A DNA stretch of 64,000 bases, from the IMG/VR virus record IMGVR_UViG_3300032268_000973, positions 1 to 64,000 of that record; one strand, given 5' to 3'. A program made the position numbers and the translations under genes. This DNA comes from a virus. The notes beneath the pieces are model-generated. The model did no database searches, was not told the DNA's origin, and saw only the letters and a program-made list of their open reading frames with translations. Shown piece after piece: positions 1 to 64,000 of the stretch. How positions within the stretch are numbered: position 1 is the first letter of the stretch; each line of letters begins with the position of its first letter.

Positions 1-210
1 GGTAGTAGTGGTACGTCAGGAACAAGTGGTAGTAGTGGGACCTCAGGTAGTAGTGGTACGTCAGGAACAAGTGGTAGTAGTGGTACGTCAGGAACAAGTG
101 GTAGTAGTGGGACCTCAGGTAGTTCGGGATCAAGTGGCACATCAGGAAGTAGTGGTTCTTCAGGCTCAAGTGGAAGTTCAGGAACTAGTGGAACGTCTGG
201 AACAAGTGGT
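1..210 (+). repeat. Coding tandem repeat, Gly-Ser/Thr-Ser triplets (9-nt unit, with 27-nt and 18-nt higher-order units)
   Basis: GGTAGTAGTGGTACGTCAGGAACAAGT occurs at 1, 46 and 73. GGTAGTAGTGGGACCTCA occurs at 28 and 100. The repeat degenerates after about 118. Confidence 0.95.
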
Positions 211-1386
211 ACATCTGTTGCAGTATCGGGTACTCAAAACACAGTTGTTAAGTTTACAAGTTCTACAACTATCGGAAATAGTCAGATATTTGATGATGGG
301 ACTAATATTGGAATAGGAACCGTGATTCCTGTTGCTAAACTAAGTATCGAAGGTACGGGTTCAACGTATTCAACACCAGCATCAAGTAATGTTCCTGGTA
401 TTTATATCTATAATACAACAGAAAATACTTCTGCAAATGTATTCTTAGCATTAAGGACGACAGGTGCTGGAGGTGGGGACCCAATTCTTTCTTGGGATAT
501 TGGGGGTGTTATTGGTTGGAGCGCAGGTATTGACAATTCAGATGGTGACAAGTTTAAAATATCAAATACTTGGTCTGACTTAACGAGTCTTACAAGATTC
601 ACGATTGATGGTTCTGGTAAAGTAGGTATAGGACAAACTTCTCCAAATTATTCATTAACAGTAAATGGGTCTATTCAAGCTGGATATATATTATTAGGAG
701 ATACAGTAAATGCAAATAATTCTACAATAGAATTTGTTACAGGGCCAAACAGTACTTCTTATGTTCCAGCTGGAGGTCAAGGCAACATAAATTATTATGG
801 CGCAGGGGGTTTAACTTTATGTTATGGTGGTGGCAACGTAATGATTGGAACTATAAACAATACTGGACAAAAGCTACAAGTTAATGGGACTGCTATCTTT
901 AATGGTAGTGTGACGGCTAGTGGAACAGGAATTTTTGGAGGTACAAATTACCTTGTAAATACTTCAACAGGTACAGGTCCTGTATATCAGAGGATACTAA
1001 ACACAGGAGGAGATGTAATATTTGGAATTGCTAGTTCAACAGGAAGTAGCTTATTACCAGGTGTAGGTAATTATGCGACAGTTTTATATAATAATACTAA
1101 TACTGATATTTCTTTTGGTACAAATCAAATCAAACGATTAACTATTGCTTCAGGAGGGAACGTGCTTCCTGGTTCGAATGGAACACAAGATTTAGGATCA
1201 TCATCATTATCTTGGGCTAATATCTACACTAATGATTTACATTTAAGTAATGAAACAAAGAAGGAGGGTAATGATATTGATGGAACAACAGGAAGTTGGA
1301 CAATTCAAGAAGGATCTGAAAAACTTTATATTATTAATAATAAAAATAACAAAAAATACTTTATTAAACTAGAAGAAATTTTATAA
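1..1386 (+). CDS. Tail fibre protein, C-terminal part (5' end lies outside the window)
   Basis: Frame 1 is open from base 1 (GSSGTSGTSGSS...) into the 322..1386 ORF. It has repeated xGIGT/NVGIG-type fibre motifs and a C-terminus (WANIYTNDLHLSNE...DGTTGSWTIQEG...KKYFIKLEEI) typical of myovirus fibre ends. A tail fibre chaperone gene lies downstream. Confidence 0.8.
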   Translation, partial: GSSGTSGTSGSSGTSGSSGTSGTSGSSGTSGTSGSSGTSGSSGSSGTSGSSGSSGSSGSSGTSGTSGTSGTSVAVSGTQNTVVKFTSSTTIGNSQIFDDGTNIGIGTVIPVAKLSIEGTGSTYSTPASSNVPGIYIYNTTENTSANVFLALRTTGAGGGDPILSWDIGGVIGWSAGIDNSDGDKFKISNTWSDLTSLTRFTIDGSGKVGIGQTSPNYSLTVNGSIQAGYILLGDTVNANNSTIEFVTGPNSTSYVPAGGQGNINYYGAGGLTLCYGGGNVMIGTINNTGQKLQVNGTAIFNGSVTASGTGIFGGTNYLVNTSTGTGPVYQRILNTGGDVIFGIASSTGSSLLPGVGNYATVLYNNTNTDISFGTNQIKRLTIASGGNVLPGSNGTQDLGSSSLSWANIYTNDLHLSNETKKEGNDIDGTTGSWTIQEGSEKLYIINNKNNKKYFIKLEEIL

Positions 1387-1387
1387 A

Positions 1388-1843
1388 ATGGCAATTTTTA
1401 ATAAAACAATTTTTGATTCAACAAGCCCAAATGGATTTGCTAAATCTTCAATGCCGATGTTGAATCATGTAGGAGAGTTTACTCTGAGAGCGGATAACCG
1501 ATATTTGGATATAAAAACAAATTATGCAACCCAATCAGCAATGTTATCCTTTTACTATTGGGGTTATCTTTACAACTCTGGAGATTTGTTTGGTATGGCG
1601 GGAACATACGCATATACTACAACATCGTTTCTTAATACATATATTCGCAATTTTGGTGTTACAACATTTATGGGACCGTATAAAACAGGTGACCCATATT
1701 ATCTTTGTTTTAAATTCGATAGGGGCGCGAGTGGATATAGTGAAGGTAAGGTAAACCTTTTTATTAATAACCATGGACTGGATCTTTCTGTCGGAGTCTT
1801 AGCTTTTGCTCAAAATAATAGTGCAAGTAATTATTATAGTTAA
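1388..1843 (+). CDS. Hypothetical protein, probably tail fibre associated
   Basis: 151 aa ORF starting 1 nt after the fibre stop, rich in Tyr/Gly/Asn beta-type sequence. Confidence 0.6.
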   Translation: MAIFNKTIFDSTSPNGFAKSSMPMLNHVGEFTLRADNRYLDIKTNYATQSAMLSFYYWGYLYNSGDLFGMAGTYAYTTTSFLNTYIRNFGVTTFMGPYKTGDPYYLCFKFDRGASGYSEGKVNLFINNHGLDLSVGVLAFAQNNSASNYYS

Positions 1844-1854
1844 AATTTAATTTT

Positions 1855-2199
1855 ATGAATGGATTTTTGAAAATTGAAAAAGAAGATGGTTCAATTGAAT
1901 ATGTGAATGAAAATTATGATGAAATGGTTCGGAATACTGTTATCGTCAACGGGCCAGTACCTGAAGACATTATATCATTGTCACACGAAGAATTAGAGAT
2001 CAAAATTTTAGAAAATCATAAAAATCTCATAAGACAAGAAAGAGATAAAAAATTATCGGAATGTGATTGGACACAAAATATTGATTCTCCTTTGAATGAA
2101 GAAAAGAAACACGAATGGAGATTATATCGACAAATATTAAGAAATTTACCATCTACTATTGTTGATATAAGTCCAATAAGTTGGCCATCTAAACCATAA
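1855..2199 (+). CDS. Tail fibre assembly chaperone
   Basis: C-terminal RQERDKKLSECDWTQ..DSPL..EKKHEWRLYRQILRNLP...ISWPSKP is the characteristic phage tail assembly chaperone motif. Confidence 0.85.
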   Translation: MNGFLKIEKEDGSIEYVNENYDEMVRNTVIVNGPVPEDIISLSHEELEIKILENHKNLIRQERDKKLSECDWTQNIDSPLNEEKKHEWRLYRQILRNLPSTIVDISPISWPSKP

Positions 2200-2235
2200 T
2201 GATAAACAAATAAAATAACTGAAATAAAAAATAAT

Positions 2236-2595
2236 ATGAAAACAATCGAACCAGTCTCAATATGGGATAACGGACAAGTATACCAAGCTAAAATTTTGAA
2301 CACGTATGCAGTAAACGTTACACTTAATACAAGTGCAACATTTTATTACGCATTATTTTCCGAATTGGAATATGGTTATATGGGGCAACAAGTAGCCCAA
2401 GGGAATCTAAATATGACAGGAGAAGCATATGCCCAATGGCAATTAGATAGTTATGCTTGGGATTGGGTTGCGTCACAATTAAATCTTACAATCACAGGAG
2501 ATTATGTAATACCATCACCAACTCCAACCGCAACTCCGCAACCAACACCTACTCCACAACCGACACCTACTCCAACATCTACCCCTAACCCATAA
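2236..2595 (+). CDS. Hypothetical protein with a C-terminal Pro/Thr repeat tail
   Basis: 119 aa, ending in PSPTPTATPQPTPTPQPTPTPTSTPNP. Confidence 0.7.
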   Translation: MKTIEPVSIWDNGQVYQAKILNTYAVNVTLNTSATFYYALFSELEYGYMGQQVAQGNLNMTGEAYAQWQLDSYAWDWVASQLNLTITGDYVIPSPTPTATPQPTPTPQPTPTPTSTPNP

Positions 2596-2669
2596 AAAAA
2601 ATTTACAATTAAAACTATTGATGTTATAAAATAATATCATTAGTTTTTATTGCAAACTAGAACGCTATT

Positions 2670-3074
2670 ATGAAATTAAAACTTATAGAAATTGCTCAAT
2701 TATTTGATGAGTTGAATGGTAAATTATTAAATAATCAAACTGGTGAAAGAAGTAAGGGATTATTATCTCATAAACTCAGTGTTAGAGTTAAGTATATTTT
2801 GGTAAATGAATTAAATAAAAAACTAACAGAATATATTAAAGAATTCGAAGAGGCTCAATTATCAATTTTTAAAGAATTAGGAACACAGGAAGAAAATAGT
2901 TATATTGTTCCCGCAGAAAAAAGAGATGAGTTACAAAATCAATTATCGGAATTATCCAATATTGAAAAGACCATTGAGGTTCCCAATATTAATGTTGAAG
3001 AATTGTTTGATATTGAGACTGAAGATTATTGGCCGATATTAATGGACAAACTTTTATCCAAGACTCAAGAGTAA
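2670..3074 (+). CDS. Hypothetical acidic helical protein
   Basis: 134 aa ORF with an A-rich initiation context, followed by a terminator-like hairpin. Confidence 0.65.
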   Translation: MKLKLIEIAQLFDELNGKLLNNQTGERSKGLLSHKLSVRVKYILVNELNKKLTEYIKEFEEAQLSIFKELGTQEENSYIVPAEKRDELQNQLSELSNIEKTIEVPNINVEELFDIETEDYWPILMDKLLSKTQE

Positions 3075-3090
3075 AAATTATAAATTTTAT

Positions 3091-3129
3091 GAAAAAGACT
3101 CATAACATAAACGTGTATGGGTTTTTTTC
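3091..3129 (+). terminator. Putative intrinsic terminator
   Basis: Imperfect stem GAAAAAGACTCATA / TATGGGTTTTTTTC downstream of the 3074 stop. Confidence 0.45.
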
Positions 3130-3208
3130 GTTTTATATGAATTGTGATTATTTCAAATATTTAGCACAAAGATTTTAATAAAAAAAAATAAATTCACATA
3201 GTTGGCAC

Positions 3209-3216
3209 TATTTATA
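3209..3216 (+). promoter_or_regulatory. TATTTATA upstream motif (candidate late promoter)
   Basis: Lies 18 nt before the ATG at 3235. The flanking 20-mer ACTATTTATAAATTAAATAA is repeated at about 59597. Confidence 0.55.
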
Positions 3217-3234
3217 AATTAAATAAAGAAAACA

Positions 3235-3897
3235 ATGGCATGTAGTAAATATACACTCACGAACACAGGTTCAACAATAGTTAACTTCAGTTACAGAAGA
3301 TGTGATGATTCACTTTGGGATTATCAAGTTGAGCTATTACAAAACCAAACTAAAAATATTTGGGTTATCGATGGCACCTATACTGTGGCACCATCTTTCA
3401 AAAACTCAATTTCTTTGGTTGATCAAGGAGCGTTTCCTCCTATTTCTGCGACAAATACACCAACACCTTCTAATACACAAACTCCGAGTCCAACAATTAC
3501 TCCAACTGAAACTCCAACTAATACTCCAACTCCAAGTGTTACAAAAACTCAAACACCAACACAAACAACTAGTGCAACTCCTACCGCAACATCTACAGAA
3601 ACACCAACTAATACCCCAACGCCAACTTCTACAGCAACTCAAACTCCAACTAACACCACAACTCCAACTAACACCACAACTCCAACTAATACCCCAACAC
3701 AAACAAACACAGGAACTCCAGCAGTCACTGCAACTCCGACAGCAACCGCAACTCCAACAAATACCCCATCACAAACAAACACAGGAACTCCAGCAATCAC
3801 CGCGACTCCGACTGCAACCGCAACTCCGACAGCAACCGCAACTCCAACAAATACCGCAACTTCGACGTTGACACCAACACCGACAACGACTTCTTAA
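3235..3897 (+). CDS. Mucin-like Thr/Pro-rich protein (small beta-type N-terminal domain plus about 145 aa of TP repeats)
   Basis: After about residue 70 the sequence is almost only T, P, N, A, S and Q repeats (TNTPTPS, TATPT). Confidence 0.85.
3643..3858 (+). repeat. Coding tandem repeats (18-nt and 72-nt units)
   Basis: ACTCCAACTAACACCACA occurs at 3643 and 3661, with a partial copy at 3679. An imperfect 72-nt duplication starts ACAAACAAACACAGGAACTCCAGCA at 3699 and 3771. Confidence 0.9.
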
Positions 3898-3920
3898 AAT
3901 TAAAAAAAAATTATATATCC

Positions 3921-3950
3921 AAAACCCTCCACTTTGTCGGAGGGTTTTTT
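3921..3950 (+). terminator. Intrinsic terminator
   Basis: 10-bp stem AAAACCCTCC / GGAGGGTTTT with a T tract, 23 nt after the 3897 stop. Confidence 0.8.
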
Positions 3951-3974
3951 ATTTTATGGTAAAAATATATACTA

Positions 3975-5237
3975 ATGAAAATATTCGTTCAAATAGCATC
4001 TTACCGAGATCCTCAATTAGTTCCAACATTGAAGGACATGATTGCAAACGCCAAGAAACCTAAAAATTTAGTTTTTTCAATTGCAAGACAATTTAGTGAA
4101 ACCGATGGTTTTGACAACTTAGATGAGTTTAGAAAAGACAAAAGGTTCAAAATTTTGGACATTCCTTACCAAGAATCCAAAGGTGTTTGTTGGGCAAGAA
4201 ATATGACTCAACAACTTTATGATGGTGAAGAGTATACATTACAAATCGACTCTCATATGAGATTTGTAAAAGATTGGGATGATATTTTAATCAAAATGAT
4301 AAAAGGATTACAAAAAGATGGATATAAAAAACCATTATTGACAGGTTATGTTCCATCGTTTGATCCTGAAAACGATCCCGCTGGAAGATCACAAGACGCT
4401 TGGAGAATGGCGTTTGATAGGTTTATCCCTGAAGGTGCGGTGTTTTTCTTACCTGAAACAATTCCAGGTTGGAGAGAAATGACAAAACCCGTAACCTCAA
4501 GATTCTATTCCGCTCACTTCTGTTTTACGTTAGGTCAATTCTCAACTGAAGTACAACACAACCCCGAATACTATTTCCACGGAGAAGAAATCTCTATTGC
4601 CGCAAGAGCATATACTTGGGGATATGATTTGTTCCACCCACACATTCCTGTTATATATCACGAATACACTCGAAAGGGAAGAACAAAACAGTGGGATGAT
4701 GACAAGACTTGGGGAGAAAAAAATAAACATTCTCACCACACCAATAGAAAATTATTCGGTATGGACGGTGAAACCCAAGAGGGCCATGATGGTCCATTTG
4801 GGTTTGGTACTATAAGAACTTTACGAGAATATGAAAGATATGCTGGATTATTATTTGAAAAAAGAGCGGTGGACCAACATTGTTTAGATAAAAAATACGC
4901 ACCAAGTCCTGTGATCGAAGATGAAGAGGAATGGAAGAAAAGTTTCTCAACAATTTACAAGCATTGTATTGATGTTGGATATTCAAGTGTTCCTGAAACT
5001 GACTATGATTTTTGGGTTGTTGCATTCCACGGTCCAAATGATGAAACAATCTATAGAAGAGATGCTGACAAAAATGAAATTGCTGGGTTTATGCGAGACC
5101 CTGACAAATATTGTAAAGTTTGGAGAGAATTCCCAACTACAGTATTACCAAGTTATTGGGTAGTATGGCCTCACTCAGAGTCAAAAGGATGGTGTGATAG
5201 ATTAACAGGTCAATTAAATCACAATCACGTAAGTTAA
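3975..5237 (+). CDS. Glycosyltransferase, GlcNAc-transferase type (GT60 / Skp1 GlcNAc-transferase-like) with an extra C-terminal domain
   Basis: IFVQIASYRDP N-terminus, GVCWARN, LQIDSHMRF (DxH), FYSAHFCF and YFHGEE motifs. Confidence 0.8.
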   Translation: MKIFVQIASYRDPQLVPTLKDMIANAKKPKNLVFSIARQFSETDGFDNLDEFRKDKRFKILDIPYQESKGVCWARNMTQQLYDGEEYTLQIDSHMRFVKDWDDILIKMIKGLQKDGYKKPLLTGYVPSFDPENDPAGRSQDAWRMAFDRFIPEGAVFFLPETIPGWREMTKPVTSRFYSAHFCFTLGQFSTEVQHNPEYYFHGEEISIAARAYTWGYDLFHPHIPVIYHEYTRKGRTKQWDDDKTWGEKNKHSHHTNRKLFGMDGETQEGHDGPFGFGTIRTLREYERYAGLLFEKRAVDQHCLDKKYAPSPVIEDEEEWKKSFSTIYKHCIDVGYSSVPETDYDFWVVAFHGPNDETIYRRDADKNEIAGFMRDPDKYCKVWREFPTTVLPSYWVVWPHSESKGWCDRLTGQLNHNHVS

Positions 5238-5983
5238 TGAAATTCGCAGATATACCAAAGTTTGTTATCAACTTAGATAGAAGACCCGATAGATTAGAAT
5301 CCATTACAAAAGAAATGGAATATATCGGTTGGGACTTCGAAAGATTTGCTGCAATTGACACCAATTCCTATATGGGTATAACAAAATCTACTTTTGAGAT
5401 TATCAAAATAGCTAAAGAGAGGAAGTATCCTCGAGTTATGTTGATTGAAGATGATTGTGGGTTTATGCCTTATTCGAGAGATTTGTTAAATCAAATTGAA
5501 GAAAAATGTCCTAACTTGGAATTTGCAATGTTCAATTTAGGACCAACCCAAAATAGACCAATCAATGTTAGTAAGGATTATGATATTCTTTATGATATGA
5601 CGAATACCCCTGAAGCTCCACCAGATGCTAGAGGAATATTTGGTGCTAATATGGTGATCTATGATGAGTCAATTTATGACAAGATTTTTGATATCGCATT
5701 AACAGCGTTCACTAATAGTGGAGAATACTTTTTTGCCCTTGATGATTATACCTATAGGTTCATTGTTGACAAACATCAAAGTTATTGCCCAATATTACCA
5801 GTCGCTCCACAAAAAACAAATTATTCAAATATTTCTGAAGGTGTGTATAACAATTGGTATATGCAAACTTATAATTGGAATAGATGGACCCCAATAAAAA
5901 TTCCGAACGAATATATGGATCAATATAAAGTTCAGGAAATGAAAGATAGAAACGAACACCACAAATTTTATTATGTCAGTTAA
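5237..5983 (+). CDS. Glycosyltransferase, GT25-like
   Basis: FVINLDRRPDRLE, FERFAAID and MLIEDD motifs. Coupled to the upstream gene through TAATG. Confidence 0.8.
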   Translation: MKFADIPKFVINLDRRPDRLESITKEMEYIGWDFERFAAIDTNSYMGITKSTFEIIKIAKERKYPRVMLIEDDCGFMPYSRDLLNQIEEKCPNLEFAMFNLGPTQNRPINVSKDYDILYDMTNTPEAPPDARGIFGANMVIYDESIYDKIFDIALTAFTNSGEYFFALDDYTYRFIVDKHQSYCPILPVAPQKTNYSNISEGVYNNWYMQTYNWNRWTPIKIPNEYMDQYKVQEMKDRNEHHKFYYVS

Positions 5984-6854
5984 ATTTATCACATCAATTT
6001 ATAGTGATCTTTATGGAACGGAGTATGGAGGACGAATAAATAGAGGAGGTCACTATAGATTTAGTTTATTGTCATTACTCAAAATGAGTAATGCAGATTT
6101 TTTATGTTACACATCAGACCGAGAACTTGATTCTTTAAAGACTTTTTTTTACGAAGAAAACAATATTTCTGAAGATAAACTCAAATTTAAAGTTTTTGAT
6201 ATATCTCAGACAAAATTTAGAGACCTAATTAACGAGTTAAAGAATATTGAAGATACAAAAAAATCGGATAGATGTATTGAAATTCAATATTCCAAATTCC
6301 ATTGGTGGGACAATGAAGATCGATCTTATGATTATTACTATTGGATCGATGCGGGACTTTCTCACTGTGGTTTGATTCCTTTAAAATACTTGACTGATGA
6401 AGGTTTGGTAAGAAGATATTACGAGAGTTCCCTTTTTAATAACGAATTTTTAAAAAATTTGATTGAAGATACTGGTGATAAATTCTTAATACTCGGAAAA
6501 GAAAATGATAGAAATTTTTGGTCAGGGACTGTTGATCGAAAATGGTATAAAGAATATGATAGAAGTTTACACATTATCGGTGGACTATTCGGTGGACATA
6601 AAAGTAAGTGGGATGAAATAGTAAAATTGTTTGAGACTTATGCTGAGAACATTATGAGGACTGATCAAGGAATACCTCACGAGGAACACATTATGTCACT
6701 AATGTATTTTAACCATAAAGAATTATTTGAGAGAAAACATTTTGATATTTGGTGGTGTAGAGATAATGCACCAAGAGGAACATCAGAAGAACTTTTCGAA
6801 CAAAATAAAAGTTTTTATAAAATTTTAGAAGAATTCAACAGAATATATGAGTAA
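5973..6854 (+). CDS. HtrL/YibB (WlaTC)-like glycosyltransferase
   Basis: YSKFHW, YYWIDAGLSH, IIGGLFGG and HEEHIMS motifs. Overlaps the upstream gene. Confidence 0.6.
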   Translation: MSVKFITSIYSDLYGTEYGGRINRGGHYRFSLLSLLKMSNADFLCYTSDRELDSLKTFFYEENNISEDKLKFKVFDISQTKFRDLINELKNIEDTKKSDRCIEIQYSKFHWWDNEDRSYDYYYWIDAGLSHCGLIPLKYLTDEGLVRRYYESSLFNNEFLKNLIEDTGDKFLILGKENDRNFWSGTVDRKWYKEYDRSLHIIGGLFGGHKSKWDEIVKLFETYAENIMRTDQGIPHEEHIMSLMYFNHKELFERKHFDIWWCRDNAPRGTSEELFEQNKSFYKILEEFNRIYE

Positions 6855-8523
6855 TATAACTTTAGTTACAGGTATTTGGGATATTGGAAGAGGAGACCTT
6901 ACAGAAGGTTGGAGTCGTTCATATCAACATTATTTAGATAAATTTGAACAACTTTTAAAGGTTGAAGAAAACCTTATAATTTTTGGAGATGAAGAACTTA
7001 AATCTTTTGTCTTTGAGAGAAGAAGTGTAAACAATACTCAGTTTATCACCAGACCTCTTAGTTGGTTTACAAGTTCAGAATTTTTCCCTTTGATCCAAAA
7101 AATTAGAACTAATTCAGATTGGTATAACCAAGTTGGTTGGTTGAAAGAATCTACACAAGCTAGATTAGAAAATTATAATCCATTGGTCATGTCAAAGATG
7201 TTTCTTTTACATGATGCAAAGATTATGGATCAGTTTGATTCTGAATACATGTTTTGGATTGATGGTGGTCTTACAAATACAGTTCATCCAGGTTATTTCA
7301 CTCACGACAAAGTGTTGAATAATTTATCAAAATACATTTCAAAATTTTCTTTTGTTTGTTTCCCATACGATGCTGAAAGGGAAGTTCACGGATTTGAATA
7401 TAACAAATTGAATGAACTTGCTGGAGCTAAAGTAAATAAGGTTGCTCGTGGTGGATTTTTTGGTGGACCAAAACACACCATTGGAGATATGAATGGAATT
7501 TATTATGGATTGTTGAAGACCACGTTATCCGAAGGATATATGGGAACTGAAGAATCTATTTTCAGTTTGATGTGTTATAAGCACTCTGACATGGTAAATT
7601 ATTTTGAAATAGAATCTAATGGGTTGGTTGGAAGATTTTTTGAAGATTTGAAAAATGATTCTTTAAAAGTGAAAAACGAAACTTCTGTACAGGTTGTAAA
7701 TAATTTGGATACAAACAAAGTTGGATTGTATGTTATAACATTTAATAGTCCAAAACAATTCAAAACTTTAATTGAGTCTATGTTGGCTTACGACAAAGAT
7801 TATCTAAATAAAACTAGTAAATTTTTATTAGATAACTCAAGTGATTTATCAACTACCGAAGAATACTCGGTTATTTGCAAAGAGTTTGGGTTTGAACATA
7901 TTAAAAAAGATAATTTGGGGATTTGTGGTGGTAGACAATGGGTTGCAGAACATTTCCAAAATGAAACTGATTTAGACTACTATTTGTTTTTTGAAGATGA
8001 TATGTTCTTTTATCCAAATGAAGGAACCGTTTGCCGAAATGGATTCAATAGATTTGTTCCAAATCTTTATAGTAAGTCGCTAGAGATTATTAAAAAAGAA
8101 AACTTTGATTTCCTAAAACTTAATTATTCTGAATTTTATGGTGATAATGGAACTCAGTGGTCGTGGTATAATGTTCCACAACACGTGAGAACTGAATTTT
8201 GGCCTGGTAAACCAAGATTACCTGAAATGGGTTTAGACCCTAACGCACCTAAGACACAATTCAACAAAGTATTGTCACACAAAGGATTACCGTATGCTGC
8301 GGGTGAGGTATACTATTGCAATTGGCCTCAGATTGTTAGCAGAACAGGAAATCAAAAAATGTTTTTAGACACAACTTGGGCTCACCCATACGAACAGACT
8401 TGGATGTCTCATATGTATCAATTGGTTAAAAAAGGTGAATTGAATCCCGCATTGTTATTATTAACACCAACGGAACACGATAGATTTGAACATTACGAGA
8501 GGGGGCTTCGTAAAGAGTCATAA
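6847..8523 (+). CDS. Two-domain glycosyltransferase: HtrL/YibB-like N-terminal domain plus GT-A (GT2-like) C-terminal domain
   Basis: ITLVTGIWDIGR, MFWIDGGL, RGGFFGG and MGTEESIF in the first half. LLDNSSD, NLGICGGRQW and YLFFEDD (DxD-type) in the second half. Confidence 0.7.
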   Translation: MSNITLVTGIWDIGRGDLTEGWSRSYQHYLDKFEQLLKVEENLIIFGDEELKSFVFERRSVNNTQFITRPLSWFTSSEFFPLIQKIRTNSDWYNQVGWLKESTQARLENYNPLVMSKMFLLHDAKIMDQFDSEYMFWIDGGLTNTVHPGYFTHDKVLNNLSKYISKFSFVCFPYDAEREVHGFEYNKLNELAGAKVNKVARGGFFGGPKHTIGDMNGIYYGLLKTTLSEGYMGTEESIFSLMCYKHSDMVNYFEIESNGLVGRFFEDLKNDSLKVKNETSVQVVNNLDTNKVGLYVITFNSPKQFKTLIESMLAYDKDYLNKTSKFLLDNSSDLSTTEEYSVICKEFGFEHIKKDNLGICGGRQWVAEHFQNETDLDYYLFFEDDMFFYPNEGTVCRNGFNRFVPNLYSKSLEIIKKENFDFLKLNYSEFYGDNGTQWSWYNVPQHVRTEFWPGKPRLPEMGLDPNAPKTQFNKVLSHKGLPYAAGEVYYCNWPQIVSRTGNQKMFLDTTWAHPYEQTWMSHMYQLVKKGELNPALLLLTPTEHDRFEHYERGLRKES

Positions 8524-8528
8524 CAGTA

Positions 8529-8535
8529 TATTTAT
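8529..8535 (+). promoter_or_regulatory. TATTTAT motif 4 nt before the ATG
   Basis: Same motif as before other structural genes. Confidence 0.4.
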
Positions 8536-8539
8536 TGTT

Positions 8540-8920
8540 ATGGAATTTTATATAAAAAAGAACGCAACTCTACCTGTTTTAAAAATGCAGGTGGTAAAAG
8601 ACGGAAGAGCAGGTTACCAACAACTCATGGAAGACCTTGAGGTCTCGACTATATTTTTTACTATGATTGATGTTGAAACTGGTATCCCGAAAATTGTATC
8701 AGCACCTTGTCAAATTGTTAGTCTAATTCTACCTGAAGAAGGAGCTGCGACCGAATACTATATTTATTTCAAGTTCACTTCAAGGGACACAAATACCCCT
8801 GGTAGATATCAGGGTCAATTTTTAATTAGAAATGATGAGGGTAGTTTAATACTACCAATTAGGGAAGAATTATACATAAATATTCAAGATAGTTTCATAT
8901 CAGAAACAGCATGTTGTTAA
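8540..8920 (+). CDS. BppU-like Ig/beta-sandwich structural protein (start reassigned from 8486 to 8540)
   Basis: MEFYIKKNATLPVLKMQV...DTNTPGRYQGQF pattern. The 8486 start would overlap the upstream GT by 38 nt. Confidence 0.55.
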   Translation: MEFYIKKNATLPVLKMQVVKDGRAGYQQLMEDLEVSTIFFTMIDVETGIPKIVSAPCQIVSLILPEEGAATEYYIYFKFTSRDTNTPGRYQGQFLIRNDEGSLILPIREELYINIQDSFISETACC

Positions 8921-8923
8921 TAT

Positions 8924-9421
8924 ATGAAACTAACCCGACTATTATCCGATTTAATTTTAGAGCAAGTAAAACCTGATGGGTCACTACCTATTGTAAGTTT
9001 TGTTCATAATAAATTTTTAATAAATTTATCCGCAACATACCATCAATGGAACCAACGACAAGGAAATAAATCTCTTGACGAAATTGTGGAAATTTACGAT
9101 TATAATTTTGTAAACAATCCAAAATTTTACGAAAGAGTCGGAGCCCCCAATAAATTAATTGGAAGTATTTTTATTGACGACTTTGATAAAATAAAAAATA
9201 AAATGTCAAAGTTAGATTTAGTAAGACCAAATAATACTATTTCAGTAATCAAAGAAGTAGGAGATGATTTGGGTTTACCGTATTTTATGAATTATTTGGA
9301 GTTCATTGTGTTGGCGGATGATTTGAAAAACTTTAAAATTATCACCTCAGCATTTTCAACAGATGGTTCTTATTTGAGGACATTTAAGGGAAACTTAAAT
9401 AGCCCAAAACTTTTCTTATAG
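8924..9421 (+). CDS. Hypothetical protein with an N-terminal LILEQ motif
   Basis: 165 aa AT-rich ORF beginning MKLTRLLSDLILEQ. Confidence 0.65.
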   Translation: MKLTRLLSDLILEQVKPDGSLPIVSFVHNKFLINLSATYHQWNQRQGNKSLDEIVEIYDYNFVNNPKFYERVGAPNKLIGSIFIDDFDKIKNKMSKLDLVRPNNTISVIKEVGDDLGLPYFMNYLEFIVLADDLKNFKIITSAFSTDGSYLRTFKGNLNSPKLFL

Positions 9422-9524
9422 TCTCCTATTTGATAAGTCTCTAAATTTGTTTAATATTTATATACGATGAGCAAGGTAAACTTCACGTTAGTGTGAAAGC
9501 CAATAAACCACTCGTATATAGACA

Positions 9525-12308
9525 ATGTTTACAGAACAAGAAATTGAATCGTTCCTACACGGAAACGATCCCGAAGAATTTATAGTCGCAATCGAATTCG
9601 ACTACGCTTCCAACTCCATCTACAAAATCAAAGAAATTCCTGGTAAAGGTAAAGAAATCCGTAAGGACACATTTATTCCATTCGCATGGGTTGGTGACTT
9701 ACGTGACATCAATTTTTATAGTGGTTCAAAAGCTGCTCAAAAGGAAGCTATGACCAAACATGGTATCATGATAGAAAAACTTGATACTCATGGTAATAAA
9801 AGATTAGAAAGAGGTATGACATATATGGTTAAATCTCTTAAAGGTTATCGTGAACTTGTCCAATTTTTTAGAGAAGGTGGATGCGACCCGTGGGGAGAAA
9901 AGACAAAAGAAAAAATAATGATTTTATCTCCTGTGGAACAATATCTTGTTTCAAAAGAGAAAAGATTATTCAAAGGATTTGAAGATTATAATCAAGTAAC
10001 CCGTTTGGTATTTGACTTGGAAACGACCGCCTTAGAACCTAAAGACGGTCGTATATTCATGATTGGAATCAAAACTAACAAAGGGTACCATAAGGTTATT
10101 GAATGTATTGATGAATCTCAAGAAAGAGGTGCCATCATAGAGTTTTTTAATATTATCGATGAGTTAAAACCAAGTATTATTGGTGGATATAATTCCGCAA
10201 ACTTCGACTGGCATTGGATATTCGAACGATGTAAAATCTTGGGTATTGACGCAAAAAAGATTTGTCGTTCCCTGCACCCCCAACATTCATTCACAAGAAA
10301 AGAGGGTATGTTGAAACTTGCAAACGAAGTTGAGTTGTATACTCAGACTTCCATTTGGGGGTATAATGTTATTGATATCATCCATGCGGTTAGACGAGCA
10401 CAAGCAATCAACTCAAGTATTAAGTCTGCAGGTTTGAAATATATTACACAATATATTAACGCAGAGGCTGAAGACCGAGTATATATTGACCACTTGGACA
10501 TCGCACCATTTTATACTAAAAAGGAAGAATATTGGTTGAACATTCAGAATGGAAATTATCGTAAAGTTGGGATAGACCCGAAGATTGATAAAATTTGTGA
10601 AGGTAGAGAAGATGTTTACATTAAAACTACAGGTGACAACTTGGTTGAAAGATATCTTGATGATGACTTGGACGAAACCTTGAAAGTTGACCAAGAATTC
10701 AATCAAGGTTCATTCTTACTTGCGGCGATGATTCCGACTACCTATGAGAGAGTATCCACTATGGGTACCGCTACCTTATGGAAAATGTTGATGATGGCGT
10801 GGTCTTACAAACATAATATTGCAATACCTGCCAAAGAATCCAAGACTGACTTCGTAGGAGGTCTCTCACGACTACTTAAGGTGGGATATAGTAAGGATGT
10901 ACTCAAGCTTGACTTCTCGTCTCTATACCCCTCCATTCAGTTGGTACATGACGTATTCCCTGACTGTGACGTAACAGGGGCAATGAAAGGTATGCTCAAG
11001 TGGTTTCGCGATACTCGTATTAAATACAAAAACTTGGCGGAACAATACTACGAATCAGATAGAAAAAAGTCTGAGTCATACGGAAACAAACAACTTCCGA
11101 TCAAAATTTTTATTAACTCAATGTTCGGCGCGTTATCCGCACCACAAGTATATGCTTGGGGTGACATGTATATGGGTGAACAAATTACTTGTACGGGTAG
11201 ACAATACCTCCGTCAGATGATTAAATTCTTTATGGCGAAGGGTTATGTACCACTTGTAATGGATACGGACGGTGTGAACTTTTCTACACCTGAAGATGCG
11301 AAGGATAGAGTGTATATTGGTCGAGGATTAAATTGGAAAGTAAAAGAAGGTAAAGAATATCGTGGACCTGAAGCAGATGTCGCAGAATATAACGATATTT
11401 TTATGAGGGGAGAGATGGCTTTGGATACCGATGGTGTTTGGCCTTCATGTATCAACTTGGCACGTAAGAACTACGCGGTTATGGATGCGAAGGGAAAAAT
11501 CAAACTTACGGGTAACAGCATCAAGTCAAAGAAACTTCCAATCTATATTGAGGAGTTTTTGGATAAAGGAATCAAAATGTTGTTACAAGGAAATGGAAAA
11601 GAGTTCGTGGAATATTACTATGAATATCTACAAAAGATTTATGACAAAAAGATTCCACTATCCAAAATTGCTCAGAGAGCTAAAGTAAAGTTGAGTCTCG
11701 ATGAATATAAGAAAAGATTAACAACCAAAACTAAGGCTGGTAATAGTATGTCTCGGATGGCACACATGGAACTTGCGATTCAAGAAAATTTGAATGTGAA
11801 CTTGGGAGACGTAATTATGTACGTGAATAATGGTACAAAAGCATCTCAGGGTGATGTGCAAAAAATGACACCTAAACAAATTAAAGATACAAATGCTTTG
11901 AATGTATTTAATGACCCTAAAGCAAAACTTATTACTGATGGGGTTATGATAAATTGTTATATGCTAGATAAGGATATTCTTAGTAATAATCCTGACCTAA
12001 CAGGTGATTATAACATACCAAGAGCAATCGTAACTTTTAATAAAAGAATTGAACCTTTGATGGTTGTTTTTAAAGAGGATGTTAGAAATGGTTTGATTGT
12101 GGGTGAACCTGAAAAACGTGGAATATTTACCGCCGCTCAGTGTGAATTGATAAATGGTGAACCATTGTCAGATGGTGACCAAGATAGATTAAAAGAAGAT
12201 GTTTTGGATATAACCGAAGCGGAACTGAGGTATTGGGAAAAAAGAGGTTTGAGTCCTGATTATATGTATAATTTGGCGGAAGAAGGATGGGAACAAGTTC
12301 TTACCTAA
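9525..12308 (+). CDS. polB: Family B DNA polymerase (gp43-like)
   Basis: Exonuclease motifs FDLETT and YNSANFD. Polymerase motifs DFSSLYPSI, KIFINSMFG and MDTDG. Confidence 0.97.
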   Translation: MFTEQEIESFLHGNDPEEFIVAIEFDYASNSIYKIKEIPGKGKEIRKDTFIPFAWVGDLRDINFYSGSKAAQKEAMTKHGIMIEKLDTHGNKRLERGMTYMVKSLKGYRELVQFFREGGCDPWGEKTKEKIMILSPVEQYLVSKEKRLFKGFEDYNQVTRLVFDLETTALEPKDGRIFMIGIKTNKGYHKVIECIDESQERGAIIEFFNIIDELKPSIIGGYNSANFDWHWIFERCKILGIDAKKICRSLHPQHSFTRKEGMLKLANEVELYTQTSIWGYNVIDIIHAVRRAQAINSSIKSAGLKYITQYINAEAEDRVYIDHLDIAPFYTKKEEYWLNIQNGNYRKVGIDPKIDKICEGREDVYIKTTGDNLVERYLDDDLDETLKVDQEFNQGSFLLAAMIPTTYERVSTMGTATLWKMLMMAWSYKHNIAIPAKESKTDFVGGLSRLLKVGYSKDVLKLDFSSLYPSIQLVHDVFPDCDVTGAMKGMLKWFRDTRIKYKNLAEQYYESDRKKSESYGNKQLPIKIFINSMFGALSAPQVYAWGDMYMGEQITCTGRQYLRQMIKFFMAKGYVPLVMDTDGVNFSTPEDAKDRVYIGRGLNWKVKEGKEYRGPEADVAEYNDIFMRGEMALDTDGVWPSCINLARKNYAVMDAKGKIKLTGNSIKSKKLPIYIEEFLDKGIKMLLQGNGKEFVEYYYEYLQKIYDKKIPLSKIAQRAKVKLSLDEYKKRLTTKTKAGNSMSRMAHMELAIQENLNVNLGDVIMYVNNGTKASQGDVQKMTPKQIKDTNALNVFNDPKAKLITDGVMINCYMLDKDILSNNPDLTGDYNIPRAIVTFNKRIEPLMVVFKEDVRNGLIVGEPEKRGIFTAAQCELINGEPLSDGDQDRLKEDVLDITEAELRYWEKRGLSPDYMYNLAEEGWEQVLT

Positions 12309-12311
12309 ATC

Positions 12312-12348
12312 AAAAAAGGAATATGTAAAATTTACATATTCCTTTTTT
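12312..12348. terminator. Bidirectional terminator between convergent genes
   Basis: Perfect 18-nt inverted repeat AAAAAAGGAATATGTAAA / TTTACATATTCCTTTTTT, with T tracts on both strands. Confidence 0.85.
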
Positions 12349-12684
12349 TTATGATTGTTTGAGACCGTCCGAGGAAAGTATATACCAATTTCCACCAACG
12401 AATCTAAATTCTATACAAGCAAATTTATCGACAACAACTTCATCGTATTCTTCATCTATCAAACCTTTGTCAGGAACTATTGTTAGATTAACCATTGATT
12501 TTACGACTATGTGATCTGTTGTCTGTGAGTCTAAAATCACTACAGAACTCGGAACATTACGAACAATAATACAACTTTCTCCTGTAGTTTTATAAGTTGT
12601 TTCAGATACCACAGAAATTTCAGAAGTTGTGACCACTTCTCCCCTAATAATCCTTTTCGAAGGAATTGATTTAATTATTGCCAT
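12349..12684 (-). CDS. Small beta-rich protein, probably structural
   Basis: 111 aa, starting 3 nt after the neck protein stop, ending IEFRFVGGNWYIL. Confidence 0.6.
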   Translation of the reverse strand: MAIIKSIPSKRIIRGEVVTTSEISVVSETTYKTTGESCIIVRNVPSSVVILDSQTTDHIVVKSMVNLTIVPDKGLIDEEYDEVVVDKFACIEFRFVGGNWYILSSDGLKQS

Positions 12685-12687
12685 ATA

Positions 12688-13815
12688 TTAGATTACATAA
12701 ATTTGACGAGGCATTGCTCTGAATTTCATTTGTTTATTTAGATTCTCAGCAATTAACGCTTCTCTCTCCATCACTTTCTCAGGTCTCATTCTTGTTAACC
12801 AACCCTCAGCACCAATTAATTCTTCAATTAATTTACTTTTTTCATCTTTAGCTTCAGTTAATAAACTTTGGTAGTCCATAGTGATTTCACTATCTGGAGT
12901 TTTGAGATTTCCACTATACTTTCCTCTTACTCTCGCTAAAGTTTCTTTACAATATGCCGTGAACCATCTTCTCACCCACTGTTGGCCTGGTACATTTAAG
13001 TCCGTCCAAGTTAATTCTTCGATAGGTACATCGGTCGGAAGTTTAATAATATCAGGATTGTTTTTCAAACAATCGGCTCTACTATCTGGCTCAACATCAT
13101 AATACCAATACCATACCGCTTTACCGACATATAGGTTATAATTTGACCAGTTAAACTTACCACCTGGAGTGTTATACAAGTGAATAAGTTTTTTTCCATC
13201 AGGAAGACCTGTAATTCTATATGTTAAGGAACCACCTAAAATTCTGTTAAGGATGTTCGCCTCTTGCATTCTAATCAAGTAATCAAAACCTGACATCATA
13301 AAGTAAGAACCCTGATATCCCATTTGAGCGTATCCTGCTTCACTGGCACCTAATCCAACACCACCCATACCAAATCCTCCAATACCTCCTAAACCAAATG
13401 CACTCCAAGCTTGGTTAGAAAACCATAGTAATTCATTTACTTCTCGTCCTGCAGGGATTTCATAAGTTTGAGTATTTGCACTTAGAATAAAATAATCTTT
13501 TTTCAGAACCCAAGGACCGTCAGTCTGTAGTCCTACGATTTTTGAATAAGCGTAACTAAATTGTTGTTCAAAATCCATAGTTCGAGTTACCAACGCTCTG
13601 GCAACTGATCTTTCGTTCATGTTGAGATTTACTAAGTTAACCCATTGTGAATCAATTAACCATTGAAGAATATACTCTTCATAATCTCCAACTGCTAGTT
13701 CCATCAATGAATCTAACATTTCGTCTTCGAGTTCGACACTTCTCAAAGGAGCTCCGAGTTGGTGTTTTATTCTCGTATAAATTTTACTTCTTTCGGGTTC
13801 GGGTATTACTGCCAT
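12688..13815 (-). CDS. Neck / head completion protein (T4 gp13-like)
   Basis: N-terminal IKHQLGAPLRSVELEDEMLD..MELAV motif and WVRRWFTAYCKETLARVRGKY near the C-terminus. Confidence 0.75.
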   Translation of the reverse strand: MAVIPEPERSKIYTRIKHQLGAPLRSVELEDEMLDSLMELAVGDYEEYILQWLIDSQWVNLVNLNMNERSVARALVTRTMDFEQQFSYAYSKIVGLQTDGPWVLKKDYFILSANTQTYEIPAGREVNELLWFSNQAWSAFGLGGIGGFGMGGVGLGASEAGYAQMGYQGSYFMMSGFDYLIRMQEANILNRILGGSLTYRITGLPDGKKLIHLYNTPGGKFNWSNYNLYVGKAVWYWYYDVEPDSRADCLKNNPDIIKLPTDVPIEELTWTDLNVPGQQWVRRWFTAYCKETLARVRGKYSGNLKTPDSEITMDYQSLLTEAKDEKSKLIEELIGAEGWLTRMRPEKVMEREALIAENLNKQMKFRAMPRQIYVI

Positions 13816-13833
13816 ATTAGATAAATATCTTAT

Positions 13834-15372
13834 TTAATCTATTTCGTGTAATAATGATGATTCGTCAAAAACGTATTGATTATAAACCTTTGTAGGATTG
13901 TTTTTGAAAATCAAAATTTTATTATTTTTTGTATTGATAAATATCATCCAATCAACACTATACCTTTTTACATTGCCAGTCCCAAACACTGTGATCTTAC
14001 CATCTTGATTATTTATGTGTGTAAATGGTTTGACTTGAGAAGTATATTTTTGAGTTGGTGTGTTAACAACTAAATCAATTCCTTTGTATGCGTCGATTTT
14101 TTGACCGTGACCACCTGATTTTTCTACAGATGATCCTTCCCCAAAATAAGTTTCAATTTTTGATAAAACTTTGTCTTCAGACTTTTGTCCTCTATCCCAA
14201 AGTTTGGTCAAAACCCGAACGATATTTACAAAGTCCTCATTCTCTTTAGTGAATATTTTTGTTTTAAAATAATCTATTGCTTTAACTAATCTTGTAATTT
14301 CCGCTACGGTTCTCTTCTTTGGATTGGAAAAATCAAATATTTTTTCAGGTTTATTTATTGATTCAATTTGTTTGTTAACTGCCTTAGTTAGTAAACATAG
14401 TGTGTTGAAATTTGTATTCAAATTATTCAATACAGATCTTGCTCCTTCGGACTCTATTCCATAAAACCCTGACATTTCTTTTTCAGACCCTTCAACCCAA
14501 AATTGATTGAATACAGTTTTCAAAACTTCGTTTACACCTTCTTGGTAAATTTTTTTGATTTTTGGATTGTTGATCAATTCCCTGTAAACCTGAGTTTCTT
14601 CAGAACTACAAAATTTTGGTTCTGAACCTTCTTTTAATAAGTTATTAAACTTCACGGATTCCAAAAGTTTTGTTTCAGTTTTCATTTCGTAAAGTTTCGA
14701 AACGAAATCCCAATTGACGACTTTCCAAAAATTACCAATATATTCATCTCGTTTGTTTTTGTATTTCAAATAATATGCGTGTTCCCATAGATCCAACCCA
14801 AGAAGTGGAAATCCCCCACCTTCAATGACATTCATAAGTGGGTTGTCTTGATTTGGTGTCGACATAATTTTCAGAGTATTTCTAGCCGTTAATACTAACC
14901 ATACCCAGCCTGATCCAAATCTTTCTTTAGCAACCGTTTCAAATTTTTTCTTGAACGAAGGAAAAGTTCCGAATTCCGATACAACTTTTTTGTAAAGATC
15001 ACCTTTCAATTTCGTTGGTTCAGGGGACAACATATTCCAAAATAATGCGTGGTTAAAAGCACCACCAGCATTATTTCTAATTGTTTTATCAAATCGACTT
15101 ATGGTTTTGATTATTTGTTCTAACTCTAAATCTCCATACTTTTTCTTGGAGAGAGCATCGTTTAATTTATCGACATACCCCTTATAGTGTTTGTTATAAT
15201 GGAAGTCCATTGTTTCGGGGTCAATAAATTGTTTGAGGGCTGAGTAGGAATAAGGTAGTTTTTCTATTCCAATTTTTTTCATTTCTGTGATTAACAACTC
15301 TTTTTCTCTTGTTACTTTTTGTTCTACAATTTGTAATTCGAGTTGTTCAATCTTCTGTTGTATTTTAGTCAT
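13834..15372 (-). CDS. sodA: Fe/Mn superoxide dismutase (Mn-type signature) fused to a roughly 280 aa C-terminal domain with PD-(D/E)XK-like motifs
   Basis: Metal ligands in HYNKHYKGY, FNHALFW and DLWEHAYY. NNAGG and TPNQDNP are Mn-type signatures. The extension carries RGQKSE, IDAYKGID and QVK. Confidence 0.9.
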   Translation of the reverse strand: MTKIQQKIEQLELQIVEQKVTREKELLITEMKKIGIEKLPYSYSALKQFIDPETMDFHYNKHYKGYVDKLNDALSKKKYGDLELEQIIKTISRFDKTIRNNAGGAFNHALFWNMLSPEPTKLKGDLYKKVVSEFGTFPSFKKKFETVAKERFGSGWVWLVLTARNTLKIMSTPNQDNPLMNVIEGGGFPLLGLDLWEHAYYLKYKNKRDEYIGNFWKVVNWDFVSKLYEMKTETKLLESVKFNNLLKEGSEPKFCSSEETQVYRELINNPKIKKIYQEGVNEVLKTVFNQFWVEGSEKEMSGFYGIESEGARSVLNNLNTNFNTLCLLTKAVNKQIESINKPEKIFDFSNPKKRTVAEITRLVKAIDYFKTKIFTKENEDFVNIVRVLTKLWDRGQKSEDKVLSKIETYFGEGSSVEKSGGHGQKIDAYKGIDLVVNTPTQKYTSQVKPFTHINNQDGKITVFGTGNVKRYSVDWMIFINTKNNKILIFKNNPTKVYNQYVFDESSLLHEID

Positions 15373-15389
15373 TGTTGGCTTTAATTTAC

Positions 15390-15397
15390 TATAAATA
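15390..15397 (-). promoter_or_regulatory. TATTTATA upstream motif on the minus strand
   Basis: Lies 17 nt before the SOD-fusion ATG. Confidence 0.5.
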
Positions 15398-15410
15398 ATA
15401 CGAAATCAGT

Positions 15411-17162
15411 TTATTTTCTGTTTTCGTTTATTCTCTTCAAAATTTCTTCGGCCATATCGGAGGAATTTAGGTTGTCACCCATAACAGTTGCAATTACTTG
15501 TTTTTTGTTGTTTAATATGTCATAAATAACTCCTTCAATTGTGTTTTCAAATATTGGGTAATACACTAAAACATTATTTTTTTGGCCATATCTGTACGCT
15601 CTATCTTCTGCTTGAGCGTGGTCTGATGGTAGGAATGATAGGTCATTCATTATTACCGCCTCACCTGCGGTTAATGTTAATCCCACACCCGCAGCTTTAA
15701 TGTTTCCAACAAAAACTTTTACTTTGTCATTTTCTTGGAAATTATCAACACTTTTTTGTCTTTCAGGTTTTGACATTGACCCATCAACCTTTACTGCAGT
15801 TTTTCCAAAATGTTCACAAATCTTATTGAGTGAATCGGTAAAATTACAGAAGATGATAACTTTCTTATCTTGTTCAATAATATTTTCTGCAAGTTCGATT
15901 GTTTGACTTATTTTTTCATCGGCAATGATTTGTCGTACTTTCGTGAGTTTGGTAAACTGAACGGTAAGTGATTTTGATTCTTCAGGATTTTTATCATACC
16001 AATCGTAATACTCACCCATCACCTCTTCGTATGCCTTCGACTTCAATCTCAAATAAACAGGGGTGATTATTTTTTCAGGTAAATCCAATACGTTTTCTTT
16101 GAGTCTTCGTAAGACAAGACCTGTTGTTCGGTCACGAAGTTCTTCCAAATTAGATGACCCTGTCACGTTCCAAACTTTTCTTCCCCCAACATTGAATTGA
16201 TATCCACTACAATATCTAATAGCGTAAGCCATCCAATTCTTGGCAACGGGTGATTCGATGAGATGTAATAGATTGAAATAATCCATAGGTCTTGATGTCA
16301 TTGGAGTACCAGTCAACAACCATAACCTATCAACATTTTTTGCAATGTCGTTTATTAGTTTTGTTCTTTGGGCCGTAGGATTTTTGATATAGTGAGCTTC
16401 GTCAACGACCACCAAATCAAAATTGGCAGCAATAACTTGCGATTCATCTTTTTTCTTAGTGTCATGAAAGTTTTTGATAATGTCGTAGTTTATGATTACG
16501 AAATCGTGTTCGGTACTAAAAGTTTTTCCTTCAGATATGAATATCGATCTGTCTGAGTAATTTTCTATTTCTCGTTTCCAGTTAATCTTAAGAGTTGCAG
16601 GACAGATAATAAGAATCTTCTTTGCCCCCGTCTCTAACGCCGCAATGATAGTAGAGGTAGTTTTCCCCAAACCCATATCATCGGCAAGAATAAATTTTTT
16701 ATTCTCAACAAGTTTCTGAATTGATTCTTTTTGATGTTGGAGTGGAGGCCTATGTGAATATTTGTCATAATCAATTACAACATCCTTAACTGAATTATCT
16801 TTGATGATTGCCGCTTTGGGTAACCAAAAATCGTGGAATTCTTCGTGTTCGAGTACTTTACCCCAAATGTGAAATGCTTTTTCTGTATCACACAATAATT
16901 TTTCAACCCATACTTTATCGGGGATTACGGTGTACAATTTATCGTCCGCTAACTTCTTTGCGAAGTATGCATCTAATATTACCCACTTTTTAGCAACCTT
17001 AGGTTGAGTGTTATGGTTATTTATAATGTAATCCGATTGGCTTCTTGTTGGATAGAACCTTTTGTTTAATTGAGACTTCCTTTTTAGTTCAAGTAAATAA
17101 TTGTTTCCTCCTTCATAAGATTCCAATAGGGATAATGCTTTTGATTCTAAACTTATATCCAT
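15411..17162 (-). CDS. SNF2-family helicase/translocase (SMARCAL1/HARP-like)
   Basis: DDMGLGKT, DEAHYIK, LLTGTP and QAEDRAYRYGQ motifs. Confidence 0.92.
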   Translation of the reverse strand: MDISLESKALSLLESYEGGNNYLLELKRKSQLNKRFYPTRSQSDYIINNHNTQPKVAKKWVILDAYFAKKLADDKLYTVIPDKVWVEKLLCDTEKAFHIWGKVLEHEEFHDFWLPKAAIIKDNSVKDVVIDYDKYSHRPPLQHQKESIQKLVENKKFILADDMGLGKTTSTIIAALETGAKKILIICPATLKINWKREIENYSDRSIFISEGKTFSTEHDFVIINYDIIKNFHDTKKKDESQVIAANFDLVVVDEAHYIKNPTAQRTKLINDIAKNVDRLWLLTGTPMTSRPMDYFNLLHLIESPVAKNWMAYAIRYCSGYQFNVGGRKVWNVTGSSNLEELRDRTTGLVLRRLKENVLDLPEKIITPVYLRLKSKAYEEVMGEYYDWYDKNPEESKSLTVQFTKLTKVRQIIADEKISQTIELAENIIEQDKKVIIFCNFTDSLNKICEHFGKTAVKVDGSMSKPERQKSVDNFQENDKVKVFVGNIKAAGVGLTLTAGEAVIMNDLSFLPSDHAQAEDRAYRYGQKNNVLVYYPIFENTIEGVIYDILNNKKQVIATVMGDNLNSSDMAEEILKRINENRK

Positions 17163-17186
17163 CTATAAGAAAAAATATTTGGCTAA

Positions 17187-17215
17187 AATATAGTTATAAA
17201 CTGAGTATTTATCAA
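17187..17215 (-). promoter_or_regulatory. Sigma70-like promoter TTGATA-17-TATATT driving the SNF2 gene
   Basis: On the minus strand the -35 is at 17215..17210 and the -10 at 17192..17187, with a 17-nt spacer. Confidence 0.45.
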
Positions 17216-17256
17216 TATAGGATATATTACCCTTTTCATAATTAAACAAATATATA

Positions 17257-17772
17257 ATGGGAGAAAAATTAGTTCCAATAACAAGATTAGGTAAATTTTT
17301 TGGTGCCGAGGATTATACTTTGGACATCGGTATGGGTGAGGAGTGGTTAATCGGTGATATGAATTTTACTGTAATCCTTTATCGTATTGATCGAAGAAAA
17401 ACCAAAACTGACGATGTTTATGGTGAGGTGTTAGAAGACGGGATTCAATTTCTTGCCCCTGTTGAATTGAAGGGATTGGTTCAAGTGATGGCTCCAACTA
17501 ATAAAGCTCTTGGGAATTCAAAGGTGGAACAACAAGAACCTGGTAACATGAAGTTCAGCATATATCAAAAAACTTTAGATGATTTAGGTGTTGAAATCTT
17601 TATGGGTGATTATTTTGGGTATTATGAATCTGAAGACCGAGTTAGGTATTATTCTGTTGTCGATGATGGATTTGTAAAATCTGATAATAAACATACGTAT
17701 GCTGGATACAAACCTTTCTACAGAACTGTAATTGCAACTTATGTGAGTGAAAACGAATTTAGAGGAATATAA
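17257..17772 (+). CDS. Head-tail connector / neck protein (gp14-like)
   Basis: Size, position next to the gp15-like gene and sheath, and the YRID...DDVYGE motif. Confidence 0.6.
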   Translation: MGEKLVPITRLGKFFGAEDYTLDIGMGEEWLIGDMNFTVILYRIDRRKTKTDDVYGEVLEDGIQFLAPVELKGLVQVMAPTNKALGNSKVEQQEPGNMKFSIYQKTLDDLGVEIFMGDYFGYYESEDRVRYYSVVDDGFVKSDNKHTYAGYKPFYRTVIATYVSENEFRGI

Positions 17773-17933
17773 TGAAATACATAATAACTGAGTCACAATT
17801 GAATAAAATTATGGAAGCCATTGTTGATAATAAAGTTATTTGTGATAATTGCGGTTGGTCGTGGGAACTATCTGATGGTGGAGATGACCCATATACTTGT
17901 CACAAATGTGGACACGATAACTCTGAAGATTAA
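17772..17933 (+). CDS. Small Zn-ribbon protein (53 aa), absent from the ORF track
   Basis: Hand translation gives MKYIITESQLNKIMEAIVDNKVICDNCGWSWELSDGGDDPYTCHKCGHDNSED, with CxxC-x15-CxxC. The start is coupled to the upstream stop through TAATG. Confidence 0.8.
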   Translation: MKYIITESQLNKIMEAIVDNKVICDNCGWSWELSDGGDDPYTCHKCGHDNSED

Positions 17934-17946
17934 GATAAAAAATAAA

Positions 17947-18987
17947 ATGCCTTTACCAAAACAAGTAAAACCTACATTACCCTTAGTTCCAAAGAAAACT
18001 TTGAATGCAAGAAGAGAGCAACTTCTTGAATTTATAAACAAAGATGGAACTTATTTACCAAAGTCAGTATTGCATGCTGATTTGGATAGAGGTATGCTCG
18101 ATTTTGTTAAGGAAGACCTTCAGGTTGTAACCGCAGGGAAAATCATTCCAATGATAGACATTATTATTACCACTCAAAATTGGGCACAATATACTGAAAC
18201 AGCATTATTTACAAATCTTGATTTTAATCCCGAGCCTCCATTCATAACAGTTGTGAGACAACCTGAGGTGAAGTATGGGACGAACCCATCTTTACAATAT
18301 ACAATACCAAATCGAAAACAATTTTATTACGCTTCTGTCCCAACTTGGAATGGAAACGAACAAGGAATGGATATATATACCATACCACAACCAGTTCCTG
18401 TTGACATCAACTATAGTGTTAAAATCGTTTGTAATAGAATGAGAGAACTGAATCAACTTAATAAGATTATTATGCAAAAGTTTTCATCAAGACAAGCATA
18501 TACTTTTATTAAAGGCCAATACGTTCCAATTATTCTTAATAATATTTCTGATGAATCTCAAACAACTTTGGATAGTAGAAAATATTTCATTCAGAATTAT
18601 GACTTCACCATGTTGGGATACTTGATAGACGAGGAGGAGTTTCAAGTGAAACCAGCAATCGCTCGAGTTGCTCAAATTATGGAATTGAATACTACGACAT
18701 TGAAAAGAAGACGACCGAAATTTCCAAAAAACCCTGATGATTTTCTATCCGATTTTTTATTTATTGCGGGTAATGATACTTTGAGTGAAATTGTGGAGTT
18801 CCGAGCCAATATGTCTTTTATTGGATCAACAAATGTTGAAAGTTTCGATGTTTATATTAACGGAGACTTTTTTGGAACTGATGTCCAAGAAATACAAATA
18901 ACAACAAATGATATTTTAAGAATTGATGTTGTTAAAACTAATAATAGTTTGGAGTCAAATATAAAATTTGAATCTACATTAGTTTAA
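17947..18987 (+). CDS. Tail terminator / sheath stabiliser (gp15-like); start reassigned from 17821 to 17947
   Basis: MPLPKQ start with an A-rich leader, PQPVPVDINYSVKI motif, position before the sheath gene. Confidence 0.65.
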   Translation: MPLPKQVKPTLPLVPKKTLNARREQLLEFINKDGTYLPKSVLHADLDRGMLDFVKEDLQVVTAGKIIPMIDIIITTQNWAQYTETALFTNLDFNPEPPFITVVRQPEVKYGTNPSLQYTIPNRKQFYYASVPTWNGNEQGMDIYTIPQPVPVDINYSVKIVCNRMRELNQLNKIIMQKFSSRQAYTFIKGQYVPIILNNISDESQTTLDSRKYFIQNYDFTMLGYLIDEEEFQVKPAIARVAQIMELNTTTLKRRRPKFPKNPDDFLSDFLFIAGNDTLSEIVEFRANMSFIGSTNVESFDVYINGDFFGTDVQEIQITTNDILRIDVVKTNNSLESNIKFESTLV

Positions 18988-19139
18988 TCTTCTCCGTATA
19001 TATCTTTTTTTTCTTTACACGTTTCTAATATAAGATTTTCTAAAAACTTATATATTTTGATACCACGTTTTTCACAGTATTTTTTTAATACTTCGTGGGA
19101 CTCAGGGGATATTTTGATATTCTTTATTTCTTTGGTCAT
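18984..19139 (-). CDS. Ribbon-helix-helix DNA-binding protein (51 aa), absent from the ORF track
   Basis: Hand translation gives MTKEIKNIKISPESHEVLKKYCEKRGIKIYKFLENLILETCKEKKDIYGED: an alternating beta-strand (KNIKIS), helix A ending in G, then helix B. Confidence 0.75.
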   Translation of the reverse strand: MTKEIKNIKISPESHEVLKKYCEKRGIKIYKFLENLILETCKEKKDIYGED

Positions 19140-19266
19140 TTTATAAGGTAGAAAAAAGGTAGAATAAATTCTCCCTGTTTATAAATAGATATTCAAAAGT
19201 CAAGTTTTTTCGTTCAGATATGAATATTTATCATTAAAATAAATCTGCAATAGAATAAATTTAATA

Positions 19267-22200
19267 ATGGCAACACAAGTAAATCAAAAGGTATATGTAT
19301 CACCTGGAGTATACACGTCAGAAACCGACTTATCATTCGTTGCTCAGAGTGTTGGTGTAACAACATTAGGTTTGGTGGGAGAAACAATTAAAGGTCCCGC
19401 TTTCGAGCCTATTTTTATTACCAATTACGACGAGTTTCAAGCATATTTTGGTGGAACTGAACCAACAAAATTTGTTAACACACAAATTCCTAAGTATGAG
19501 GCGGCTTACATCGCAAAATCATATTTACAACAATCGAATCAACTTTTCGTTACAAGAATTTTGGGTCTTTCAGGATATGACGCAGGACCTTCTTGGAGTA
19601 TCAAAACTATTGCTAATGTTGACCCTTTGACTATTGGATTGAATCCTGCTTCAGCAACTACTTGGACTGCATCATTCACAGGAACTTCAACAGGAAATAC
19701 TGTGACATTTGTTGGTGGTGGATTACCATCACCAGTTTTGGCAAATTTCAACACTCAGTATAGATTATCTGATGGAAGTACTTCAAGTTTAGCTTTGGAC
19801 TTCAATAGTAATCTTGACAATATTATGGATACTCCATCATTGTCAGCAAATACAACAGTGATATATGGAGCAATTCCTGAGTCTAATTTTTATGACTTAA
19901 CAGGAGAATATTCAAATGTGATAAATGAATATGGTTGTGATACTGTCAACTTGGCAACAAATGATTTGAGTTCTGATTTAAACGATCCTTGGTATTATGC
20001 TAATTTTGATATTACTTCAGGAAACGCTTACTCAGGATATTCATTCTTCTATTATGTTTCTAGTTTAACATCAGGAAGTTCTTCAACATTCTCAGGTACC
20101 ATATCAGGTAGTGTTTTCACTTACTCAGGAACAGCGTATTCCGAATACAACAATATGGTTGTGGCGACTTTGAGATCAAGAGGTATATCTTTATATACTA
20201 ATAGCGTTGATAGTGACCAACACGGACCAGTTTATGAAGTTAACGCATTATCTGCTTTGACTTTGAATTGTAGTGGACAATATTCAGGTATTACTCAATC
20301 ACCTTATGAAACTTTCTTAATATCAGGTGTTACTAAAGATAATGACAATTTCTCGTTTGAAACTTCAATGTCCGCAGCATCATCAAAATATATTACTAAA
20401 GTTTTAGGTGTCGATAATTTTGGAAAATCAAGAAATGAGGTTCCTGTGTTTGTTGAGGAAGTGTATCCAAGCACTTTGAATTACGCTTATAACCAAGGTT
20501 ATATTAGAGGTTTGAACTGTGATTTAATTTCTTTACCTGGTGCTAGAAGTCAAGACCCATCTTCAATCGCTTACAATGTAACACAATATAAAGCACCTCA
20601 AACACCTTACTTGGTTTCCGAGTTAAGAGGTAATAAAGTTTATAACTTGTTTAGATTCATTTCAATTTCTGACGGTAACTCAGCAAACACTGAAGTTAAA
20701 GTTTCAATTGCTAACTTGTCTTTCAATAATATGACGTTTGACGTGTTAGTTAGAAACTTTTTTGACACGGACGCTAACCCAGTTGTAATTGAAAAATTCA
20801 CAAACTGTAACATGGATCCTCTTTCTAACAACTTTGTTGCTAAAAAGATTGGATCAAGTGATGGTGAGTACGCATTGATTTCAAGATACATAATGGTTGA
20901 AATGGCTGACGAAGCACCAATAGATGCAATACCTTGTGGATTCTATGGATATACCCAGAGAGAATATTCCTCAGTACTTAACCCTTCACCAGTTCCAATT
21001 TTTAAAACTAAATATTATTTCCCTGGTGAGGTAATCTATAACCCTCCTTTCGGTGCAAGCACAAACACAACAGAATCTGCTGGTGACATCGTAAGAAGAA
21101 GTTATTTAGGTTTCTCAAGTCAATTCGGAGTTGATGATGCGTTCTTACAATATAAAGGAACTCAAAATCCAATCAATTGGGTTGTGTCTCCTCTTCCTGT
21201 TCCTGGTGAACAATGGAATTATTTGAGTAAAGGTTTCCATATGGACTCAGGTGCTACAGTTGTAACTATTTCGAATTCTTTCCAAACTAGTGGTCAGACA
21301 GCATTCGAATGTGGTGTTGCTAACTTCTCATCGGATCCTGAAACTCAAGAAAACCCTTACTATTTCATATACTCAAGAAAATATACTATATGTTTTGCTG
21401 GGGGTTTTGATGGATGGGATATCTACAGAGAACATAGAACAAATCAAGATAGATTCCAATTGGGATCTTCAGGTTTCTTAGCGGGAGCATCCGCGTCACA
21501 AAGATATCCAAATGCAACTGGTGATGGTTTGTTCAAGAGAATCGTTGTTCAGAATAACCTTCAAGATTTTGCTAATACTGACTATTACGCATACTTGTTA
21601 GGTATTCTTACATTCGCAAATCCTGAATCTACAAACATCAACGTATTTGCAACTTCAAGTATAGATTATGTAAATAACTCTAACTTGGTTGAGGAAGCAA
21701 TCGATATGGTTCAGTTCTCAAGAGCGGACTCAGTATACATCGCAACAACACCTGACTATCAAATGTTTACCCCTGACGCTACAAACTCATTGGATATAAT
21801 CTATTCTCAAGAAGCTGTAGACAACTTGGATAACACAGGTATTGATTCTAACTATACTGCGACTTACTATCCTTGGATTTTGACAAGAGATACTGTCAAC
21901 AATACACAAATTTACTTACCACCAACTGGTGAAGTTTGTAGAAACTTAGCGTTGACAGATAACATCGCATTCCCTTGGTTCGCTTCAGCGGGTTACACAA
22001 GAGGTCTTGTGAACTCTATCAAAGCGAGAGTGAAACTCACTCAAGAAGATAGAGATACTTTGTATCAAGGAAGAATCAACCCTATCGCAACATTCGCTGA
22101 TGTGGGAACTGTAATTTGGGGTAACAAAACTTTACAAGTTGCGGACACCGCATTAAACAGATTGAACGTAAGAAGATTGTTACTTCAAGCTAGAAAGTTG

Positions 22201-22467
22201 ATTTCAGCAGTAGCAGTAAGATTGTTGTTCGAGCAAAACGACCAAATCGTTAGACAACAATTCTTGGATAGTGTTAACCCTATCTTAGATTCAATTAGAA
22301 GAGATAGAGGTCTTTATGACTTCAGAGTAACAGTTTCTTCTACCCCTGAAGACTTAGATAGAAATACATTAACAGGTAAGATATACTTAAAACCAACGAA
22401 GGCATTAGAATTCATCGATATTGAATTCTTCATTACTCCAACAGGAGCTTCGTTCGAAAATATCTAA
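19267..22467 (+). CDS. Contractile tail sheath protein (gp18-like)
   Basis: VSPGVYTSETDLS N-terminus, PWFASAGYTRG, RINPIATF, IWGNKTLQ and LNVRRLL motifs. Confidence 0.97.
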   Translation: MATQVNQKVYVSPGVYTSETDLSFVAQSVGVTTLGLVGETIKGPAFEPIFITNYDEFQAYFGGTEPTKFVNTQIPKYEAAYIAKSYLQQSNQLFVTRILGLSGYDAGPSWSIKTIANVDPLTIGLNPASATTWTASFTGTSTGNTVTFVGGGLPSPVLANFNTQYRLSDGSTSSLALDFNSNLDNIMDTPSLSANTTVIYGAIPESNFYDLTGEYSNVINEYGCDTVNLATNDLSSDLNDPWYYANFDITSGNAYSGYSFFYYVSSLTSGSSSTFSGTISGSVFTYSGTAYSEYNNMVVATLRSRGISLYTNSVDSDQHGPVYEVNALSALTLNCSGQYSGITQSPYETFLISGVTKDNDNFSFETSMSAASSKYITKVLGVDNFGKSRNEVPVFVEEVYPSTLNYAYNQGYIRGLNCDLISLPGARSQDPSSIAYNVTQYKAPQTPYLVSELRGNKVYNLFRFISISDGNSANTEVKVSIANLSFNNMTFDVLVRNFFDTDANPVVIEKFTNCNMDPLSNNFVAKKIGSSDGEYALISRYIMVEMADEAPIDAIPCGFYGYTQREYSSVLNPSPVPIFKTKYYFPGEVIYNPPFGASTNTTESAGDIVRRSYLGFSSQFGVDDAFLQYKGTQNPINWVVSPLPVPGEQWNYLSKGFHMDSGATVVTISNSFQTSGQTAFECGVANFSSDPETQENPYYFIYSRKYTICFAGGFDGWDIYREHRTNQDRFQLGSSGFLAGASASQRYPNATGDGLFKRIVVQNNLQDFANTDYYAYLLGILTFANPESTNINVFATSSIDYVNNSNLVEEAIDMVQFSRADSVYIATTPDYQMFTPDATNSLDIIYSQEAVDNLDNTGIDSNYTATYYPWILTRDTVNNTQIYLPPTGEVCRNLALTDNIAFPWFASAGYTRGLVNSIKARVKLTQEDRDTLYQGRINPIATFADVGTVIWGNKTLQVADTALNRLNVRRLLLQARKLISAVAVRLLFEQNDQIVRQQFLDSVNPILDSIRRDRGLYDFRVTVSSTPEDLDRNTLTGKIYLKPTKALEFIDIEFFITPTGASFENI

Positions 22468-22473
22468 AAATAG

Positions 22474-22499
22474 AAGGGGGGTAAATTCCCCCCTTTTTT
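22474..22499 (+). terminator. Intrinsic terminator after the sheath gene
   Basis: AAGGGGGG / CCCCCCTT stem followed by a T tract. Confidence 0.8.
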
Positions 22500-22504
22500 A
22501 GCCA

Positions 22505-23335
22505 ATGAGAAAAGAATTTACAGAAGGATTTAAGTCTGAAAATACACCAGATATGAAGTATTACGCGTTCGATTGGGACGATAATATTGTTCATATGCCC
22601 ACAAAAATTATAGTGATAGATAAAAACGGAGAAGAGTTTGGTATGTCAACTGACGATTTTGCAGAATATAGACATATGATTGGCAAAGAACCTTTTGAAT
22701 ACAAAGGTAACGAAATTGTAGGATATGCGGATAGTCCATTCAGAAATTTCAGATCAGGTGGAGACAAAAACTTTTTAGTTGATGCTATGAAAGCTAAGGT
22801 TGGTCCTGCATTCGATGATTTTAGAGAGGCGATAAATAACGGTTCAATTTTTGCAATTATCACGGCGAGAGGACACAACCCGAATACAATTAAAGAAGCT
22901 ATATACAACTATATTATATCAGGATTTAATGGTATAGATAAAGAACAACTAATAAAGAACCTCAAAAAATATCGAACCTTCGTAGATGAAGAGGATATGA
23001 GTGACGAAGAGTTAATAAGATCATACTTAGAACTCAACAAATATCACCCTGTATCGTTCGGAGATGAAGAAGGAGCTGTCAATCCTGAAGAGGCTAAGGT
23101 AGAAGCTATGGAAGAATTTGTTAGTTACATCAAGGCGATGGCGGCAGTACTAAATAAAAAAGTATTCTTAAAGAAAGGAGTAAGAAATAACTTTATTCCA
23201 AAAGAGCTTTCTATAGGTTTTAGTGACGATGATCCAAAAAATATAGAAGTAATGAAAAAACATTTTGAAAATAAACCAGATAATATAGTAAAAACGTATT
23301 CTACTGCTGGAGGCGTTAAGCGCGAAGTAAAGTAA
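22505..23335 (+). CDS. HAD-superfamily hydrolase (phosphatase-like)
   Basis: Motif I FDWDDNI, motif II IITARGH, a Lys in EAKVEAM, and motif IV GFSDDD. Confidence 0.75.
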   Translation: MRKEFTEGFKSENTPDMKYYAFDWDDNIVHMPTKIIVIDKNGEEFGMSTDDFAEYRHMIGKEPFEYKGNEIVGYADSPFRNFRSGGDKNFLVDAMKAKVGPAFDDFREAINNGSIFAIITARGHNPNTIKEAIYNYIISGFNGIDKEQLIKNLKKYRTFVDEEDMSDEELIRSYLELNKYHPVSFGDEEGAVNPEEAKVEAMEEFVSYIKAMAAVLNKKVFLKKGVRNNFIPKELSIGFSDDDPKNIEVMKKHFENKPDNIVKTYSTAGGVKREVK

Positions 23336-23428
23336 GGATACTCTCATAAAAAAAAAAGTAAATAGAAAAATTTTTTAGTGGGGATATATTTATCACTATA
23401 AACAAAGAACAAAAAAAAATTTAACAAT

Positions 23429-23917
23429 ATGGCTGATTTATTAATGAAAATGCCGATACCTTACGAACCAAAACGACAAAACCGTTTTATCTTAAGGTTT
23501 CCATCTAGTTTGGGAATAAATGAGTGGTTCGTAGAATCAACTGCAAGACCACAGATAACGATTGGTTCCACTGAGATTCAATTTTTAAATACCTCCACAT
23601 TTGTTGCTGGTCGATTTAACTGGAATCCAATAACAGTAACTTTTAGAGATCCAATTGGACCTTCAGCTGCTCAAGCTCTTATGGAGTGGGTTCGTCTACA
23701 CGCTGAATCTGTGACAGGTAGAATGGGTTATGCCGCGGGTTACAAAAAAGATGTCGACTTGGAAATGTTGGACCCAACGGGTGTTGTTGTAGAAAAGTGG
23801 ATATTATATGGAGTTTTCTTAACTGATGTCAACTTTAATCAGTTGTCTTATTCTCAAGATGGTTTAGCAACAATCACTTGTTCTATGAGACCTGACCGTT
23901 GTGTGTTAGTATATTAA
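23429..23917 (+). CDS. Tail tube protein (gp19-like)
   Basis: YEPKRQNRF, WNPITVTFRDPI, ALMEWV and EKWILYGVF motifs. Confidence 0.92.
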   Translation: MADLLMKMPIPYEPKRQNRFILRFPSSLGINEWFVESTARPQITIGSTEIQFLNTSTFVAGRFNWNPITVTFRDPIGPSAAQALMEWVRLHAESVTGRMGYAAGYKKDVDLEMLDPTGVVVEKWILYGVFLTDVNFNQLSYSQDGLATITCSMRPDRCVLVY

Positions 23918-23958
23918 CATTAAATTTCTATTTATTATTTATAGATAATTTTTAAATT

Positions 23959-23987
23959 TAACCGTAGGGAATAAAACTCTACGGTTA
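23959..23987 (+). promoter_or_regulatory. Hairpin immediately upstream of the tail chaperone start
   Basis: TAACCGTAG(G) / (T)CTACGGTTA stem ending 8 nt before the ATG at 23996. Confidence 0.55.
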
Positions 23988-23995
23988 TTATTTTT

Positions 23996-24739
23996 ATGGA
24001 AAATCAATCAAAAGAATACGGACACTCAAATTTAAGTTTACCACACGATGTGGTTCCTTTACCCAGTCAAGGATTATTTTACAAAAACAAAAAGAAATCT
24101 ATAAAGGTTGGGTATCTTACTGCCTCAGATGAAAATATTTTGATGGCTTCTGATCCTAATATGACACAAAATCTATTGAGGGCAAAAATTTATGAACCAG
24201 ATCTCAAAGTAGACGAGTTGTTGGAGGGTGACATTGAAGCAGTTTTAATATTTTTGAGAAACACGGCATTTGGCCCTGAAATGGAATTGAGCCTTACCGA
24301 TCCTATCACAAAAAAATCTTTCAAAACTTCGGTGATGTTAGACCAATTGGATATTTTGAAAGGACAATCACCAACTGAGGATGGAACGTTCACAACAATA
24401 CTACCAAAATCACAAACAACGGTAAAACTAAAACCAATGAATTATGGTGAGATATTAGAAGTTCAGAGGTTGGGAGATAATTATCCTCAGGGTAGAGCCG
24501 TACCAAGAGTAACTTGGAGACTCAACAAACAACTTGTTGAAATCAATGGAACAACGGACAGAGGTGAAATTTCAAAATTCATTGAACAAATGCCAATAGC
24601 AGATTCCAAATATATTAGACAATTTATGGAAGATAATGAACCTCGATTAGATTTAAAAAGAACAATTATGACCCCATCAGGAGAAAAGCTAACAGTAAAT
24701 GTTGGTTTCGGGGTTGACTTTTTTCGTCCTTTCTTCTGA
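23996..24739 (+). CDS. Tail assembly chaperone / baseplate hub assembly protein (gp26-like)
   Basis: VPLPSQGLFY, YLTASDENIL, LLEGDIEAVLIFLRNTAFG and DSKYIR motifs. Lies between the tube and tape measure genes. Confidence 0.8.
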   Translation: MENQSKEYGHSNLSLPHDVVPLPSQGLFYKNKKKSIKVGYLTASDENILMASDPNMTQNLLRAKIYEPDLKVDELLEGDIEAVLIFLRNTAFGPEMELSLTDPITKKSFKTSVMLDQLDILKGQSPTEDGTFTTILPKSQTTVKLKPMNYGEILEVQRLGDNYPQGRAVPRVTWRLNKQLVEINGTTDRGEISKFIEQMPIADSKYIRQFMEDNEPRLDLKRTIMTPSGEKLTVNVGFGVDFFRPFF

Positions 24740-24878
24740 TTATAGGGTAGGTCAAATCAACGAATTTTATTATTTGACTAAATTATTAAATGTTAGTTAC
24801 AGTGATTTTTTGAAAATGCCTGTTTTTTTCAGAAAGTATTTATTAGATAAATGGGTAAAAGAAAATACAAAGGACTGA
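24714..24878 (+). CDS. Overlapping +1-frame ORF, candidate frameshift extension of the chaperone (G-T-like / gp51-like)
   Basis: Hand translation gives (L)TFFVLSSDYRVGQINEFYYLTKLLNVSYSDFLKMPVFFRKYLLDKWVKENTKD. There is no ATG at its start, and it overlaps the T6 run at 24719-24724. Confidence 0.7.
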   Translation: MTFFVLSSDYRVGQINEFYYLTKLLNVSYSDFLKMPVFFRKYLLDKWVKENTKD

Positions 24879-24894
24879 TAAATCAGTCCTTTTT
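24869..24894 (+). terminator. Intrinsic terminator
   Basis: AAAGGACTGA-TAAA-TCAGTCCTTT stem plus TT, spanning the stop of the +1-frame ORF. Confidence 0.8.
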
Positions 24895-24922
24895 GTATTT
24901 ATGGATAATATGAACTAAGAAT

Positions 24923-26767
24923 ATGCAAGATCCAAACGACAAATCATCGATTGACAAAATCTATCAAGATATTAAAGATCTATTCACGGTAAATTCTGAA
25001 ACCTTTGTTGCGGAGTTCGATAAGATTGCGGTGGCGGGTAACAAAATTCAAACCGTATTTACTCAAGGTAGACAACGAGTTGTAGAATTAAGAAATGCTA
25101 TAGCTGATGCAGCACCTGACGTAATAAGGTTGGGAGGTAATGTTGCGGACACTGGTCGAGTTATCGAAGATGTCGCAGAAGCATCTCGAAGAAATGTTGT
25201 TGCCACTTCAGAAGAAGTTGAAAAATTATTTGCGGCTGAAAAAGTTTTAGGTATAGGAGCTGAGCAATTGGCAAATTCTTTCTTGGATGTCGGTATTGGA
25301 ATTGAAAAGATAGGGGAAAGTTTGGATGAATCCGTAAACTACATCCGAAGTGTTGGAGGGAACGCTAGCCAAGTAATGAAAGATGTTCGACAGAACATGG
25401 AACAAATGAATCGTTACAATTTCGAGGGTGGAGTTGTCGGACTTACAAAGATGGCGGCTCAAGCTTCAATGTTGAGATTTGATATGAATCAGACTTTTCA
25501 ATTGGCTGACGACGTATTAAATCCTGAAAAGGCGGTAACAACTGCCGCGGCATTTCAACGGTTAGGAGTTGCTGTTGGAACTTTGGGTGACCCATTTGCA
25601 CTAATGAACGCTTCAATCAACGATCCTGGAGCGTTACAAGATAGTTTGGTTGATGTTGCAAAACAATTTACATACTTTGATGAAAAAACCAAAACTTTCA
25701 AAATTAACCCACAAGGTGTTTTAACTTTCAAAGAATTACAAAAAGAAACTGGTGTTAGTGCTACTGAAATGAGTAAGTTAGGGCTTGCAGCTGCCGAACT
25801 TGATCAAAGATTGACGGCAGTAAATTCCGCGGGATTAACAATTGTTAACGAAGAGGACAAACAATATTTAGCAAACATCGCTAAAATGGAAGAGGGAACT
25901 TACAAAGTTACCTTGGAAGACGGAACTAAAAAAGAACTTTCTGAATTAACTCAACCAGAATTTGATAAACTTATCAAAGAACAAAAAGAAGGTCCAAAGA
26001 CAGTAGAAGACATTGGTAGATCACAATTGAAGACAACTGATGTGATAATGAATGACTTGAAGGCTATCAAACAAAAAGTTGTTGGAGGTGTAGTTACGGC
26101 ACCACAAGCTACTCAATATACTGAAGGGGCTAGAAGAACGGTTTCAGCATTTACTGGTGCAGCGGCAGACTCTTTTGACACCAGTGATGTGAGAAGAGAA
26201 ACCCAAACGGCAATTGGAGACTTAGAAACTTTAGTTAAAGACTTAGGAAGTGGTAATAAAAATAGTGTAGACGCTATTGCGGATTATCTTGAAAGAGCGG
26301 GAACACAACTTACTAACTTGGATACTAAAGTAAAAAATAGTTTAGAAGAAACATCAAGGAAGGTTCAGGCAAACCTTGGAGACAAAACTGCGGTCGAAAG
26401 ATATACCAAAGACTTACTTGGAACTCTACAGGTGGAACTTGATAAAGGAACTGACGTAAAGAATCAACCAATTTCAAGTTTAGTTACAGGACAACAAACA
26501 CCGATAGGTAACCAAAATCTGTCGACATCAGTTTCTAATACTGCAACGGCCCAAAGTTCAAAAATGGATATTGGGGGGACATTAAATCACAATATAGTAA
26601 TAAAATTTGAAAACCCACCACCTAATATGACGCAAGCTCAATTAGATATGATTGCTCAATCTTTATCAAAGACGTTAAATAGTCCACAATACTTAGCATC
26701 GATGCAAAATAATAACAAACAGTTTAACCCTTTTGGTAATAATTCGCCAGCATATTATAATCCATAA
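24923..26767 (+). CDS. Tape measure protein
   Basis: 614 aa Ala/Gln/Glu-rich helical protein directly after the tube and chaperone genes. Confidence 0.8.
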   Translation: MQDPNDKSSIDKIYQDIKDLFTVNSETFVAEFDKIAVAGNKIQTVFTQGRQRVVELRNAIADAAPDVIRLGGNVADTGRVIEDVAEASRRNVVATSEEVEKLFAAEKVLGIGAEQLANSFLDVGIGIEKIGESLDESVNYIRSVGGNASQVMKDVRQNMEQMNRYNFEGGVVGLTKMAAQASMLRFDMNQTFQLADDVLNPEKAVTTAAAFQRLGVAVGTLGDPFALMNASINDPGALQDSLVDVAKQFTYFDEKTKTFKINPQGVLTFKELQKETGVSATEMSKLGLAAAELDQRLTAVNSAGLTIVNEEDKQYLANIAKMEEGTYKVTLEDGTKKELSELTQPEFDKLIKEQKEGPKTVEDIGRSQLKTTDVIMNDLKAIKQKVVGGVVTAPQATQYTEGARRTVSAFTGAAADSFDTSDVRRETQTAIGDLETLVKDLGSGNKNSVDAIADYLERAGTQLTNLDTKVKNSLEETSRKVQANLGDKTAVERYTKDLLGTLQVELDKGTDVKNQPISSLVTGQQTPIGNQNLSTSVSNTATAQSSKMDIGGTLNHNIVIKFENPPPNMTQAQLDMIAQSLSKTLNSPQYLASMQNNNKQFNPFGNNSPAYYNP

Positions 26768-26782
26768 AATCAACACCCAACC

Positions 26783-26790
26783 TATTTATA
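26783..26790 (+). promoter_or_regulatory. TATTTATA upstream motif
   Basis: Lies 15 nt before the ATG at 26806. Confidence 0.55.
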
Positions 26791-26805
26791 ATTAAAAAAA
26801 TATAA

Positions 26806-29800
26806 ATGGCAAGTCCTTTAGATTTTGTAAACTCAGATGGTTTTAGAAAAAAACTTATCACAAGGAATTTAACCCCTTATGCTAAGGCTCCTAATAGACC
26901 AACACAACCAATCAATACGGAGTATATTCAATCAGATTCATCAGTTCAAGATAGTCCTGATCAATTGATTGACCAACCTTCATTTGCCAACAAGTTGTAT
27001 CCACTTAACCAATATGGTAATGAGGGTGGTTATGAGCAAGCTCCAGATCCTGGTGCCTTATTGAATACGAAATCTAACGAGGGAGAGTATGGTTATCAAG
27101 ATGCTAATATTGTTGGTCAATCAATACCCGAATCTCAAAAATGGAAACCTTTAAATGTTTTTTCTAATGGAAGTCAACTAAATTTGGATAGTGCTGAATT
27201 TTTTGATTCCTTACAAAGACCAACCGCAACAAACAAATCAAACAACCAACCTTACCCAACAACATTTGTATATTCAACATATTCACCAGTTTCAATCCTA
27301 TTATCACCAAATCCAGGAGGAAGTAATGGGTTAGTAAGTCAAGACTCATTTATCGCTCGATTAGGAGCACAAACTTTACGAAAAGAATTTGAAGAACGAA
27401 TTGCGGCTCAAATAAGACAAGATACTTTGGGTAGAGCTAACATTTTGAATGTTAGTAGTGGAACTGACGTTGTGAACATACTCACAGGAGTTGTTCCTAT
27501 CATAGAACCAAACTTTACAATCACAGTTACCGCTAACCCTATATTAGCCGCAACAAATTTTGCCCTCAGATTAGCGGGTAGTATATTACCAACTTCACCA
27601 ATTCCAGGATCATACTTTGACCCAAACATCAATCCTGGTCCACAAACCACTATTCAACAACTTACAAATGCTTTCAGACGTAGTGCTGTTGGGAAATTTG
27701 TTAATAGATTGATGGGAGGAGGAGAGACAGGTTCCCAAATTATGTTCAATAATATGGGGGCAGGTCAGAGGTCTCGATTGTTTAAGAATATAGATTTCAA
27801 CAAATACAAACCTAACTATCCAAGAACATTCTTAGATAGGGTTGGAGGAGTATTAACGGGAACTCAATCTGAAAATAGTAATTTTTATGTTGGTAGTATT
27901 ACTTCGAATCCATCACAAGTGTTCTCACCTCCTGGTGATGTTCCTGTTAATCAATATGGTATAGAACAACAGTCTCCAGTTTATGGACCATCAGAGCTTG
28001 CACAATTATACGAGGGACCAAGTCAATCTGTTAGATTGGGTGCGAATGGACCAACATATAGTAATGGTGGAGGTATCGAAGGTGGATTTACATGGGTTTC
28101 TCCAAAATATAAAGATAATGCTGGTAAGAAAGTTGGTATTGGAGGTGAAATTACATCACAGGACGAAGACTTTAGACCATCGTCTTATGTTAATACAGAG
28201 TCGGTTGGTATCCCTTTCCGTGAAGGTTCCATCTTGGATGATACTCAAAGACTCATTGACAGTCAGCCACAAGGTGGAAAACGATTACAACACGTTGGAA
28301 ATGCAATTGATCAGGTAAGTAAAGTATTCAATGATGGATATAAAGAACTAACAAAAGGATCAAGAGTTTATAGATATGAAGGGGAAATAGGACAAGAGGT
28401 TGGAACTGAATATTGTAGAGTTTTCGCAAAAGACATTCCTTATTTACAATACAATGATCTTCAAAAGGTTGATGGAATAACAACTGAAGGAAGACGATTC
28501 TCTTATTCGGTATTGGATAAGACTTACAACTTGAATATTGCTCCAAACAAACAAGAGGGTGGACAAGATTCGACAAACTTGATTGGAACAGATAACAATG
28601 CTTACGCCAAAAAATATATGTTCTCTTTAGAGAATTTGGCTTGGAGAACGTCTAAAACACCAGGGTTTTCTACCGCGGATCTTCCTGTTTGTGAACGTGG
28701 ACCAAATGGTGGTAGAGTTATGTGGTTCCCACCATATGGGTTAACTTTTAGTGAATCAGTTCAAGCAAACTGGAATAGTTCTGATTTCTTAGGTAGACCA
28801 GAACCAATCTACACTTATAAAAATACTTCTCGTGGAGGAACACTGACTTGGAAAATTGTTGTTGATCATCCTTCAGTTCTTAATGTAATTGTAAATAAAG
28901 TTTTGGCAAATGAAACTAACAGGACTAGAGTTGATAGTATCCTTGAATCTTTCTTTGCTGGATGTCGGAAATATGACATCTATGAATTGGCAAAAAAATA
29001 CGTAACTGTAAACCCAAATGATCTTTTCGAGTTACAACAAGCAATTTCTTCAAAAGAAATGACTCGTGAACAAATTGAATATACTCGAAAAACAATCGAA
29101 ACTGGATATAATTCTCCAAATGGATCCGATCAAGGGTCATCCCAATCTGGAGGTGGAGGTGACAGTAATACTCTTTTCCAAAGATACCTACAATTAGGGT
29201 TTTATTACGGAAATGACTATCCTAAACCAAATACTGTAATTAATTATACAACGGAATATCCGAGATATTCTGCAGAACTTAATGAAGAATATTCGAAACA
29301 ACCAAATGCTCAAGAAACTGAGACTTTTTTCAAAACTGTTGTCACACCAAATTATGAGGCAATAAATGATTTTGCAATAGAATTGGGGAAACAATTAGAA
29401 TCCAATGCAAATGGAAATGTTACCATTTATATTAGTTCAAGTTGTTCGGCGCCAGCAAGTGTGGCATACAACGACGCGTTGTCCAAAAGAAGGGTTACAG
29501 CCATGATTAAGTATTTTGCGGAAAATACTGCGACAAGTAAATATGTCGCAAATTCAAGACTAATTGTTAAAGAAGACCCAAGGGCACAACCTGGTGTGGG
29601 TGCTCAAGGTGAACGCGCCAGATCAACACCAATGAAAAGTAGTAAAACCGAAAAACCATATCCTCCAGAAGTTTTTAGTCCGAACGGAGATACATTCAAT
29701 TGTTCTGACTCAGTTGCCACTGCAGGTGGTGACACTCCTGTTGGTGCAAAAGAAGTTTTTACAGTTGGGGCAATGGCTTGTCGAAGATCATATATATCTG

Positions 29801-31872
29801 AAATTATTTCTAGTTTGAACAATCCAGAACCTGAACCAGTACCGAATCGAATTGATGTTTTAGTTGGGAACGTTGTTACCGAAACTTTTACAACTGAGGA
29901 AGTTGTTGATGAATGGAAGCCACGTGACAACATAACCAAAAGAGTTGTAAGGGCTCTATTATCGGAGTGTGATTATTTTGAAACTATAAAAGCTGAGACA
30001 CCGATGGTTTTTGACAATCTGAAGGACAAGTTGAAGTTTTTCCATCCAACCTTTCATTCAATTACTCCTGAAGGATTGAATTCAAGATTGACGTTCTTAC
30101 AACAGTGTATGAGACCTGGTGATACAATTCCAACTATCAAACAAGTAACACCAACAAGTAAACCTCAGCTTGAATATAACAATGCTGTGAACACTTCTTT
30201 TGGAGCTCCACCAGTTTTGGTTATGAGAGTCGGAGATTTTTACAACACTAAAATTATTCCGACTTCATTACAGATTCAATATGAGGGGCTCGACCTCAAC
30301 CCAGAAGGAATTGGAGTTCAACCGATGATTGCTAATATTACATTAGGGTTTAACTTTGTTGGTGGAAGTGGACTTAAAGAATCTATCGACAAGTTACAGA
30401 ATGCTCTAACATTCAATTACTATGCAAACACTGAAATCTATGATGACAGAGCAGATGCTAGTGATATCGAATCATCAAGAATTCTTGATCAAATATTCTT
30501 GGCGGGACAAACTCCACCACCAATTCCTGGTGTAAACAATGCAACCACAAATGCTGGACAAGACAATAATAGTTCTATTGGTAGAATAGTTAGTTCCTCT
30601 ACATCAACCGAGGGTGTGACAACAGGCGTAATAAGTTATGGTGAGTTTATGGATCGAGTTGTAAACGAAACTCAGACCTATTTTACAAATGTAGTCAATA
30701 AAACCAAAGAAACGGTTAACCAATATAATAACGCCGTAAGACAACAATGGTTGTTGGAAAGAAATTACACTAACGGGAATCTTAATGTGGATACTTCAAA
30801 CGTAGATATATTTGGAAAACCAAATAATGTTGAACAAAGATTCAATGACATTTTTGATACGTTGGACAAAAACATTAAAGATGGTAACGAAGGGTTTATT
30901 CAGTATATTTCAGAACCATCGAAGAATTTTTCTCCTCAACTTATTAGAGCAATTAAGGAAAACTATTATAATTTTGTTTCAAGGAAAAAATCAACTTTCC
31001 AAAACGGAGTGTCTACTATAACCCAAAGTTTAGTGAACCAAGAACAAAGTTACATTCAAACTTTGGCAAGATTAAATATTATTACATTTGATCGAATTCC
31101 TAGTACAGGAACCGATGGATTCCAAGCTAAGAACGGACCTGTGACTATTTATACCACTTTAGGAACCGAAGATGTTCATCCAACATCAACAGCATCGGAC
31201 ACTCTTCTCGAATTAGTGGATGACGCTAAAAAAATCTCACAAGATATTATTGCGTTTAACGCGGTAATTCAAAGTCCAAGTAAATTCACTTATGCTGGAA
31301 CAGGAACTGAATATCAAGGAACTTTAGTTTTTGAGTTGGCAAATGGTAAATCTAAAGCAGTTACAACTGAACAAGTTTTCTTACCTTTTAGTGTGAACCC
31401 ATTATTTGCTAATGGAAATTATTCTTTTAGAAGAGTCTATATGATTCTTTCTGATGATATTGTTGATGACAAAAAGTATGAAACTTTCAAACAACAACTA
31501 ATCGGGAATGTATTGAATAACAAAACCTTATTAGGTAATGGGTCAATCAATTTGGAAAAAATATTTGACGACTATTGGATCTTGAAAGCTAAACCAGTTT
31601 TCTTGGAGGAAAACAATATTACAAAATCGTTTATTGATAATTTAGAAAAAACCTCTTTGAAAAATTTCTTGGTATATACACCATTTGACAAGAAAACTAG
31701 AGACTTCACTTTCACAACTGAAGACTCAGGTGATCAATCAAAGAAACCTTCACAAGAGAATATGATTAAAGGATTAGCGGATACTACTAACCAAAATACA
31801 AATATAAACACTTGGAATGATCTCGGTGACAATGCCACGGGAGCGTTCATATCTAAAGCAAAACTGAACTGA
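26806..31872 (+). CDS. Giant baseplate / tube-initiator protein (gp48/gp54-like segments) with an internal OmpA-like domain
   Basis: FPPYGLTFSESVQANWNSSDFLGRPEPIYTYKNTSR and PPVLVMRVGDFY segments. SSCSAPASVAYNDALSKRRV resembles OmpA_C. Confidence 0.65.
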   Translation: MASPLDFVNSDGFRKKLITRNLTPYAKAPNRPTQPINTEYIQSDSSVQDSPDQLIDQPSFANKLYPLNQYGNEGGYEQAPDPGALLNTKSNEGEYGYQDANIVGQSIPESQKWKPLNVFSNGSQLNLDSAEFFDSLQRPTATNKSNNQPYPTTFVYSTYSPVSILLSPNPGGSNGLVSQDSFIARLGAQTLRKEFEERIAAQIRQDTLGRANILNVSSGTDVVNILTGVVPIIEPNFTITVTANPILAATNFALRLAGSILPTSPIPGSYFDPNINPGPQTTIQQLTNAFRRSAVGKFVNRLMGGGETGSQIMFNNMGAGQRSRLFKNIDFNKYKPNYPRTFLDRVGGVLTGTQSENSNFYVGSITSNPSQVFSPPGDVPVNQYGIEQQSPVYGPSELAQLYEGPSQSVRLGANGPTYSNGGGIEGGFTWVSPKYKDNAGKKVGIGGEITSQDEDFRPSSYVNTESVGIPFREGSILDDTQRLIDSQPQGGKRLQHVGNAIDQVSKVFNDGYKELTKGSRVYRYEGEIGQEVGTEYCRVFAKDIPYLQYNDLQKVDGITTEGRRFSYSVLDKTYNLNIAPNKQEGGQDSTNLIGTDNNAYAKKYMFSLENLAWRTSKTPGFSTADLPVCERGPNGGRVMWFPPYGLTFSESVQANWNSSDFLGRPEPIYTYKNTSRGGTLTWKIVVDHPSVLNVIVNKVLANETNRTRVDSILESFFAGCRKYDIYELAKKYVTVNPNDLFELQQAISSKEMTREQIEYTRKTIETGYNSPNGSDQGSSQSGGGGDSNTLFQRYLQLGFYYGNDYPKPNTVINYTTEYPRYSAELNEEYSKQPNAQETETFFKTVVTPNYEAINDFAIELGKQLESNANGNVTIYISSSCSAPASVAYNDALSKRRVTAMIKYFAENTATSKYVANSRLIVKEDPRAQPGVGAQGERARSTPMKSSKTEKPYPPEVFSPNGDTFNCSDSVATAGGDTPVGAKEVFTVGAMACRRSYISEIISSLNNPEPEPVPNRIDVLVGNVVTETFTTEEVVDEWKPRDNITKRVVRALLSECDYFETIKAETPMVFDNLKDKLKFFHPTFHSITPEGLNSRLTFLQQCMRPGDTIPTIKQVTPTSKPQLEYNNAVNTSFGAPPVLVMRVGDFYNTKIIPTSLQIQYEGLDLNPEGIGVQPMIANITLGFNFVGGSGLKESIDKLQNALTFNYYANTEIYDDRADASDIESSRILDQIFLAGQTPPPIPGVNNATTNAGQDNNSSIGRIVSSSTSTEGVTTGVISYGEFMDRVVNETQTYFTNVVNKTKETVNQYNNAVRQQWLLERNYTNGNLNVDTSNVDIFGKPNNVEQRFNDIFDTLDKNIKDGNEGFIQYISEPSKNFSPQLIRAIKENYYNFVSRKKSTFQNGVSTITQSLVNQEQSYIQTLARLNIITFDRIPSTGTDGFQAKNGPVTIYTTLGTEDVHPTSTASDTLLELVDDAKKISQDIIAFNAVIQSPSKFTYAGTGTEYQGTLVFELANGKSKAVTTEQVFLPFSVNPLFANGNYSFRRVYMILSDDIVDDKKYETFKQQLIGNVLNNKTLLGNGSINLEKIFDDYWILKAKPVFLEENNITKSFIDNLEKTSLKNFLVYTPFDKKTRDFTFTTEDSGDQSKKPSQENMIKGLADTTNQNTNINTWNDLGDNATGAFISKAKLN

Positions 31873-32195
31873 TGGCGTATCAATATTATAATAGATATAG
31901 TGATTTTCTCATCAATGGTGAGCAAACCGTTGTGCCTTATGTTTCGTTACCACAAAAACCCACAGATAAGGCATATATCTATAAAGTTGCGAAAAGTAGA
32001 TTGGATAAGGTCTCACAAGAATTTTATAACTCTCCCGTGTTTAATTGGTTAATTCTTCAAGCCAATCCTCAATTCGGCGGATTAGAAAACAATATTTACG
32101 ATGGTGCTGTATTGATTATTCCTTTTCCCCTCCTACCATCTTTACAAGATTACAAAGCGGCATTAGAAAACCATTTTTATTATTATGGCAGGTAA
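31872..32195 (+). CDS. LysM-like baseplate protein (gp53 / P2 gpX-like)
   Basis: YIYKVAKSRLDKVSQEFYNSPVFNWLILQANP...GAVLIIP. Confidence 0.8.
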   Translation: MAYQYYNRYSDFLINGEQTVVPYVSLPQKPTDKAYIYKVAKSRLDKVSQEFYNSPVFNWLILQANPQFGGLENNIYDGAVLIIPFPLLPSLQDYKAALENHFYYYGR

Positions 32196-35100
32196 TATTC
32201 AAGCGGATAATAGTGGAAACATTCTTGTTGAATTCGATTACAATAACATTATTGTGGTTGATCCTAACAAGACAATTGATGATTTTGGTAACATCAGTGA
32301 AAGATTAGTTGATCACGAAAAACTTGTGATGTATGCTAATTTGGAGGCTGAGTTATTACCAAGAACAAAACTTGCGGTTGGTGGATCACCTGAAGATAGA
32401 ATTCGAACGATATCAGTTGCGAAAATGAATTTTCTTAAACCTACAAAGAATGCATTTTTGGGAACAGGATATTATGACGAACTTACGGGAGAAAATTCAA
32501 CTCAGTTCAAAGGGACTAACCAACAACTCGAAAAAGGACAAGACCCAAAAAATGGAGACAAACCTTATATTCAAAATACTGTTGCAAATGAAAAAGATAT
32601 TATTGATAATGGTCTCTTAGGGATAACTTCAATCAATATACAAACCGACAGTAGTTTTATACCAACCGTAGAAATTCAACTTGAAGATATACAAGGTCGT
32701 GGATTGTTTGAATTGGGAAATAACTCTCCTTATTCAGCATTCTTTAATTTACCTTACCCACCCTTTTATTTGACATTAAAAGGGTATTATGGGCAAGCCA
32801 TCAGATATCAACTTAACTTACAAACATTTCACGCGTCCTTTAATGGATTTAGCGGAAACTATTTAGTTAGACTTCAGTTCAAAGGTTACAAATTTAATAT
32901 CCTTAATGAGGTCTCAATGGGCCACTTATTGGCGGCTCCTCACATGTATAGTCAAAGATTTGACGTGACTCAAACGGTTGAAGGGCCCCAACAACCAAAT
33001 GCGGCCGCCGAATCACAAGCGAGTACTCAAGCAGAACGAGGGGCTAATAATCTTGGATCAAGCGAGGCTGTGGTTACGCAACTTGTTGCTGAGAAGGGTT
33101 ATCAAAAAATTGTTGAAGTTTATAGTGAATACAAAGCGAAAGGATTGATTGCACCTAATTTTCCCGAATTAACTTTGGTTCAATTGATGAACAAGCTTGA
33201 CCAGTTTGAACAAACTATTGTCGAATCATTCGAAAAAACTGAGGTCGAATCTTTAACTAATATTCGAAATTACAAATCAGTTTTAACTCAATACTTTAAT
33301 AATGTGAGGGGTGCGAATAATTCTTGGTTTGCAATTTACTTAGATCCCAATCCAATCATTCTTCTTAATAATCAAGAAAAGATTTATGTATTTAAAAATT
33401 TATCTCGTGAGGTAAAAACCACGGCAATAACTTTATTACAAGAAAATATTTCCAAATACAACAAATCTTTATCTGAAAACCCTACTATGGGTTCAACCCC
33501 GAACCCTATAAAGTATGATACTATTTCGGTCACACCTCCTCCTTACGATTCAATAGACTGGAGAGCAACTACAAGAATTAGAACAGGAATACCAAATCCT
33601 ACTGAAGCGGATATACTTGCGTTTCAGTCTTCACTTTCATCACTTTGGGCACTAACGGAATTCCAAAAAACAGAAAGCCCGAATCAAATTGAACCTGTCC
33701 CTCAAAATTTTTTCACATTTGAGGGTGAAAATAGATTTGATAAAAATATTGCTCTGTTGGAAACACAAGCAAACAAAAAACTTTCAGAATTCGAAACTGA
33801 AATTTCTGCAAAATTATTAAGAAAGATTGAAGACACAGATGTGGGGTTAGGTTTCAGACCTACTGTTAGGAACATGATTGCAGTTATTATGGCGTCAGCT
33901 GAAGGGTTTATACGACTTATGGATGATGTTCATACTAATGCATGGAATGTGAAATATGATCCAGTTCGTCAATTAGCAATTTTAGACAATCAAACATCGG
34001 CATTAGGTAGTGAAACTATCGATTATGTCTCAAGAGACCCATCCGTAACATACAACAATAATGAATTAGATAATAATGCAAGAAATTCCCAAATTCCTGT
34101 ATATCCTTGGCCACAATTCTTTGTGGAAGATCCTGATGATAAGAAGGGAAGATTTCAGTTAAAATATCTTGCAGATCCAAGTGTTGTAGATATTACTCAA
34201 GGTTATTTGTATGACAAGTGGCCTGAAGTGGAATTTGTTGAAGAATATATGAAAGGGTTGACACAGAAGTTTCAAAACCCTAACGCTAGTCCTCCATTAG
34301 ATAATGAGAGAGATACAAATATAATCAACATCAATGCGATAGAATTTCCGTCTACAGGTCTTGCGTATACCAACAAAGAAGAAATCAAGTTTTTCTATGA
34401 AATTTGGGAACGACAATTTCTGACGACTCACTATTCAGGATTGATAAGAGCAAACTCAAATCAAATAGATGAACTTTTTAGATTAAATACTGAAACAGAA
34501 TTTAATAATATTCAAAAGAAATTGGGGATAAGTTCACCTTATTTGACTTTGAAGTTAAAGAATTATGATTTGAATTCATCGAACTATCCAAATTTCTTAA
34601 ATAATATATCTAACTCAGGAACTGGCCGAGCATACCAAGAATATATTAGGGATTTCTTTGTTACTCCTTACATCAAAGGAATAACAGAAAATTCTTTTTC
34701 AATTTTGAACACGTTAGAAATTGGAAAAATACCTCAATTTGCTGCAAAATCTGAAGCATTAAAATTATTGATTGAGAATGCGTCTAACGCACCTTTGATT
34801 GTTGACACGTTGCCATATACAAATCAAACTTGGTGTTCAACAAATTTAAGTCAAAGTAGCACATCATTATCAAATGAAGTGTATAATACCAAAAAGTCTC
34901 TTAGAATATTCGAACCAAGAAAGATAATTTCTAATTTTACTGACGTATATGATTATAGTTTTAACCGACCTGTAACTAATTTCTCATACATATTAGGACA
35001 GAATCCTACATCTGAAGTTATTGGTGGGTTGAATTTTTTCTATATATCAAGATTCCCAAATAAATTTATTCCTACAGAGGGATATGTAAATGGAACTTAT

Positions 35101-38100
35101 CCAACCAACACTTTGGCACCAACCGCATTTGGTTCTAACATATTCAGGACAACAACTTCAATGTTGAATACACCTTATTTTGTTAATGCAATTCAAAATG
35201 GTGTTTATAATTCAAGGGCTCAAGGGAACCTATATCCATACGTTCAAGCGGCTTATTTATTCTTAAACTCCCTTCCATTGGCAACATTAAGGGAAAAATA
35301 CAAATCTATATCTAATAGTATTTCAACTGATTTGGATTACATTTCTGCCACGCTGAAAAAATTCGGAGCAATACACAAAATCCCTTATCCTTGGATTTTG
35401 AAATATGGATCTATTTGGCATAGATACAAAAAATACAAAGAATCGAATGTAGATATTCTTAGCACCGCTTGGGATAACTTTAACTATAGTGGAAATTATT
35501 ATCCACCTACAAGTTCGGTAACACAAACATACTCCTTCAAATATTCAAACGTTGATAAAAACATTACGTTGCAAAATGAGAATGAACAAATTCAAATGCA
35601 ACTTGGATTCTATCCTAAAGTAATCAATGACTTTAACGTTTTTTATAATGGATATGATTTATTCCAAAACTATACAGATCAAGAAATTCAGAACAGTGTT
35701 AATGCTGGTATGAAATTATATAATTTCAGTGATTCCAATATCATAGGAGCTATTCAACAAGAGAAAAATCTATCTTTGATAACTTGGTCGGTATTGTTAC
35801 CGAATTTACAGCCTGATTCTGCAATAGAATGTAATCCAAAAGACAACACGACTGGGAATGAATATTTTGTTGTTCCTTCATTTGGAACATTTTTCAATCA
35901 AACGACTAATGCATGTATTTCCAACACAAATAACACAGTCGTAGATTTGACAAATAATCCAAGTGTATATAATGGATCAGTGAGAACTTTGTGGTCAGCA
36001 CCAAATTTTGGATATTTTGATTCAAATCAAATTAAATTCCCTGAGCCTGATTCATATTTGAATTTTATCAATACCGATGGAGATCAGTCACCATTTCATT
36101 TCTTAACTGAAAACAACTATACAAAAATAGAAGAAGTGTTTTCAGTGTTTGATACAGAAATATTGGATGCTTTCGAACTTGAGTTTTTAAATTTCTGTAA
36201 GCCTATGACGGACGCTTCTAAAGGATCGGATGTTATCAGTTTTGGAATATCGCCAGTAAATGTGAATGCAAATTTCAAAAACTTTCAATCTCTATTTAAA
36301 AGTTTGATGTCAGTCCCTGTAAAGAGTGGTACTGAAACTGAAGATGAGTATTTCAAAAACACAATTAACAATCAATTTGGATTGTTCCAAGTTGGTATAA
36401 AAGCCTTCATGGAGTTTGATGTAATATTCAGATATGGTAATCCTTCAAATTATAAAAGAAGAATTTTTGCGTCATACCTATCTCATAACTCAACCGAAGT
36501 TGTTGTTGATCCAATAACTTTTGAACCATATGTTACAAATTCATTACCTAGTTTTGGAGGTATAAGTTTAGTTCAATCACAAGAAACATATCCTGAAGCT
36601 TGGACGGCTTTGGAAACCCAAGTTGGTTTTTCAACAATACCAAATGTCGCATATACTTCTGATGGGTCTTATATTACAGACTTTTTTATTGATAATAATA
36701 TTAAGTTTACATCAGAAAATGTTGTTTTGTTAGCACCAATCATTAAAATGTATGCGACACAAAAATTAAATAATCCAAGTATCAACGCTGCTCAGTTTCA
36801 AGATCAGCTCAGTTTATATTTGGAAAGAGAAGATGATTTACAAAACGTTTTCTTAAATGGGGTTCTGAGAAAATTAAATGCAGATTTGGATGATCAAGTA
36901 CAATTACCTGAGAGGGCGGTTAAAAGTGTTATTACAGGTGAACAAAGTAAGGTTGAAAACTATGAAGTATTCAAAGCCTTAAATGATAAGTGGATTGCTG
37001 GTGGAGATTATAAAACCAAAACCCTATTCGAAGATATGTTATTTATGGATAGGGCTTCGAGAAACATTGGAGATACCGTCCTAATTGACATATTCGATCT
37101 AAAAAACATGTTCAATGAAAATTCATTGAATCAAGCAATGAGTGTGTTCACATTCATAAGTGGAATTTTAATTAAAAACAATTTCACGGTGATGCCATTA
37201 CCAGCATATGTGAATTTTTACAATGTTCAGGATGTGGATGGAGTATCAATTCCTAAACCTGAGGGATCACTACAATTCGCAAATAGTTTGTGGGGAACAT
37301 TCTTAGATGTTGACTATAGAAACTCTGGGCCTAAGTTGGTATGTTTTTATGTGGGGAAACCTTCACAATATTTGAACTTACCGAAACAAAACTCAAGATT
37401 CCGAGATGATGCATTTGAGTTAAGGAGATCTTCTGATAATCCACTTTTGGAAAATCAACAAGGTAAAAAAGATTGGGCATTATCAAACAAATGTGTTGGA
37501 TTCAACGTCGATGTTGGAATTAGAAATCAAAATATATTTTATTCATTTACCGTGTCTCAAGATAACGGTGTTGCAACATCTGAATCGATCAACACACAGT
37601 TGAACATGGTTGACCAAGCATCAGGTAGGGCGGTTGCAACTCAAAACAACAGTTTATACAATCTATACAAACAGAGAAGTTATAAAGCTGGTGTTGTGAG
37701 TTTAGGAAACGCATTACTACAACCAACAATGTATTTCAATCTCAGACACGTTCCGATGTTCAATGGACCGTATATGATTACTGATGTTTCTCACTCAATC
37801 CAACCTGGTTCATTCCAAACAACATTCAACGGAATTCGTCAAGGAATTTATGATTTACCTGCAATTGATAGTTTACTACAAAGTATCAATCAAAATTTGA
37901 TCACAAGAATTGAGGAACTTCTTAAAATTAATAAAGATCAGATTGTAGTATCAGGAACAACAAACAACATCAAATCAGATAGTATTGTTCAAAAGGCCGA
38001 CAATACTTTAGATACTACAAATTCATGTAGTTCTAAAATTACTGACGATGTATATCTGAATGCTAGCCCTGGTTATGTCGCCGAAACTGGTAAATTGACT

Positions 38101-39495
38101 AAATTTACACCTACTGAGTTAGCGGATACATTGAAAAGACTTTTGCCAAGTGACCCTATATTACAAACATTTATTTATTGTATCTCTTATATCCGAACAT
38201 TCCAAAGTAATTCAAATACCGACGTTGGTAACTTCAACGGTTGGAATAATAACTTAGCCACTTTAGGATTAGACACAAATTGGTCAGGACAAGTATCGTT
38301 ATTATCTAAAACTTACAGTTGTGTTAATGTCAAAACAACAGACTCCAAAAATACTTCTTTACCTATCTCCCACTTTAGTTCTTTGGATGATTATGTAAGA
38401 TTTATGGCGGCACGATTGAGGCCAAGAGTTAGTCAAATTTTAGAGCCAAATATGGGATTGGCAAAATATTATGTTTGTTTTTGGCCACAAAAAAATATTG
38501 ATGTTACTTATTACGACGAAAATAAATCGAGATTCAAACAAACAGAAGACACATTTTTCAAAGCATTGTCATCGGCGGTAAGGGTTGGTTTAATTAACCC
38601 TGATGGTTCGGTTGACTTGAAAGAAACAATCAAGAATGATAATAAGAACCCAACTGTAACACCAACACCTTCATTGAGTCAAACTTGTCCTCCTCCATCC
38701 TTAAAATCTTTCGCTCCTGAGGATGGATACACAGGAACAATTATACAACTTAATGGAGAAAATTTTGAATCAATAAAGTCTATAGAAGTGTCGGGTCAAA
38801 AAGTGGATATGAAAACCTTAACGGTATTTAACAAAAATACCTTAAGATTTACTTTACCTTCAATTACAATTCCATTAAACCAAGAAGTTGTTGTTGGAAA
38901 AATTTCGATCACTACTGAATTCGGTACGTCAGAAAGTTCATTGAATTTCACATTCAATCCAGCATTGCAAAATAAAACAACTTCTTCTCCAGGAGCATAC
39001 CAAAGTAAAGAACAAATACAACCTCCAACAATTGAACAACAAGAAGAGTTAGGGCAGAATAGAAATCCTCAGGATATAGGAAGTGTAATTTTAGAAAGTG
39101 AGTCTACGTCTATTTTCACAAACTTTTTCAATAACCCTATAACCAACACACTAAAAGTTTATTTGAAACCTGAATCAACTCCTGGAATAATTTCAGAAAC
39201 AGTCCTTATGGTAGTTTCGATATTCAATAGGAAACTAAGTAATAATAAATACGAAATAACATTAGACCGAACAGAAACTTTAGCATTGGATTCATTTGTA
39301 AAAGATAATGTTTTTTATATTACATATAGTGATGTTGCGGATATTTTGATTAACAATCCTCAAGGATCCTTTAAAACTAATTTTATAAAAGGTGATCAAT
39401 TGATAGAAATAAACTTTGAAATACAAGCAATTCCTTTGGATAAGATTAAATTCCCATCACCTGTTACAAGATCTTTCTTCTTCAGATTTAAATAA
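32185..39495 (+). CDS. Giant baseplate hub protein (gp27/VgrG-like) with C-terminal accessory domains
   Basis: GITSINIQ...VEIQLEDIQG near the N-terminus and GPYMITDVSHSIQPGSFQTTFNGIR hub motif. An IPT/TIG-like segment (SFAPEDGYTGTIIQLNGENF) lies near the C-terminus. Confidence 0.65.
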   Translation: MAGNIQADNSGNILVEFDYNNIIVVDPNKTIDDFGNISERLVDHEKLVMYANLEAELLPRTKLAVGGSPEDRIRTISVAKMNFLKPTKNAFLGTGYYDELTGENSTQFKGTNQQLEKGQDPKNGDKPYIQNTVANEKDIIDNGLLGITSINIQTDSSFIPTVEIQLEDIQGRGLFELGNNSPYSAFFNLPYPPFYLTLKGYYGQAIRYQLNLQTFHASFNGFSGNYLVRLQFKGYKFNILNEVSMGHLLAAPHMYSQRFDVTQTVEGPQQPNAAAESQASTQAERGANNLGSSEAVVTQLVAEKGYQKIVEVYSEYKAKGLIAPNFPELTLVQLMNKLDQFEQTIVESFEKTEVESLTNIRNYKSVLTQYFNNVRGANNSWFAIYLDPNPIILLNNQEKIYVFKNLSREVKTTAITLLQENISKYNKSLSENPTMGSTPNPIKYDTISVTPPPYDSIDWRATTRIRTGIPNPTEADILAFQSSLSSLWALTEFQKTESPNQIEPVPQNFFTFEGENRFDKNIALLETQANKKLSEFETEISAKLLRKIEDTDVGLGFRPTVRNMIAVIMASAEGFIRLMDDVHTNAWNVKYDPVRQLAILDNQTSALGSETIDYVSRDPSVTYNNNELDNNARNSQIPVYPWPQFFVEDPDDKKGRFQLKYLADPSVVDITQGYLYDKWPEVEFVEEYMKGLTQKFQNPNASPPLDNERDTNIININAIEFPSTGLAYTNKEEIKFFYEIWERQFLTTHYSGLIRANSNQIDELFRLNTETEFNNIQKKLGISSPYLTLKLKNYDLNSSNYPNFLNNISNSGTGRAYQEYIRDFFVTPYIKGITENSFSILNTLEIGKIPQFAAKSEALKLLIENASNAPLIVDTLPYTNQTWCSTNLSQSSTSLSNEVYNTKKSLRIFEPRKIISNFTDVYDYSFNRPVTNFSYILGQNPTSEVIGGLNFFYISRFPNKFIPTEGYVNGTYPTNTLAPTAFGSNIFRTTTSMLNTPYFVNAIQNGVYNSRAQGNLYPYVQAAYLFLNSLPLATLREKYKSISNSISTDLDYISATLKKFGAIHKIPYPWILKYGSIWHRYKKYKESNVDILSTAWDNFNYSGNYYPPTSSVTQTYSFKYSNVDKNITLQNENEQIQMQLGFYPKVINDFNVFYNGYDLFQNYTDQEIQNSVNAGMKLYNFSDSNIIGAIQQEKNLSLITWSVLLPNLQPDSAIECNPKDNTTGNEYFVVPSFGTFFNQTTNACISNTNNTVVDLTNNPSVYNGSVRTLWSAPNFGYFDSNQIKFPEPDSYLNFINTDGDQSPFHFLTENNYTKIEEVFSVFDTEILDAFELEFLNFCKPMTDASKGSDVISFGISPVNVNANFKNFQSLFKSLMSVPVKSGTETEDEYFKNTINNQFGLFQVGIKAFMEFDVIFRYGNPSNYKRRIFASYLSHNSTEVVVDPITFEPYVTNSLPSFGGISLVQSQETYPEAWTALETQVGFSTIPNVAYTSDGSYITDFFIDNNIKFTSENVVLLAPIIKMYATQKLNNPSINAAQFQDQLSLYLEREDDLQNVFLNGVLRKLNADLDDQVQLPERAVKSVITGEQSKVENYEVFKALNDKWIAGGDYKTKTLFEDMLFMDRASRNIGDTVLIDIFDLKNMFNENSLNQAMSVFTFISGILIKNNFTVMPLPAYVNFYNVQDVDGVSIPKPEGSLQFANSLWGTFLDVDYRNSGPKLVCFYVGKPSQYLNLPKQNSRFRDDAFELRRSSDNPLLENQQGKKDWALSNKCVGFNVDVGIRNQNIFYSFTVSQDNGVATSESINTQLNMVDQASGRAVATQNNSLYNLYKQRSYKAGVVSLGNALLQPTMYFNLRHVPMFNGPYMITDVSHSIQPGSFQTTFNGIRQGIYDLPAIDSLLQSINQNLITRIEELLKINKDQIVVSGTTNNIKSDSIVQKADNTLDTTNSCSSKITDDVYLNASPGYVAETGKLTKFTPTELADTLKRLLPSDPILQTFIYCISYIRTFQSNSNTDVGNFNGWNNNLATLGLDTNWSGQVSLLSKTYSCVNVKTTDSKNTSLPISHFSSLDDYVRFMAARLRPRVSQILEPNMGLAKYYVCFWPQKNIDVTYYDENKSRFKQTEDTFFKALSSAVRVGLINPDGSVDLKETIKNDNKNPTVTPTPSLSQTCPPPSLKSFAPEDGYTGTIIQLNGENFESIKSIEVSGQKVDMKTLTVFNKNTLRFTLPSITIPLNQEVVVGKISITTEFGTSESSLNFTFNPALQNKTTSSPGAYQSKEQIQPPTIEQQEELGQNRNPQDIGSVILESESTSIFTNFFNNPITNTLKVYLKPESTPGIISETVLMVVSIFNRKLSNNKYEITLDRTETLALDSFVKDNVFYITYSDVADILINNPQGSFKTNFIKGDQLIEINFEIQAIPLDKIKFPSPVTRSFFFRFK

Positions 39496-39525
39496 ATGGT
39501 TAACTTACTTTATATTATAACAACA

Positions 39526-39533
39526 TATTTATA
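39526..39533 (+). promoter_or_regulatory. TATTTATA upstream motif
   Basis: Lies 14 nt before the ATG at 39548. Confidence 0.5.
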
Positions 39534-39547
39534 TAAAAAACATTCTT

Positions 39548-39772
39548 ATGAATATTAAAACAGCATTGGACAATTATCTCGGTAAGTCTGTAAGATTTTC
39601 TGAACTTGATAACGGAGACGGAACAAAAGAAGTGTGTGACTTAGATACTGGAGCTTGTTACACAGTTAGAGAAAGAGACGGCTTAATCGAGAGAGCTGGT
39701 CATCAAACCACATTGAATAGAAGAGTAAGAGTCGAAACTCCAGGTGGAATAAAAACATTATTAAATGGTTAA
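39548..39772 (+). CDS. Hypothetical protein
   Basis: 74 aa ORF with the upstream motif, closely packed with the next gene. Confidence 0.7.
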   Translation: MNIKTALDNYLGKSVRFSELDNGDGTKEVCDLDTGACYTVRERDGLIERAGHQTTLNRRVRVETPGGIKTLLNG

Positions 39773-39775
39773 ACT

Positions 39776-40456
39776 ATGAGTTTAGATAAAAAAATTATCA
39801 GTGAGATACAGAGATATCAAAAAATAAATCGATATATCCTTGAACAAGCGGGAGATGTCCCTGTTGAACCTGGATTGGAGGCTTTAACACCACCAGCAGG
39901 TGCAACTCCACCGCCAGCACCAGCAGGTGCGGTTCCCCCACCAGCTCCTGAAGCACCAACTGAACCACAACCAATTGATGTTGAATCTGATCCTGAGGTT
40001 GAGAAAATTGATGACAAAGGAAAATCTGAAGAAGGTGAAGAAGGAGGTTCAGAGGAATTAGATATTACAGAATTAGTTGATTCTCAAAAAAATATCGAGA
40101 CTAAACAAGAAGAATACTTCAACAATCTTTTTAGCCAATTGAATGACCTTCAGTCTAAACTTGGTGAAATGGATACTATTATGACGAAGTTGAATTCTTT
40201 GGAAACTAAAATTGAGAAGTATAGAGAAAAGACTCCACAAGAAAAACTTGAGTTAAGATCTTACGACTCATATCCCTTCAACCAAAAACTTTCGCAGTTT
40301 TTTGACGACAAACAAGAAGAGATGGAAAAAACAGGAAAAAATGATTATGTTTTGACGGCCGATGAGGTTACCGATATAAACGTAAACGATATCAAAAATT
40401 CATTTCAACCTGGGGGAGGAATGGATAATGAAGTTTACAAAACATCGTTTAGATAA
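39776..40456 (+). CDS. Acidic Pro-rich coiled-coil protein, possible head core or internal protein
   Basis: IISE and YILEQ at the N-terminus, a PPAG/PPAP tract, an acidic linker and a heptad-like helix. Confidence 0.65.
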   Translation: MSLDKKIISEIQRYQKINRYILEQAGDVPVEPGLEALTPPAGATPPPAPAGAVPPPAPEAPTEPQPIDVESDPEVEKIDDKGKSEEGEEGGSEELDITELVDSQKNIETKQEEYFNNLFSQLNDLQSKLGEMDTIMTKLNSLETKIEKYREKTPQEKLELRSYDSYPFNQKLSQFFDDKQEEMEKTGKNDYVLTADEVTDINVNDIKNSFQPGGGMDNEVYKTSFR

Positions 40457-40476
40457 CACAAACATCTACACGTTAT

Positions 40477-40500
40477 AAAGGTATCTTCGGATACCTTTTT
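40477..40500 (+). terminator. Intrinsic terminator with a UUCG tetraloop
   Basis: AAAGGTATC-TTCG-GATACCTTT followed by TT. Confidence 0.9.
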
Positions 40501-40503
40501 TAT

Positions 40504-40532
40504 TTGACTAAAGTCGCACAATTACCTATTAT
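40504..40532 (+). promoter_or_regulatory. Sigma70-like promoter TTGACT-17-TATTAT for the replication cassette
   Basis: -35 at 40504..40509 and -10 at 40527..40532, right after the terminator and 34 nt before the SSB gene. Confidence 0.6.
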
Positions 40533-40566
40533 TATATAAACATATTATCTATCTAAATTTTAATTT

Positions 40567-41415
40567 ATGAGTTCATTAGACGCCGTATTGGCACAGTACG
40601 AAAAATCACAACAAGGGGGCGGGGCCCAATCAAAAATGTCGCAAGACGAAAGAATGAAAAAATATTTCGCTTTAATCTTAGGAGACAAAGAAAAATCAGG
40701 ACAGAGAAGAGTGAGAATTCTTCCAACTTTAGATGGGTCATCACCATTCAAAGAAGCATGGTACCACGAAATTCAAGTGGGGGGTCAGTGGCAAAAGTTC
40801 TACGATCCAGGAAAAAATGACAACGAACGTTCTCCATTGAATGAGGTTTACGAGGAGTTGATGTCTACAGGTAAAGAGTCTGACAAATTATTGGCTGCTC
40901 AGTATCGTTCACGAAAATTCTATATCGTAAAAGTAATTGATAGAGACCACGAAGAAGATGGTCCAAAGTTTTGGAGATTCAAACACAACTTCAAGAATGA
41001 TGGTATTCTCGACAAAATTATTCCTATTTGGAGAAACAAAGGAGATATTACTGACTCTGAAAAAGGACGTGATTTGATTATTGAGCTATCCAAAGCAAAG
41101 ACCCCTAAGGGTAAAGAATACACAACAGTTTCAACTATTATGTATGATGACCCAACACCAGTACATGAAGACAAACAACAAGCAAAGGCTTGGATTGAAG
41201 ATGAGTTGACATGGTTGGATGTTTATTCTAAGAAACCTGTTGATTACCTTGAGGCGATTGCAAGAGGAGAAACTCCTAAGTGGGATTCTGAAAAGGGTGG
41301 TTACGTTTATGGTGACAGTTCAGTTGAAACTGAATCATTCGGTGGAGGTTCCAAAAAATCCACATACGTAGACCCACAATCTAACGACGAACCTGACGGA
41401 GACCTACCGTTCTAA
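40567..41415 (+). CDS. ssb: Single-stranded DNA-binding protein (T4 gp32-like)
   Basis: RVRILP, FYIVKVIDR...GPKFWRF, DITD.EKGRDLII and an acidic C-terminus ending DGDLPF. Confidence 0.85.
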   Translation: MSSLDAVLAQYEKSQQGGGAQSKMSQDERMKKYFALILGDKEKSGQRRVRILPTLDGSSPFKEAWYHEIQVGGQWQKFYDPGKNDNERSPLNEVYEELMSTGKESDKLLAAQYRSRKFYIVKVIDRDHEEDGPKFWRFKHNFKNDGILDKIIPIWRNKGDITDSEKGRDLIIELSKAKTPKGKEYTTVSTIMYDDPTPVHEDKQQAKAWIEDELTWLDVYSKKPVDYLEAIARGETPKWDSEKGGYVYGDSSVETESFGGGSKKSTYVDPQSNDEPDGDLPF

Positions 41416-41426
41416 TTAAATAAAAT

Positions 41427-41455
41427 AACTCGGATACTATTATGGTGTCCGAGTT
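41427..41455 (+). promoter_or_regulatory. 11-bp hairpin without a U tract between ssb and recA
   Basis: AACTCGGATAC / GTGTCCGAGTT with one G-U pair. Confidence 0.6.
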
Positions 41456-41471
41456 CCATCCCCCTAACTTT

Positions 41472-42473
41472 ATGGCAATTAAGAAAAACGATTTCGAAAG
41501 TCTGAAGAAAAAATTTTCTACTTCAGCAAAGTATAAACCTCAAAAATTTTTTGACTTAGGTACTGATTTCTTGGATGCCGTTGGACTTCCTGGTCCAGCC
41601 ATTGGACATCTTAACATGTTCTTGGGTCACTCCGATACTGGTAAAACTACAGCTTTGGTAAAAACAGCAGTTGACGCTCAGAAGAAAGGTATTCTTCCTG
41701 TGTTTATTATTACTGAACAAAAGTGGAGTTTTGAACACGCTAAATTGATGGGATTCCAATGTGAAGAAGTTGTTGATGAAGAAACGGGTGAATTGGATTG
41801 GGATGGATTTTATATCTTCAATAATAACTTTGAGTATATTGAACAAATAACTGACTACATCAATAGTTTGTTAGATGCTCAAGAAAAAGGTGAGTTAGAT
41901 TATAGTTTGTTGTTCCTATGGGATTCAGTTGGTTCAGTTCCTTGTAAGATGACTTATGAAGGAAAAGGTGGAAAGCAACACAATGCATCTACTTTAGCGG
42001 ATAAAATTGGAATGGGTATTAACCAACGTATTTCAGGGTCTCGTAAAGCTGACTCAAAATATGAAAACACTTTGGTTATTGTTAATCAACCTTGGGTTGA
42101 ACTTCCTGATAATCCATTTGGACAACCTAAAATTAAAGCTAAGGGAGGTGAAGCGATTTGGTTGAACTCATCTTTGGTATTCTTATTTGGTAATCAAAAG
42201 GGGGCGGGAACAACTAAGATTACTGCGACCAAAGACAAAAGAACGATTAAGTTTGCGTCAAGGACAAAAGTTTCTGTAATGAAGAACCACATCAACGGAT
42301 TGGGTTATGATGACGGAAAAATTATTGTTACTCCACACGGATTCATTGGAGGTAAAGAGGCCGCTGAAGAGAAAGTTTCATTGGAGAAATACAAAAAAGA
42401 GTATGCTGACTATTGGAAAGATATTATCGGAACTGATGGTGATTTTACTCTAAAAGAAGAAAAAGAAGACTAG
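41472..42473 (+). CDS. recA: RecA/UvsX-like recombinase (start reassigned from 41442 to 41472)
   Basis: Walker A GHSDTGKT, LWDSV Walker B region, VIVNQ and KAKGGEAI motifs. The 41442 ATG lies within the hairpin loop. Confidence 0.9.
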   Translation: MAIKKNDFESLKKKFSTSAKYKPQKFFDLGTDFLDAVGLPGPAIGHLNMFLGHSDTGKTTALVKTAVDAQKKGILPVFIITEQKWSFEHAKLMGFQCEEVVDEETGELDWDGFYIFNNNFEYIEQITDYINSLLDAQEKGELDYSLLFLWDSVGSVPCKMTYEGKGGKQHNASTLADKIGMGINQRISGSRKADSKYENTLVIVNQPWVELPDNPFGQPKIKAKGGEAIWLNSSLVFLFGNQKGAGTTKITATKDKRTIKFASRTKVSVMKNHINGLGYDDGKIIVTPHGFIGGKEAAEEKVSLEKYKKEYADYWKDIIGTDGDFTLKEEKED

Positions 42474-42501
42474 TTTATTATTCACACTTAAATCACGAAT
42501 T

Positions 42502-43503
42502 GTGATTAAAACGTTATTAGTGGACGGAGACAATCTGTTCAAAATTGGATTTCATGGAGTAAAGGAGTTGTATAATGGTGGAGACCACTTAGGTGGGATC
42601 TACCATTTTATAAACATCTTGAGAAAATTTTTAGAAGAACACAATCATGATAAGGTTGTGGTATTTTGGGATGGAAACTCCAACTCCTCTATAAGGAAAT
42701 CCATATATCCTCAATACAAAGCAAATCGTCGTCAAGATATGAATGAGTTTAAGTACGAATCATATCTTCAACAGAAGTCTCGAGTCAAACAATACCTCGA
42801 GGAGATATTCGTACGTCAAGTTGAAATAATTAACAACGAGGCGGATGACCTTATTGCTTACTATACCAAATTGTCTGTCGATGAAGAAATCATAATTTTT
42901 TCTGCCGACAAAGACTTAACTCAACTTATATCAGAACGGGTAACCATCTATTCTCCGACCTCTAAACAATATTATAGGTATGGAGACATGATTACTATCA
43001 ATAAGGTCAACATACCCCACCAAAACGTCTTATTAACTAAGATTCTAACGGGGGATAAGTCTGACAATATAGATGGTATAGAAATGTTGGGAGAAAAGAC
43101 TTTGGTCAAATTGTTTCCTGAATTGTTGGAGAAATCATGGACTATCGAAGAAATCTTGGATAAGGCACGAAATATCGAGCAAAAGAAAAAACCAAAGGCG
43201 TTAGAAAACATTTTGATTGGTAAAACTAAAAGCGGTACATTTGGCCAAGATTTCTATGAGATAAACAAAAAAATCGTTGACCTACATAACCCTTTGATTA
43301 CTGAAGAAGGAAAAGAATTGGTTGAACAAATTCATACAGACACAATAGACCCCACAGACCGTGGATACAAAAACTTGATGAGAATGATGATGGAGGACGG
43401 CCTCTTCAAGTATCTACCCAAGAACGATGAGGCTTGGGTAAATTTCCTCCGACCATTTATGAAACTTACACGAAAAGAAAAAAGAAATACAAACAAAATT
43501 TAA
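42502..43503 (+). CDS. rnh: 5'-3' exonuclease / flap endonuclease (T4 RNase H-like)
   Basis: LLVDGDN, VFWDG, EADDLIA, SADKDLTQL and GDKSDNIDGI motifs. Confidence 0.92.
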   Translation: MIKTLLVDGDNLFKIGFHGVKELYNGGDHLGGIYHFINILRKFLEEHNHDKVVVFWDGNSNSSIRKSIYPQYKANRRQDMNEFKYESYLQQKSRVKQYLEEIFVRQVEIINNEADDLIAYYTKLSVDEEIIIFSADKDLTQLISERVTIYSPTSKQYYRYGDMITINKVNIPHQNVLLTKILTGDKSDNIDGIEMLGEKTLVKLFPELLEKSWTIEEILDKARNIEQKKKPKALENILIGKTKSGTFGQDFYEINKKIVDLHNPLITEEGKELVEQIHTDTIDPTDRGYKNLMRMMMEDGLFKYLPKNDEAWVNFLRPFMKLTRKEKRNTNKI

Positions 43504-43511
43504 TCTATTCT

Positions 43512-43964
43512 ATGAAAGAACAAGACAGCACAAAAATGGAATTTCTTCTAACACTCAATGACAACATTGTGGTTCAAAGATTTTTCAATGTAAGGGGATA
43601 TAACCCTAACGCAAAAAATTCAATCGAGTTCATTGACATGATCAATGCAATCAAATATGAACTTGAATATCACTTGAAAATGAAAACCGTTATCTATATG
43701 ACGGATAATAGTGAGGCGATCATGCATGACGCAACTATTATGGATACTTCATACACTGATGGGCCTGAAATTTTCAATATGTATGTAAAAAATGGTGACG
43801 TGACACTTTGTCATACAATTTTTGATGGAAAATTTTTTCCACCTAAAGTTCGTTACACCGTTGACGTGAGACCATTCTTGAAAGATATTCTCCGTGATTT
43901 AACTGACATTTTTTCATCCCAAAGATTAAATTTTCAATATTTGGATTTTGATCTGAATAAGTGA
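43512..43964 (+). CDS. Hypothetical protein (start reassigned from 43434 to 43512)
   Basis: 150 aa ORF filling the gap between the nuclease and helicase genes. Confidence 0.7.
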   Translation: MKEQDSTKMEFLLTLNDNIVVQRFFNVRGYNPNAKNSIEFIDMINAIKYELEYHLKMKTVIYMTDNSEAIMHDATIMDTSYTDGPEIFNMYVKNGDVTLCHTIFDGKFFPPKVRYTVDVRPFLKDILRDLTDIFSSQRLNFQYLDFDLNK

Positions 43965-43998
43965 GTATTTAATATTACTAAGGGAGATAGGAACATAT

Positions 43999-45375
43999 AT
44001 GAATAAAAATTTCGATTATTTGGGTAACACATTTCAGATTCAACTATTGAATCAAATTGTGGTAGACAAAGATTTTTCGTCATCAATACTTGATGTTATT
44101 GAGGCGAATTATTTTGATAACAAGTACTTTAAAATCATTTTACAAATGATTAAGGAGTATTATGTAAAGTATGAATCTACTCCCAACTTCGAAACTCTCG
44201 AACAAATCATTAAGTCTGAAGTTTCTCAAGAATTGGTCGCTAAAATTGTTTTGGATACACTAAAACAAGTTAAGGATGCACCATTCGAAGGAACACAGTT
44301 TGTCCAAGAAAAGGCTTTGAAATTCTGTAAACAACAAGAACTTCAAAAGGCTATGGATAAGGCACAAAAAATTATTACTCAAGGAGATTTTGAATCTTAC
44401 GATAAAGTAGAGGGTTTAGTTAGAGAGGCACTACAAGTAGGGGAGATAGACAAAGGACAGACAGATATTTTCTATGGACTTGAAACCGTTTTGGATGAAG
44501 ACTATAGACATCCAATACCTATGGGTATACCTGGTATTGATAGACTACTTAAGGGTGGTTTAGCGAAGGGAGAGATTGGTGTAATCCTTGCACCAACTGG
44601 TGTGGGTAAGACAACTATCTTAACCAAGATTGCAAATACTGCATTCAACTTGGGATACAATGTCCTTCAGGTATTCTTCGAAGACAATCCTAAAATTGTC
44701 CAAAGGAAACACTTCACAATATGGACAGGTATTCCACCTGATGAGTTGGCAAAACATAGAGAAGATGTAATGTCTAAGATTACTGAAATACAAGAGACAA
44801 TGAAAAACAAACTTGTATTGAAGAAGTTAGCATCTGATACTATGACAATGAACCAACTTAAAAATCAGGTTAGAAAAATGATTGCGGATGGAAACAAAAT
44901 TGATATGATTATGTTAGATTATATCGACTGTGTATTACCTGAGTCATCATCAAAGGATGAGTGGAAAGCCGAAGGTTCGGTAATGAGAGGGTTTGAGGCA
45001 ATGTGCCACGAACTCAACTTGGTTGGTTGGACTGCAACTCAAGGGAATAGAAGTTCTATTTCTTCAGAGGTAGTTACTACAGACCAAATGGGTGGGTCAA
45101 TCAAAAAGGCCCAAGTTGGACACGTCATCATCACGGTGGCAAAGACACTTCAACAAAAAGAAATGAATCTGGCGACAATCGCGATAACAAAGTCTCGTCT
45201 TGGAAAAGATGGGGTTGTTTTCGAGAACTGTAAATTCAACAATGAACTTCTTGAAATTGATACTGAAAGTTCAGTAACGTTCTTAGGATTTGAGGAACAA
45301 CAAGAAGAGAAGAAGAGAGACAGAGTCAAAGAATTGATGGAGAAGAGAAAACAAAAGGAACAACAACAATTATAA
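43999..45375 (+). CDS. dnaB: Replicative DNA helicase (DnaB / T4 gp41-like)
   Basis: APTGVGKTT, MLDYID, WTATQGNR and ITKSRLGKDG motifs. Confidence 0.93.
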   Translation: MNKNFDYLGNTFQIQLLNQIVVDKDFSSSILDVIEANYFDNKYFKIILQMIKEYYVKYESTPNFETLEQIIKSEVSQELVAKIVLDTLKQVKDAPFEGTQFVQEKALKFCKQQELQKAMDKAQKIITQGDFESYDKVEGLVREALQVGEIDKGQTDIFYGLETVLDEDYRHPIPMGIPGIDRLLKGGLAKGEIGVILAPTGVGKTTILTKIANTAFNLGYNVLQVFFEDNPKIVQRKHFTIWTGIPPDELAKHREDVMSKITEIQETMKNKLVLKKLASDTMTMNQLKNQVRKMIADGNKIDMIMLDYIDCVLPESSSKDEWKAEGSVMRGFEAMCHELNLVGWTATQGNRSSISSEVVTTDQMGGSIKKAQVGHVIITVAKTLQQKEMNLATIAITKSRLGKDGVVFENCKFNNELLEIDTESSVTFLGFEEQQEEKKRDRVKELMEKRKQKEQQQL

Positions 45376-45390
45376 AACACACAATTAATT

Positions 45391-46338
45391 ATGGAAAAAA
45401 TTTTAATAGAGAATCCCAACAGATTCGTTATATTCCCCATTGAGCACAATGATATTTGGGAATTTTACAAACAACATCAAGCAGCATTTTGGACTGCTGA
45501 AGAGGTGGATTTGACTAACGATATTAGAGATTGGAATAATCTTACTGAAAATGAACAATATTTTGTTAAAAATATTTTATCATTCTTCGCAGCTTCTGAT
45601 GGTATTGTTAATGAAAATCTTGCAGAAAATTTCTTAAAGGAAGTACAATATCCTGAAGCTAAATTTTTCTATGGATTTCAGTTGATGATGGAAAACATTC
45701 ATAGCTTGATGTATTCATTACTCATCGATACATATATCTCAAACGAAAAAGAAAAACAACTTTGTTTTACCGCATTGGATAATCTACCTGCAGTTCAAAA
45801 GAAGGCTAAGTGGGCTCTTGATTGGATTGAAAACGCATCCTTTCAAGAGAGACTTGTGGCATTCGCGGCGGTTGAAGGTATTTTCTTTTCAGGATCTTTC
45901 TGTTCAATTTTCTGGTTGAAGTCGAGAGGTATTATGCAAGGTTTGTGTAATGCAAACAGTTTGATTTTCAAAGATGAAAATCTTCACTGCGACTTTGCAA
46001 TTCACTTGGTTAATAACCACTTGGAAACTAAACCATCAGAAAAAAGAATCAAAGAAATTCTATTGTCTGCATTGGAGATTGAAAAAGAATTCATCACTGA
46101 ATCATTACCTGTTTCACTTATTGGTATGAACTCCAATCTTATGAAACAATATTTGGAATTCGTTACTGATGGATTGTTGGTTAAGTTTGGATGTAAAAAA
46201 GAATTTAATGTTGAACAACCATTCAAGTTTATGGAACAGATTGCAGTTGAAACAAAGGGTAACTTCTTTGAGTCAAGAACAATGGAATACCAAAAAGCTA
46301 AACTAAACGAAGAGTTATCATTTGATTCTGATTTTTAA
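45391..46338 (+). CDS. nrdB: Ribonucleotide reductase class I beta subunit
   Basis: [37 protein letters not shown] and DENLH motifs. Confidence 0.97.
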
Positions 46339-46356
46339 TTTAATATTTTTATATCT

Positions 46357-48783
46357 ATGATGTCATTAAAAATTAAAAAGAGAAACGGGGATGACGTTGC
46401 GTTCAATCCTCAAAAAATTTATAATAGAATTAAACGTGCGGCAAAAGGTTTGACTGTAAACTCTGATGAGATTTTCATTAAAGTGATTACATCAGTACCA
46501 ACTGAAGGTAACATAACTACAAAGGAGTTAGATAAACTTGTATATGAAATTGCTGCGGCATATACTGGAAGTCACTATGATTATTCGAGACTTGCTGCGT
46601 CAGTTGCTATCTCATCGTATCATAAAGAAACTGACCCAAGTTTTTCAAATGTAATGCATACCCTTCATGTTGATGGTGTTGTTCACGATGAACTTATGGA
46701 GATGATTGAGAAGTATGGACCTTCTAAGATTGATGAGGTTATCAATCATGAGAATGATTACAACTTTGATTATTTTGGATGGAGATCGCTACAAGAAATG
46801 TATTTGTTGAAAACTCCACAAGGTAAAGTAATTGAAAGACCTCAACACATGTATATGAGAGTTGCTCTGTGGGTTACTAATTCATTCGAAGAAGCGGTAG
46901 AATATTACCATTCATTATCAAGTCAACGTATTTCTAAGGCGACTCCAATTATGATTAACTCAGGAACTAAAGTTCCTCAGTTAGCATCTTGTGTGTTACA
47001 TTACAACAACTCAGATTCAAGAGATGGATTATTGAAAACCTTAAATGATATTTCAACATATTCTTCAGATGCAGCAGGTATTGGATTATCTATGTCCAAC
47101 ATTAGGAGTAAAGAAAGTAGAATCAAATCATCTGGTGGTTTCGCTGGTGGATTGTTAAAATATCTTAAGATTGTAAACGAATCTTTAAGGTTCTTCAACC
47201 AACAAGGAAGAAGACCTGGTAGTGCTGCGATATACTTGGAACCATGGCACAAAGATATTTTCGATTTATTGGATATCAAAAAGAATACAGGTGCTGAAGA
47301 ATTGAGAGCAAGAGATTTATTTACTGCACTTTGGATTCCTGATAATTTCATGAGAGCGGTAAAAAACAATGAAGATTGGTATTTGTTCTGTCCAAATGAT
47401 ATTATCAAAGCTGGTATCAAACCTTTACAAGAGTGTTATGGTGAAGAGTATGAACAAAACTATCGTAAGGCAGTTGACTTGGGTATTGGTCGTAAAGTGA
47501 AGGCACAAGAGGTATGGAGTAAGGTAATTGAATCTCAAATTGAGACGGGTGTTCCTTACTTGTGTGCTAAGGATAGTGCGAATAAGAAAACAAACCATCA
47601 AAACATTGGTGTGATTAAGCAATCTAACCTATGTAATGAAATTTATCAGTACACTGACGAAAAGACTACTGCAATTTGCACCCTATCTTCAATTGTGTTG
47701 AAAAACTTTATTGTTGACGGTAAGTTTGATTATAACCTTCTAATCCAAGAAGTAAGAAAGGCTGTAAGAGCATTGAATAATGTTATTGATAAAAACAATT
47801 ATTCTACAGAAAAGGGTCTTAAGGGTGGTCTTGAACAACGAGCAATCGGAATTGGTGTTCAAGGATTAGCGGATGTGTTTTGTCTTTTGGATTACGTTTT
47901 CACTTCGGATGAAGCCAAAGCGTTGAATAAGAATATCTTCGAGGCAATTTATTTCGCGGCAGTTACTGAGAGTAATGAATTGTGTAAGAAAGGTATCAGA
48001 AAACCTTATGAGTTCTTCAAAGGTTCTCCAATGTCGAAAGGTATTTTCCAATTTGATATGTGGGGTCTTAATGACTCTGATTTGTTCTTGGATTGGGAAA
48101 CATTAAAAAAAGATGTTCAAGAATATGGTGTTTGTAATTCATTATTCACCGCTCAGATGCCAGTTGCGTCATCAGCTAAGATTACAGGTTCATTTGAAAT
48201 GACCGAACCAGCACACTCTGCGTTATTTAATAGACGTGTTGTAGGTGGTGAAATTATGATTGTAAACAAATACTTGATTACTGACTTTGAGAAAATTGGT
48301 ATTTGGTCTGAGGATTTGAAAAATGAAATTATTTTGAATGAAGGATCAATTCAAAACATTAACTTTAATCAATATCTTGATGTTGAGGATAAAAACTACA
48401 ACAAAAAAGTTAAAAGAATTGAACACTTGATTCCAAAATATAAAACTATTTGGGAGATTTCACAGAAAGAATTGATTAACATGGCGGCAGACAGAGCACC
48501 ATTTATTGATCAATCTCAATCTATGAACATTTATATGCCGAATCCAACATTGTCAAAGATTACATCATCTCACTTTCATTCGTGGGAAAAGGGGTTGAAA
48601 ACATTATGTTACTATGTGAGAACTAAAGCGATTTCAACTGGAGCAAAACACTTAGCATTGGATATGACAAAGGTACAAAAACCTAAACCAAATGTTGAAA
48701 TTCCTAAAGTAGATTACAGTAGTATGAATTTACCACCAAAACCTGAAGGAATCGAAATTGAATGTTTCGGATGTTCTTCATAA
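46357..48783 (+). CDS. nrdA: Ribonucleotide reductase class I alpha subunit with an ATP cone
   Basis: N-terminal IKKRNGD ATP cone, QLASC, QSNLCNEI, CTLSS, CYYVRT and C-terminal CFGCSS. Confidence 0.98.
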   Translation: MMSLKIKKRNGDDVAFNPQKIYNRIKRAAKGLTVNSDEIFIKVITSVPTEGNITTKELDKLVYEIAAAYTGSHYDYSRLAASVAISSYHKETDPSFSNVMHTLHVDGVVHDELMEMIEKYGPSKIDEVINHENDYNFDYFGWRSLQEMYLLKTPQGKVIERPQHMYMRVALWVTNSFEEAVEYYHSLSSQRISKATPIMINSGTKVPQLASCVLHYNNSDSRDGLLKTLNDISTYSSDAAGIGLSMSNIRSKESRIKSSGGFAGGLLKYLKIVNESLRFFNQQGRRPGSAAIYLEPWHKDIFDLLDIKKNTGAEELRARDLFTALWIPDNFMRAVKNNEDWYLFCPNDIIKAGIKPLQECYGEEYEQNYRKAVDLGIGRKVKAQEVWSKVIESQIETGVPYLCAKDSANKKTNHQNIGVIKQSNLCNEIYQYTDEKTTAICTLSSIVLKNFIVDGKFDYNLLIQEVRKAVRALNNVIDKNNYSTEKGLKGGLEQRAIGIGVQGLADVFCLLDYVFTSDEAKALNKNIFEAIYFAAVTESNELCKKGIRKPYEFFKGSPMSKGIFQFDMWGLNDSDLFLDWETLKKDVQEYGVCNSLFTAQMPVASSAKITGSFEMTEPAHSALFNRRVVGGEIMIVNKYLITDFEKIGIWSEDLKNEIILNEGSIQNINFNQYLDVEDKNYNKKVKRIEHLIPKYKTIWEISQKELINMAADRAPFIDQSQSMNIYMPNPTLSKITSSHFHSWEKGLKTLCYYVRTKAISTGAKHLALDMTKVQKPKPNVEIPKVDYSSMNLPPKPEGIEIECFGCSS

Positions 48784-48789
48784 AATAAT

Positions 48790-48817
48790 AAAAATCCCAA
48801 CATGAGTTGGGATTTTT
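48790..48817 (+). terminator. Intrinsic terminator closing the replication cassette
   Basis: AAAAATCCCAAC-ATGA-GTTGGGATTTTT. Confidence 0.88.
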
Positions 48818-48827
48818 CATTTTAGGC

Positions 48828-48860
48828 TATTTATAAGGAAACTAACCGTAGTATATTTAT
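48828..48860 (+). promoter_or_regulatory. Two TATTTAT(A) motifs before the gp25-like gene
   Basis: TATTTATA at 48828..48835 and TATTTAT at 48854..48860, with the ATG at 48865. Confidence 0.55.
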
Positions 48861-48864
48861 CTTT

Positions 48865-49335
48865 ATGGCAAATGGTGTAACATATGGACTTAATTTTCCA
48901 TTCAGAGATTCTAGACGAGGTGATTATTTAGAACTCACGGAACTAGAGTCTCAACAAATTAAATCGGATTTGATTCACTTATTATTAACTAGAAAAGGAA
49001 GTAGGTATTATTTACCTGAGTTTGGAACTAGATTATATGAATTTATATTCGAACCTTTTGATGGATTGACATTTGATGCTATTCAATCTGACATCCGAGA
49101 TGCGGTTGAGACATTCATGCCAAACTTACTTTTAAATAATATATCAATAACACCAGCTGATCCTGAGTTTGAGGTTGACACAATGATTGGTCAGAATACA
49201 GTTGGAACGAGTGAATCTCCAGTATATCGATTTCCTGGTAAGGGAACTTCAGAATACACTGCTAAAGTAAGAATAGATTACGCAAATAATAGAAGTTCTT
49301 TTGCCCAAAGTGATTTCGTTATTATCAATATTTAA
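48865..49335 (+). CDS. Baseplate wedge subunit (gp25-like)
   Basis: GLNFPF, IKSDLIHLLLTRKGSRYYLPEFGTRLYEFIFEP. Confidence 0.92.
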   Translation: MANGVTYGLNFPFRDSRRGDYLELTELESQQIKSDLIHLLLTRKGSRYYLPEFGTRLYEFIFEPFDGLTFDAIQSDIRDAVETFMPNLLLNNISITPADPEFEVDTMIGQNTVGTSESPVYRFPGKGTSEYTAKVRIDYANNRSSFAQSDFVIINI

Positions 49336-49340
49336 TATAG

Positions 49341-51179
49341 ATGGCAAATCGTAAAATATCATACACCACAAGAGACTATCAGGGAATAAGAACTGAATTG
49401 TTGAATTATGTTAGAACATATTATCCTGAACTTATTCAGGATTTTAATGATGCTTCAGTTTTCTCTGTCTTTTTAGATTTAAATGCTGCGGTTGCGGACA
49501 ACCTACATTACCACATAGATAGAAGTATTCAAGAAACAGTTCTTCAATACGCACAACAAAGATCTTCAATATATAACATAGCTCGAACTTATGGTTTGAA
49601 ATTGCCAGGTCAAAGACCTTCTGTTGCATTAGTTGATTTTTCAATTACAGTTCCTGCTTTTGGAGATCAAGAAGACCAAAGATATCTTGGAATTTTAACA
49701 AGAGGATCTCAAGTTTCAGGTGCTGGTATTGTTTTCGAAAACATATATGACATCGATTTCAGTTCTCCGTATAATGCACAAGGATTTCCGAATAGATTAA
49801 AAATACCTAACTTCAATGCCAATAATGTTTTAATCAATTACACAATTACAAAAAGAGAACTTGTTGTTAATGGTGTAACTAAAGTATTCAAGAGAGTAAT
49901 AACACCAAATGATGTTAAACCTTTCTTTGAATTATTTTTACCTGAGAAAAATGTGTTGGGTATTACAAGTGTTCTCTTAAAAAGTGGAACTGAGTATACG
50001 AACTTACCATCAACCGCTGAATTCTTAGGGGCAACCAATAAATGGTATGAGGTTGATGCTTTAGCTGAAGATAGAGTTTTCATTGAAGATCCTACAAAAG
50101 TATCGGACCAACCTGGAATTAAAGTTGGAAGATATGTTCAAACATCAAATAGATTCATAAGTGAATACACACCTGAAGGTTTTAAAAAATTAACTTTTGG
50201 TGGAGGAACTAATACCGCTCAAGATTCTTTGGATCAATTTACAACATTGGGAGCGACAATTGATATTCAAAGATATTCTAACAACATATCATTAGGATCG
50301 GCGTTGATACCTAACTCAACTTTGTTTGTCCAATATAGAATTGGTGGAGGTTTAGGGACTAACTTGGGAACAAATGTCATTAGCCAAATAGGAACAGTTT
50401 CATTTTTTGTAAATGGGCCATCTGAGTTGACTAACTCCTCGGTAGTTAATTCCCTTAGATGTAACAACGTCACAGCAGCTATTGGTGGTGCTGGGCTTCC
50501 TTCGTTGGAGGAAATTAGAAATTATGTATCGTTTAATTTCTCGGCACAAAAAAGAGCAGTCACGGTTCAAGATTATGAATCAATTATTAGGAATATGCCA
50601 TCTGAATTCGGAGCTCCTGCAAAAGTTGCGATTACTGAAGATAACAATAAGATTTTGATACAGATATTATCATACGACACTTCAGGTAAATTGACAAACA
50701 TCGTTTCTAATACATTGAAACAAAACATTGCAACATATCTTTCTAACTATAGAATGATCAATGATTATATCTCGATATTGACTGCTGAAGTTATTGACTT
50801 GAGTTTAGAAATATCAATTGTATTGGATTCGGCTCAAAACTCAGGACAAGTTATTGCAGATGTTGTTGACAGAGTATCAACATATTTTAATCCGCAAACC
50901 AGACAGTTAGGGCAAAACGTATACCTTTCTGAGGTACAAAGTATTGTTCAAAATCAGAATGGTGTGTTAACTGTTGCGGACATTAAAGTTTTCAACAACG
51001 TTGGGGGGCAATATTCTTCGGCTGAAACATCAATGAGGTATTCAAATCCTGAAACAAAAGAAATACAACCTGTTGATGACACAATTTTTGCACAACCTTC
51101 ACAAGTTTATCAAATAAGATATCCAAACAAAGATATTCGAGTTTTGGTGAAAAACTTTCAATCAGTAACCTTCAGTTGA
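49341..51179 (+). CDS. Baseplate wedge subunit (gp6 / baseplate J-like)
   Basis: YTTRDYQGIR, AAIGGAGLPSLEEIR and QKRAVTVQDY motifs. Confidence 0.92.
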   Translation: MANRKISYTTRDYQGIRTELLNYVRTYYPELIQDFNDASVFSVFLDLNAAVADNLHYHIDRSIQETVLQYAQQRSSIYNIARTYGLKLPGQRPSVALVDFSITVPAFGDQEDQRYLGILTRGSQVSGAGIVFENIYDIDFSSPYNAQGFPNRLKIPNFNANNVLINYTITKRELVVNGVTKVFKRVITPNDVKPFFELFLPEKNVLGITSVLLKSGTEYTNLPSTAEFLGATNKWYEVDALAEDRVFIEDPTKVSDQPGIKVGRYVQTSNRFISEYTPEGFKKLTFGGGTNTAQDSLDQFTTLGATIDIQRYSNNISLGSALIPNSTLFVQYRIGGGLGTNLGTNVISQIGTVSFFVNGPSELTNSSVVNSLRCNNVTAAIGGAGLPSLEEIRNYVSFNFSAQKRAVTVQDYESIIRNMPSEFGAPAKVAITEDNNKILIQILSYDTSGKLTNIVSNTLKQNIATYLSNYRMINDYISILTAEVIDLSLEISIVLDSAQNSGQVIADVVDRVSTYFNPQTRQLGQNVYLSEVQSIVQNQNGVLTVADIKVFNNVGGQYSSAETSMRYSNPETKEIQPVDDTIFAQPSQVYQIRYPNKDIRVLVKNFQSVTFS

Positions 51180-51243
51180 TAGGTTTATTATCCCTATTTA
51201 TTGTTTATGATTTTAGGTGTGTGTTAGAAAATAACACCTAAAC

Positions 51244-51251
51244 TATTTATA
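51244..51251 (+). promoter_or_regulatory. TATTTATA upstream motif
   Basis: Lies 15 nt before the ATG at 51267. Confidence 0.55.
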
Positions 51252-51266
51252 AACTAAAGATATTAT

Positions 51267-54200
51267 ATGGGTGATTCATATAGAATAAGGACTGAGCTTG
51301 GTGTAAACAAATCAATCAATTTACAATTAGACCAAGAATTTGAGTTCTTAGAAATCCTATCGCTTAAAATTCAACAAACCGACATCTACATAAGAAATTG
51401 TGCGGATTATGGTGTTTTGGTTGGTAGAGTCACCGCAAATAATGGTTTCGGATTACCGAATGCAAGGGTTTCAATCTTTATTCCTATAGAACAGGTTGAT
51501 CAATCCAATCCAGTTATTACAAGTATATATCCATACAAATCTCCAGCGGATAAAAATGAAGATGGTTATAGATATAACCTCCTTCCATACAATCCATCCT
51601 ATTCGAAACATGCCGCAACAGGGACTTTTCCTTCGAGATCCGATGCATTGACAGGGTCTACTGTTGTTGAAATCTATGACAAGTATTATAGGTTTACATC
51701 CAAAACGAATGAGAGCGGTGACTATATGATTATGGGAGTTCCTTTAGGACCACAAACCATAGTTATGGATGTCGATCTTTCAGATATTGGTGAGTTTTCA
51801 TTAACACCTCAAGATTTAGTTAGAATTGGACTTGCAACAGAAGCACAAGTTGCTGGTAATAGGTTCAGGGCATCGGCCGATCTCAACTCTCTTCCACAAA
51901 TAATTAACGTAACCAAGAGTGTGGAAATTTCTCCGTTATGGGGAGATCCTGAGGTGTGTCAAATTTCAATCAATAGAATTGATTTTGATCTAAGGGACGA
52001 TGCTAATGTTGATATACAACCGACCTCTGTTTTTATGGGGTCAATGTTTTCTTCACCTGATAAATTTAGGCTCAGAAAAAATTGTAAGCCTAAAGATAAC
52101 TTAGGGAACTTATGTGACCTGACTTCAGGCCCTGGACAAATTTTAGCACTTCGTCAAACTATACAACAAGATGAGGATGGTAATCCTGTGTTGGAAGTTT
52201 TTGAATTAGAGCAAGCGGGTAATATTATTGATGGAGATGGAACGTGGTTGACCGAACTACCGATGAACTTAGATTATGTCGTCACTAATGAGTTTGGAGA
52301 AAGAGTTATATCAAATGATCCAACTTTAGGCATACCTACAAAAGGAAAATATAGATTCAAAATCAAATGGACTCAACCGAATGATTTGACAATGCAAACA
52401 AGGAGACCAAGTTACTTGGTTCCAAATGTCAAAGAATATGGATGGGTTAATCCTGATGCAGATCCAACCAATTCGGGAAGCCAAACAAGGAAAGATTTAC
52501 AAGAAAGTTCATATTATTTCGGATTGGCTTGGTCAGGTTATACAAACGGATTTACGGGATCAGAACAAATAGATCGATTGAATGAGATTATTAACTGTGA
52601 AGATACCTTTTATGAGTTTCAATTCAATAGAGTTTATACTATATCATCACTGATTGATCAGTATAAAAAAGGTGGACGTGGAAGATTTATAGGAATCAAA
52701 GAGATTGATGATGATACCTGTTCAAGTACCGTGAATAAGTTTCCTGTAAATGATGGATTCAAAAATTTTGATTTACTGTATTTTTTATTTTCTATAATTT
52801 TTACGGTAATTCAGTTTGTTGGCTCGGTTCTATTAGTTGTTGCCCACTTATTACTTTTCATATACACAACGGTTATAAGAGCATTGTGTTTTTTGTGTGG
52901 GATAAAGATTTTTGGTATAAGACCTTTCGGGTTTATTTGTAATGCTTTGAGACTGAGTTGTGAGACAAAAAGTTTCTTAGTACGACTACCAATGTTGACT
53001 TATCCAGATTGTCAGTCCTGCACTTGTAAAGAGACGAACGTAGAATCTACCGATGTTTTGGGAGGAACTAATGGGGCATTAACCTATGTTTCTTCCCCAA
53101 CAAGTTATTATGATGGATTACAGTCTTTATTCGGAACAGATGGAACACCATCAGAAGATGTCCAGCTTAAGTCTTTAATATATTCTGAAGCTATTGCAGG
53201 TAATAATGATTCTGTAACTGATTTGAATGTTTTCAAAACACCAGTATCTCAAGTGGTAAGATTCTTATCGGATGAATCCGAGGAGAAGAAACATTTTGCA
53301 TACGCAAAAAGTCTTACTTTGGGTGAAAGAATAAATTTATTCAATACAAGAAAATCATATTTTGAAGATTTGAACAAAATCAAAGTGACATTTTCAAAAA
53401 ACTCAAACATAGGGAAATATCATTTTGACAACACTGTAACTGTTTTGGCGAATCAATTTTATGAATCTGGACAATTGTTAACAACAGTTAATCCTTCAAC
53501 ATCTACCGATAAAAATTTCCTATATGTTACTCAATCTGATAATGGGTTGGTAAATGGTATTACAGGTACAACAATACAAGGTTCAACAACTGTAACTGTA
53601 GATTATGCTCTGACAGAATTGACTGATGATAGTGTTTTATATTCACTTCCAACTGGTAGTACAGTAACTCGTCAACAATACCCACAAGACAGAGAGTATT
53701 TTCAAGTTGTCACAGCAATTACAATCTCAGAGGCGATTAAAATTTGGGATACAGGTGGCATAGAAACTTTTCCAAATGTCTTGAGTGCACCATCAAGAAT
53801 ATTTTTAGCAAAAAGGAGAACAACTCCTATCACAGGTTACAGAGATGATGACGGAACATTGATTAGTCCACTCTCTGTATTAGAGAATATCGATAGCCAA
53901 TATATTTTGATACTTCAGAGAGGGGTCGATCCATATTCACCAAAGTATGAGAACGAATATAAACTCGGTAGAATTTTTGGTAAAAATATAGATGATTCGA
54001 ATTTAACAATAACCGCATCAACTCGATTGAATATACCCATTCAAAAGTTGACACAAACAAATATTTCAGTTCAACCTTTCACTCAAAGTGGGATGTTCTA
54101 CCCATCTTATTTCTTTGAGGCTGGTAATGATTTTAGTGGTTTTACAACTTCAACTGTTGGATATTATGGTAGTTTAGATTCTACATTTGACAGTTTGGGA

Positions 54201-55982
54201 GATGGTATGACCCAGAAAAATATTGGAGGTGTGATTGGTATGGTTTCTGCATCTAATAACGATTTCTATTCATCAACTCAAAATTCCGCAAAATATGATT
54301 TGTCTGAAGATGTTTCGGGGGCCTCATTCATATTTGGTAATATAACCGCGGGATTTAGTTTCGGTTACAAAGATGTAAGGTTCAGCTACTTCACTCCTAA
54401 TGCATATCCTCAGTTGACGGGGTCTCCAATGTCAATATCGTCTAAAACTAACAACGTAATGAGAACGGATAGGTTACCTTCATCCGATGCATTGAATGGT
54501 AGTGCTTGGACTACTAATCCCGCTTTATTACAACAGAATAATAATTTTGTTTTCTATGACATACCTGAGTTGGATCAACCTGAAGCCTTGGTTGGATATG
54601 CAACTGGTGCGGAAATACCGACTGCAGATTTGGAAGGGTTACCAAATGACATTACTGTATTGTCAAGTTTCGATTGTGAGAATATGGTTGGATTAGATTG
54701 TTACACAGGATTTGGTGACAATTTTGAAGTAAATCAAGAATGTACTACTAAAGATGCGGTTGAAAAAGGTTGTTATATTTTTATGAGGAGACCTGGTTTA
54801 GACTTAGTCAAAGATCTTGGGAACTTCGGAGAATGGGCATTTAGATTTAGGTTTTTCTACGGTTTATGTAGAGGAGTTCTATCACAATCATTTATGAATA
54901 ATTGGGTTAATGGTTCCCTATACTTTTTTCCCATCCAAGTTGATACTTTTTATAACAAACAAAATAGAGTTAGTCAAGTTCGATTCTGTGAAGATGTAAT
55001 TTATTATAATCGGGATAGTAACAACTTCTATTATAGAAGTACTCCATATAATAATTCGACTAATAAATTCTTAGGAAAAAGATCAGACAAATCTGAGGGA
55101 GGAATAAATGATTTGAATCTATTGTTCCCTACAACTGTAATCAATTTGGGTATGAAAGATTATTTCTATTCTGAGATAACCTTCGACCCTTCGACCCGAG
55201 GATTTATATTACCAAACATTGGTCCTACAAGTTATGCTGACACATCGGATTTGGTTAATCTTTTTGTGGTATCTAGAATCACTGATGAGAATTTCTTACA
55301 GCAATTGATACCTTTGGGAGACAATTCTATCAATCAACTATTTTCAAGAGATGAAAGAAGAATTGATGGAGATTTAGCTCAGTTGATGTCGATAAACTGT
55401 GAGATAGGGAATATCAATTTTTCACCAGAATATTATGATAGTGTTTCTGGTGAAACAAATCAACCAACACAAATTCTTGGAACTCCAAAGGATCCTACAA
55501 TTGGTGTGTGGTTTTCCTCTACTACAGAGGATTTACAAACCAAAGATTACTTGACACCAGGTCGAATAAATTTTAGGGGGAATGATGATATTGGATATTT
55601 TCCATATCCCTATGGAATTAAGTCTCAACAAGTTCCATTCTATCAATGGAAATTGTATAACACTAAGTTAATATTTGGGACTCAATTGAACGATTGGGCG
55701 ACATCTTCATCTGATATTGTCCAAAATACTAGATATCAATCTTTGGATAGGTTTTCAACAAGCACTCCTTATTTCTTAGGATCGAATGCGATATCCAATG
55801 ACTTGAATGCACGAGGATATATATTCAACGTAAATGGAACTGTGGGAGATGGTCAATATCTTTCAACGGGAGCAATCAAACAAAAGTTTGTTGTTGGTGC
55901 TCCATTCCAATTCTATTTTGGAACCGTAGTTGGTGAAACCGCTTTGGATAAATTCAAAAGAAAATATTCTGTAGATGAATAA
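51267..55982 (+). CDS. Large baseplate-cluster protein with an N-terminal carboxypeptidase-regulatory-like beta domain and an internal hydrophobic Cys-rich segment
   Basis: VLVGRVTANNGFGLPNARVSIF and TNESGDYMIMGVPLG. Hydrophobic FDLLYFLFSIIFTVIQFVGSVLLVVAHLLLFIY segment. Confidence 0.6.
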   Translation: MGDSYRIRTELGVNKSINLQLDQEFEFLEILSLKIQQTDIYIRNCADYGVLVGRVTANNGFGLPNARVSIFIPIEQVDQSNPVITSIYPYKSPADKNEDGYRYNLLPYNPSYSKHAATGTFPSRSDALTGSTVVEIYDKYYRFTSKTNESGDYMIMGVPLGPQTIVMDVDLSDIGEFSLTPQDLVRIGLATEAQVAGNRFRASADLNSLPQIINVTKSVEISPLWGDPEVCQISINRIDFDLRDDANVDIQPTSVFMGSMFSSPDKFRLRKNCKPKDNLGNLCDLTSGPGQILALRQTIQQDEDGNPVLEVFELEQAGNIIDGDGTWLTELPMNLDYVVTNEFGERVISNDPTLGIPTKGKYRFKIKWTQPNDLTMQTRRPSYLVPNVKEYGWVNPDADPTNSGSQTRKDLQESSYYFGLAWSGYTNGFTGSEQIDRLNEIINCEDTFYEFQFNRVYTISSLIDQYKKGGRGRFIGIKEIDDDTCSSTVNKFPVNDGFKNFDLLYFLFSIIFTVIQFVGSVLLVVAHLLLFIYTTVIRALCFLCGIKIFGIRPFGFICNALRLSCETKSFLVRLPMLTYPDCQSCTCKETNVESTDVLGGTNGALTYVSSPTSYYDGLQSLFGTDGTPSEDVQLKSLIYSEAIAGNNDSVTDLNVFKTPVSQVVRFLSDESEEKKHFAYAKSLTLGERINLFNTRKSYFEDLNKIKVTFSKNSNIGKYHFDNTVTVLANQFYESGQLLTTVNPSTSTDKNFLYVTQSDNGLVNGITGTTIQGSTTVTVDYALTELTDDSVLYSLPTGSTVTRQQYPQDREYFQVVTAITISEAIKIWDTGGIETFPNVLSAPSRIFLAKRRTTPITGYRDDDGTLISPLSVLENIDSQYILILQRGVDPYSPKYENEYKLGRIFGKNIDDSNLTITASTRLNIPIQKLTQTNISVQPFTQSGMFYPSYFFEAGNDFSGFTTSTVGYYGSLDSTFDSLGDGMTQKNIGGVIGMVSASNNDFYSSTQNSAKYDLSEDVSGASFIFGNITAGFSFGYKDVRFSYFTPNAYPQLTGSPMSISSKTNNVMRTDRLPSSDALNGSAWTTNPALLQQNNNFVFYDIPELDQPEALVGYATGAEIPTADLEGLPNDITVLSSFDCENMVGLDCYTGFGDNFEVNQECTTKDAVEKGCYIFMRRPGLDLVKDLGNFGEWAFRFRFFYGLCRGVLSQSFMNNWVNGSLYFFPIQVDTFYNKQNRVSQVRFCEDVIYYNRDSNNFYYRSTPYNNSTNKFLGKRSDKSEGGINDLNLLFPTTVINLGMKDYFYSEITFDPSTRGFILPNIGPTSYADTSDLVNLFVVSRITDENFLQQLIPLGDNSINQLFSRDERRIDGDLAQLMSINCEIGNINFSPEYYDSVSGETNQPTQILGTPKDPTIGVWFSSTTEDLQTKDYLTPGRINFRGNDDIGYFPYPYGIKSQQVPFYQWKLYNTKLIFGTQLNDWATSSSDIVQNTRYQSLDRFSTSTPYFLGSNAISNDLNARGYIFNVNGTVGDGQYLSTGAIKQKFVVGAPFQFYFGTVVGETALDKFKRKYSVDE

Positions 55983-57672
55983 GTTTACACTAATACCGAG
56001 TGGTCAAAGATACAAAGGTGCTCCCTCTATTGATGAGGAAGTTTCTGTTACTTTACAAGAACAGAGTCAGCAGCTTACTGAGTATGAAAGATCACAGACA
56101 ATAAATCTTGCTCAAGTTTATGATGACGAAAGGCAAATTTGTACTGTATTCAGACCAACATTTAAGGTTACTTATCTATATGATAATGTTTATGATGGTG
56201 TAACTAATTATCAACCATTCGAATATAATCTATATTATACAGAACCAAGTAGATCTAAGCAAAGTGGTATTTGGAAAGGATTTCCACAATATTATGAATT
56301 TGATTTTTACCGACCAAATGTAACTGATTATCATTTTTCCTATAAAGCAAAAAGTGCTTACACATACAATTGGATGTATTACATAACATATCCTTATAAG
56401 AATGATTATGATAAACAACTCCAATATTATTCGACCGATGATAATAATATTACTTGGGTTGCCTCTCAGGGTATTCCATTTACTATATTGAATACAACTC
56501 AAAATGGTAATGGAATTATTTCATTTATTTGTATTGCTCCTCATGGGTTGACTTCTGGTGAATATGTTGAATTGTCATTAACATATAGAGATTCAAATAT
56601 TTTTCAAGTAGATTCTTTGGGTAACGGTAAATTCGGAAGTGATGTCCACATCTTTAATGTTTTCAATATCGGATATACGGGATCGACATTTAACAATGGA
56701 GTTGAAGGGACCTTTAAGAGAGTTATCAATCCTGACAATTTGGAAGAAACAAAATCCAAATATTATATCAAACAATATAAGTTTTTGACTAATATCGAAG
56801 ACCTTGCAATGACAAAGGCTGGGTTTGAAAAAAATGTTTTCGAAGAAAATAAAAAAATAGAGTTTAGTTCAATAACTCCAAACTTAGTGACCAGAATTTC
56901 TCAAAAAAATAGTAGTAACACTTATGATGTTACTTCAAATTATGATCTTGACTTGGCGAATTTATTAGATAATCAAAAAAGACCAATCAATGAAATAAGT
57001 CTTACGATCATAAATAAAGGATACTCAGGATACTTTAATCAACCATTCAATAGGATTGGTATTAAACAGGGATGGGAATTCAATTTAACAAAAACAACAA
57101 ATCCTTGGTGGGATTTGAATAACGAAAAATCAAATTCTAGTGTATTAACTTCGGACTATACTTTGACAAATGGTGCAACCAAAACTTTTTTCTATAACCT
57201 CGACCTGAAAAAAGATGATGTTATGGATGGTGATTTTTGTGAATGGAATGACTATGAACAAATAGAAAGGGTCGTTTCTCCATATTATCATAAAATAAAG
57301 TTCAATCAAAGTGTTTTTCAAACAACGGATGATTATTCTACAAATTCACCAGGGTATTACTATAAGCCTCACAATTCAATGACTCTTAGAGTTTTCTCAG
57401 ACTATATTGAGACTGGTGAATTGGCAACCATTGATGCAACCCCAAGTTGGGCATTTTATTCACAAACTGACCAACAATTTAGATGGAGGGATTTATACAC
57501 ATATGGATTTATAGATAATTTAGGTAGAGGGGTGGACTATCCATTTCTTAATACCGCCCAATATCCATACACTAATGTTGTATTTAGATTGATACCTGAA
57601 GGAATAAACTACAATGATAACCTCCAAGGATTTGGGGTTTCAGTTAAACCGTTAGTTGATGAGTGTGAATAA
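55975..57672 (+). CDS. Probable baseplate/tail structural protein
   Basis: 565 aa, overlap-coupled, Tyr/Asn/Thr-rich, with a HGLTSGEYVEL beta-barrel-type motif. Confidence 0.6.
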   Translation: MNKFTLIPSGQRYKGAPSIDEEVSVTLQEQSQQLTEYERSQTINLAQVYDDERQICTVFRPTFKVTYLYDNVYDGVTNYQPFEYNLYYTEPSRSKQSGIWKGFPQYYEFDFYRPNVTDYHFSYKAKSAYTYNWMYYITYPYKNDYDKQLQYYSTDDNNITWVASQGIPFTILNTTQNGNGIISFICIAPHGLTSGEYVELSLTYRDSNIFQVDSLGNGKFGSDVHIFNVFNIGYTGSTFNNGVEGTFKRVINPDNLEETKSKYYIKQYKFLTNIEDLAMTKAGFEKNVFEENKKIEFSSITPNLVTRISQKNSSNTYDVTSNYDLDLANLLDNQKRPINEISLTIINKGYSGYFNQPFNRIGIKQGWEFNLTKTTNPWWDLNNEKSNSSVLTSDYTLTNGATKTFFYNLDLKKDDVMDGDFCEWNDYEQIERVVSPYYHKIKFNQSVFQTTDDYSTNSPGYYYKPHNSMTLRVFSDYIETGELATIDATPSWAFYSQTDQQFRWRDLYTYGFIDNLGRGVDYPFLNTAQYPYTNVVFRLIPEGINYNDNLQGFGVSVKPLVDECE

Positions 57673-58489
57673 ATTTGTAATACGGCAAGATGGTCCTGTT
57701 AATAAACAAATTAACATTCCTGTAGAATTAAAGTGGGACTACTTGGGATTAGATTTGGCTATTGACGAATATGAAACCAAGATGATCAAAGATGTTATTG
57801 GTGTGGGAAGAGACTTTGAGGTCTCAAGATTTGCTCATGCGCCTGCCACTGGAACTACAAATGACACCGTAGTAAACTATGAGTTCTATTTCTATTCGGG
57901 AGGATCTTTAGATCAAATTTCAAATTGGAGAATAGATTATCAAAGCGAAGGATTCACTCCACAAGAGATCTATTATTTTTCCAACAATTTTTCTAATTCG
58001 TTTTTCAAGTTAGATCTTTATGATACACCTGATGAAAAACAACAAACTAACTATGTCACAATTATATTACCTACACAACAAGGGGATATTATGGAAGCAC
58101 AAATGCAACGAACTTTGGTTAACATTAAAAAACCAAAATTTGCATTGGACTATATTGGTGATAAAGATGGGTTTTTTATTTATTGGTTGAAGAAAAGAAC
58201 TTTCTTGGACCTAAATACATTCTACATGTCGGCAAAGTTTTTTGATGCCAAAGCAGGACAATTCAAAAGAATGATGACGGGAAGAGGATCAAATCCTGCA
58301 GATTTAACTAATGGACCTCAAGCGAATTTGATAGGAAATAAATATGCTTTTGATAGCACAGAGTATTTTTATTACACCGTAAAATTGGATTATCGAGACT
58401 TAACATACCAAGTCTTGAATACTTACGGACAGAGGATGGGAACCAACATTCCAATAAAATGGTATGAATATGTTAATCCAACACAGTAA
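57656..58489 (+). CDS. Probable baseplate/tail structural protein
   Basis: 277 aa ORF overlapping its neighbours inside the structural operon. Confidence 0.6.
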   Translation: MMSVNKFVIRQDGPVNKQINIPVELKWDYLGLDLAIDEYETKMIKDVIGVGRDFEVSRFAHAPATGTTNDTVVNYEFYFYSGGSLDQISNWRIDYQSEGFTPQEIYYFSNNFSNSFFKLDLYDTPDEKQQTNYVTIILPTQQGDIMEAQMQRTLVNIKKPKFALDYIGDKDGFFIYWLKKRTFLDLNTFYMSAKFFDAKAGQFKRMMTGRGSNPADLTNGPQANLIGNKYAFDSTEYFYYTVKLDYRDLTYQVLNTYGQRMGTNIPIKWYEYVNPTQ

Positions 58490-59583
58490 TGACACAAGAT
58501 TATTACAAATTTGTTGTTTCACCTGAAAACATCAAGGGAGATTTATCAGTTGTAAATTACAATGGCACTCCTGTTGGGGTCTATTCAGCAATGACTGAGG
58601 TTGTAAGTTCTGGGGTAAACGGAAGTTCAATTCTTACTGGGTTATCTGTTAATATACTATTAAACCAAACCGCTGTTGATGAGGGATATTTTAGTCCATT
58701 TGATGGTGCGGTTCTACAAAAAGACGTTGTTACAAATTTTTTATTTTCTTCAACTACAAGTAATCCATATGTTTGGAATGTGTATAATACTTCTGATGAG
58801 TTTCAAAAGTTTTTGGAATTATCTGTTTACAAAGTTGATTGGGGAGATGGAAGTCCAAAACAAACAATTACAAGTTACGCTCCTAACTCTATCACTCATA
58901 CCTATCCTGAATCAACAAAACAATATAAGATAACCTTGGAACAAACAAATCCTTGGGGAGTAACCAAAGTTTCCAAAACTATAAGTGTTCCATATACTGA
59001 TGTTGTTCCTTTTAACCCAACGGGTCAATTCTTTTTTGCTCCATCTACAGGAAATTGGATTGGAACTTCAACATCCTATGACTACATATTTTCTGGAGAT
59101 GCGGTGAATGAAGTATCCGCACAAACTTCTAATAATTATGTCACTATCCCATTCACAGTTTCGGGGGTAACCAAATCGAGAGTAAATGAATTGGCATTAT
59201 ATGGAACTCCAAAGTTTCAAGTTGGGGTTCCTGTGATTGCTAATGGACAAATTTGGGGAGCAATCTCGGATATGAACGTTATCTATACCGCATATACAAT
59301 TACAGGAGTTCATTACTATGACTACAATGATGGAACGACAATCTTTTTCCAACAATCTTCAGGTTTGACTTCAAACAATCTTACAGCAACTCCGATTACT
59401 AAAGATGAAGTCTTATTGAAAGTTATTGACCAGCCTCAGATACAAACCAATGTTTTTGTGGAAAGAGGAAAGAACAGTGCATATGAGAGAGTCCAAAGAT
59501 TAGGTGAGGTAGATAATTTGGGAGATATGTTAAACTACGGATATGGATTTTTTAATGTAGTTAATAAGGAATCTACTAGATGA
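58489..59583 (+). CDS. Structural protein with a PKD-like Ig domain
   Basis: YKVDWGDGS...ITHTY...YKITL motif. Confidence 0.6.
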   Translation: MTQDYYKFVVSPENIKGDLSVVNYNGTPVGVYSAMTEVVSSGVNGSSILTGLSVNILLNQTAVDEGYFSPFDGAVLQKDVVTNFLFSSTTSNPYVWNVYNTSDEFQKFLELSVYKVDWGDGSPKQTITSYAPNSITHTYPESTKQYKITLEQTNPWGVTKVSKTISVPYTDVVPFNPTGQFFFAPSTGNWIGTSTSYDYIFSGDAVNEVSAQTSNNYVTIPFTVSGVTKSRVNELALYGTPKFQVGVPVIANGQIWGAISDMNVIYTAYTITGVHYYDYNDGTTIFFQQSSGLTSNNLTATPITKDEVLLKVIDQPQIQTNVFVERGKNSAYERVQRLGEVDNLGDMLNYGYGFFNVVNKESTR

Positions 59584-59598
59584 AAAAAAGAACTAAAC

Positions 59599-59606
59599 TA
59601 TTTATA
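59599..59606 (+). promoter_or_regulatory. TATTTATA upstream motif
   Basis: Lies 16 nt before the ATG at 59623, within the 20-mer shared with the 3207 site. Confidence 0.55.
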
Positions 59607-59622
59607 AATTAAATAATAAGAT

Positions 59623-60531
59623 ATGGCAATTGGATCATATGGCACCATAAGACCTTCAGATGTTTCTCCTGCAGATGTAGAAATCATTTTGAATTATACG
59701 CCAACAAGAGATGTTACAGATCAATTTGTTCTGTCAAAATTGGATGCACAGACGATATTAAGACCTTATTTCGCTAACAGCGAAACTGGAGGAACACCTG
59801 GTGTTGAAGTTTTGGGAGGATTATACAACCTGACTTTACCCGCAAATCAATTCAACGCTTTGGGGATATATACACTATATCTAAGACCTGCTGAAATTAG
59901 AACAGTAATAACTGATTGCGGTGTTCTTAGTGCGTTACCTAATGTAAAAGGTATTGTCATTGACATTACTGACGTTCCTACACAATATCAAAACAAATTT
60001 GTCCCTCAGGGATTAGTTGGTTTTAGAATTGAATACTTGAATCCTGATGGATCAAGAATTCCTAATTTCTTCAGAGTAGTTACATCTTCTTTCTTTTGTG
60101 AACCTGTGGTAACAAACGAAGTTAACACAACACAAAAAGCAATAAGATATAGATATGTTGATGGAGATTCTAATTTAATATTTTTGACACTGTCACCATC
60201 TTCATCACCAACAAACAAACCAAACGCCACTCCATATATTGGACAGCCTGATCAGAATATTATTATTACAAATACTTTTTTCAATCCTGTGACTGTCGAA
60301 ATAGAAATGGTTGAATACGATATTTCGTCTCTTGCTATTGCTCTATTTGGAAATCAGACTAAATCGATTGATGATGGTATCTACACAATCTACGATTCTA
60401 ACGACAACATATACAGACAATACAATCTTTATGAAATTAGAGATCAGTTTAATGCTCTTCTATATGAGGTTAGACAGAGTAGAGGAAATAATATTGATTT
60501 CAGTAAAAACTTTACAAATATAACTAGTTAA
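59623..60531 (+). CDS. Probable structural protein
   Basis: 302 aa, with the upstream motif and TAATG coupling to the next gene. Confidence 0.6.
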   Translation: MAIGSYGTIRPSDVSPADVEIILNYTPTRDVTDQFVLSKLDAQTILRPYFANSETGGTPGVEVLGGLYNLTLPANQFNALGIYTLYLRPAEIRTVITDCGVLSALPNVKGIVIDITDVPTQYQNKFVPQGLVGFRIEYLNPDGSRIPNFFRVVTSSFFCEPVVTNEVNTTQKAIRYRYVDGDSNLIFLTLSPSSSPTNKPNATPYIGQPDQNIIITNTFFNPVTVEIEMVEYDISSLAIALFGNQTKSIDDGIYTIYDSNDNIYRQYNLYEIRDQFNALLYEVRQSRGNNIDFSKNFTNITS

Positions 60532-63518
60532 TGGCGACTACTCAGCAAACTACAAAGTTTTTTTATCCACCTCGACCTGGAAGTGGAGCACAAACCTTCT
60601 CTGACAACATTGTTGGACTACAGACTGTTGAAGGAGGTGGATTGACGCAAGGCAACTTTGAGTTTACAACTTCAGTTGTTGAAAAGGTAGATAGAACCTT
60701 TAATGTTGGGGCGTTTTCCGAGCCTATAAACTTGGACGATCTCAATATTACTGATGTTAACGAAAGTAGAAGAATTTTAGCAACCCAATTCAGAGTTTAC
60801 CCAAACTACGATGTTTCTCAGGTCTTGAACTTTTCGATGTATGGTTCTCTGAGCAAAAGGTTTCAAGTTTCTGTAACTGAAATAATCCATAGATTTCCAG
60901 CATCGTTAGACATACAGTTCAACAATTCATCATTTGAAACAGGAGCAACTGCAACCAACATTTCATATGATTCTGTGTTAGATGAAACAACCTTTAGAGT
61001 GAATGTATCGAGAATAAATAATCCTTTCGATATCGATTATTCTATAAGCGCGTCAACTAATTTATCGGTGAGAGAAATCATAGTTTCTCCTTATAGAAAT
61101 TTATACAATACTTATTTGGACTATTGTGTTGCGGTGAATGATAACATTTTCAATTTAGCATCATTCACACCATCTCCAACATTATCTACAGGATTTGTGG
61201 AGTTCATAGTTTCAGGATCACCATTCGGAAAAACTGCAACAACATTCTTTGAAAATTTTCAAATAAGACCAAATGATTTTATTGTTGATAAAATATTTGC
61301 AGAAAACTTCGATGAAGTTCAAAAGTTCTTATTGAACCGACTTATTAGACCAGAATATACTGCGGTATTCCAAGTTCCACAACAAAATGAAATAGGTCAA
61401 TTTTTTACAAATTATCAACAAGTTACTTGGCCAAAAGAAGGTGTTTGGAACTTGGACATTAAGTCTTTCTTATTTGAAAATTATCTAACAAAACTTGAAG
61501 AAATTGCGGTAAACTTGGATTCGTTCAAAACCAATTTGATTTCAAGATTTTTGATTACAGATTCATTGAAAGAATTTGATACTTTGGGTCAAAAGGCTGA
61601 AAAGATATTTCAAATTTATGGACGAAGTTTTGATCAGATAAAACAATTTATTGACGCTTTGGCATATATGAACTCGGTGAGTTACAACGCATCGAATGAT
61701 ATTCCATCACAATTACTTGTAAATTTAGCCCAAACACTTGGGTGGAGTTCAAACTTTTCGCCTATCACAAATGAAGATTTTTTAAGCTCAGTTTTTGGAA
61801 ATACATCCACACCAACATATCCTGGATATGCTAGAGCCTTGACTCCAACTGAGTTGAACTATGCGTTCTATCGTAATCTTATTCTAAACGCGTCCTATTT
61901 GTTCAAATCAAAAGGAACTAGACGGTCAGTTGAATTTATGTTGAGACTGATTGGAGCACCTGATTCTTTGATTGAATTCAATGAACACATATATCTTGCT
62001 GATCAAAAAATAAATATGGACCAGTTTGATGTTCAATGGGCGGCAATATCAGGGGGAACATATGTTAATACCGTTCCTGCTTATTTGCCTGGATCAACAT
62101 ATAAAATAAAGGGGCAAACTTTTAGTGCGTTTACTTCATCAGCAACGTATGAAGATGTTAATACACAGTTGGATGATTATCCTGTTGATGTTGAGGGATT
62201 TCCTAAAGCTCCTGTGAATACTGAATCATATTTCTTTCAGTTGGGTGCGGGTTGGTATGAATCAACACCATCTCACAGAAGTCCTGATGAAGTGGTAATT
62301 ACTGGAAATGTTTATACAGGGCAAAATTTTGATGTCCAAAGTCAGTTAACACCATTCACTTATGGACAACCATATTTGAATAGATTCCGAGATTTCCCTT
62401 TCATGACAGAAGGGTTCAAATTAAGAAAAATTGTTGATAATAATAAATCTTGGTTAGAGAATGATGATAAGATAAGAATATCAACCAATGCTGATTATAA
62501 CGCTTATTATTTTGTCGACAATGAAAAATTAGTGTTGAACGTAAAGAATGTGGATTTGTTTTTGAATCCATCACAAGGTTTAGTTTATGATGTTTGGGAT
62601 CAATCAAGAAGATATGATTATCCGATACCTGAATCAGGTTTAACTATTGGTTATCCAGTTCCTGGTGGTGTAGATTCAACATTTGTGAAACCAGAGCCTA
62701 AGAAAAAGACATTCTTTGAATTCTCTCAGACTTTTTGGGAGAATATGATCAATGTTAGAAACCGACAATACATAACAGATGGTAAAACAGGTGGATATCC
62801 GACACTTCAATCCATTTTTTGGAAATACATTGAATCTCAAGAGACCGTTGGATTACCGAACAACAAATACACTTATCAAAAGTTAATTGATTATGTTAAC
62901 GGAATCGGCCCATTTTGGATGAAGTTAGTTGAACAAATGATTCCAGCAACAACTTTATGGAATACGGGAGTCAAAATGGAAAACTCTATTTTCCAACGTC
63001 AGAAATTTGTTTACAGAAGGCAAAGAGGATGTCAATTTATTCCTGTTCCCGTTGATCCATGTTTTATTATTTCAAATATTTTTGATTATACCTGTACGAC
63101 TGAATATGTTGACTTCAATATCTATCCGTGGTTGAATGGGGATGTTACAGTGAGTAATTTTAATAGTATTTTATCCAATAGGGTAAATAATATGTTAAGT
63201 CAGAGTGGTCTAACACTTAATGATTGTATTCAGAATTCGGTTGAAAGCAATTGGTATGTAGATTTGAGAATTGACAATCAAATTTTGATTCAAGAATTAT
63301 TTTATACGGGATATGGTTTGAATGATGTTCCAACAAATACAATGTGGAGAAATGCTTTGATTCAATATCTTCCTCAATTATATGATTATGGATACACCTA
63401 TTTCTTAAATGGTAATTTTTTAACAATTACAAGTCTGACTTGCACAGAAAGAAATATAAATGAAACGCTTTCACTCAACTCTGGGATAAATATAGGTATA
63501 AACTGTTCGACTAACTAA
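60531..63518 (+). CDS. Baseplate wedge protein (gp7 / P2 gpI-like)
   Basis: LLVNLAQTLGW and YLFKSKGTRRSVEFMLRLIG motifs. Confidence 0.7.
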   Translation: MATTQQTTKFFYPPRPGSGAQTFSDNIVGLQTVEGGGLTQGNFEFTTSVVEKVDRTFNVGAFSEPINLDDLNITDVNESRRILATQFRVYPNYDVSQVLNFSMYGSLSKRFQVSVTEIIHRFPASLDIQFNNSSFETGATATNISYDSVLDETTFRVNVSRINNPFDIDYSISASTNLSVREIIVSPYRNLYNTYLDYCVAVNDNIFNLASFTPSPTLSTGFVEFIVSGSPFGKTATTFFENFQIRPNDFIVDKIFAENFDEVQKFLLNRLIRPEYTAVFQVPQQNEIGQFFTNYQQVTWPKEGVWNLDIKSFLFENYLTKLEEIAVNLDSFKTNLISRFLITDSLKEFDTLGQKAEKIFQIYGRSFDQIKQFIDALAYMNSVSYNASNDIPSQLLVNLAQTLGWSSNFSPITNEDFLSSVFGNTSTPTYPGYARALTPTELNYAFYRNLILNASYLFKSKGTRRSVEFMLRLIGAPDSLIEFNEHIYLADQKINMDQFDVQWAAISGGTYVNTVPAYLPGSTYKIKGQTFSAFTSSATYEDVNTQLDDYPVDVEGFPKAPVNTESYFFQLGAGWYESTPSHRSPDEVVITGNVYTGQNFDVQSQLTPFTYGQPYLNRFRDFPFMTEGFKLRKIVDNNKSWLENDDKIRISTNADYNAYYFVDNEKLVLNVKNVDLFLNPSQGLVYDVWDQSRRYDYPIPESGLTIGYPVPGGVDSTFVKPEPKKKTFFEFSQTFWENMINVRNRQYITDGKTGGYPTLQSIFWKYIESQETVGLPNNKYTYQKLIDYVNGIGPFWMKLVEQMIPATTLWNTGVKMENSIFQRQKFVYRRQRGCQFIPVPVDPCFIISNIFDYTCTTEYVDFNIYPWLNGDVTVSNFNSILSNRVNNMLSQSGLTLNDCIQNSVESNWYVDLRIDNQILIQELFYTGYGLNDVPTNTMWRNALIQYLPQLYDYGYTYFLNGNFLTITSLTCTERNINETLSLNSGINIGINCSTN

Positions 63519-64000
63519 TGGCCTTGAATTATAACATAACGGTAACTGGAGATTGTAGTAACAACAATTCAGGGGCATTTAATTTATATGTCAGTGGGGG
63601 TACACCTCCATACACTGTGCAATTCACTGACCCTGTTTATGCGTCACAAACTTTTACATTACAACCCGCTTCATTGGCTGGATTGGCAAGTAGAGTTTAT
63701 TATATGAGGGTTAACGATAGTAGCCTACCTGTCAACGAACAATTTTTACTTAATATACCAATATCGAGTGGTGTCTGCGGTTCAATAGTTTCCACCAAGA
63801 ATACCACATGTGGATTAAATAATGGATCGGTAACAGGGTCTTCAACATCTCTTTATTCATCTACAAATTTTTATTTGTATGGCATTAATAATAACTATTT
63901 AGCTTCAGCATCCACTAATACAAATGAAGCAGTTTTTGGATCGTTGAGTGCTGGAACTTATTATTTGGGTGTTAGAGATCTAGGAGGGTGTACCGCTTTC
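63518..64000 (+). CDS. SprB-repeat (Ig-like) protein, N-terminal part (3' end lies outside the window), absent from the ORF track
   Basis: Hand translation gives MALNYNITVTGDCSNNNSGAFNLYVSGGTPPYTV...TTCGLNNGSVT...GSLSAGTYYLGVRDLGGCTAF, open to the window edge. Confidence 0.75.
   Translation, partial: MALNYNITVTGDCSNNNSGAFNLYVSGGTPPYTVQFTDPVYASQTFTLQPASLAGLASRVYYMRVNDSSLPVNEQFLLNIPISSGVCGSIVSTKNTTCGLNNGSVTGSSTSLYSSTNFYLYGINNNYLASASTNTNEAVFGSLSAGTYYLGVRDLGGCTAF

Follow-up and report, generated by a model that had tools for sequence, protein, structure and literature searches.

Cytoplasmic glycosylation of a virus's own structural proteins by virus-encoded enzymes is known from giant viruses, as for the capsid glycans of PBCV-1, which are atypical N-linked glycans, and for Mimivirus with its GT25-like R655. 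HtrL-like clusters are common in the Nucleocytoviricota, and no role of GT60 enzymes in the PBCV-1 glycans was found in the literature searched. In mycobacteriophages, according to PMC12619734, which relays Freeman et al. 2023, glycosyltransferases (GTs) encoded beside structural genes O-glycosylate the phages' own virion proteins; the acceptors described there are capsid and tail-tube subunits, modified at their C-termini. Virions of the jumbo phage XacN1 contain at least two Schiff-stained glycoprotein bands, known by staining alone, and its authors, who recognised no GTs other than ORF334 and ORF328, proposed the phage's own GTs as their makers (PMC5852040). The GT60 enzymes characterised so far act on proteins, either initiating mucin-type glycans on Thr/Ser in T. 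cruzi and Dictyostelium or modifying hydroxyproline of cytoplasmic Skp1 (PMC8724618). The former are polypeptide alpha-GlcNAc-transferases and Golgi type II membrane proteins. In the Skp1 pathway of Dictyostelium and Toxoplasma the prolyl hydroxylase PhyA is followed by the GT60 enzyme Gnt1 and then by soluble extender GTs, and Skp1 is modified at one proline.

Here we describe a gene module of an uncultured jumbo phage that resembles these systems in part. The window analysed comprises 64,000 nucleotides, positions 1 to 64,000 of the IMG/VR record IMGVR_UViG_3300032268_000973, and the open reading frames of the preliminary description were all located at the positions it gave (Table 1).

Table 1. 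Features of the GT module and of associated genes and signals in the window.
Feature	Position	Strand	Evidence
Collagen-like (Gly-Ser/Thr-Ser repeat) tail-fibre gene, 3' part, open at window start	1..1386	+	Pfam Collagen 1.9e-12; PHROG tail-fibre families 3e-8 to 5e-11
Tail-fibre assembly chaperone	1855..2199	+	PF16778 Phage_tail_APC E 4.2e-18
119-aa protein, 90-aa globular part then 29-aa Pro/Thr tail; candidate acceptor	2236..2595	+	Composition
134-aa protein without Thr/Pro tract	2670..3074	+	Sub-threshold Pfam matches only
Promoter-like motif CTATTTATAA	3208..3217	+	18 nt 5' of 3235 gene start
220-aa protein, conserved 67-aa Cys-containing N-domain then 153-aa Thr/Pro tract; main candidate acceptor	3235..3897	+	Composition, synteny
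Terminator-like hairpin then T-run, between 3235 gene and GT60 gene	3921..3948	+	10-bp stem, 5 GC pairs
GT60-family (PF11397) glycosyltransferase; predicted initiator	3975..5237	+	PF11397 E 6.5e-66; phrog_24687 3e-161
GT25-like glycosyltransferase, variable slot of module	5237..5983	+	PF01755; profile matches to COLGALT1, Mimivirus R655
HtrL_YibB-like protein, paralogue of N-half of 6847-8523	5973..6854	+	hhalign; Atlas lead; 31% identity to XacN1 ORF332
Two-domain protein, HtrL_YibB N-half and GT-A/GT2-like C-half with EDD motif	6847..8523	+	PF09612; GT2; Atlas; XacN1 ORF330 43% identity
Small conserved ORF closing module	8486..8920	+	Homologue 3' of module in 76/80 loci
2436-aa protein, short Thr/Pro linker at residues 2155-2167; further possible acceptor	32185..39495	+	TP tract

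Each of the four GT genes overlaps the next or adjoins it, and the coordinates together with the domain matches bore out the overlap-coupled run of a preliminary description. Five GT-like domains, the number it had given, are present, two of them weakly supported. The GT60 protein has PF11397 and the DxH metal motif in common with the protist enzymes; this motif (D92-S93-H94) and H229 were invariant among 40 diverse homologues. As in protist GT60, no ricin-like lectin domain was detected, and the gene lies beside Thr/Pro-rich mucin-like sequences, the acceptor type of the protist enzymes. Unlike these Golgi membrane proteins, the phage enzyme is predicted to be soluble and continues past the Pfam domain with a conserved stretch of about 120 aa. 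Membrane segments were predicted in none of the four GT proteins.

The remaining GT proteins matched known families at varying strength. In the GT25-like protein PF01755 covered the first 41 residues only (29.9 bits; cut-off 24), and E71-D72-D73 was invariant. A profile built from 19 homologues matched procollagen galactosyltransferase 1 (E 1.2e-6 to 2.2e-6) and Mimivirus R655 (E 2e-6), with a weak match to bacterial GT25. No Pfam match was obtained for the 5973-6854 product, whose likeness to HtrL rests on a profile-profile comparison (hhalign 84.5% probability, E 7e-6) and a language-model Atlas lead (0.97). In the fusion protein the N-half matched HtrL_YibB at E 4.5e-20; the C-half, with invariant E383-D384-D385, gave a sub-threshold match to GT2 (E 0.002) and had an Atlas lead of 0.97. 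Fold comparison lent no support: profile searches against the PDB gave no match for three of the four proteins, and an AF2 model reached a pLDDT of only 41.6. NDP-sugar epimerases/dehydratases and a GT7-LamG protein are encoded in the same genome.

Upstream of the GT run, the two Thr/Pro proteins (starting at 2236 and 3235) and the fibre noticed earlier were recovered by open reading frames, composition and Pfam/PHROG matches. The GT genes had been said to follow them directly. The Thr/Pro (TP) genes do lie upstream, but the hairpin, a strong one, intervenes and a gene without TP tract parts the pair. Residues 68-220 of the 3235 protein consist of 46% T and 19% P, with 25 TxTP motifs; residues 91-119 of the 2236 protein hold 41% P and 31% T. 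The linker reported in a large "hub" protein was found as well, in the 32185-39495 product, for which PHROG gave no match. Four further large TP-linker proteins lie far off, at 118-128 kb of the record and about 115 kb from the module. The promoter-like motif CTATTTATAA occurs six times in the window against 0.45 expected. Its other plus-strand copies stand upstream of a baseplate wedge gene and of large neighbouring genes, and a [GC]TATTTAT[AT] core was conserved upstream of homologues in relatives. From this late-promoter-like motif we infer that the 2236 and 3235 proteins may be located in the virion.

Comparison with relatives provided the synteny test suggested in the preliminary description, and the result was positive both in the close clade and in distant lineages. 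The module was conserved in 80 related IMG/VR contigs, with GT60 as its most conserved gene (84-95% identity). Among the 65 informative loci, those with more than 1.5 kb of sequence upstream, 62 had one to four TP-rich genes just 5' of GT60; many close-clade loci are near-duplicates, so that these counts are phylogenetically non-independent. Homologues of the 3235 N-domain stood immediately 5' of GT60 in most relatives, in proteins of 97 to 1557 aa, and the TP tracts of close relatives were some 30 to more than 1200 residues long. A homologue of the 2236 protein was found in two of the 80 loci only. The arrangement has an independent counterpart in another lineage: at the loci L118 and L120 (GT60 identity 39%) the GT60 gene starts where a non-homologous 404-aa protein containing (TP)8 linkers ends.

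GT60 and the HtrL/GT-A fusion were also present in the Xanthomonas/Stenotrophomonas jumbo phages XacN1, Xoo-sp13, CM1 and RAS14. The XacN1 cluster ORF334-ORF330 contains a homologous GT60 (47%), the HtrL-like ORF332 and the fusion ORF330 (identities in Table 1). It differs by a carbamoyltransferase, by another protein in the variable slot and by having no TP gene directly upstream; in XacN1 and Xoo-sp13 there was none within 8 kb upstream of GT60. TP-rich ORFs lay within 10 kb in 14 of 18 XacN1-type loci, and among the abundant TP tracts of XacN1 one is in the 3313-aa ORF325 beside baseplate genes. TP-rich genomes hold TP genes at several places, and some proximity to GT60 is expected anyway.

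Genome-wide, tracts coding for TPTPTP were counted against a reversed-pattern control. In six module-bearing genomes the ratios were 37/3 (the present record), 111/1, 53/5, 102/8, 79/4 and 74/4, versus 2/0, 1/3, 1/0, 0/1, 0/0, 0/1 and 2/2 in seven module-free large phages. The TP excess of the present record is thus not due to chance, and module-bearing genomes exceeded the module-free ones in TP tracts by a factor of 20 to 100.

We consider it fairly probable that the module O-glycosylates Thr/Pro tracts of phage proteins in the cytoplasm, with a conserved initiator and swappable extenders; appendage proteins of the phage probably gain a sugar coat from its own enzymes. Late in infection the soluble products of 3975-8523 would build O-linked glycans on these tracts. 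The GT60 enzyme would transfer the first sugar, alpha-GlcNAc by family analogy, from a UDP-sugar onto Thr, or perhaps onto hydroxyproline formed by a phage 2OG oxygenase, and the GT25-like, HtrL-like and GT-A-like proteins would then extend the chain. Likely acceptors would be appendage or fibre proteins, namely members of the 3235 family, the 2236 protein and the large proteins with TP linkers that other parts of the genome encode. The outcome would be glycans that differ between lineages, borne on mucin-like stalks whose length varies widely, long tracts on separate proteins and not subunit C-termini as described for the mycobacteriophages. Hosts and acceptors would also differ from those of the giant viruses. 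That such glycans shield the virion or mimic a receptor is speculative.

In favour of this reading, the initiator is conserved while the extender slot varies: the GT25-like gene shows 34-87% identity among relatives, and some carry other GT cassettes in its place (GT7, GT10, RXYLT1-like, methyltransferase genes). The 3235 gene moreover has its own terminator and a promoter-like motif common to baseplate genes. Against it count the terminator that parts the TP gene from the GT operon and the place of that operon beside a DNA polymerase gene. Synteny, TP richness, the Schiff-positive virion proteins of XacN1, GTs without membrane segments and the weakness of a DNA target lend partial support to the O-glycosylation originally proposed. 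That HtrL enzymes extend glycans had been taken as established; this did not hold, as the family is uncharacterised and associated only with LOS loci (PMC4172580).

Alternatively, the same machinery could attach its glycans to hydroxyproline (Hyp), with a phage 2OG-Fe(II) prolyl hydroxylase making Hyp in the TP tracts and GT60 adding GlcNAc as on Skp1. Gnt1, itself of the GT60 family, transfers GlcNAc to Hyp in the cytoplasm (PMC8724618), and the predicted phage system would likewise be cytoplasmic, a soluble GT60 initiator being followed by soluble GTs. Environmental GT60 proteins (P0122, P0123) have two to four GT60 domains fused to PF13640 2OG oxygenase (P4H-type) domains, and PF13640 genes occur in the phage clade, one in this record (102549-102782) and three in each of two complete relatives. 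However, the oxygenase gene is not adjacent to the module here, XacN1 and CM1 have the module and many TP tracts yet no PF13640 match, and Skp1 is modified at a single proline whereas the candidate acceptors are long repetitive tracts. PF13640 is also a broad family, and a Hyp-forming role of the phage oxygenases is putative. We regard a Hyp linkage as unlikely, if worth bearing in mind.

LOS/LPS outer-core loci typically carry members of the GT25 and HtrL_YibB families and are where these are most familiar (PMC4172580), and jumbo-phage GT clusters were earlier interpreted as polysaccharide-modification systems (PMC7824862). The module might accordingly remodel an envelope glycan of the host (LPS/LOS core, capsule or glycolipid) during infection, for instance as a superinfection block, the TP adjacency being incidental; the hairpin makes the GT operon transcriptionally separable from the TP gene. 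Yet all characterised members of the lead enzyme's family act on polypeptides (PMC8724618), the module is without flippase, polymerase or any membrane protein, and its presence goes with the abundance of TP tracts in the phage's own genome. Phages with the module, including those of Xanthomonas and Stenotrophomonas, span a GC content of 0.32 to 0.59; with hosts so different, one common envelope acceptor is not expected. We therefore hold an envelope target to be improbable.

The neighbouring DNA polymerase gene would fit glycosylation of hypermodified bases in phage DNA against restriction. In XacN1, too, genes for DNA polymerase, RNase H and NUDIX proteins lie no more than 8 kb from the cluster, its polymerase being unrelated to that of the window at E 1e-20. 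Phage GT-A enzymes can glycosylate 5hmC (bioRxiv 10.1101/2023.12.21.572611), but GT60, GT25 and HtrL go unmentioned in that paper. No match to ThyX or TET/JBP was obtained in three complete relatives or XacN1, the TET control giving no match either. The single ThyA of the complete relatives, about 90 kb from the module, has canonical PCH and PFN motifs and is therefore dUMP-specific and not a dCMP hydroxymethylase. BssHII, NaeI and SpeI digested XacN1 DNA in agreement with prediction (PMC5852040). A DNA target thus appears very unlikely.

Another class of phage or host protein might be glycosylated, such as Ser/Thr of collagen-like fibres, or a free or lipid-bound oligosaccharide might be made. 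Collagen-like Gly-Ser/Thr-Ser fibres are encoded just upstream and again at 66-70.6 kb, and collagen galactosyltransferases are the best solved relatives of the GT25-like profile. These enzymes target hydroxylysine, however, and Lys is missing from those fibre repeats that the window shows; what recurs beside GT60 from lineage to lineage is a TP-tract protein and not a collagen-like one. We judged such acceptors distinctly improbable. The small ORF closing the module had no family match in Pfam or PHROG, and its true start is probably downstream of 8486, since the homologues in relatives are about 125 aa long.

The ORFs of the glycosyltransferase (GT) module were confirmed at the positions given in the preliminary description, and the genes at 3975-8523 form an overlap-coupled run as described there. 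The same description read the module as an O-glycosylation system for the phage's own Thr/Pro (TP) proteins. This was partly supported, by comparative genomics and by one published Schiff stain in the relative XacN1, while the premise of HtrL enzymes as glycan extenders did not hold. On balance we consider it rather probable that the module glycosylates the phage's own Thr/Pro proteins, with a protist-type mucin initiator. Phage-encoded glycosylation of own proteins is a kind already known; the protist-type mucin initiator is the new variant here. In the literature searched no link of GT60 to phage protein glycosylation was found, and to our knowledge there are very few known cases of glycosylated phage virions.

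Coordinates of the features discussed; window positions unless the whole virus record (G000) or a related IMG/VR locus (L013, L021, L093) is named
Feature	Position	Strand	Match or remark
Collagen-like tail fibre	1-1386		
Tail-fibre assembly chaperone	1855-2199		PF16778, 4e-18
GT60 gene	3975-5237		PF11397
GT25-like gene	5237-5983		PF01755
HtrL-like gene	5973-6854		
HtrL/GT-A fusion gene	6847-8523		PF09612 (N-half)
Small ORF	8486-8920		
Family B DNA polymerase	9525-12308		
CTATTTATAA copies	3208-3217, 26782-26791, 48827-48836, 51243-51252, 59598-59607	+	
CTATTTATAA copy	19179-19188	-	
Collagen-like fibre, 1524 aa	G000 66036-70610 (L093:2036-6610)		Peptidase_S74 (endosialidase-chaperone) domain; outside the window
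Sugar and radical SAM genes	G000 72-98 kb		
Four adjacent TP genes	G000 118172-128196		
Swapped cassettes after GT60	L021:10885-16756, L013:5060-6055		Window has only the GT25-like gene here

The product of the first module gene matched PF11397 with 223.6 bits (cut-off 21, E 6.5e-66), covering positions 2-43 and 94-351 of the 352 in the model, and phrog_24687 at 3e-161. Judged by its sequence it is a clear PF11397/GT60 member. Among 40 GT60 homologues with 35-49% identity the residues D92, S93 (nearly invariant), H94 and H229 were conserved, that is the DxH metal-binding motif and the downstream His. A GT-A type DxH motif with a downstream His is common to GT60 and GT27 ppGalNAc-Ts. PF11397 was the sole Pfam match and no ricin-like lectin domain was found in the protein; the C-terminal ricin-like lectin domain is absent from GT60 enzymes, which act on hydroxy amino acids of polypeptides and are kin of the ppGalNAc-Ts (PMC8724618), and the preliminary description is borne out on the latter two points. 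PDB sequence and profile searches with GT60 gave nothing useful, with no alignable solved relative. Past the Pfam domain (residues ~300-420) a conserved extension of ~120 aa without family match was observed, in which W406 is nearly invariant. By analogy with the ricin domain of ppGalNAc-Ts this extension might have a role in acceptor targeting. IMG/VR contained 385 GT60 relatives, and the set of metagenome proteins >7,000.

The GT25-like protein reached 29.9 bits against PF01755 (GT25, cut-off 24) over N-terminal residues 7-47 only, and no family could be assigned to its C-terminal half. Procollagen galactosyltransferase 1 (COLGALT1) and Mimivirus R655 were the best solved relatives of its profile (~1e-6, residues 5-105), and E71-D72-D73, a DXD-type motif, was invariant. 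The N-terminal half of the fusion protein scored 72.8 bits against PF09612 HtrL_YibB (cut-off 24.1, E 4.5e-20) and 85.8 against the NCBIfam equivalog TIGR02192 (cut-off 264.9); as it lies above the Pfam cut-off and below the equivalog cut-off, it is assigned to the HtrL_YibB family and not as a YibB equivalog. The HtrL-like protein had no match in Pfam or NCBIfam, was aligned to this N-terminal half by hhalign with 84.5% probability (E 7e-6) and carried an HtrL-like Atlas lead of 0.97. It is probably a distant paralogue of that half. HtrL enzymes had been put forward as established glycan extenders, but as a family HtrL_YibB has not been characterised and is linked to LOS loci by association only (PMC4172580), and the extender role is one that we infer. 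The C-terminal half of the fusion protein stayed below the GT2 cut-off (PF00535, 18.5 bits against 23.3, E 0.002); E383-D384-D385 was invariant, and the Atlas lead was 0.97, with GT2 on 25% of the cluster members, which weakly suggests a GT-A-like domain. PDB searches with the HtrL-like and fusion proteins gave nothing useful, and the AlphaFold2 model of the latter, built from a 12-sequence alignment, was unusable (mean pLDDT 41.6). After the four genes a small ORF (~125 aa in relatives) without family match was observed in 76/80 related loci, possibly as a fifth member of the module.

Upstream of the module two candidate acceptors are encoded, one of 119 aa that ends in a 29-aa Pro/Thr tail (2236 protein) and one of 220 aa in which a 67-aa domain with Cys precedes a 153-aa tract with 46% Thr and 19% Pro (3235 protein). 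As the tracts offer both Thr and Pro, hydroxyproline may be the acceptor instead of Thr; it remains a sub-variant of TP glycosylation also because one to three PF13640 oxygenases are coded in this phage clade and some environmental GT60 proteins carry up to four GT60 domains fused to oxygenase domains. On the other hand, a PF13640 match was absent from XacN1 and CM1. Two such environmental fusions, P0122 (2461 aa) and P0123 (1641 aa), contain P4H-type 2OG-Fe(II) oxygenase domains, P0122 an AhpC/TSA domain besides, and their single-chain arrangement of hydroxylase and GT60 recalls the Skp1 pathway.

Against an expectation of 0.45, the window contains the CTATTTATAA 10-mer 6 times, one copy preceding the 3235 gene. 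The copies on the + strand lie 15-38 nt before start codons, including those of a baseplate wedge gene and of large baseplate-region genes, and the element is probably a late promoter element of the phage. In relatives, with 4 copies in 1.3 Mb, the exact 10-mer was not retained ahead of the TP genes. Of 55 distinct sequences upstream of 3235 homologues, most kept a [GC]TATTTAT[AT] core ~15-30 nt before the start codon; its enrichment in the window was marginal (13 copies, 6.4 expected). A strong terminator-like hairpin was found at the end of the 3235 gene. One TP protein encoded at G000 118-128 kb contains a 'WGDS'-type motif that is PKD-like by eye, which suggests an adhesin-type protein. 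The promoter-like motif common with a baseplate wedge gene, the terminator and the possible adhesin-type motif are indirect hints that the TP proteins may be structural.

For the close clade we compared the best 80 of the 385 IMG/VR relatives, with 84-95% GT60 identity. The gene order was GT60, GT25-like, HtrL-like, HtrL/GT-A fusion and small ORF, each present in 72-81 of 80. GT60 was the most conserved module gene and the GT25-like gene the most variable (34-87% identity). In some relatives the slot after GT60 was occupied by a methyltransferase, an RXYLT1-like or GT2-like gene, a GT10 fucosyltransferase (8.5e-17) or a GT7-type galactosyltransferase domain. Such a combination, in which the initiator stays the same and the extenders are exchanged, would be expected for a diversifying surface glycan. 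Directly before GT60, one to four TP-rich ORFs were found in 62/65 loci with >1.5 kb upstream; the close-clade loci are near kin, so this count represents few independent events. Most of the loci had a homologue of the 3235 N-domain among these ORFs. These homologues are 97-1557 aa long; loss of the tract has left some copies at ~70 aa.

Independent support came from outside the close clade, with data on isolates, on XacN1-type loci and on whole genomes. GT60 was found in only four isolates, the Xanthomonas and Stenotrophomonas jumbo phages XacN1, Xoo-sp13, CM1 and RAS14, and the HtrL/GT-A fusion in only the same four. Three of the four module genes have a counterpart in the XacN1 cluster ORF334-330, with 47%, 31% and 43% identity. 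A search with the XacN1 enzyme gave 18 IMG/VR loci (GC 0.32-0.59), with a TP-rich ORF within 10 kb in 14/18. The synteny of GT60 with TP genes in relatives, set beforehand as a check, was found in the close-clade and in the XacN1-type loci alike. In the loci L118 and L120 the GT60 gene starts where a 404-aa protein ends; this protein, in which (TP)8 linkers connect small domains, is not homologous to the 3235 protein. A substrate family common to the window and XacN1, Xoo-sp13 and CM1 was not found: the 3235 N-domain had no credible match in these three phages.

We also counted TPTPTP-coding 18-mers genome-wide, allowing one mismatch and using the reversed pattern as control. In genomes with the module the tract/control counts were 37/3 (this record), 111/1 and 53/5 (two complete relatives), 102/8 (XacN1), 79/4 (Xoo-sp13) and 74/4 (CM1). 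Seven large phages (160-735 kb) without the module, judged free of GT60 by tblastn, gave 2/0, 1/3, 1/0, 0/1, 0/0, 0/1 and 2/2. The GTs are linked genomically to candidate acceptors both by adjacency, in the close clade and in L118/L120, and by this genome-wide co-occurrence.

Remodelling of the host envelope by the module is a possible alternative, since LOS loci are where GT25 and HtrL are at home. However, the family of the lead enzyme acts on polypeptides, the hosts of the phages that have the module differ greatly, and its presence follows the TP content of the phage itself. The module is also without membrane components; none of its proteins has a hydrophobic segment of the length needed for a membrane helix.

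Glycosylation of the phage's own TP proteins agrees with published observations on XacN1, whose virions contain at least two protein bands stained by periodate-Schiff, which the authors proposed to be made by phage GTs including ORF334 (PMC5852040). One of the XacN1 TP tracts belongs to the 3313-aa ORF325, which immediately follows the baseplate wedge genes at a distance of a few kb from the GT cluster. If the module instead glycosylated DNA, a hydroxymethyl-pyrimidine-making enzyme clustered with the GTs would be expected (dCMP/dUMP hydroxymethylase, or C5-MT with a TET-type oxygenase), but none was found there. In three complete relatives and XacN1 ThyX had no match, the single ThyA lies ~90 kb off and has canonical PCH and PFN motifs, and TET/JBP had no match, although that search was without positive control and gave none in any control genome either. 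XacN1 DNA is restriction-sensitive, with the predicted BssHII, NaeI and SpeI patterns obtained (PMC5852040). DNA glycosylation is thus unlikely.

The virus record comprises 183 kb and is 61% complete by CheckV, the window being its first 64 kb (GC ~34%); complete relatives have 317-326 kb. A contractile-tail phage is coded in the window, with tail sheath, tail tube, baseplate wedge, DnaB-type helicase, ribonucleotide reductase and family B DNA polymerase. No close cultured relative was found, the best tail-sheath match being a Microcystis phage with 31% identity, and a megablast search with the region had no match among 50,697 phage records. Matches of the polymerase were confined to those of Salinibacter and Nostoc/Anabaena phages (23-26% identity), and it had no match to that of XacN1 at E 1e-20; the GT module is therefore common to otherwise distant jumbo phages. 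In the recently named aquatic moraphages, four GT orthogroups belong to the core and all members have heat-shock genes (PMC12619734). Membership in this group was ruled out, as an HSP70 match was absent from three complete relatives and genomes of 317-326 kb exceed the reported moraphage range.

Mucin-type protein O-glycosylation is usually taken as a process of the eukaryotic secretory pathway. As a tentative and rather speculative extension, abundant freshwater jumbo phages and the XacN1 group could possess a cytoplasmic mucin-type pathway resembling that of eukaryotes, in which the conserved GT60 initiator and swappable extenders of Golgi-type families (GT25, GT7, GT10 and RXYLT1-like) would build lineage-specific, possibly LacNAc- or Lewis-like glycans on hypervariable, mucin-like stalks of virion appendages, a 'glycocalyx' under diversifying selection. 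If the module works in the way proposed, large environmental phages too would commonly carry out mucin-type O-glycosylation, with a built-in means of varying both glycan structure and stalk length and a bearing on phage adsorption, stability, grazing, immune recognition and the origin of GT60/GT27-type enzymes. The cultured phage XacN1 offers a direct test bed for the idea, and the soluble single-chain enzymes would be available for glycoengineering of Thr/Pro peptides.

Outside the window, the collagen-like fibre with the Peptidase_S74 domain is followed by genes for NDP-sugar epimerases/dehydratases, a GT7-LamG protein and several radical SAM enzymes. The genes at G000 66-98 kb jointly make up a large block for glycan synthesis, a heavy investment of the phage in sugar chemistry. 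Further along the record lie four neighbouring genes whose products (223-1189 aa) are small Cys-containing domains strung together by Thr/Pro linkers 14-139 aa in length; several of these proteins begin with a Met-x-Cys-x-Cys-Phe-Tyr-type motif.

Follow-up and report, generated by a model that had tools for sequence, protein, structure and literature searches.

A probable programmed +1 ribosomal frameshift in the gp26-like tail chaperone gene of an uncultured giant phage

In the genome of an uncultured giant phage, a gene resembling T4 gene 26 closes with the codons GAC TTT TTT CGT CCT TTC TTC TGA, and a second reading frame runs through this end and continues well past the stop. The question raised by this locus is whether, and by which route, the second frame is joined to the first. 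The DNA analysed, referred to here as the window, is a stretch of 64,000 nucleotides with a GC content of 34%, and represents the first 64 kb of a 183-kb IMG/VR record which is approximately 61% complete. The gp26-like gene lies at 23996-24739 on the + strand, as do all genes and sites described below unless stated otherwise, and its frame 0 encodes a product of 247 aa, with the stop at 24737-24739. The proposed slip site (24719-24725) consists of six T's (24719-24724), which form codons F242 and F243, followed by a C; the next codon is a rare CGT (24725-24727). The +1 frame stays open between 24699 and a TGA at 24876-24878, and from 24726 to 24878 it provides an extension of 50 codons plus the stop, so that a slip at codon F243, in which the second TTT and the next C are taken in one step, would yield a long product of 293 aa. 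Frame -1 closes three codons past the frame-0 stop.

An initial annotation of this DNA had already proposed a frameshift at this place. The terminal codons that it quoted for the chaperone gene and the 50-codon continuation in the +1 frame were both found as described, and the terminator by which it saw the unit closed corresponds to a two-way terminator-like hairpin (24869-24892, hairpin prediction, assigned to neither strand) that overlaps the +1 stop. It was mistaken, however, in stating that no ATG stands at the start of the +1 frame: it had overlooked an ATG in frame at 24699-24701, placed immediately after a TAA and opening an ORF of 59 aa (24699-24878). The TTG at 24714, which it took for the sole alternative start, does exist, but it is accompanied by this ATG, and relatives have TGG or TCG in its place. 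The answer that we consider likely is that this gene codes for a gp26-like tail/hub assembly chaperone and undergoes programmed +1 ribosomal frameshifting close to its 3' end.

The genes around the site are arranged in the order sheath, a 276-aa gene of no assigned role, tube, the gp26-like gene and ORFs of 614, 1688 and 2436 aa. The tail sheath gene (19267-22467, 1066 aa) matches phrog_23 (E 1e-54), PF17482 and PF04984; the match to sheath families is confined to the C-terminal ~220 aa, and some 840 N-terminal residues are unexplained. The tail tube gene (23429-23917, 162 aa) is T4 gp19-like and matches phrog_4542 (E 2e-25). In the gap between the tube and the chaperone genes there is a strong terminator-like hairpin of 11 pairs (23959-23987), which may lower the expression of the chaperone relative to that of the tube; an annotated terminator occupies the equivalent position in Bacillus phage SP-15. 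The presumed tape measure gene (24923-26767, 614 aa) is assigned by position and size only. Thus, from the layout of tube, chaperone and tape measure claimed in the initial annotation, the upstream tube gene stands on its phrog_4542 match and the tape measure on place and size. No Pfam family, PHROG family or phage tblastn match was obtained for the 614-aa product, which gave a single weak atlas lead, to PF10145; its length is close to that of T4 gp29 (590 aa), and in cultured relatives the gene at the equivalent place is annotated as tape measure. Downstream of it, 26806-39495 is taken up by two very large ORFs, of 1688 and 2436 aa, the shorter of which has no match in Pfam or PHROG. Only one out of 33 gene starts in the window carries a Shine-Dalgarno-like motif and the leaders are A/T-rich, which suggests that the host is not reliant on such sites. 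A tRNA search found none in the window and a single tRNA-Met in the 183-kb record, at its ~61% completeness.

With respect to its family, the 247-aa protein matches PF12322 (T4_baseplate) with 34.3 bits over residues 31-228, the gathering cut-off being 24.5, and phrog_150 ('baseplate hub') among the PHROGs. None of the Pfam tail assembly chaperone families matched it, PF12322 being the sole hit at E values up to 10, and no second PF12322 gene was found in the 183-kb record, as far as its ~61% completeness reaches. T4 gp26 and gp51 score 215.6 and 177.5 bits, respectively, against the same model. T4 gp26 (208 aa) and gp51 (249 aa) are hub assembly chaperones, with gp51 absent from the virion, and their roles are still vague (PMC3004832). 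In terms of architecture, gp26 consists of the PF12322 domain alone and ends a few residues past the same Phe-Phe motif that ends the short form here, while gp51 consists of the domain plus a 48-aa tail. At least one annotator holds that gp51 acts on the tape measure, since the gp51 homologue of Acinetobacter phage Berthold (MN709128.1) is annotated 'tape measure protein assembly chaperone'.

The fold of the short form was modelled with AlphaFold2 from alignment A4 (pLDDT 89.9); a mixed alignment, A3, was set aside because MAFFT had misplaced its extension-only rows. When the model was compared with 48,161 PDB chains, only three reached Z >= 5: 2ob9, the HK97 chaperone (Z 5.6, rmsd 3.5, 85 residues aligned), 3fgx (Z 5.6, 89 aligned) and 3klu (Z 5.5, 81 aligned). 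All three are called tail assembly chaperones (PMC9603447), and the same three were among the matches of the modelled natural long form P0221 (pLDDT 90.7), in which the extension is predicted to form three helices. A Foldseek search against the PDB gave no match at E <= 0.001. As the Z values are modest, we take the nearness of the predicted short-form fold to solved tail assembly chaperones as support and not as proof. The designation of the gene as a tail chaperone therefore agrees with its position and its modelled fold, although by sequence it belongs to PF12322, together with T4 gp26/gp51, and not to a known G/GT family.

A search of 5.8 billion proteins with the 247-aa protein returned 4424 homologues, and 119 of the best 120 of them are also 247 aa long (identity 76-99%), which rules out a homopolymer sequencing error. 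The break does fall in a homopolymer, where a faulty assembly, a misread run or a decaying gene might be suspected. However, hundreds of independent assemblies share this frame offset and this stop position, and both frames are constrained in the overlap (entropy over 44 unique sequences). Assembly error and gene decay are thereby effectively refuted.

Conservation was then followed in 80 close IMG/VR loci with 76-100% identity, and entropy by codon position was calculated over 44 unique sequences. The motif GAC-T6-CG and the frame-0 stop five codons further on are invariant in all 80 loci, and every one of them keeps the +1 extension. The initial annotation had proposed that homologous loci be aligned for the T run and the frame offset; both are retained in these 80 and in about 160 more distant loci. 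Upstream of 24698, the variable position is the third of frame 0 (0.96 bits versus 0.27 and 0.19 at the other two). Between ATG 24699 and the run, frame-0 position 3, which is the second position of the +1 frame, is still the variable one (0.74 bits), and 24716-24739 is near-invariant at all three codon positions. From 24740 to 24874, it is the third position of the +1 frame that varies (0.88 bits versus 0.39 and 0.23). From the run onward, 50-53 codons are conserved as protein in 26 distinct versions. On these alignments, the combination of T run, stop position and +1 extension is far beyond what chance would give.

These data bear on whether the 59-aa ORF (24699-24878) could be a separate small gene translated from its own ATG, with no frameshift involved. 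Its ATG follows a stop and is kept in 80/80 close relatives through the sequence AAT GTN, and GenBank records of related phages enter the downstream piece as a separate small protein. Ribosome-binding-site context does not speak against ATG 24699 either, because the phage uses no Shine-Dalgarno sites (1/33 starts). However, in 8 of the 80 close relatives this ATG is immediately followed by a TAG, and the six +1 codons between it and the T run change non-conservatively, with no sign of +1 coding constraint. Since the constraint on the +1 frame appears only from the T run onward, ATG 24699 is not the start. The switch of frame in the entropy profile, the ATG-TAG cases and the conserved extension together indicate that +1 coding begins at the run and that neither ATG 24699 nor TTG 24714 is a conserved start.

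Next, DNA beyond the close relatives was examined in GenBank phage records, in the FFWP subfamily and in a third survey. Locus searches with single proteins (P0141, P0230) gave almost nothing, and it was alignment queries that gave the loci. A HMMER scan of 1.84 billion cluster representatives counted 1278 family members, and among the matches listed nearly all full-length members end no more than about six residues past the conserved Phe-Phe motif. The layout is common to approximately 240 related phage loci, about 230 with the extension in the +1 frame and eight in which the T run is longer and the extension lies in frame -1. The extension in the +1 frame was found in six GenBank records, namely Microcystis phage Mel-JY01, Bacillus phages SP-15 and HSE3, Flavobacterium phage immuto, Streptococcus phage GXN1 and an uncultured 484-kb phage, and the IMG/VR contig L086 shows the same +1 layout. 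The extensions in the GenBank records start at TTT TTT T, TTT TTT C, TTC TTT C, TTT CTT T or TTT CTA, and the gene order is sheath, tube, gp26-like gene, small ORF and tape measure. A slip is annotated in none of the six.

In the FFWP subfamily, an invariant 12-nt sequence, T7-GGCCT, and a conserved +1 extension of 65-97 codons are present in 77/80 loci, and frame -1 closes after four codons. The accessible +1 stretch has no ATG, GTG or TTG in 21 of the 68 unique loci of this subfamily. The third survey comprised 78 readable loci, 70 of them +1 and 8 of them -1; the shifted frame is devoid of a start codon in 8/58 +1 loci and in 6/6 -1 loci. The eight -1 loci have a run of eight to nine T's and a homologous extension. 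Since this sister subfamily uses the -1 frame on eight to nine T's, the direction of the shift differs within one family. Near locus position 1850, six of the loci (L199, L206, L220, L226, L231 and L233) read GAT, eight to nine T's and CC, with a -1 extension of 63-70 codons and without a start codon in that frame.

The T run is also where RNA polymerase might slip, in which case some mRNAs would be one U shorter or two U's longer, and ordinary translation of these would enter the extension. Most lineages do have such runs, with six, seven or eight to nine T's. Nevertheless, six T's are short for efficient slippage, and lineages with only three T's keep the out-of-frame extension, so that a long homopolymer is not common to all members. 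Moreover, when the polymerase slips it usually inserts a single extra base; this would bring translation into the -1 frame, which closes after three codons here. We regard polymerase slippage as highly improbable.

Some members of the family are long without any shift. In P0217, P0221 and P0266 (301-324 aa), reading continues in frame past the Phe-Phe motif, and in contig L085 (1581-3466) a 278-aa short form and a 347-aa long paralogue with an in-frame extension lie adjacent to each other with no frameshift, which parallels T4 genes 26 and 51. A profile built from 34 out-of-frame extensions (A2) aligns to residues 249-313 of P0221, the stretch that immediately follows the PF12322 domain (hhalign, probability 97%, E 6e-11). 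Judged by this match, the extension is homologous to the C-terminal in-frame tail of the natural long forms. The T4 gp51 tail matches the extension profile weakly and at its very end, with E 0.011 for T4 alone and 1e-3 for an alignment of gp51 from seven phages. The presence of the extension within the same polypeptide in some lineages, together with the lack of a start codon in that frame in many distant relatives, argues further against a separate small gene, which we hold to be very unlikely.

The natural long forms also bear on the direction of the shift, for which the initial annotation had left +1 and -2 side by side. At the same site, the tRNA-Phe on the second UUU could move back two bases, and the product would then contain one extra Phe and measure 294 aa. 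The six T's permit perfect re-pairing two bases back, and the chaperone gene of phage Mu is reported to use a -2 shift. However, relatives with only three T's (TTC TTT CGT; TTT CTA) cannot re-pair at -2 and yet keep the +1 extension. In addition, the +1 product aligns without gaps across the junction with four natural long forms, whereas the -2 product needs an insertion of one residue. A net shift of +1 is thus, in the loci compared, a better fit to the relatives than -2, and a slip of two bases back appears quite unlikely. Accordingly, the programmed shift into the +1 frame claimed in the initial annotation is supported, its -2 variant less so, and the comparative data favour 247 and 293 aa within the pair of products of 247 and about 293-294 aa that it had given.

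Regarding the exact slip codon, the efficiency of the +1 shift and the function of the two forms, we infer the following. Most ribosomes would stay in frame 0, terminate at 24737-24739 and release the 247-aa short form. A fraction would pause with peptidyl-tRNA-Phe on UUU (24722-24724) and the rare CGU in the A site; the tRNA-Phe would then re-pair one base forward on UUC and reading would resume at GUC (24726). In this way, 50 residues would be added to give the 293-aa long form, whose tail would be a short helical module, and the two forms would act together on the tape measure protein and the hub, as do lambda G/GT and T4 gp26 with gp51. In the window, CGT is used 3.0 times and CGC 0.2 times per 1000 codons, while AGA makes up 67% of the Arg codons, and the site has CGT in some close relatives and CGC in others. 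A rare CGT or CGC in the A site is thus consistent with ribosomes pausing while UUU occupies the P site and then slipping onto UUC. A point against this is that GTC, the first +1 codon, is itself uncommon in the window. In the listed ORFs of the window, TTTTTTC and TTTCGY each occur in frame one further time. Sister clades carry UGG, CAC or CUA as the A-site codon. As some relatives have TTC TTT C, TTT CTT T or TTT CTA, no single slip codon fits all of them, and therefore the site may sit one codon apart between lineages.

A stimulatory structure was sought in the RNA downstream of the site and was not found: RNAalifold on 16 sequences (L073 having been entered with a wrong offset) gave -1.9 kcal/mol without covariation, and a single-sequence fold gave a z of 0.44. 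The GGGG at 24710-24713 was considered as a Shine-Dalgarno-like stimulator and dropped, given that Shine-Dalgarno sites are not used in this phage and that distant clades do not have the GGGG. Nor was an unusual tRNA found in the 183-kb record, as far as its ~61% completeness reaches. As a separate observation, the third position of the GGG glycine codon in this stretch upstream of the run never varies in the 44 unique relatives, while neighbouring third positions do, and GGG accounts for only 12% of the Gly codons in the window.

Textbooks treat frameshifted tail chaperones as typical of long-tailed phages, and T4 with its many relatives has been seen as an exception. A literature search, conducted without most subscription journals, did not turn up any account of frameshifting in genes of the gp26/gp51 type. 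In comparison with the known chaperone frameshift, what is new here is the different protein family, the forward direction and the change of direction within one family. We lean slightly towards a broader view, namely that PF12322 could be the T4-lineage counterpart of lambda G/GT, a chaperone of tape measure and hub that needs a short and a long form. The long form would be obtained in four interchangeable ways, by +1 frameshift as in this window, by -1 frameshift, by a paralogous gene (T4, L085) or by in-frame fusion, and the Phe-Phe motif would double as a slip site in either direction. If this is true, it would explain why T4 seemed to be without a near-universal chaperone frameshift and would give gp26 and gp51 a concrete role. 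One family acquiring the same C-terminal module by +1 shift, -1 shift, duplication or fusion would tie T4-type tails to the G/GT principle, and would offer a set of natural cases in which to study how the direction of slipping on a U run is determined. Furthermore, hundreds of database records show the gene as two entries, a 'baseplate hub subunit' and a small ORF without explanation, and could be re-annotated.

The conserved frameshift of tail assembly chaperone genes, with gpG/gpGT of lambda, was reportedly described by Xu, Hendrix and Duda in Mol Cell in 2004 (cited in PMC9024508). As with gpG/gpGT, the gene studied here is preceded by the tube gene and followed by the presumed tape measure gene, and from one start it would give a short and a C-terminally extended product. 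Likewise, only a few codons separate the putative slip site from the stop, the second frame lacks a conserved start and is itself conserved at the protein level, and the modelled fold appears related to those of solved chaperones. Unlike in lambda, the family is PF12322, the protein is roughly double gpG in size, a search for downstream structure found none and the shift would be +1 on UUU-UUC, the site not having the form of the canonical -1 heptamer X XXY YYZ.

Bacterial prfB (RF2) resembles the proposed mechanism in that a peptidyl-tRNA slips +1 onto an overlapping, near-cognate codon during slow filling of the A site. Here, in contrast to prfB, the A site would hold CGT and no stop codon, and there is no Shine-Dalgarno-like stimulator; none is expected, because the phage does not use such sites. 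Influenza A PA-X is made by a +1 frameshift at UCC UUU CGU C. By analogy, the core is alike, with a P-site UUU able to re-pair on UUC and then a rare CGU in the A site, although PA-X involves a eukaryotic ribosome and an unrelated gene, and the resemblance would be one of mechanism only.

Finally, T4 differs from the present case in that gp26 and gp51 come from separate genes without any frameshift: in the +1 frame, gene 26 is closed after 10 codons, it does not adjoin the tube gene, and only a weak resemblance (E 1e-3) links the gp51 tail to the extension. At the same time, T4 gp26 and gp51 belong to the same Pfam family as the protein described here, gp26 ends near the same Phe-Phe motif, and the ~48-aa tail of gp51 recalls the proposed long form of this phage.
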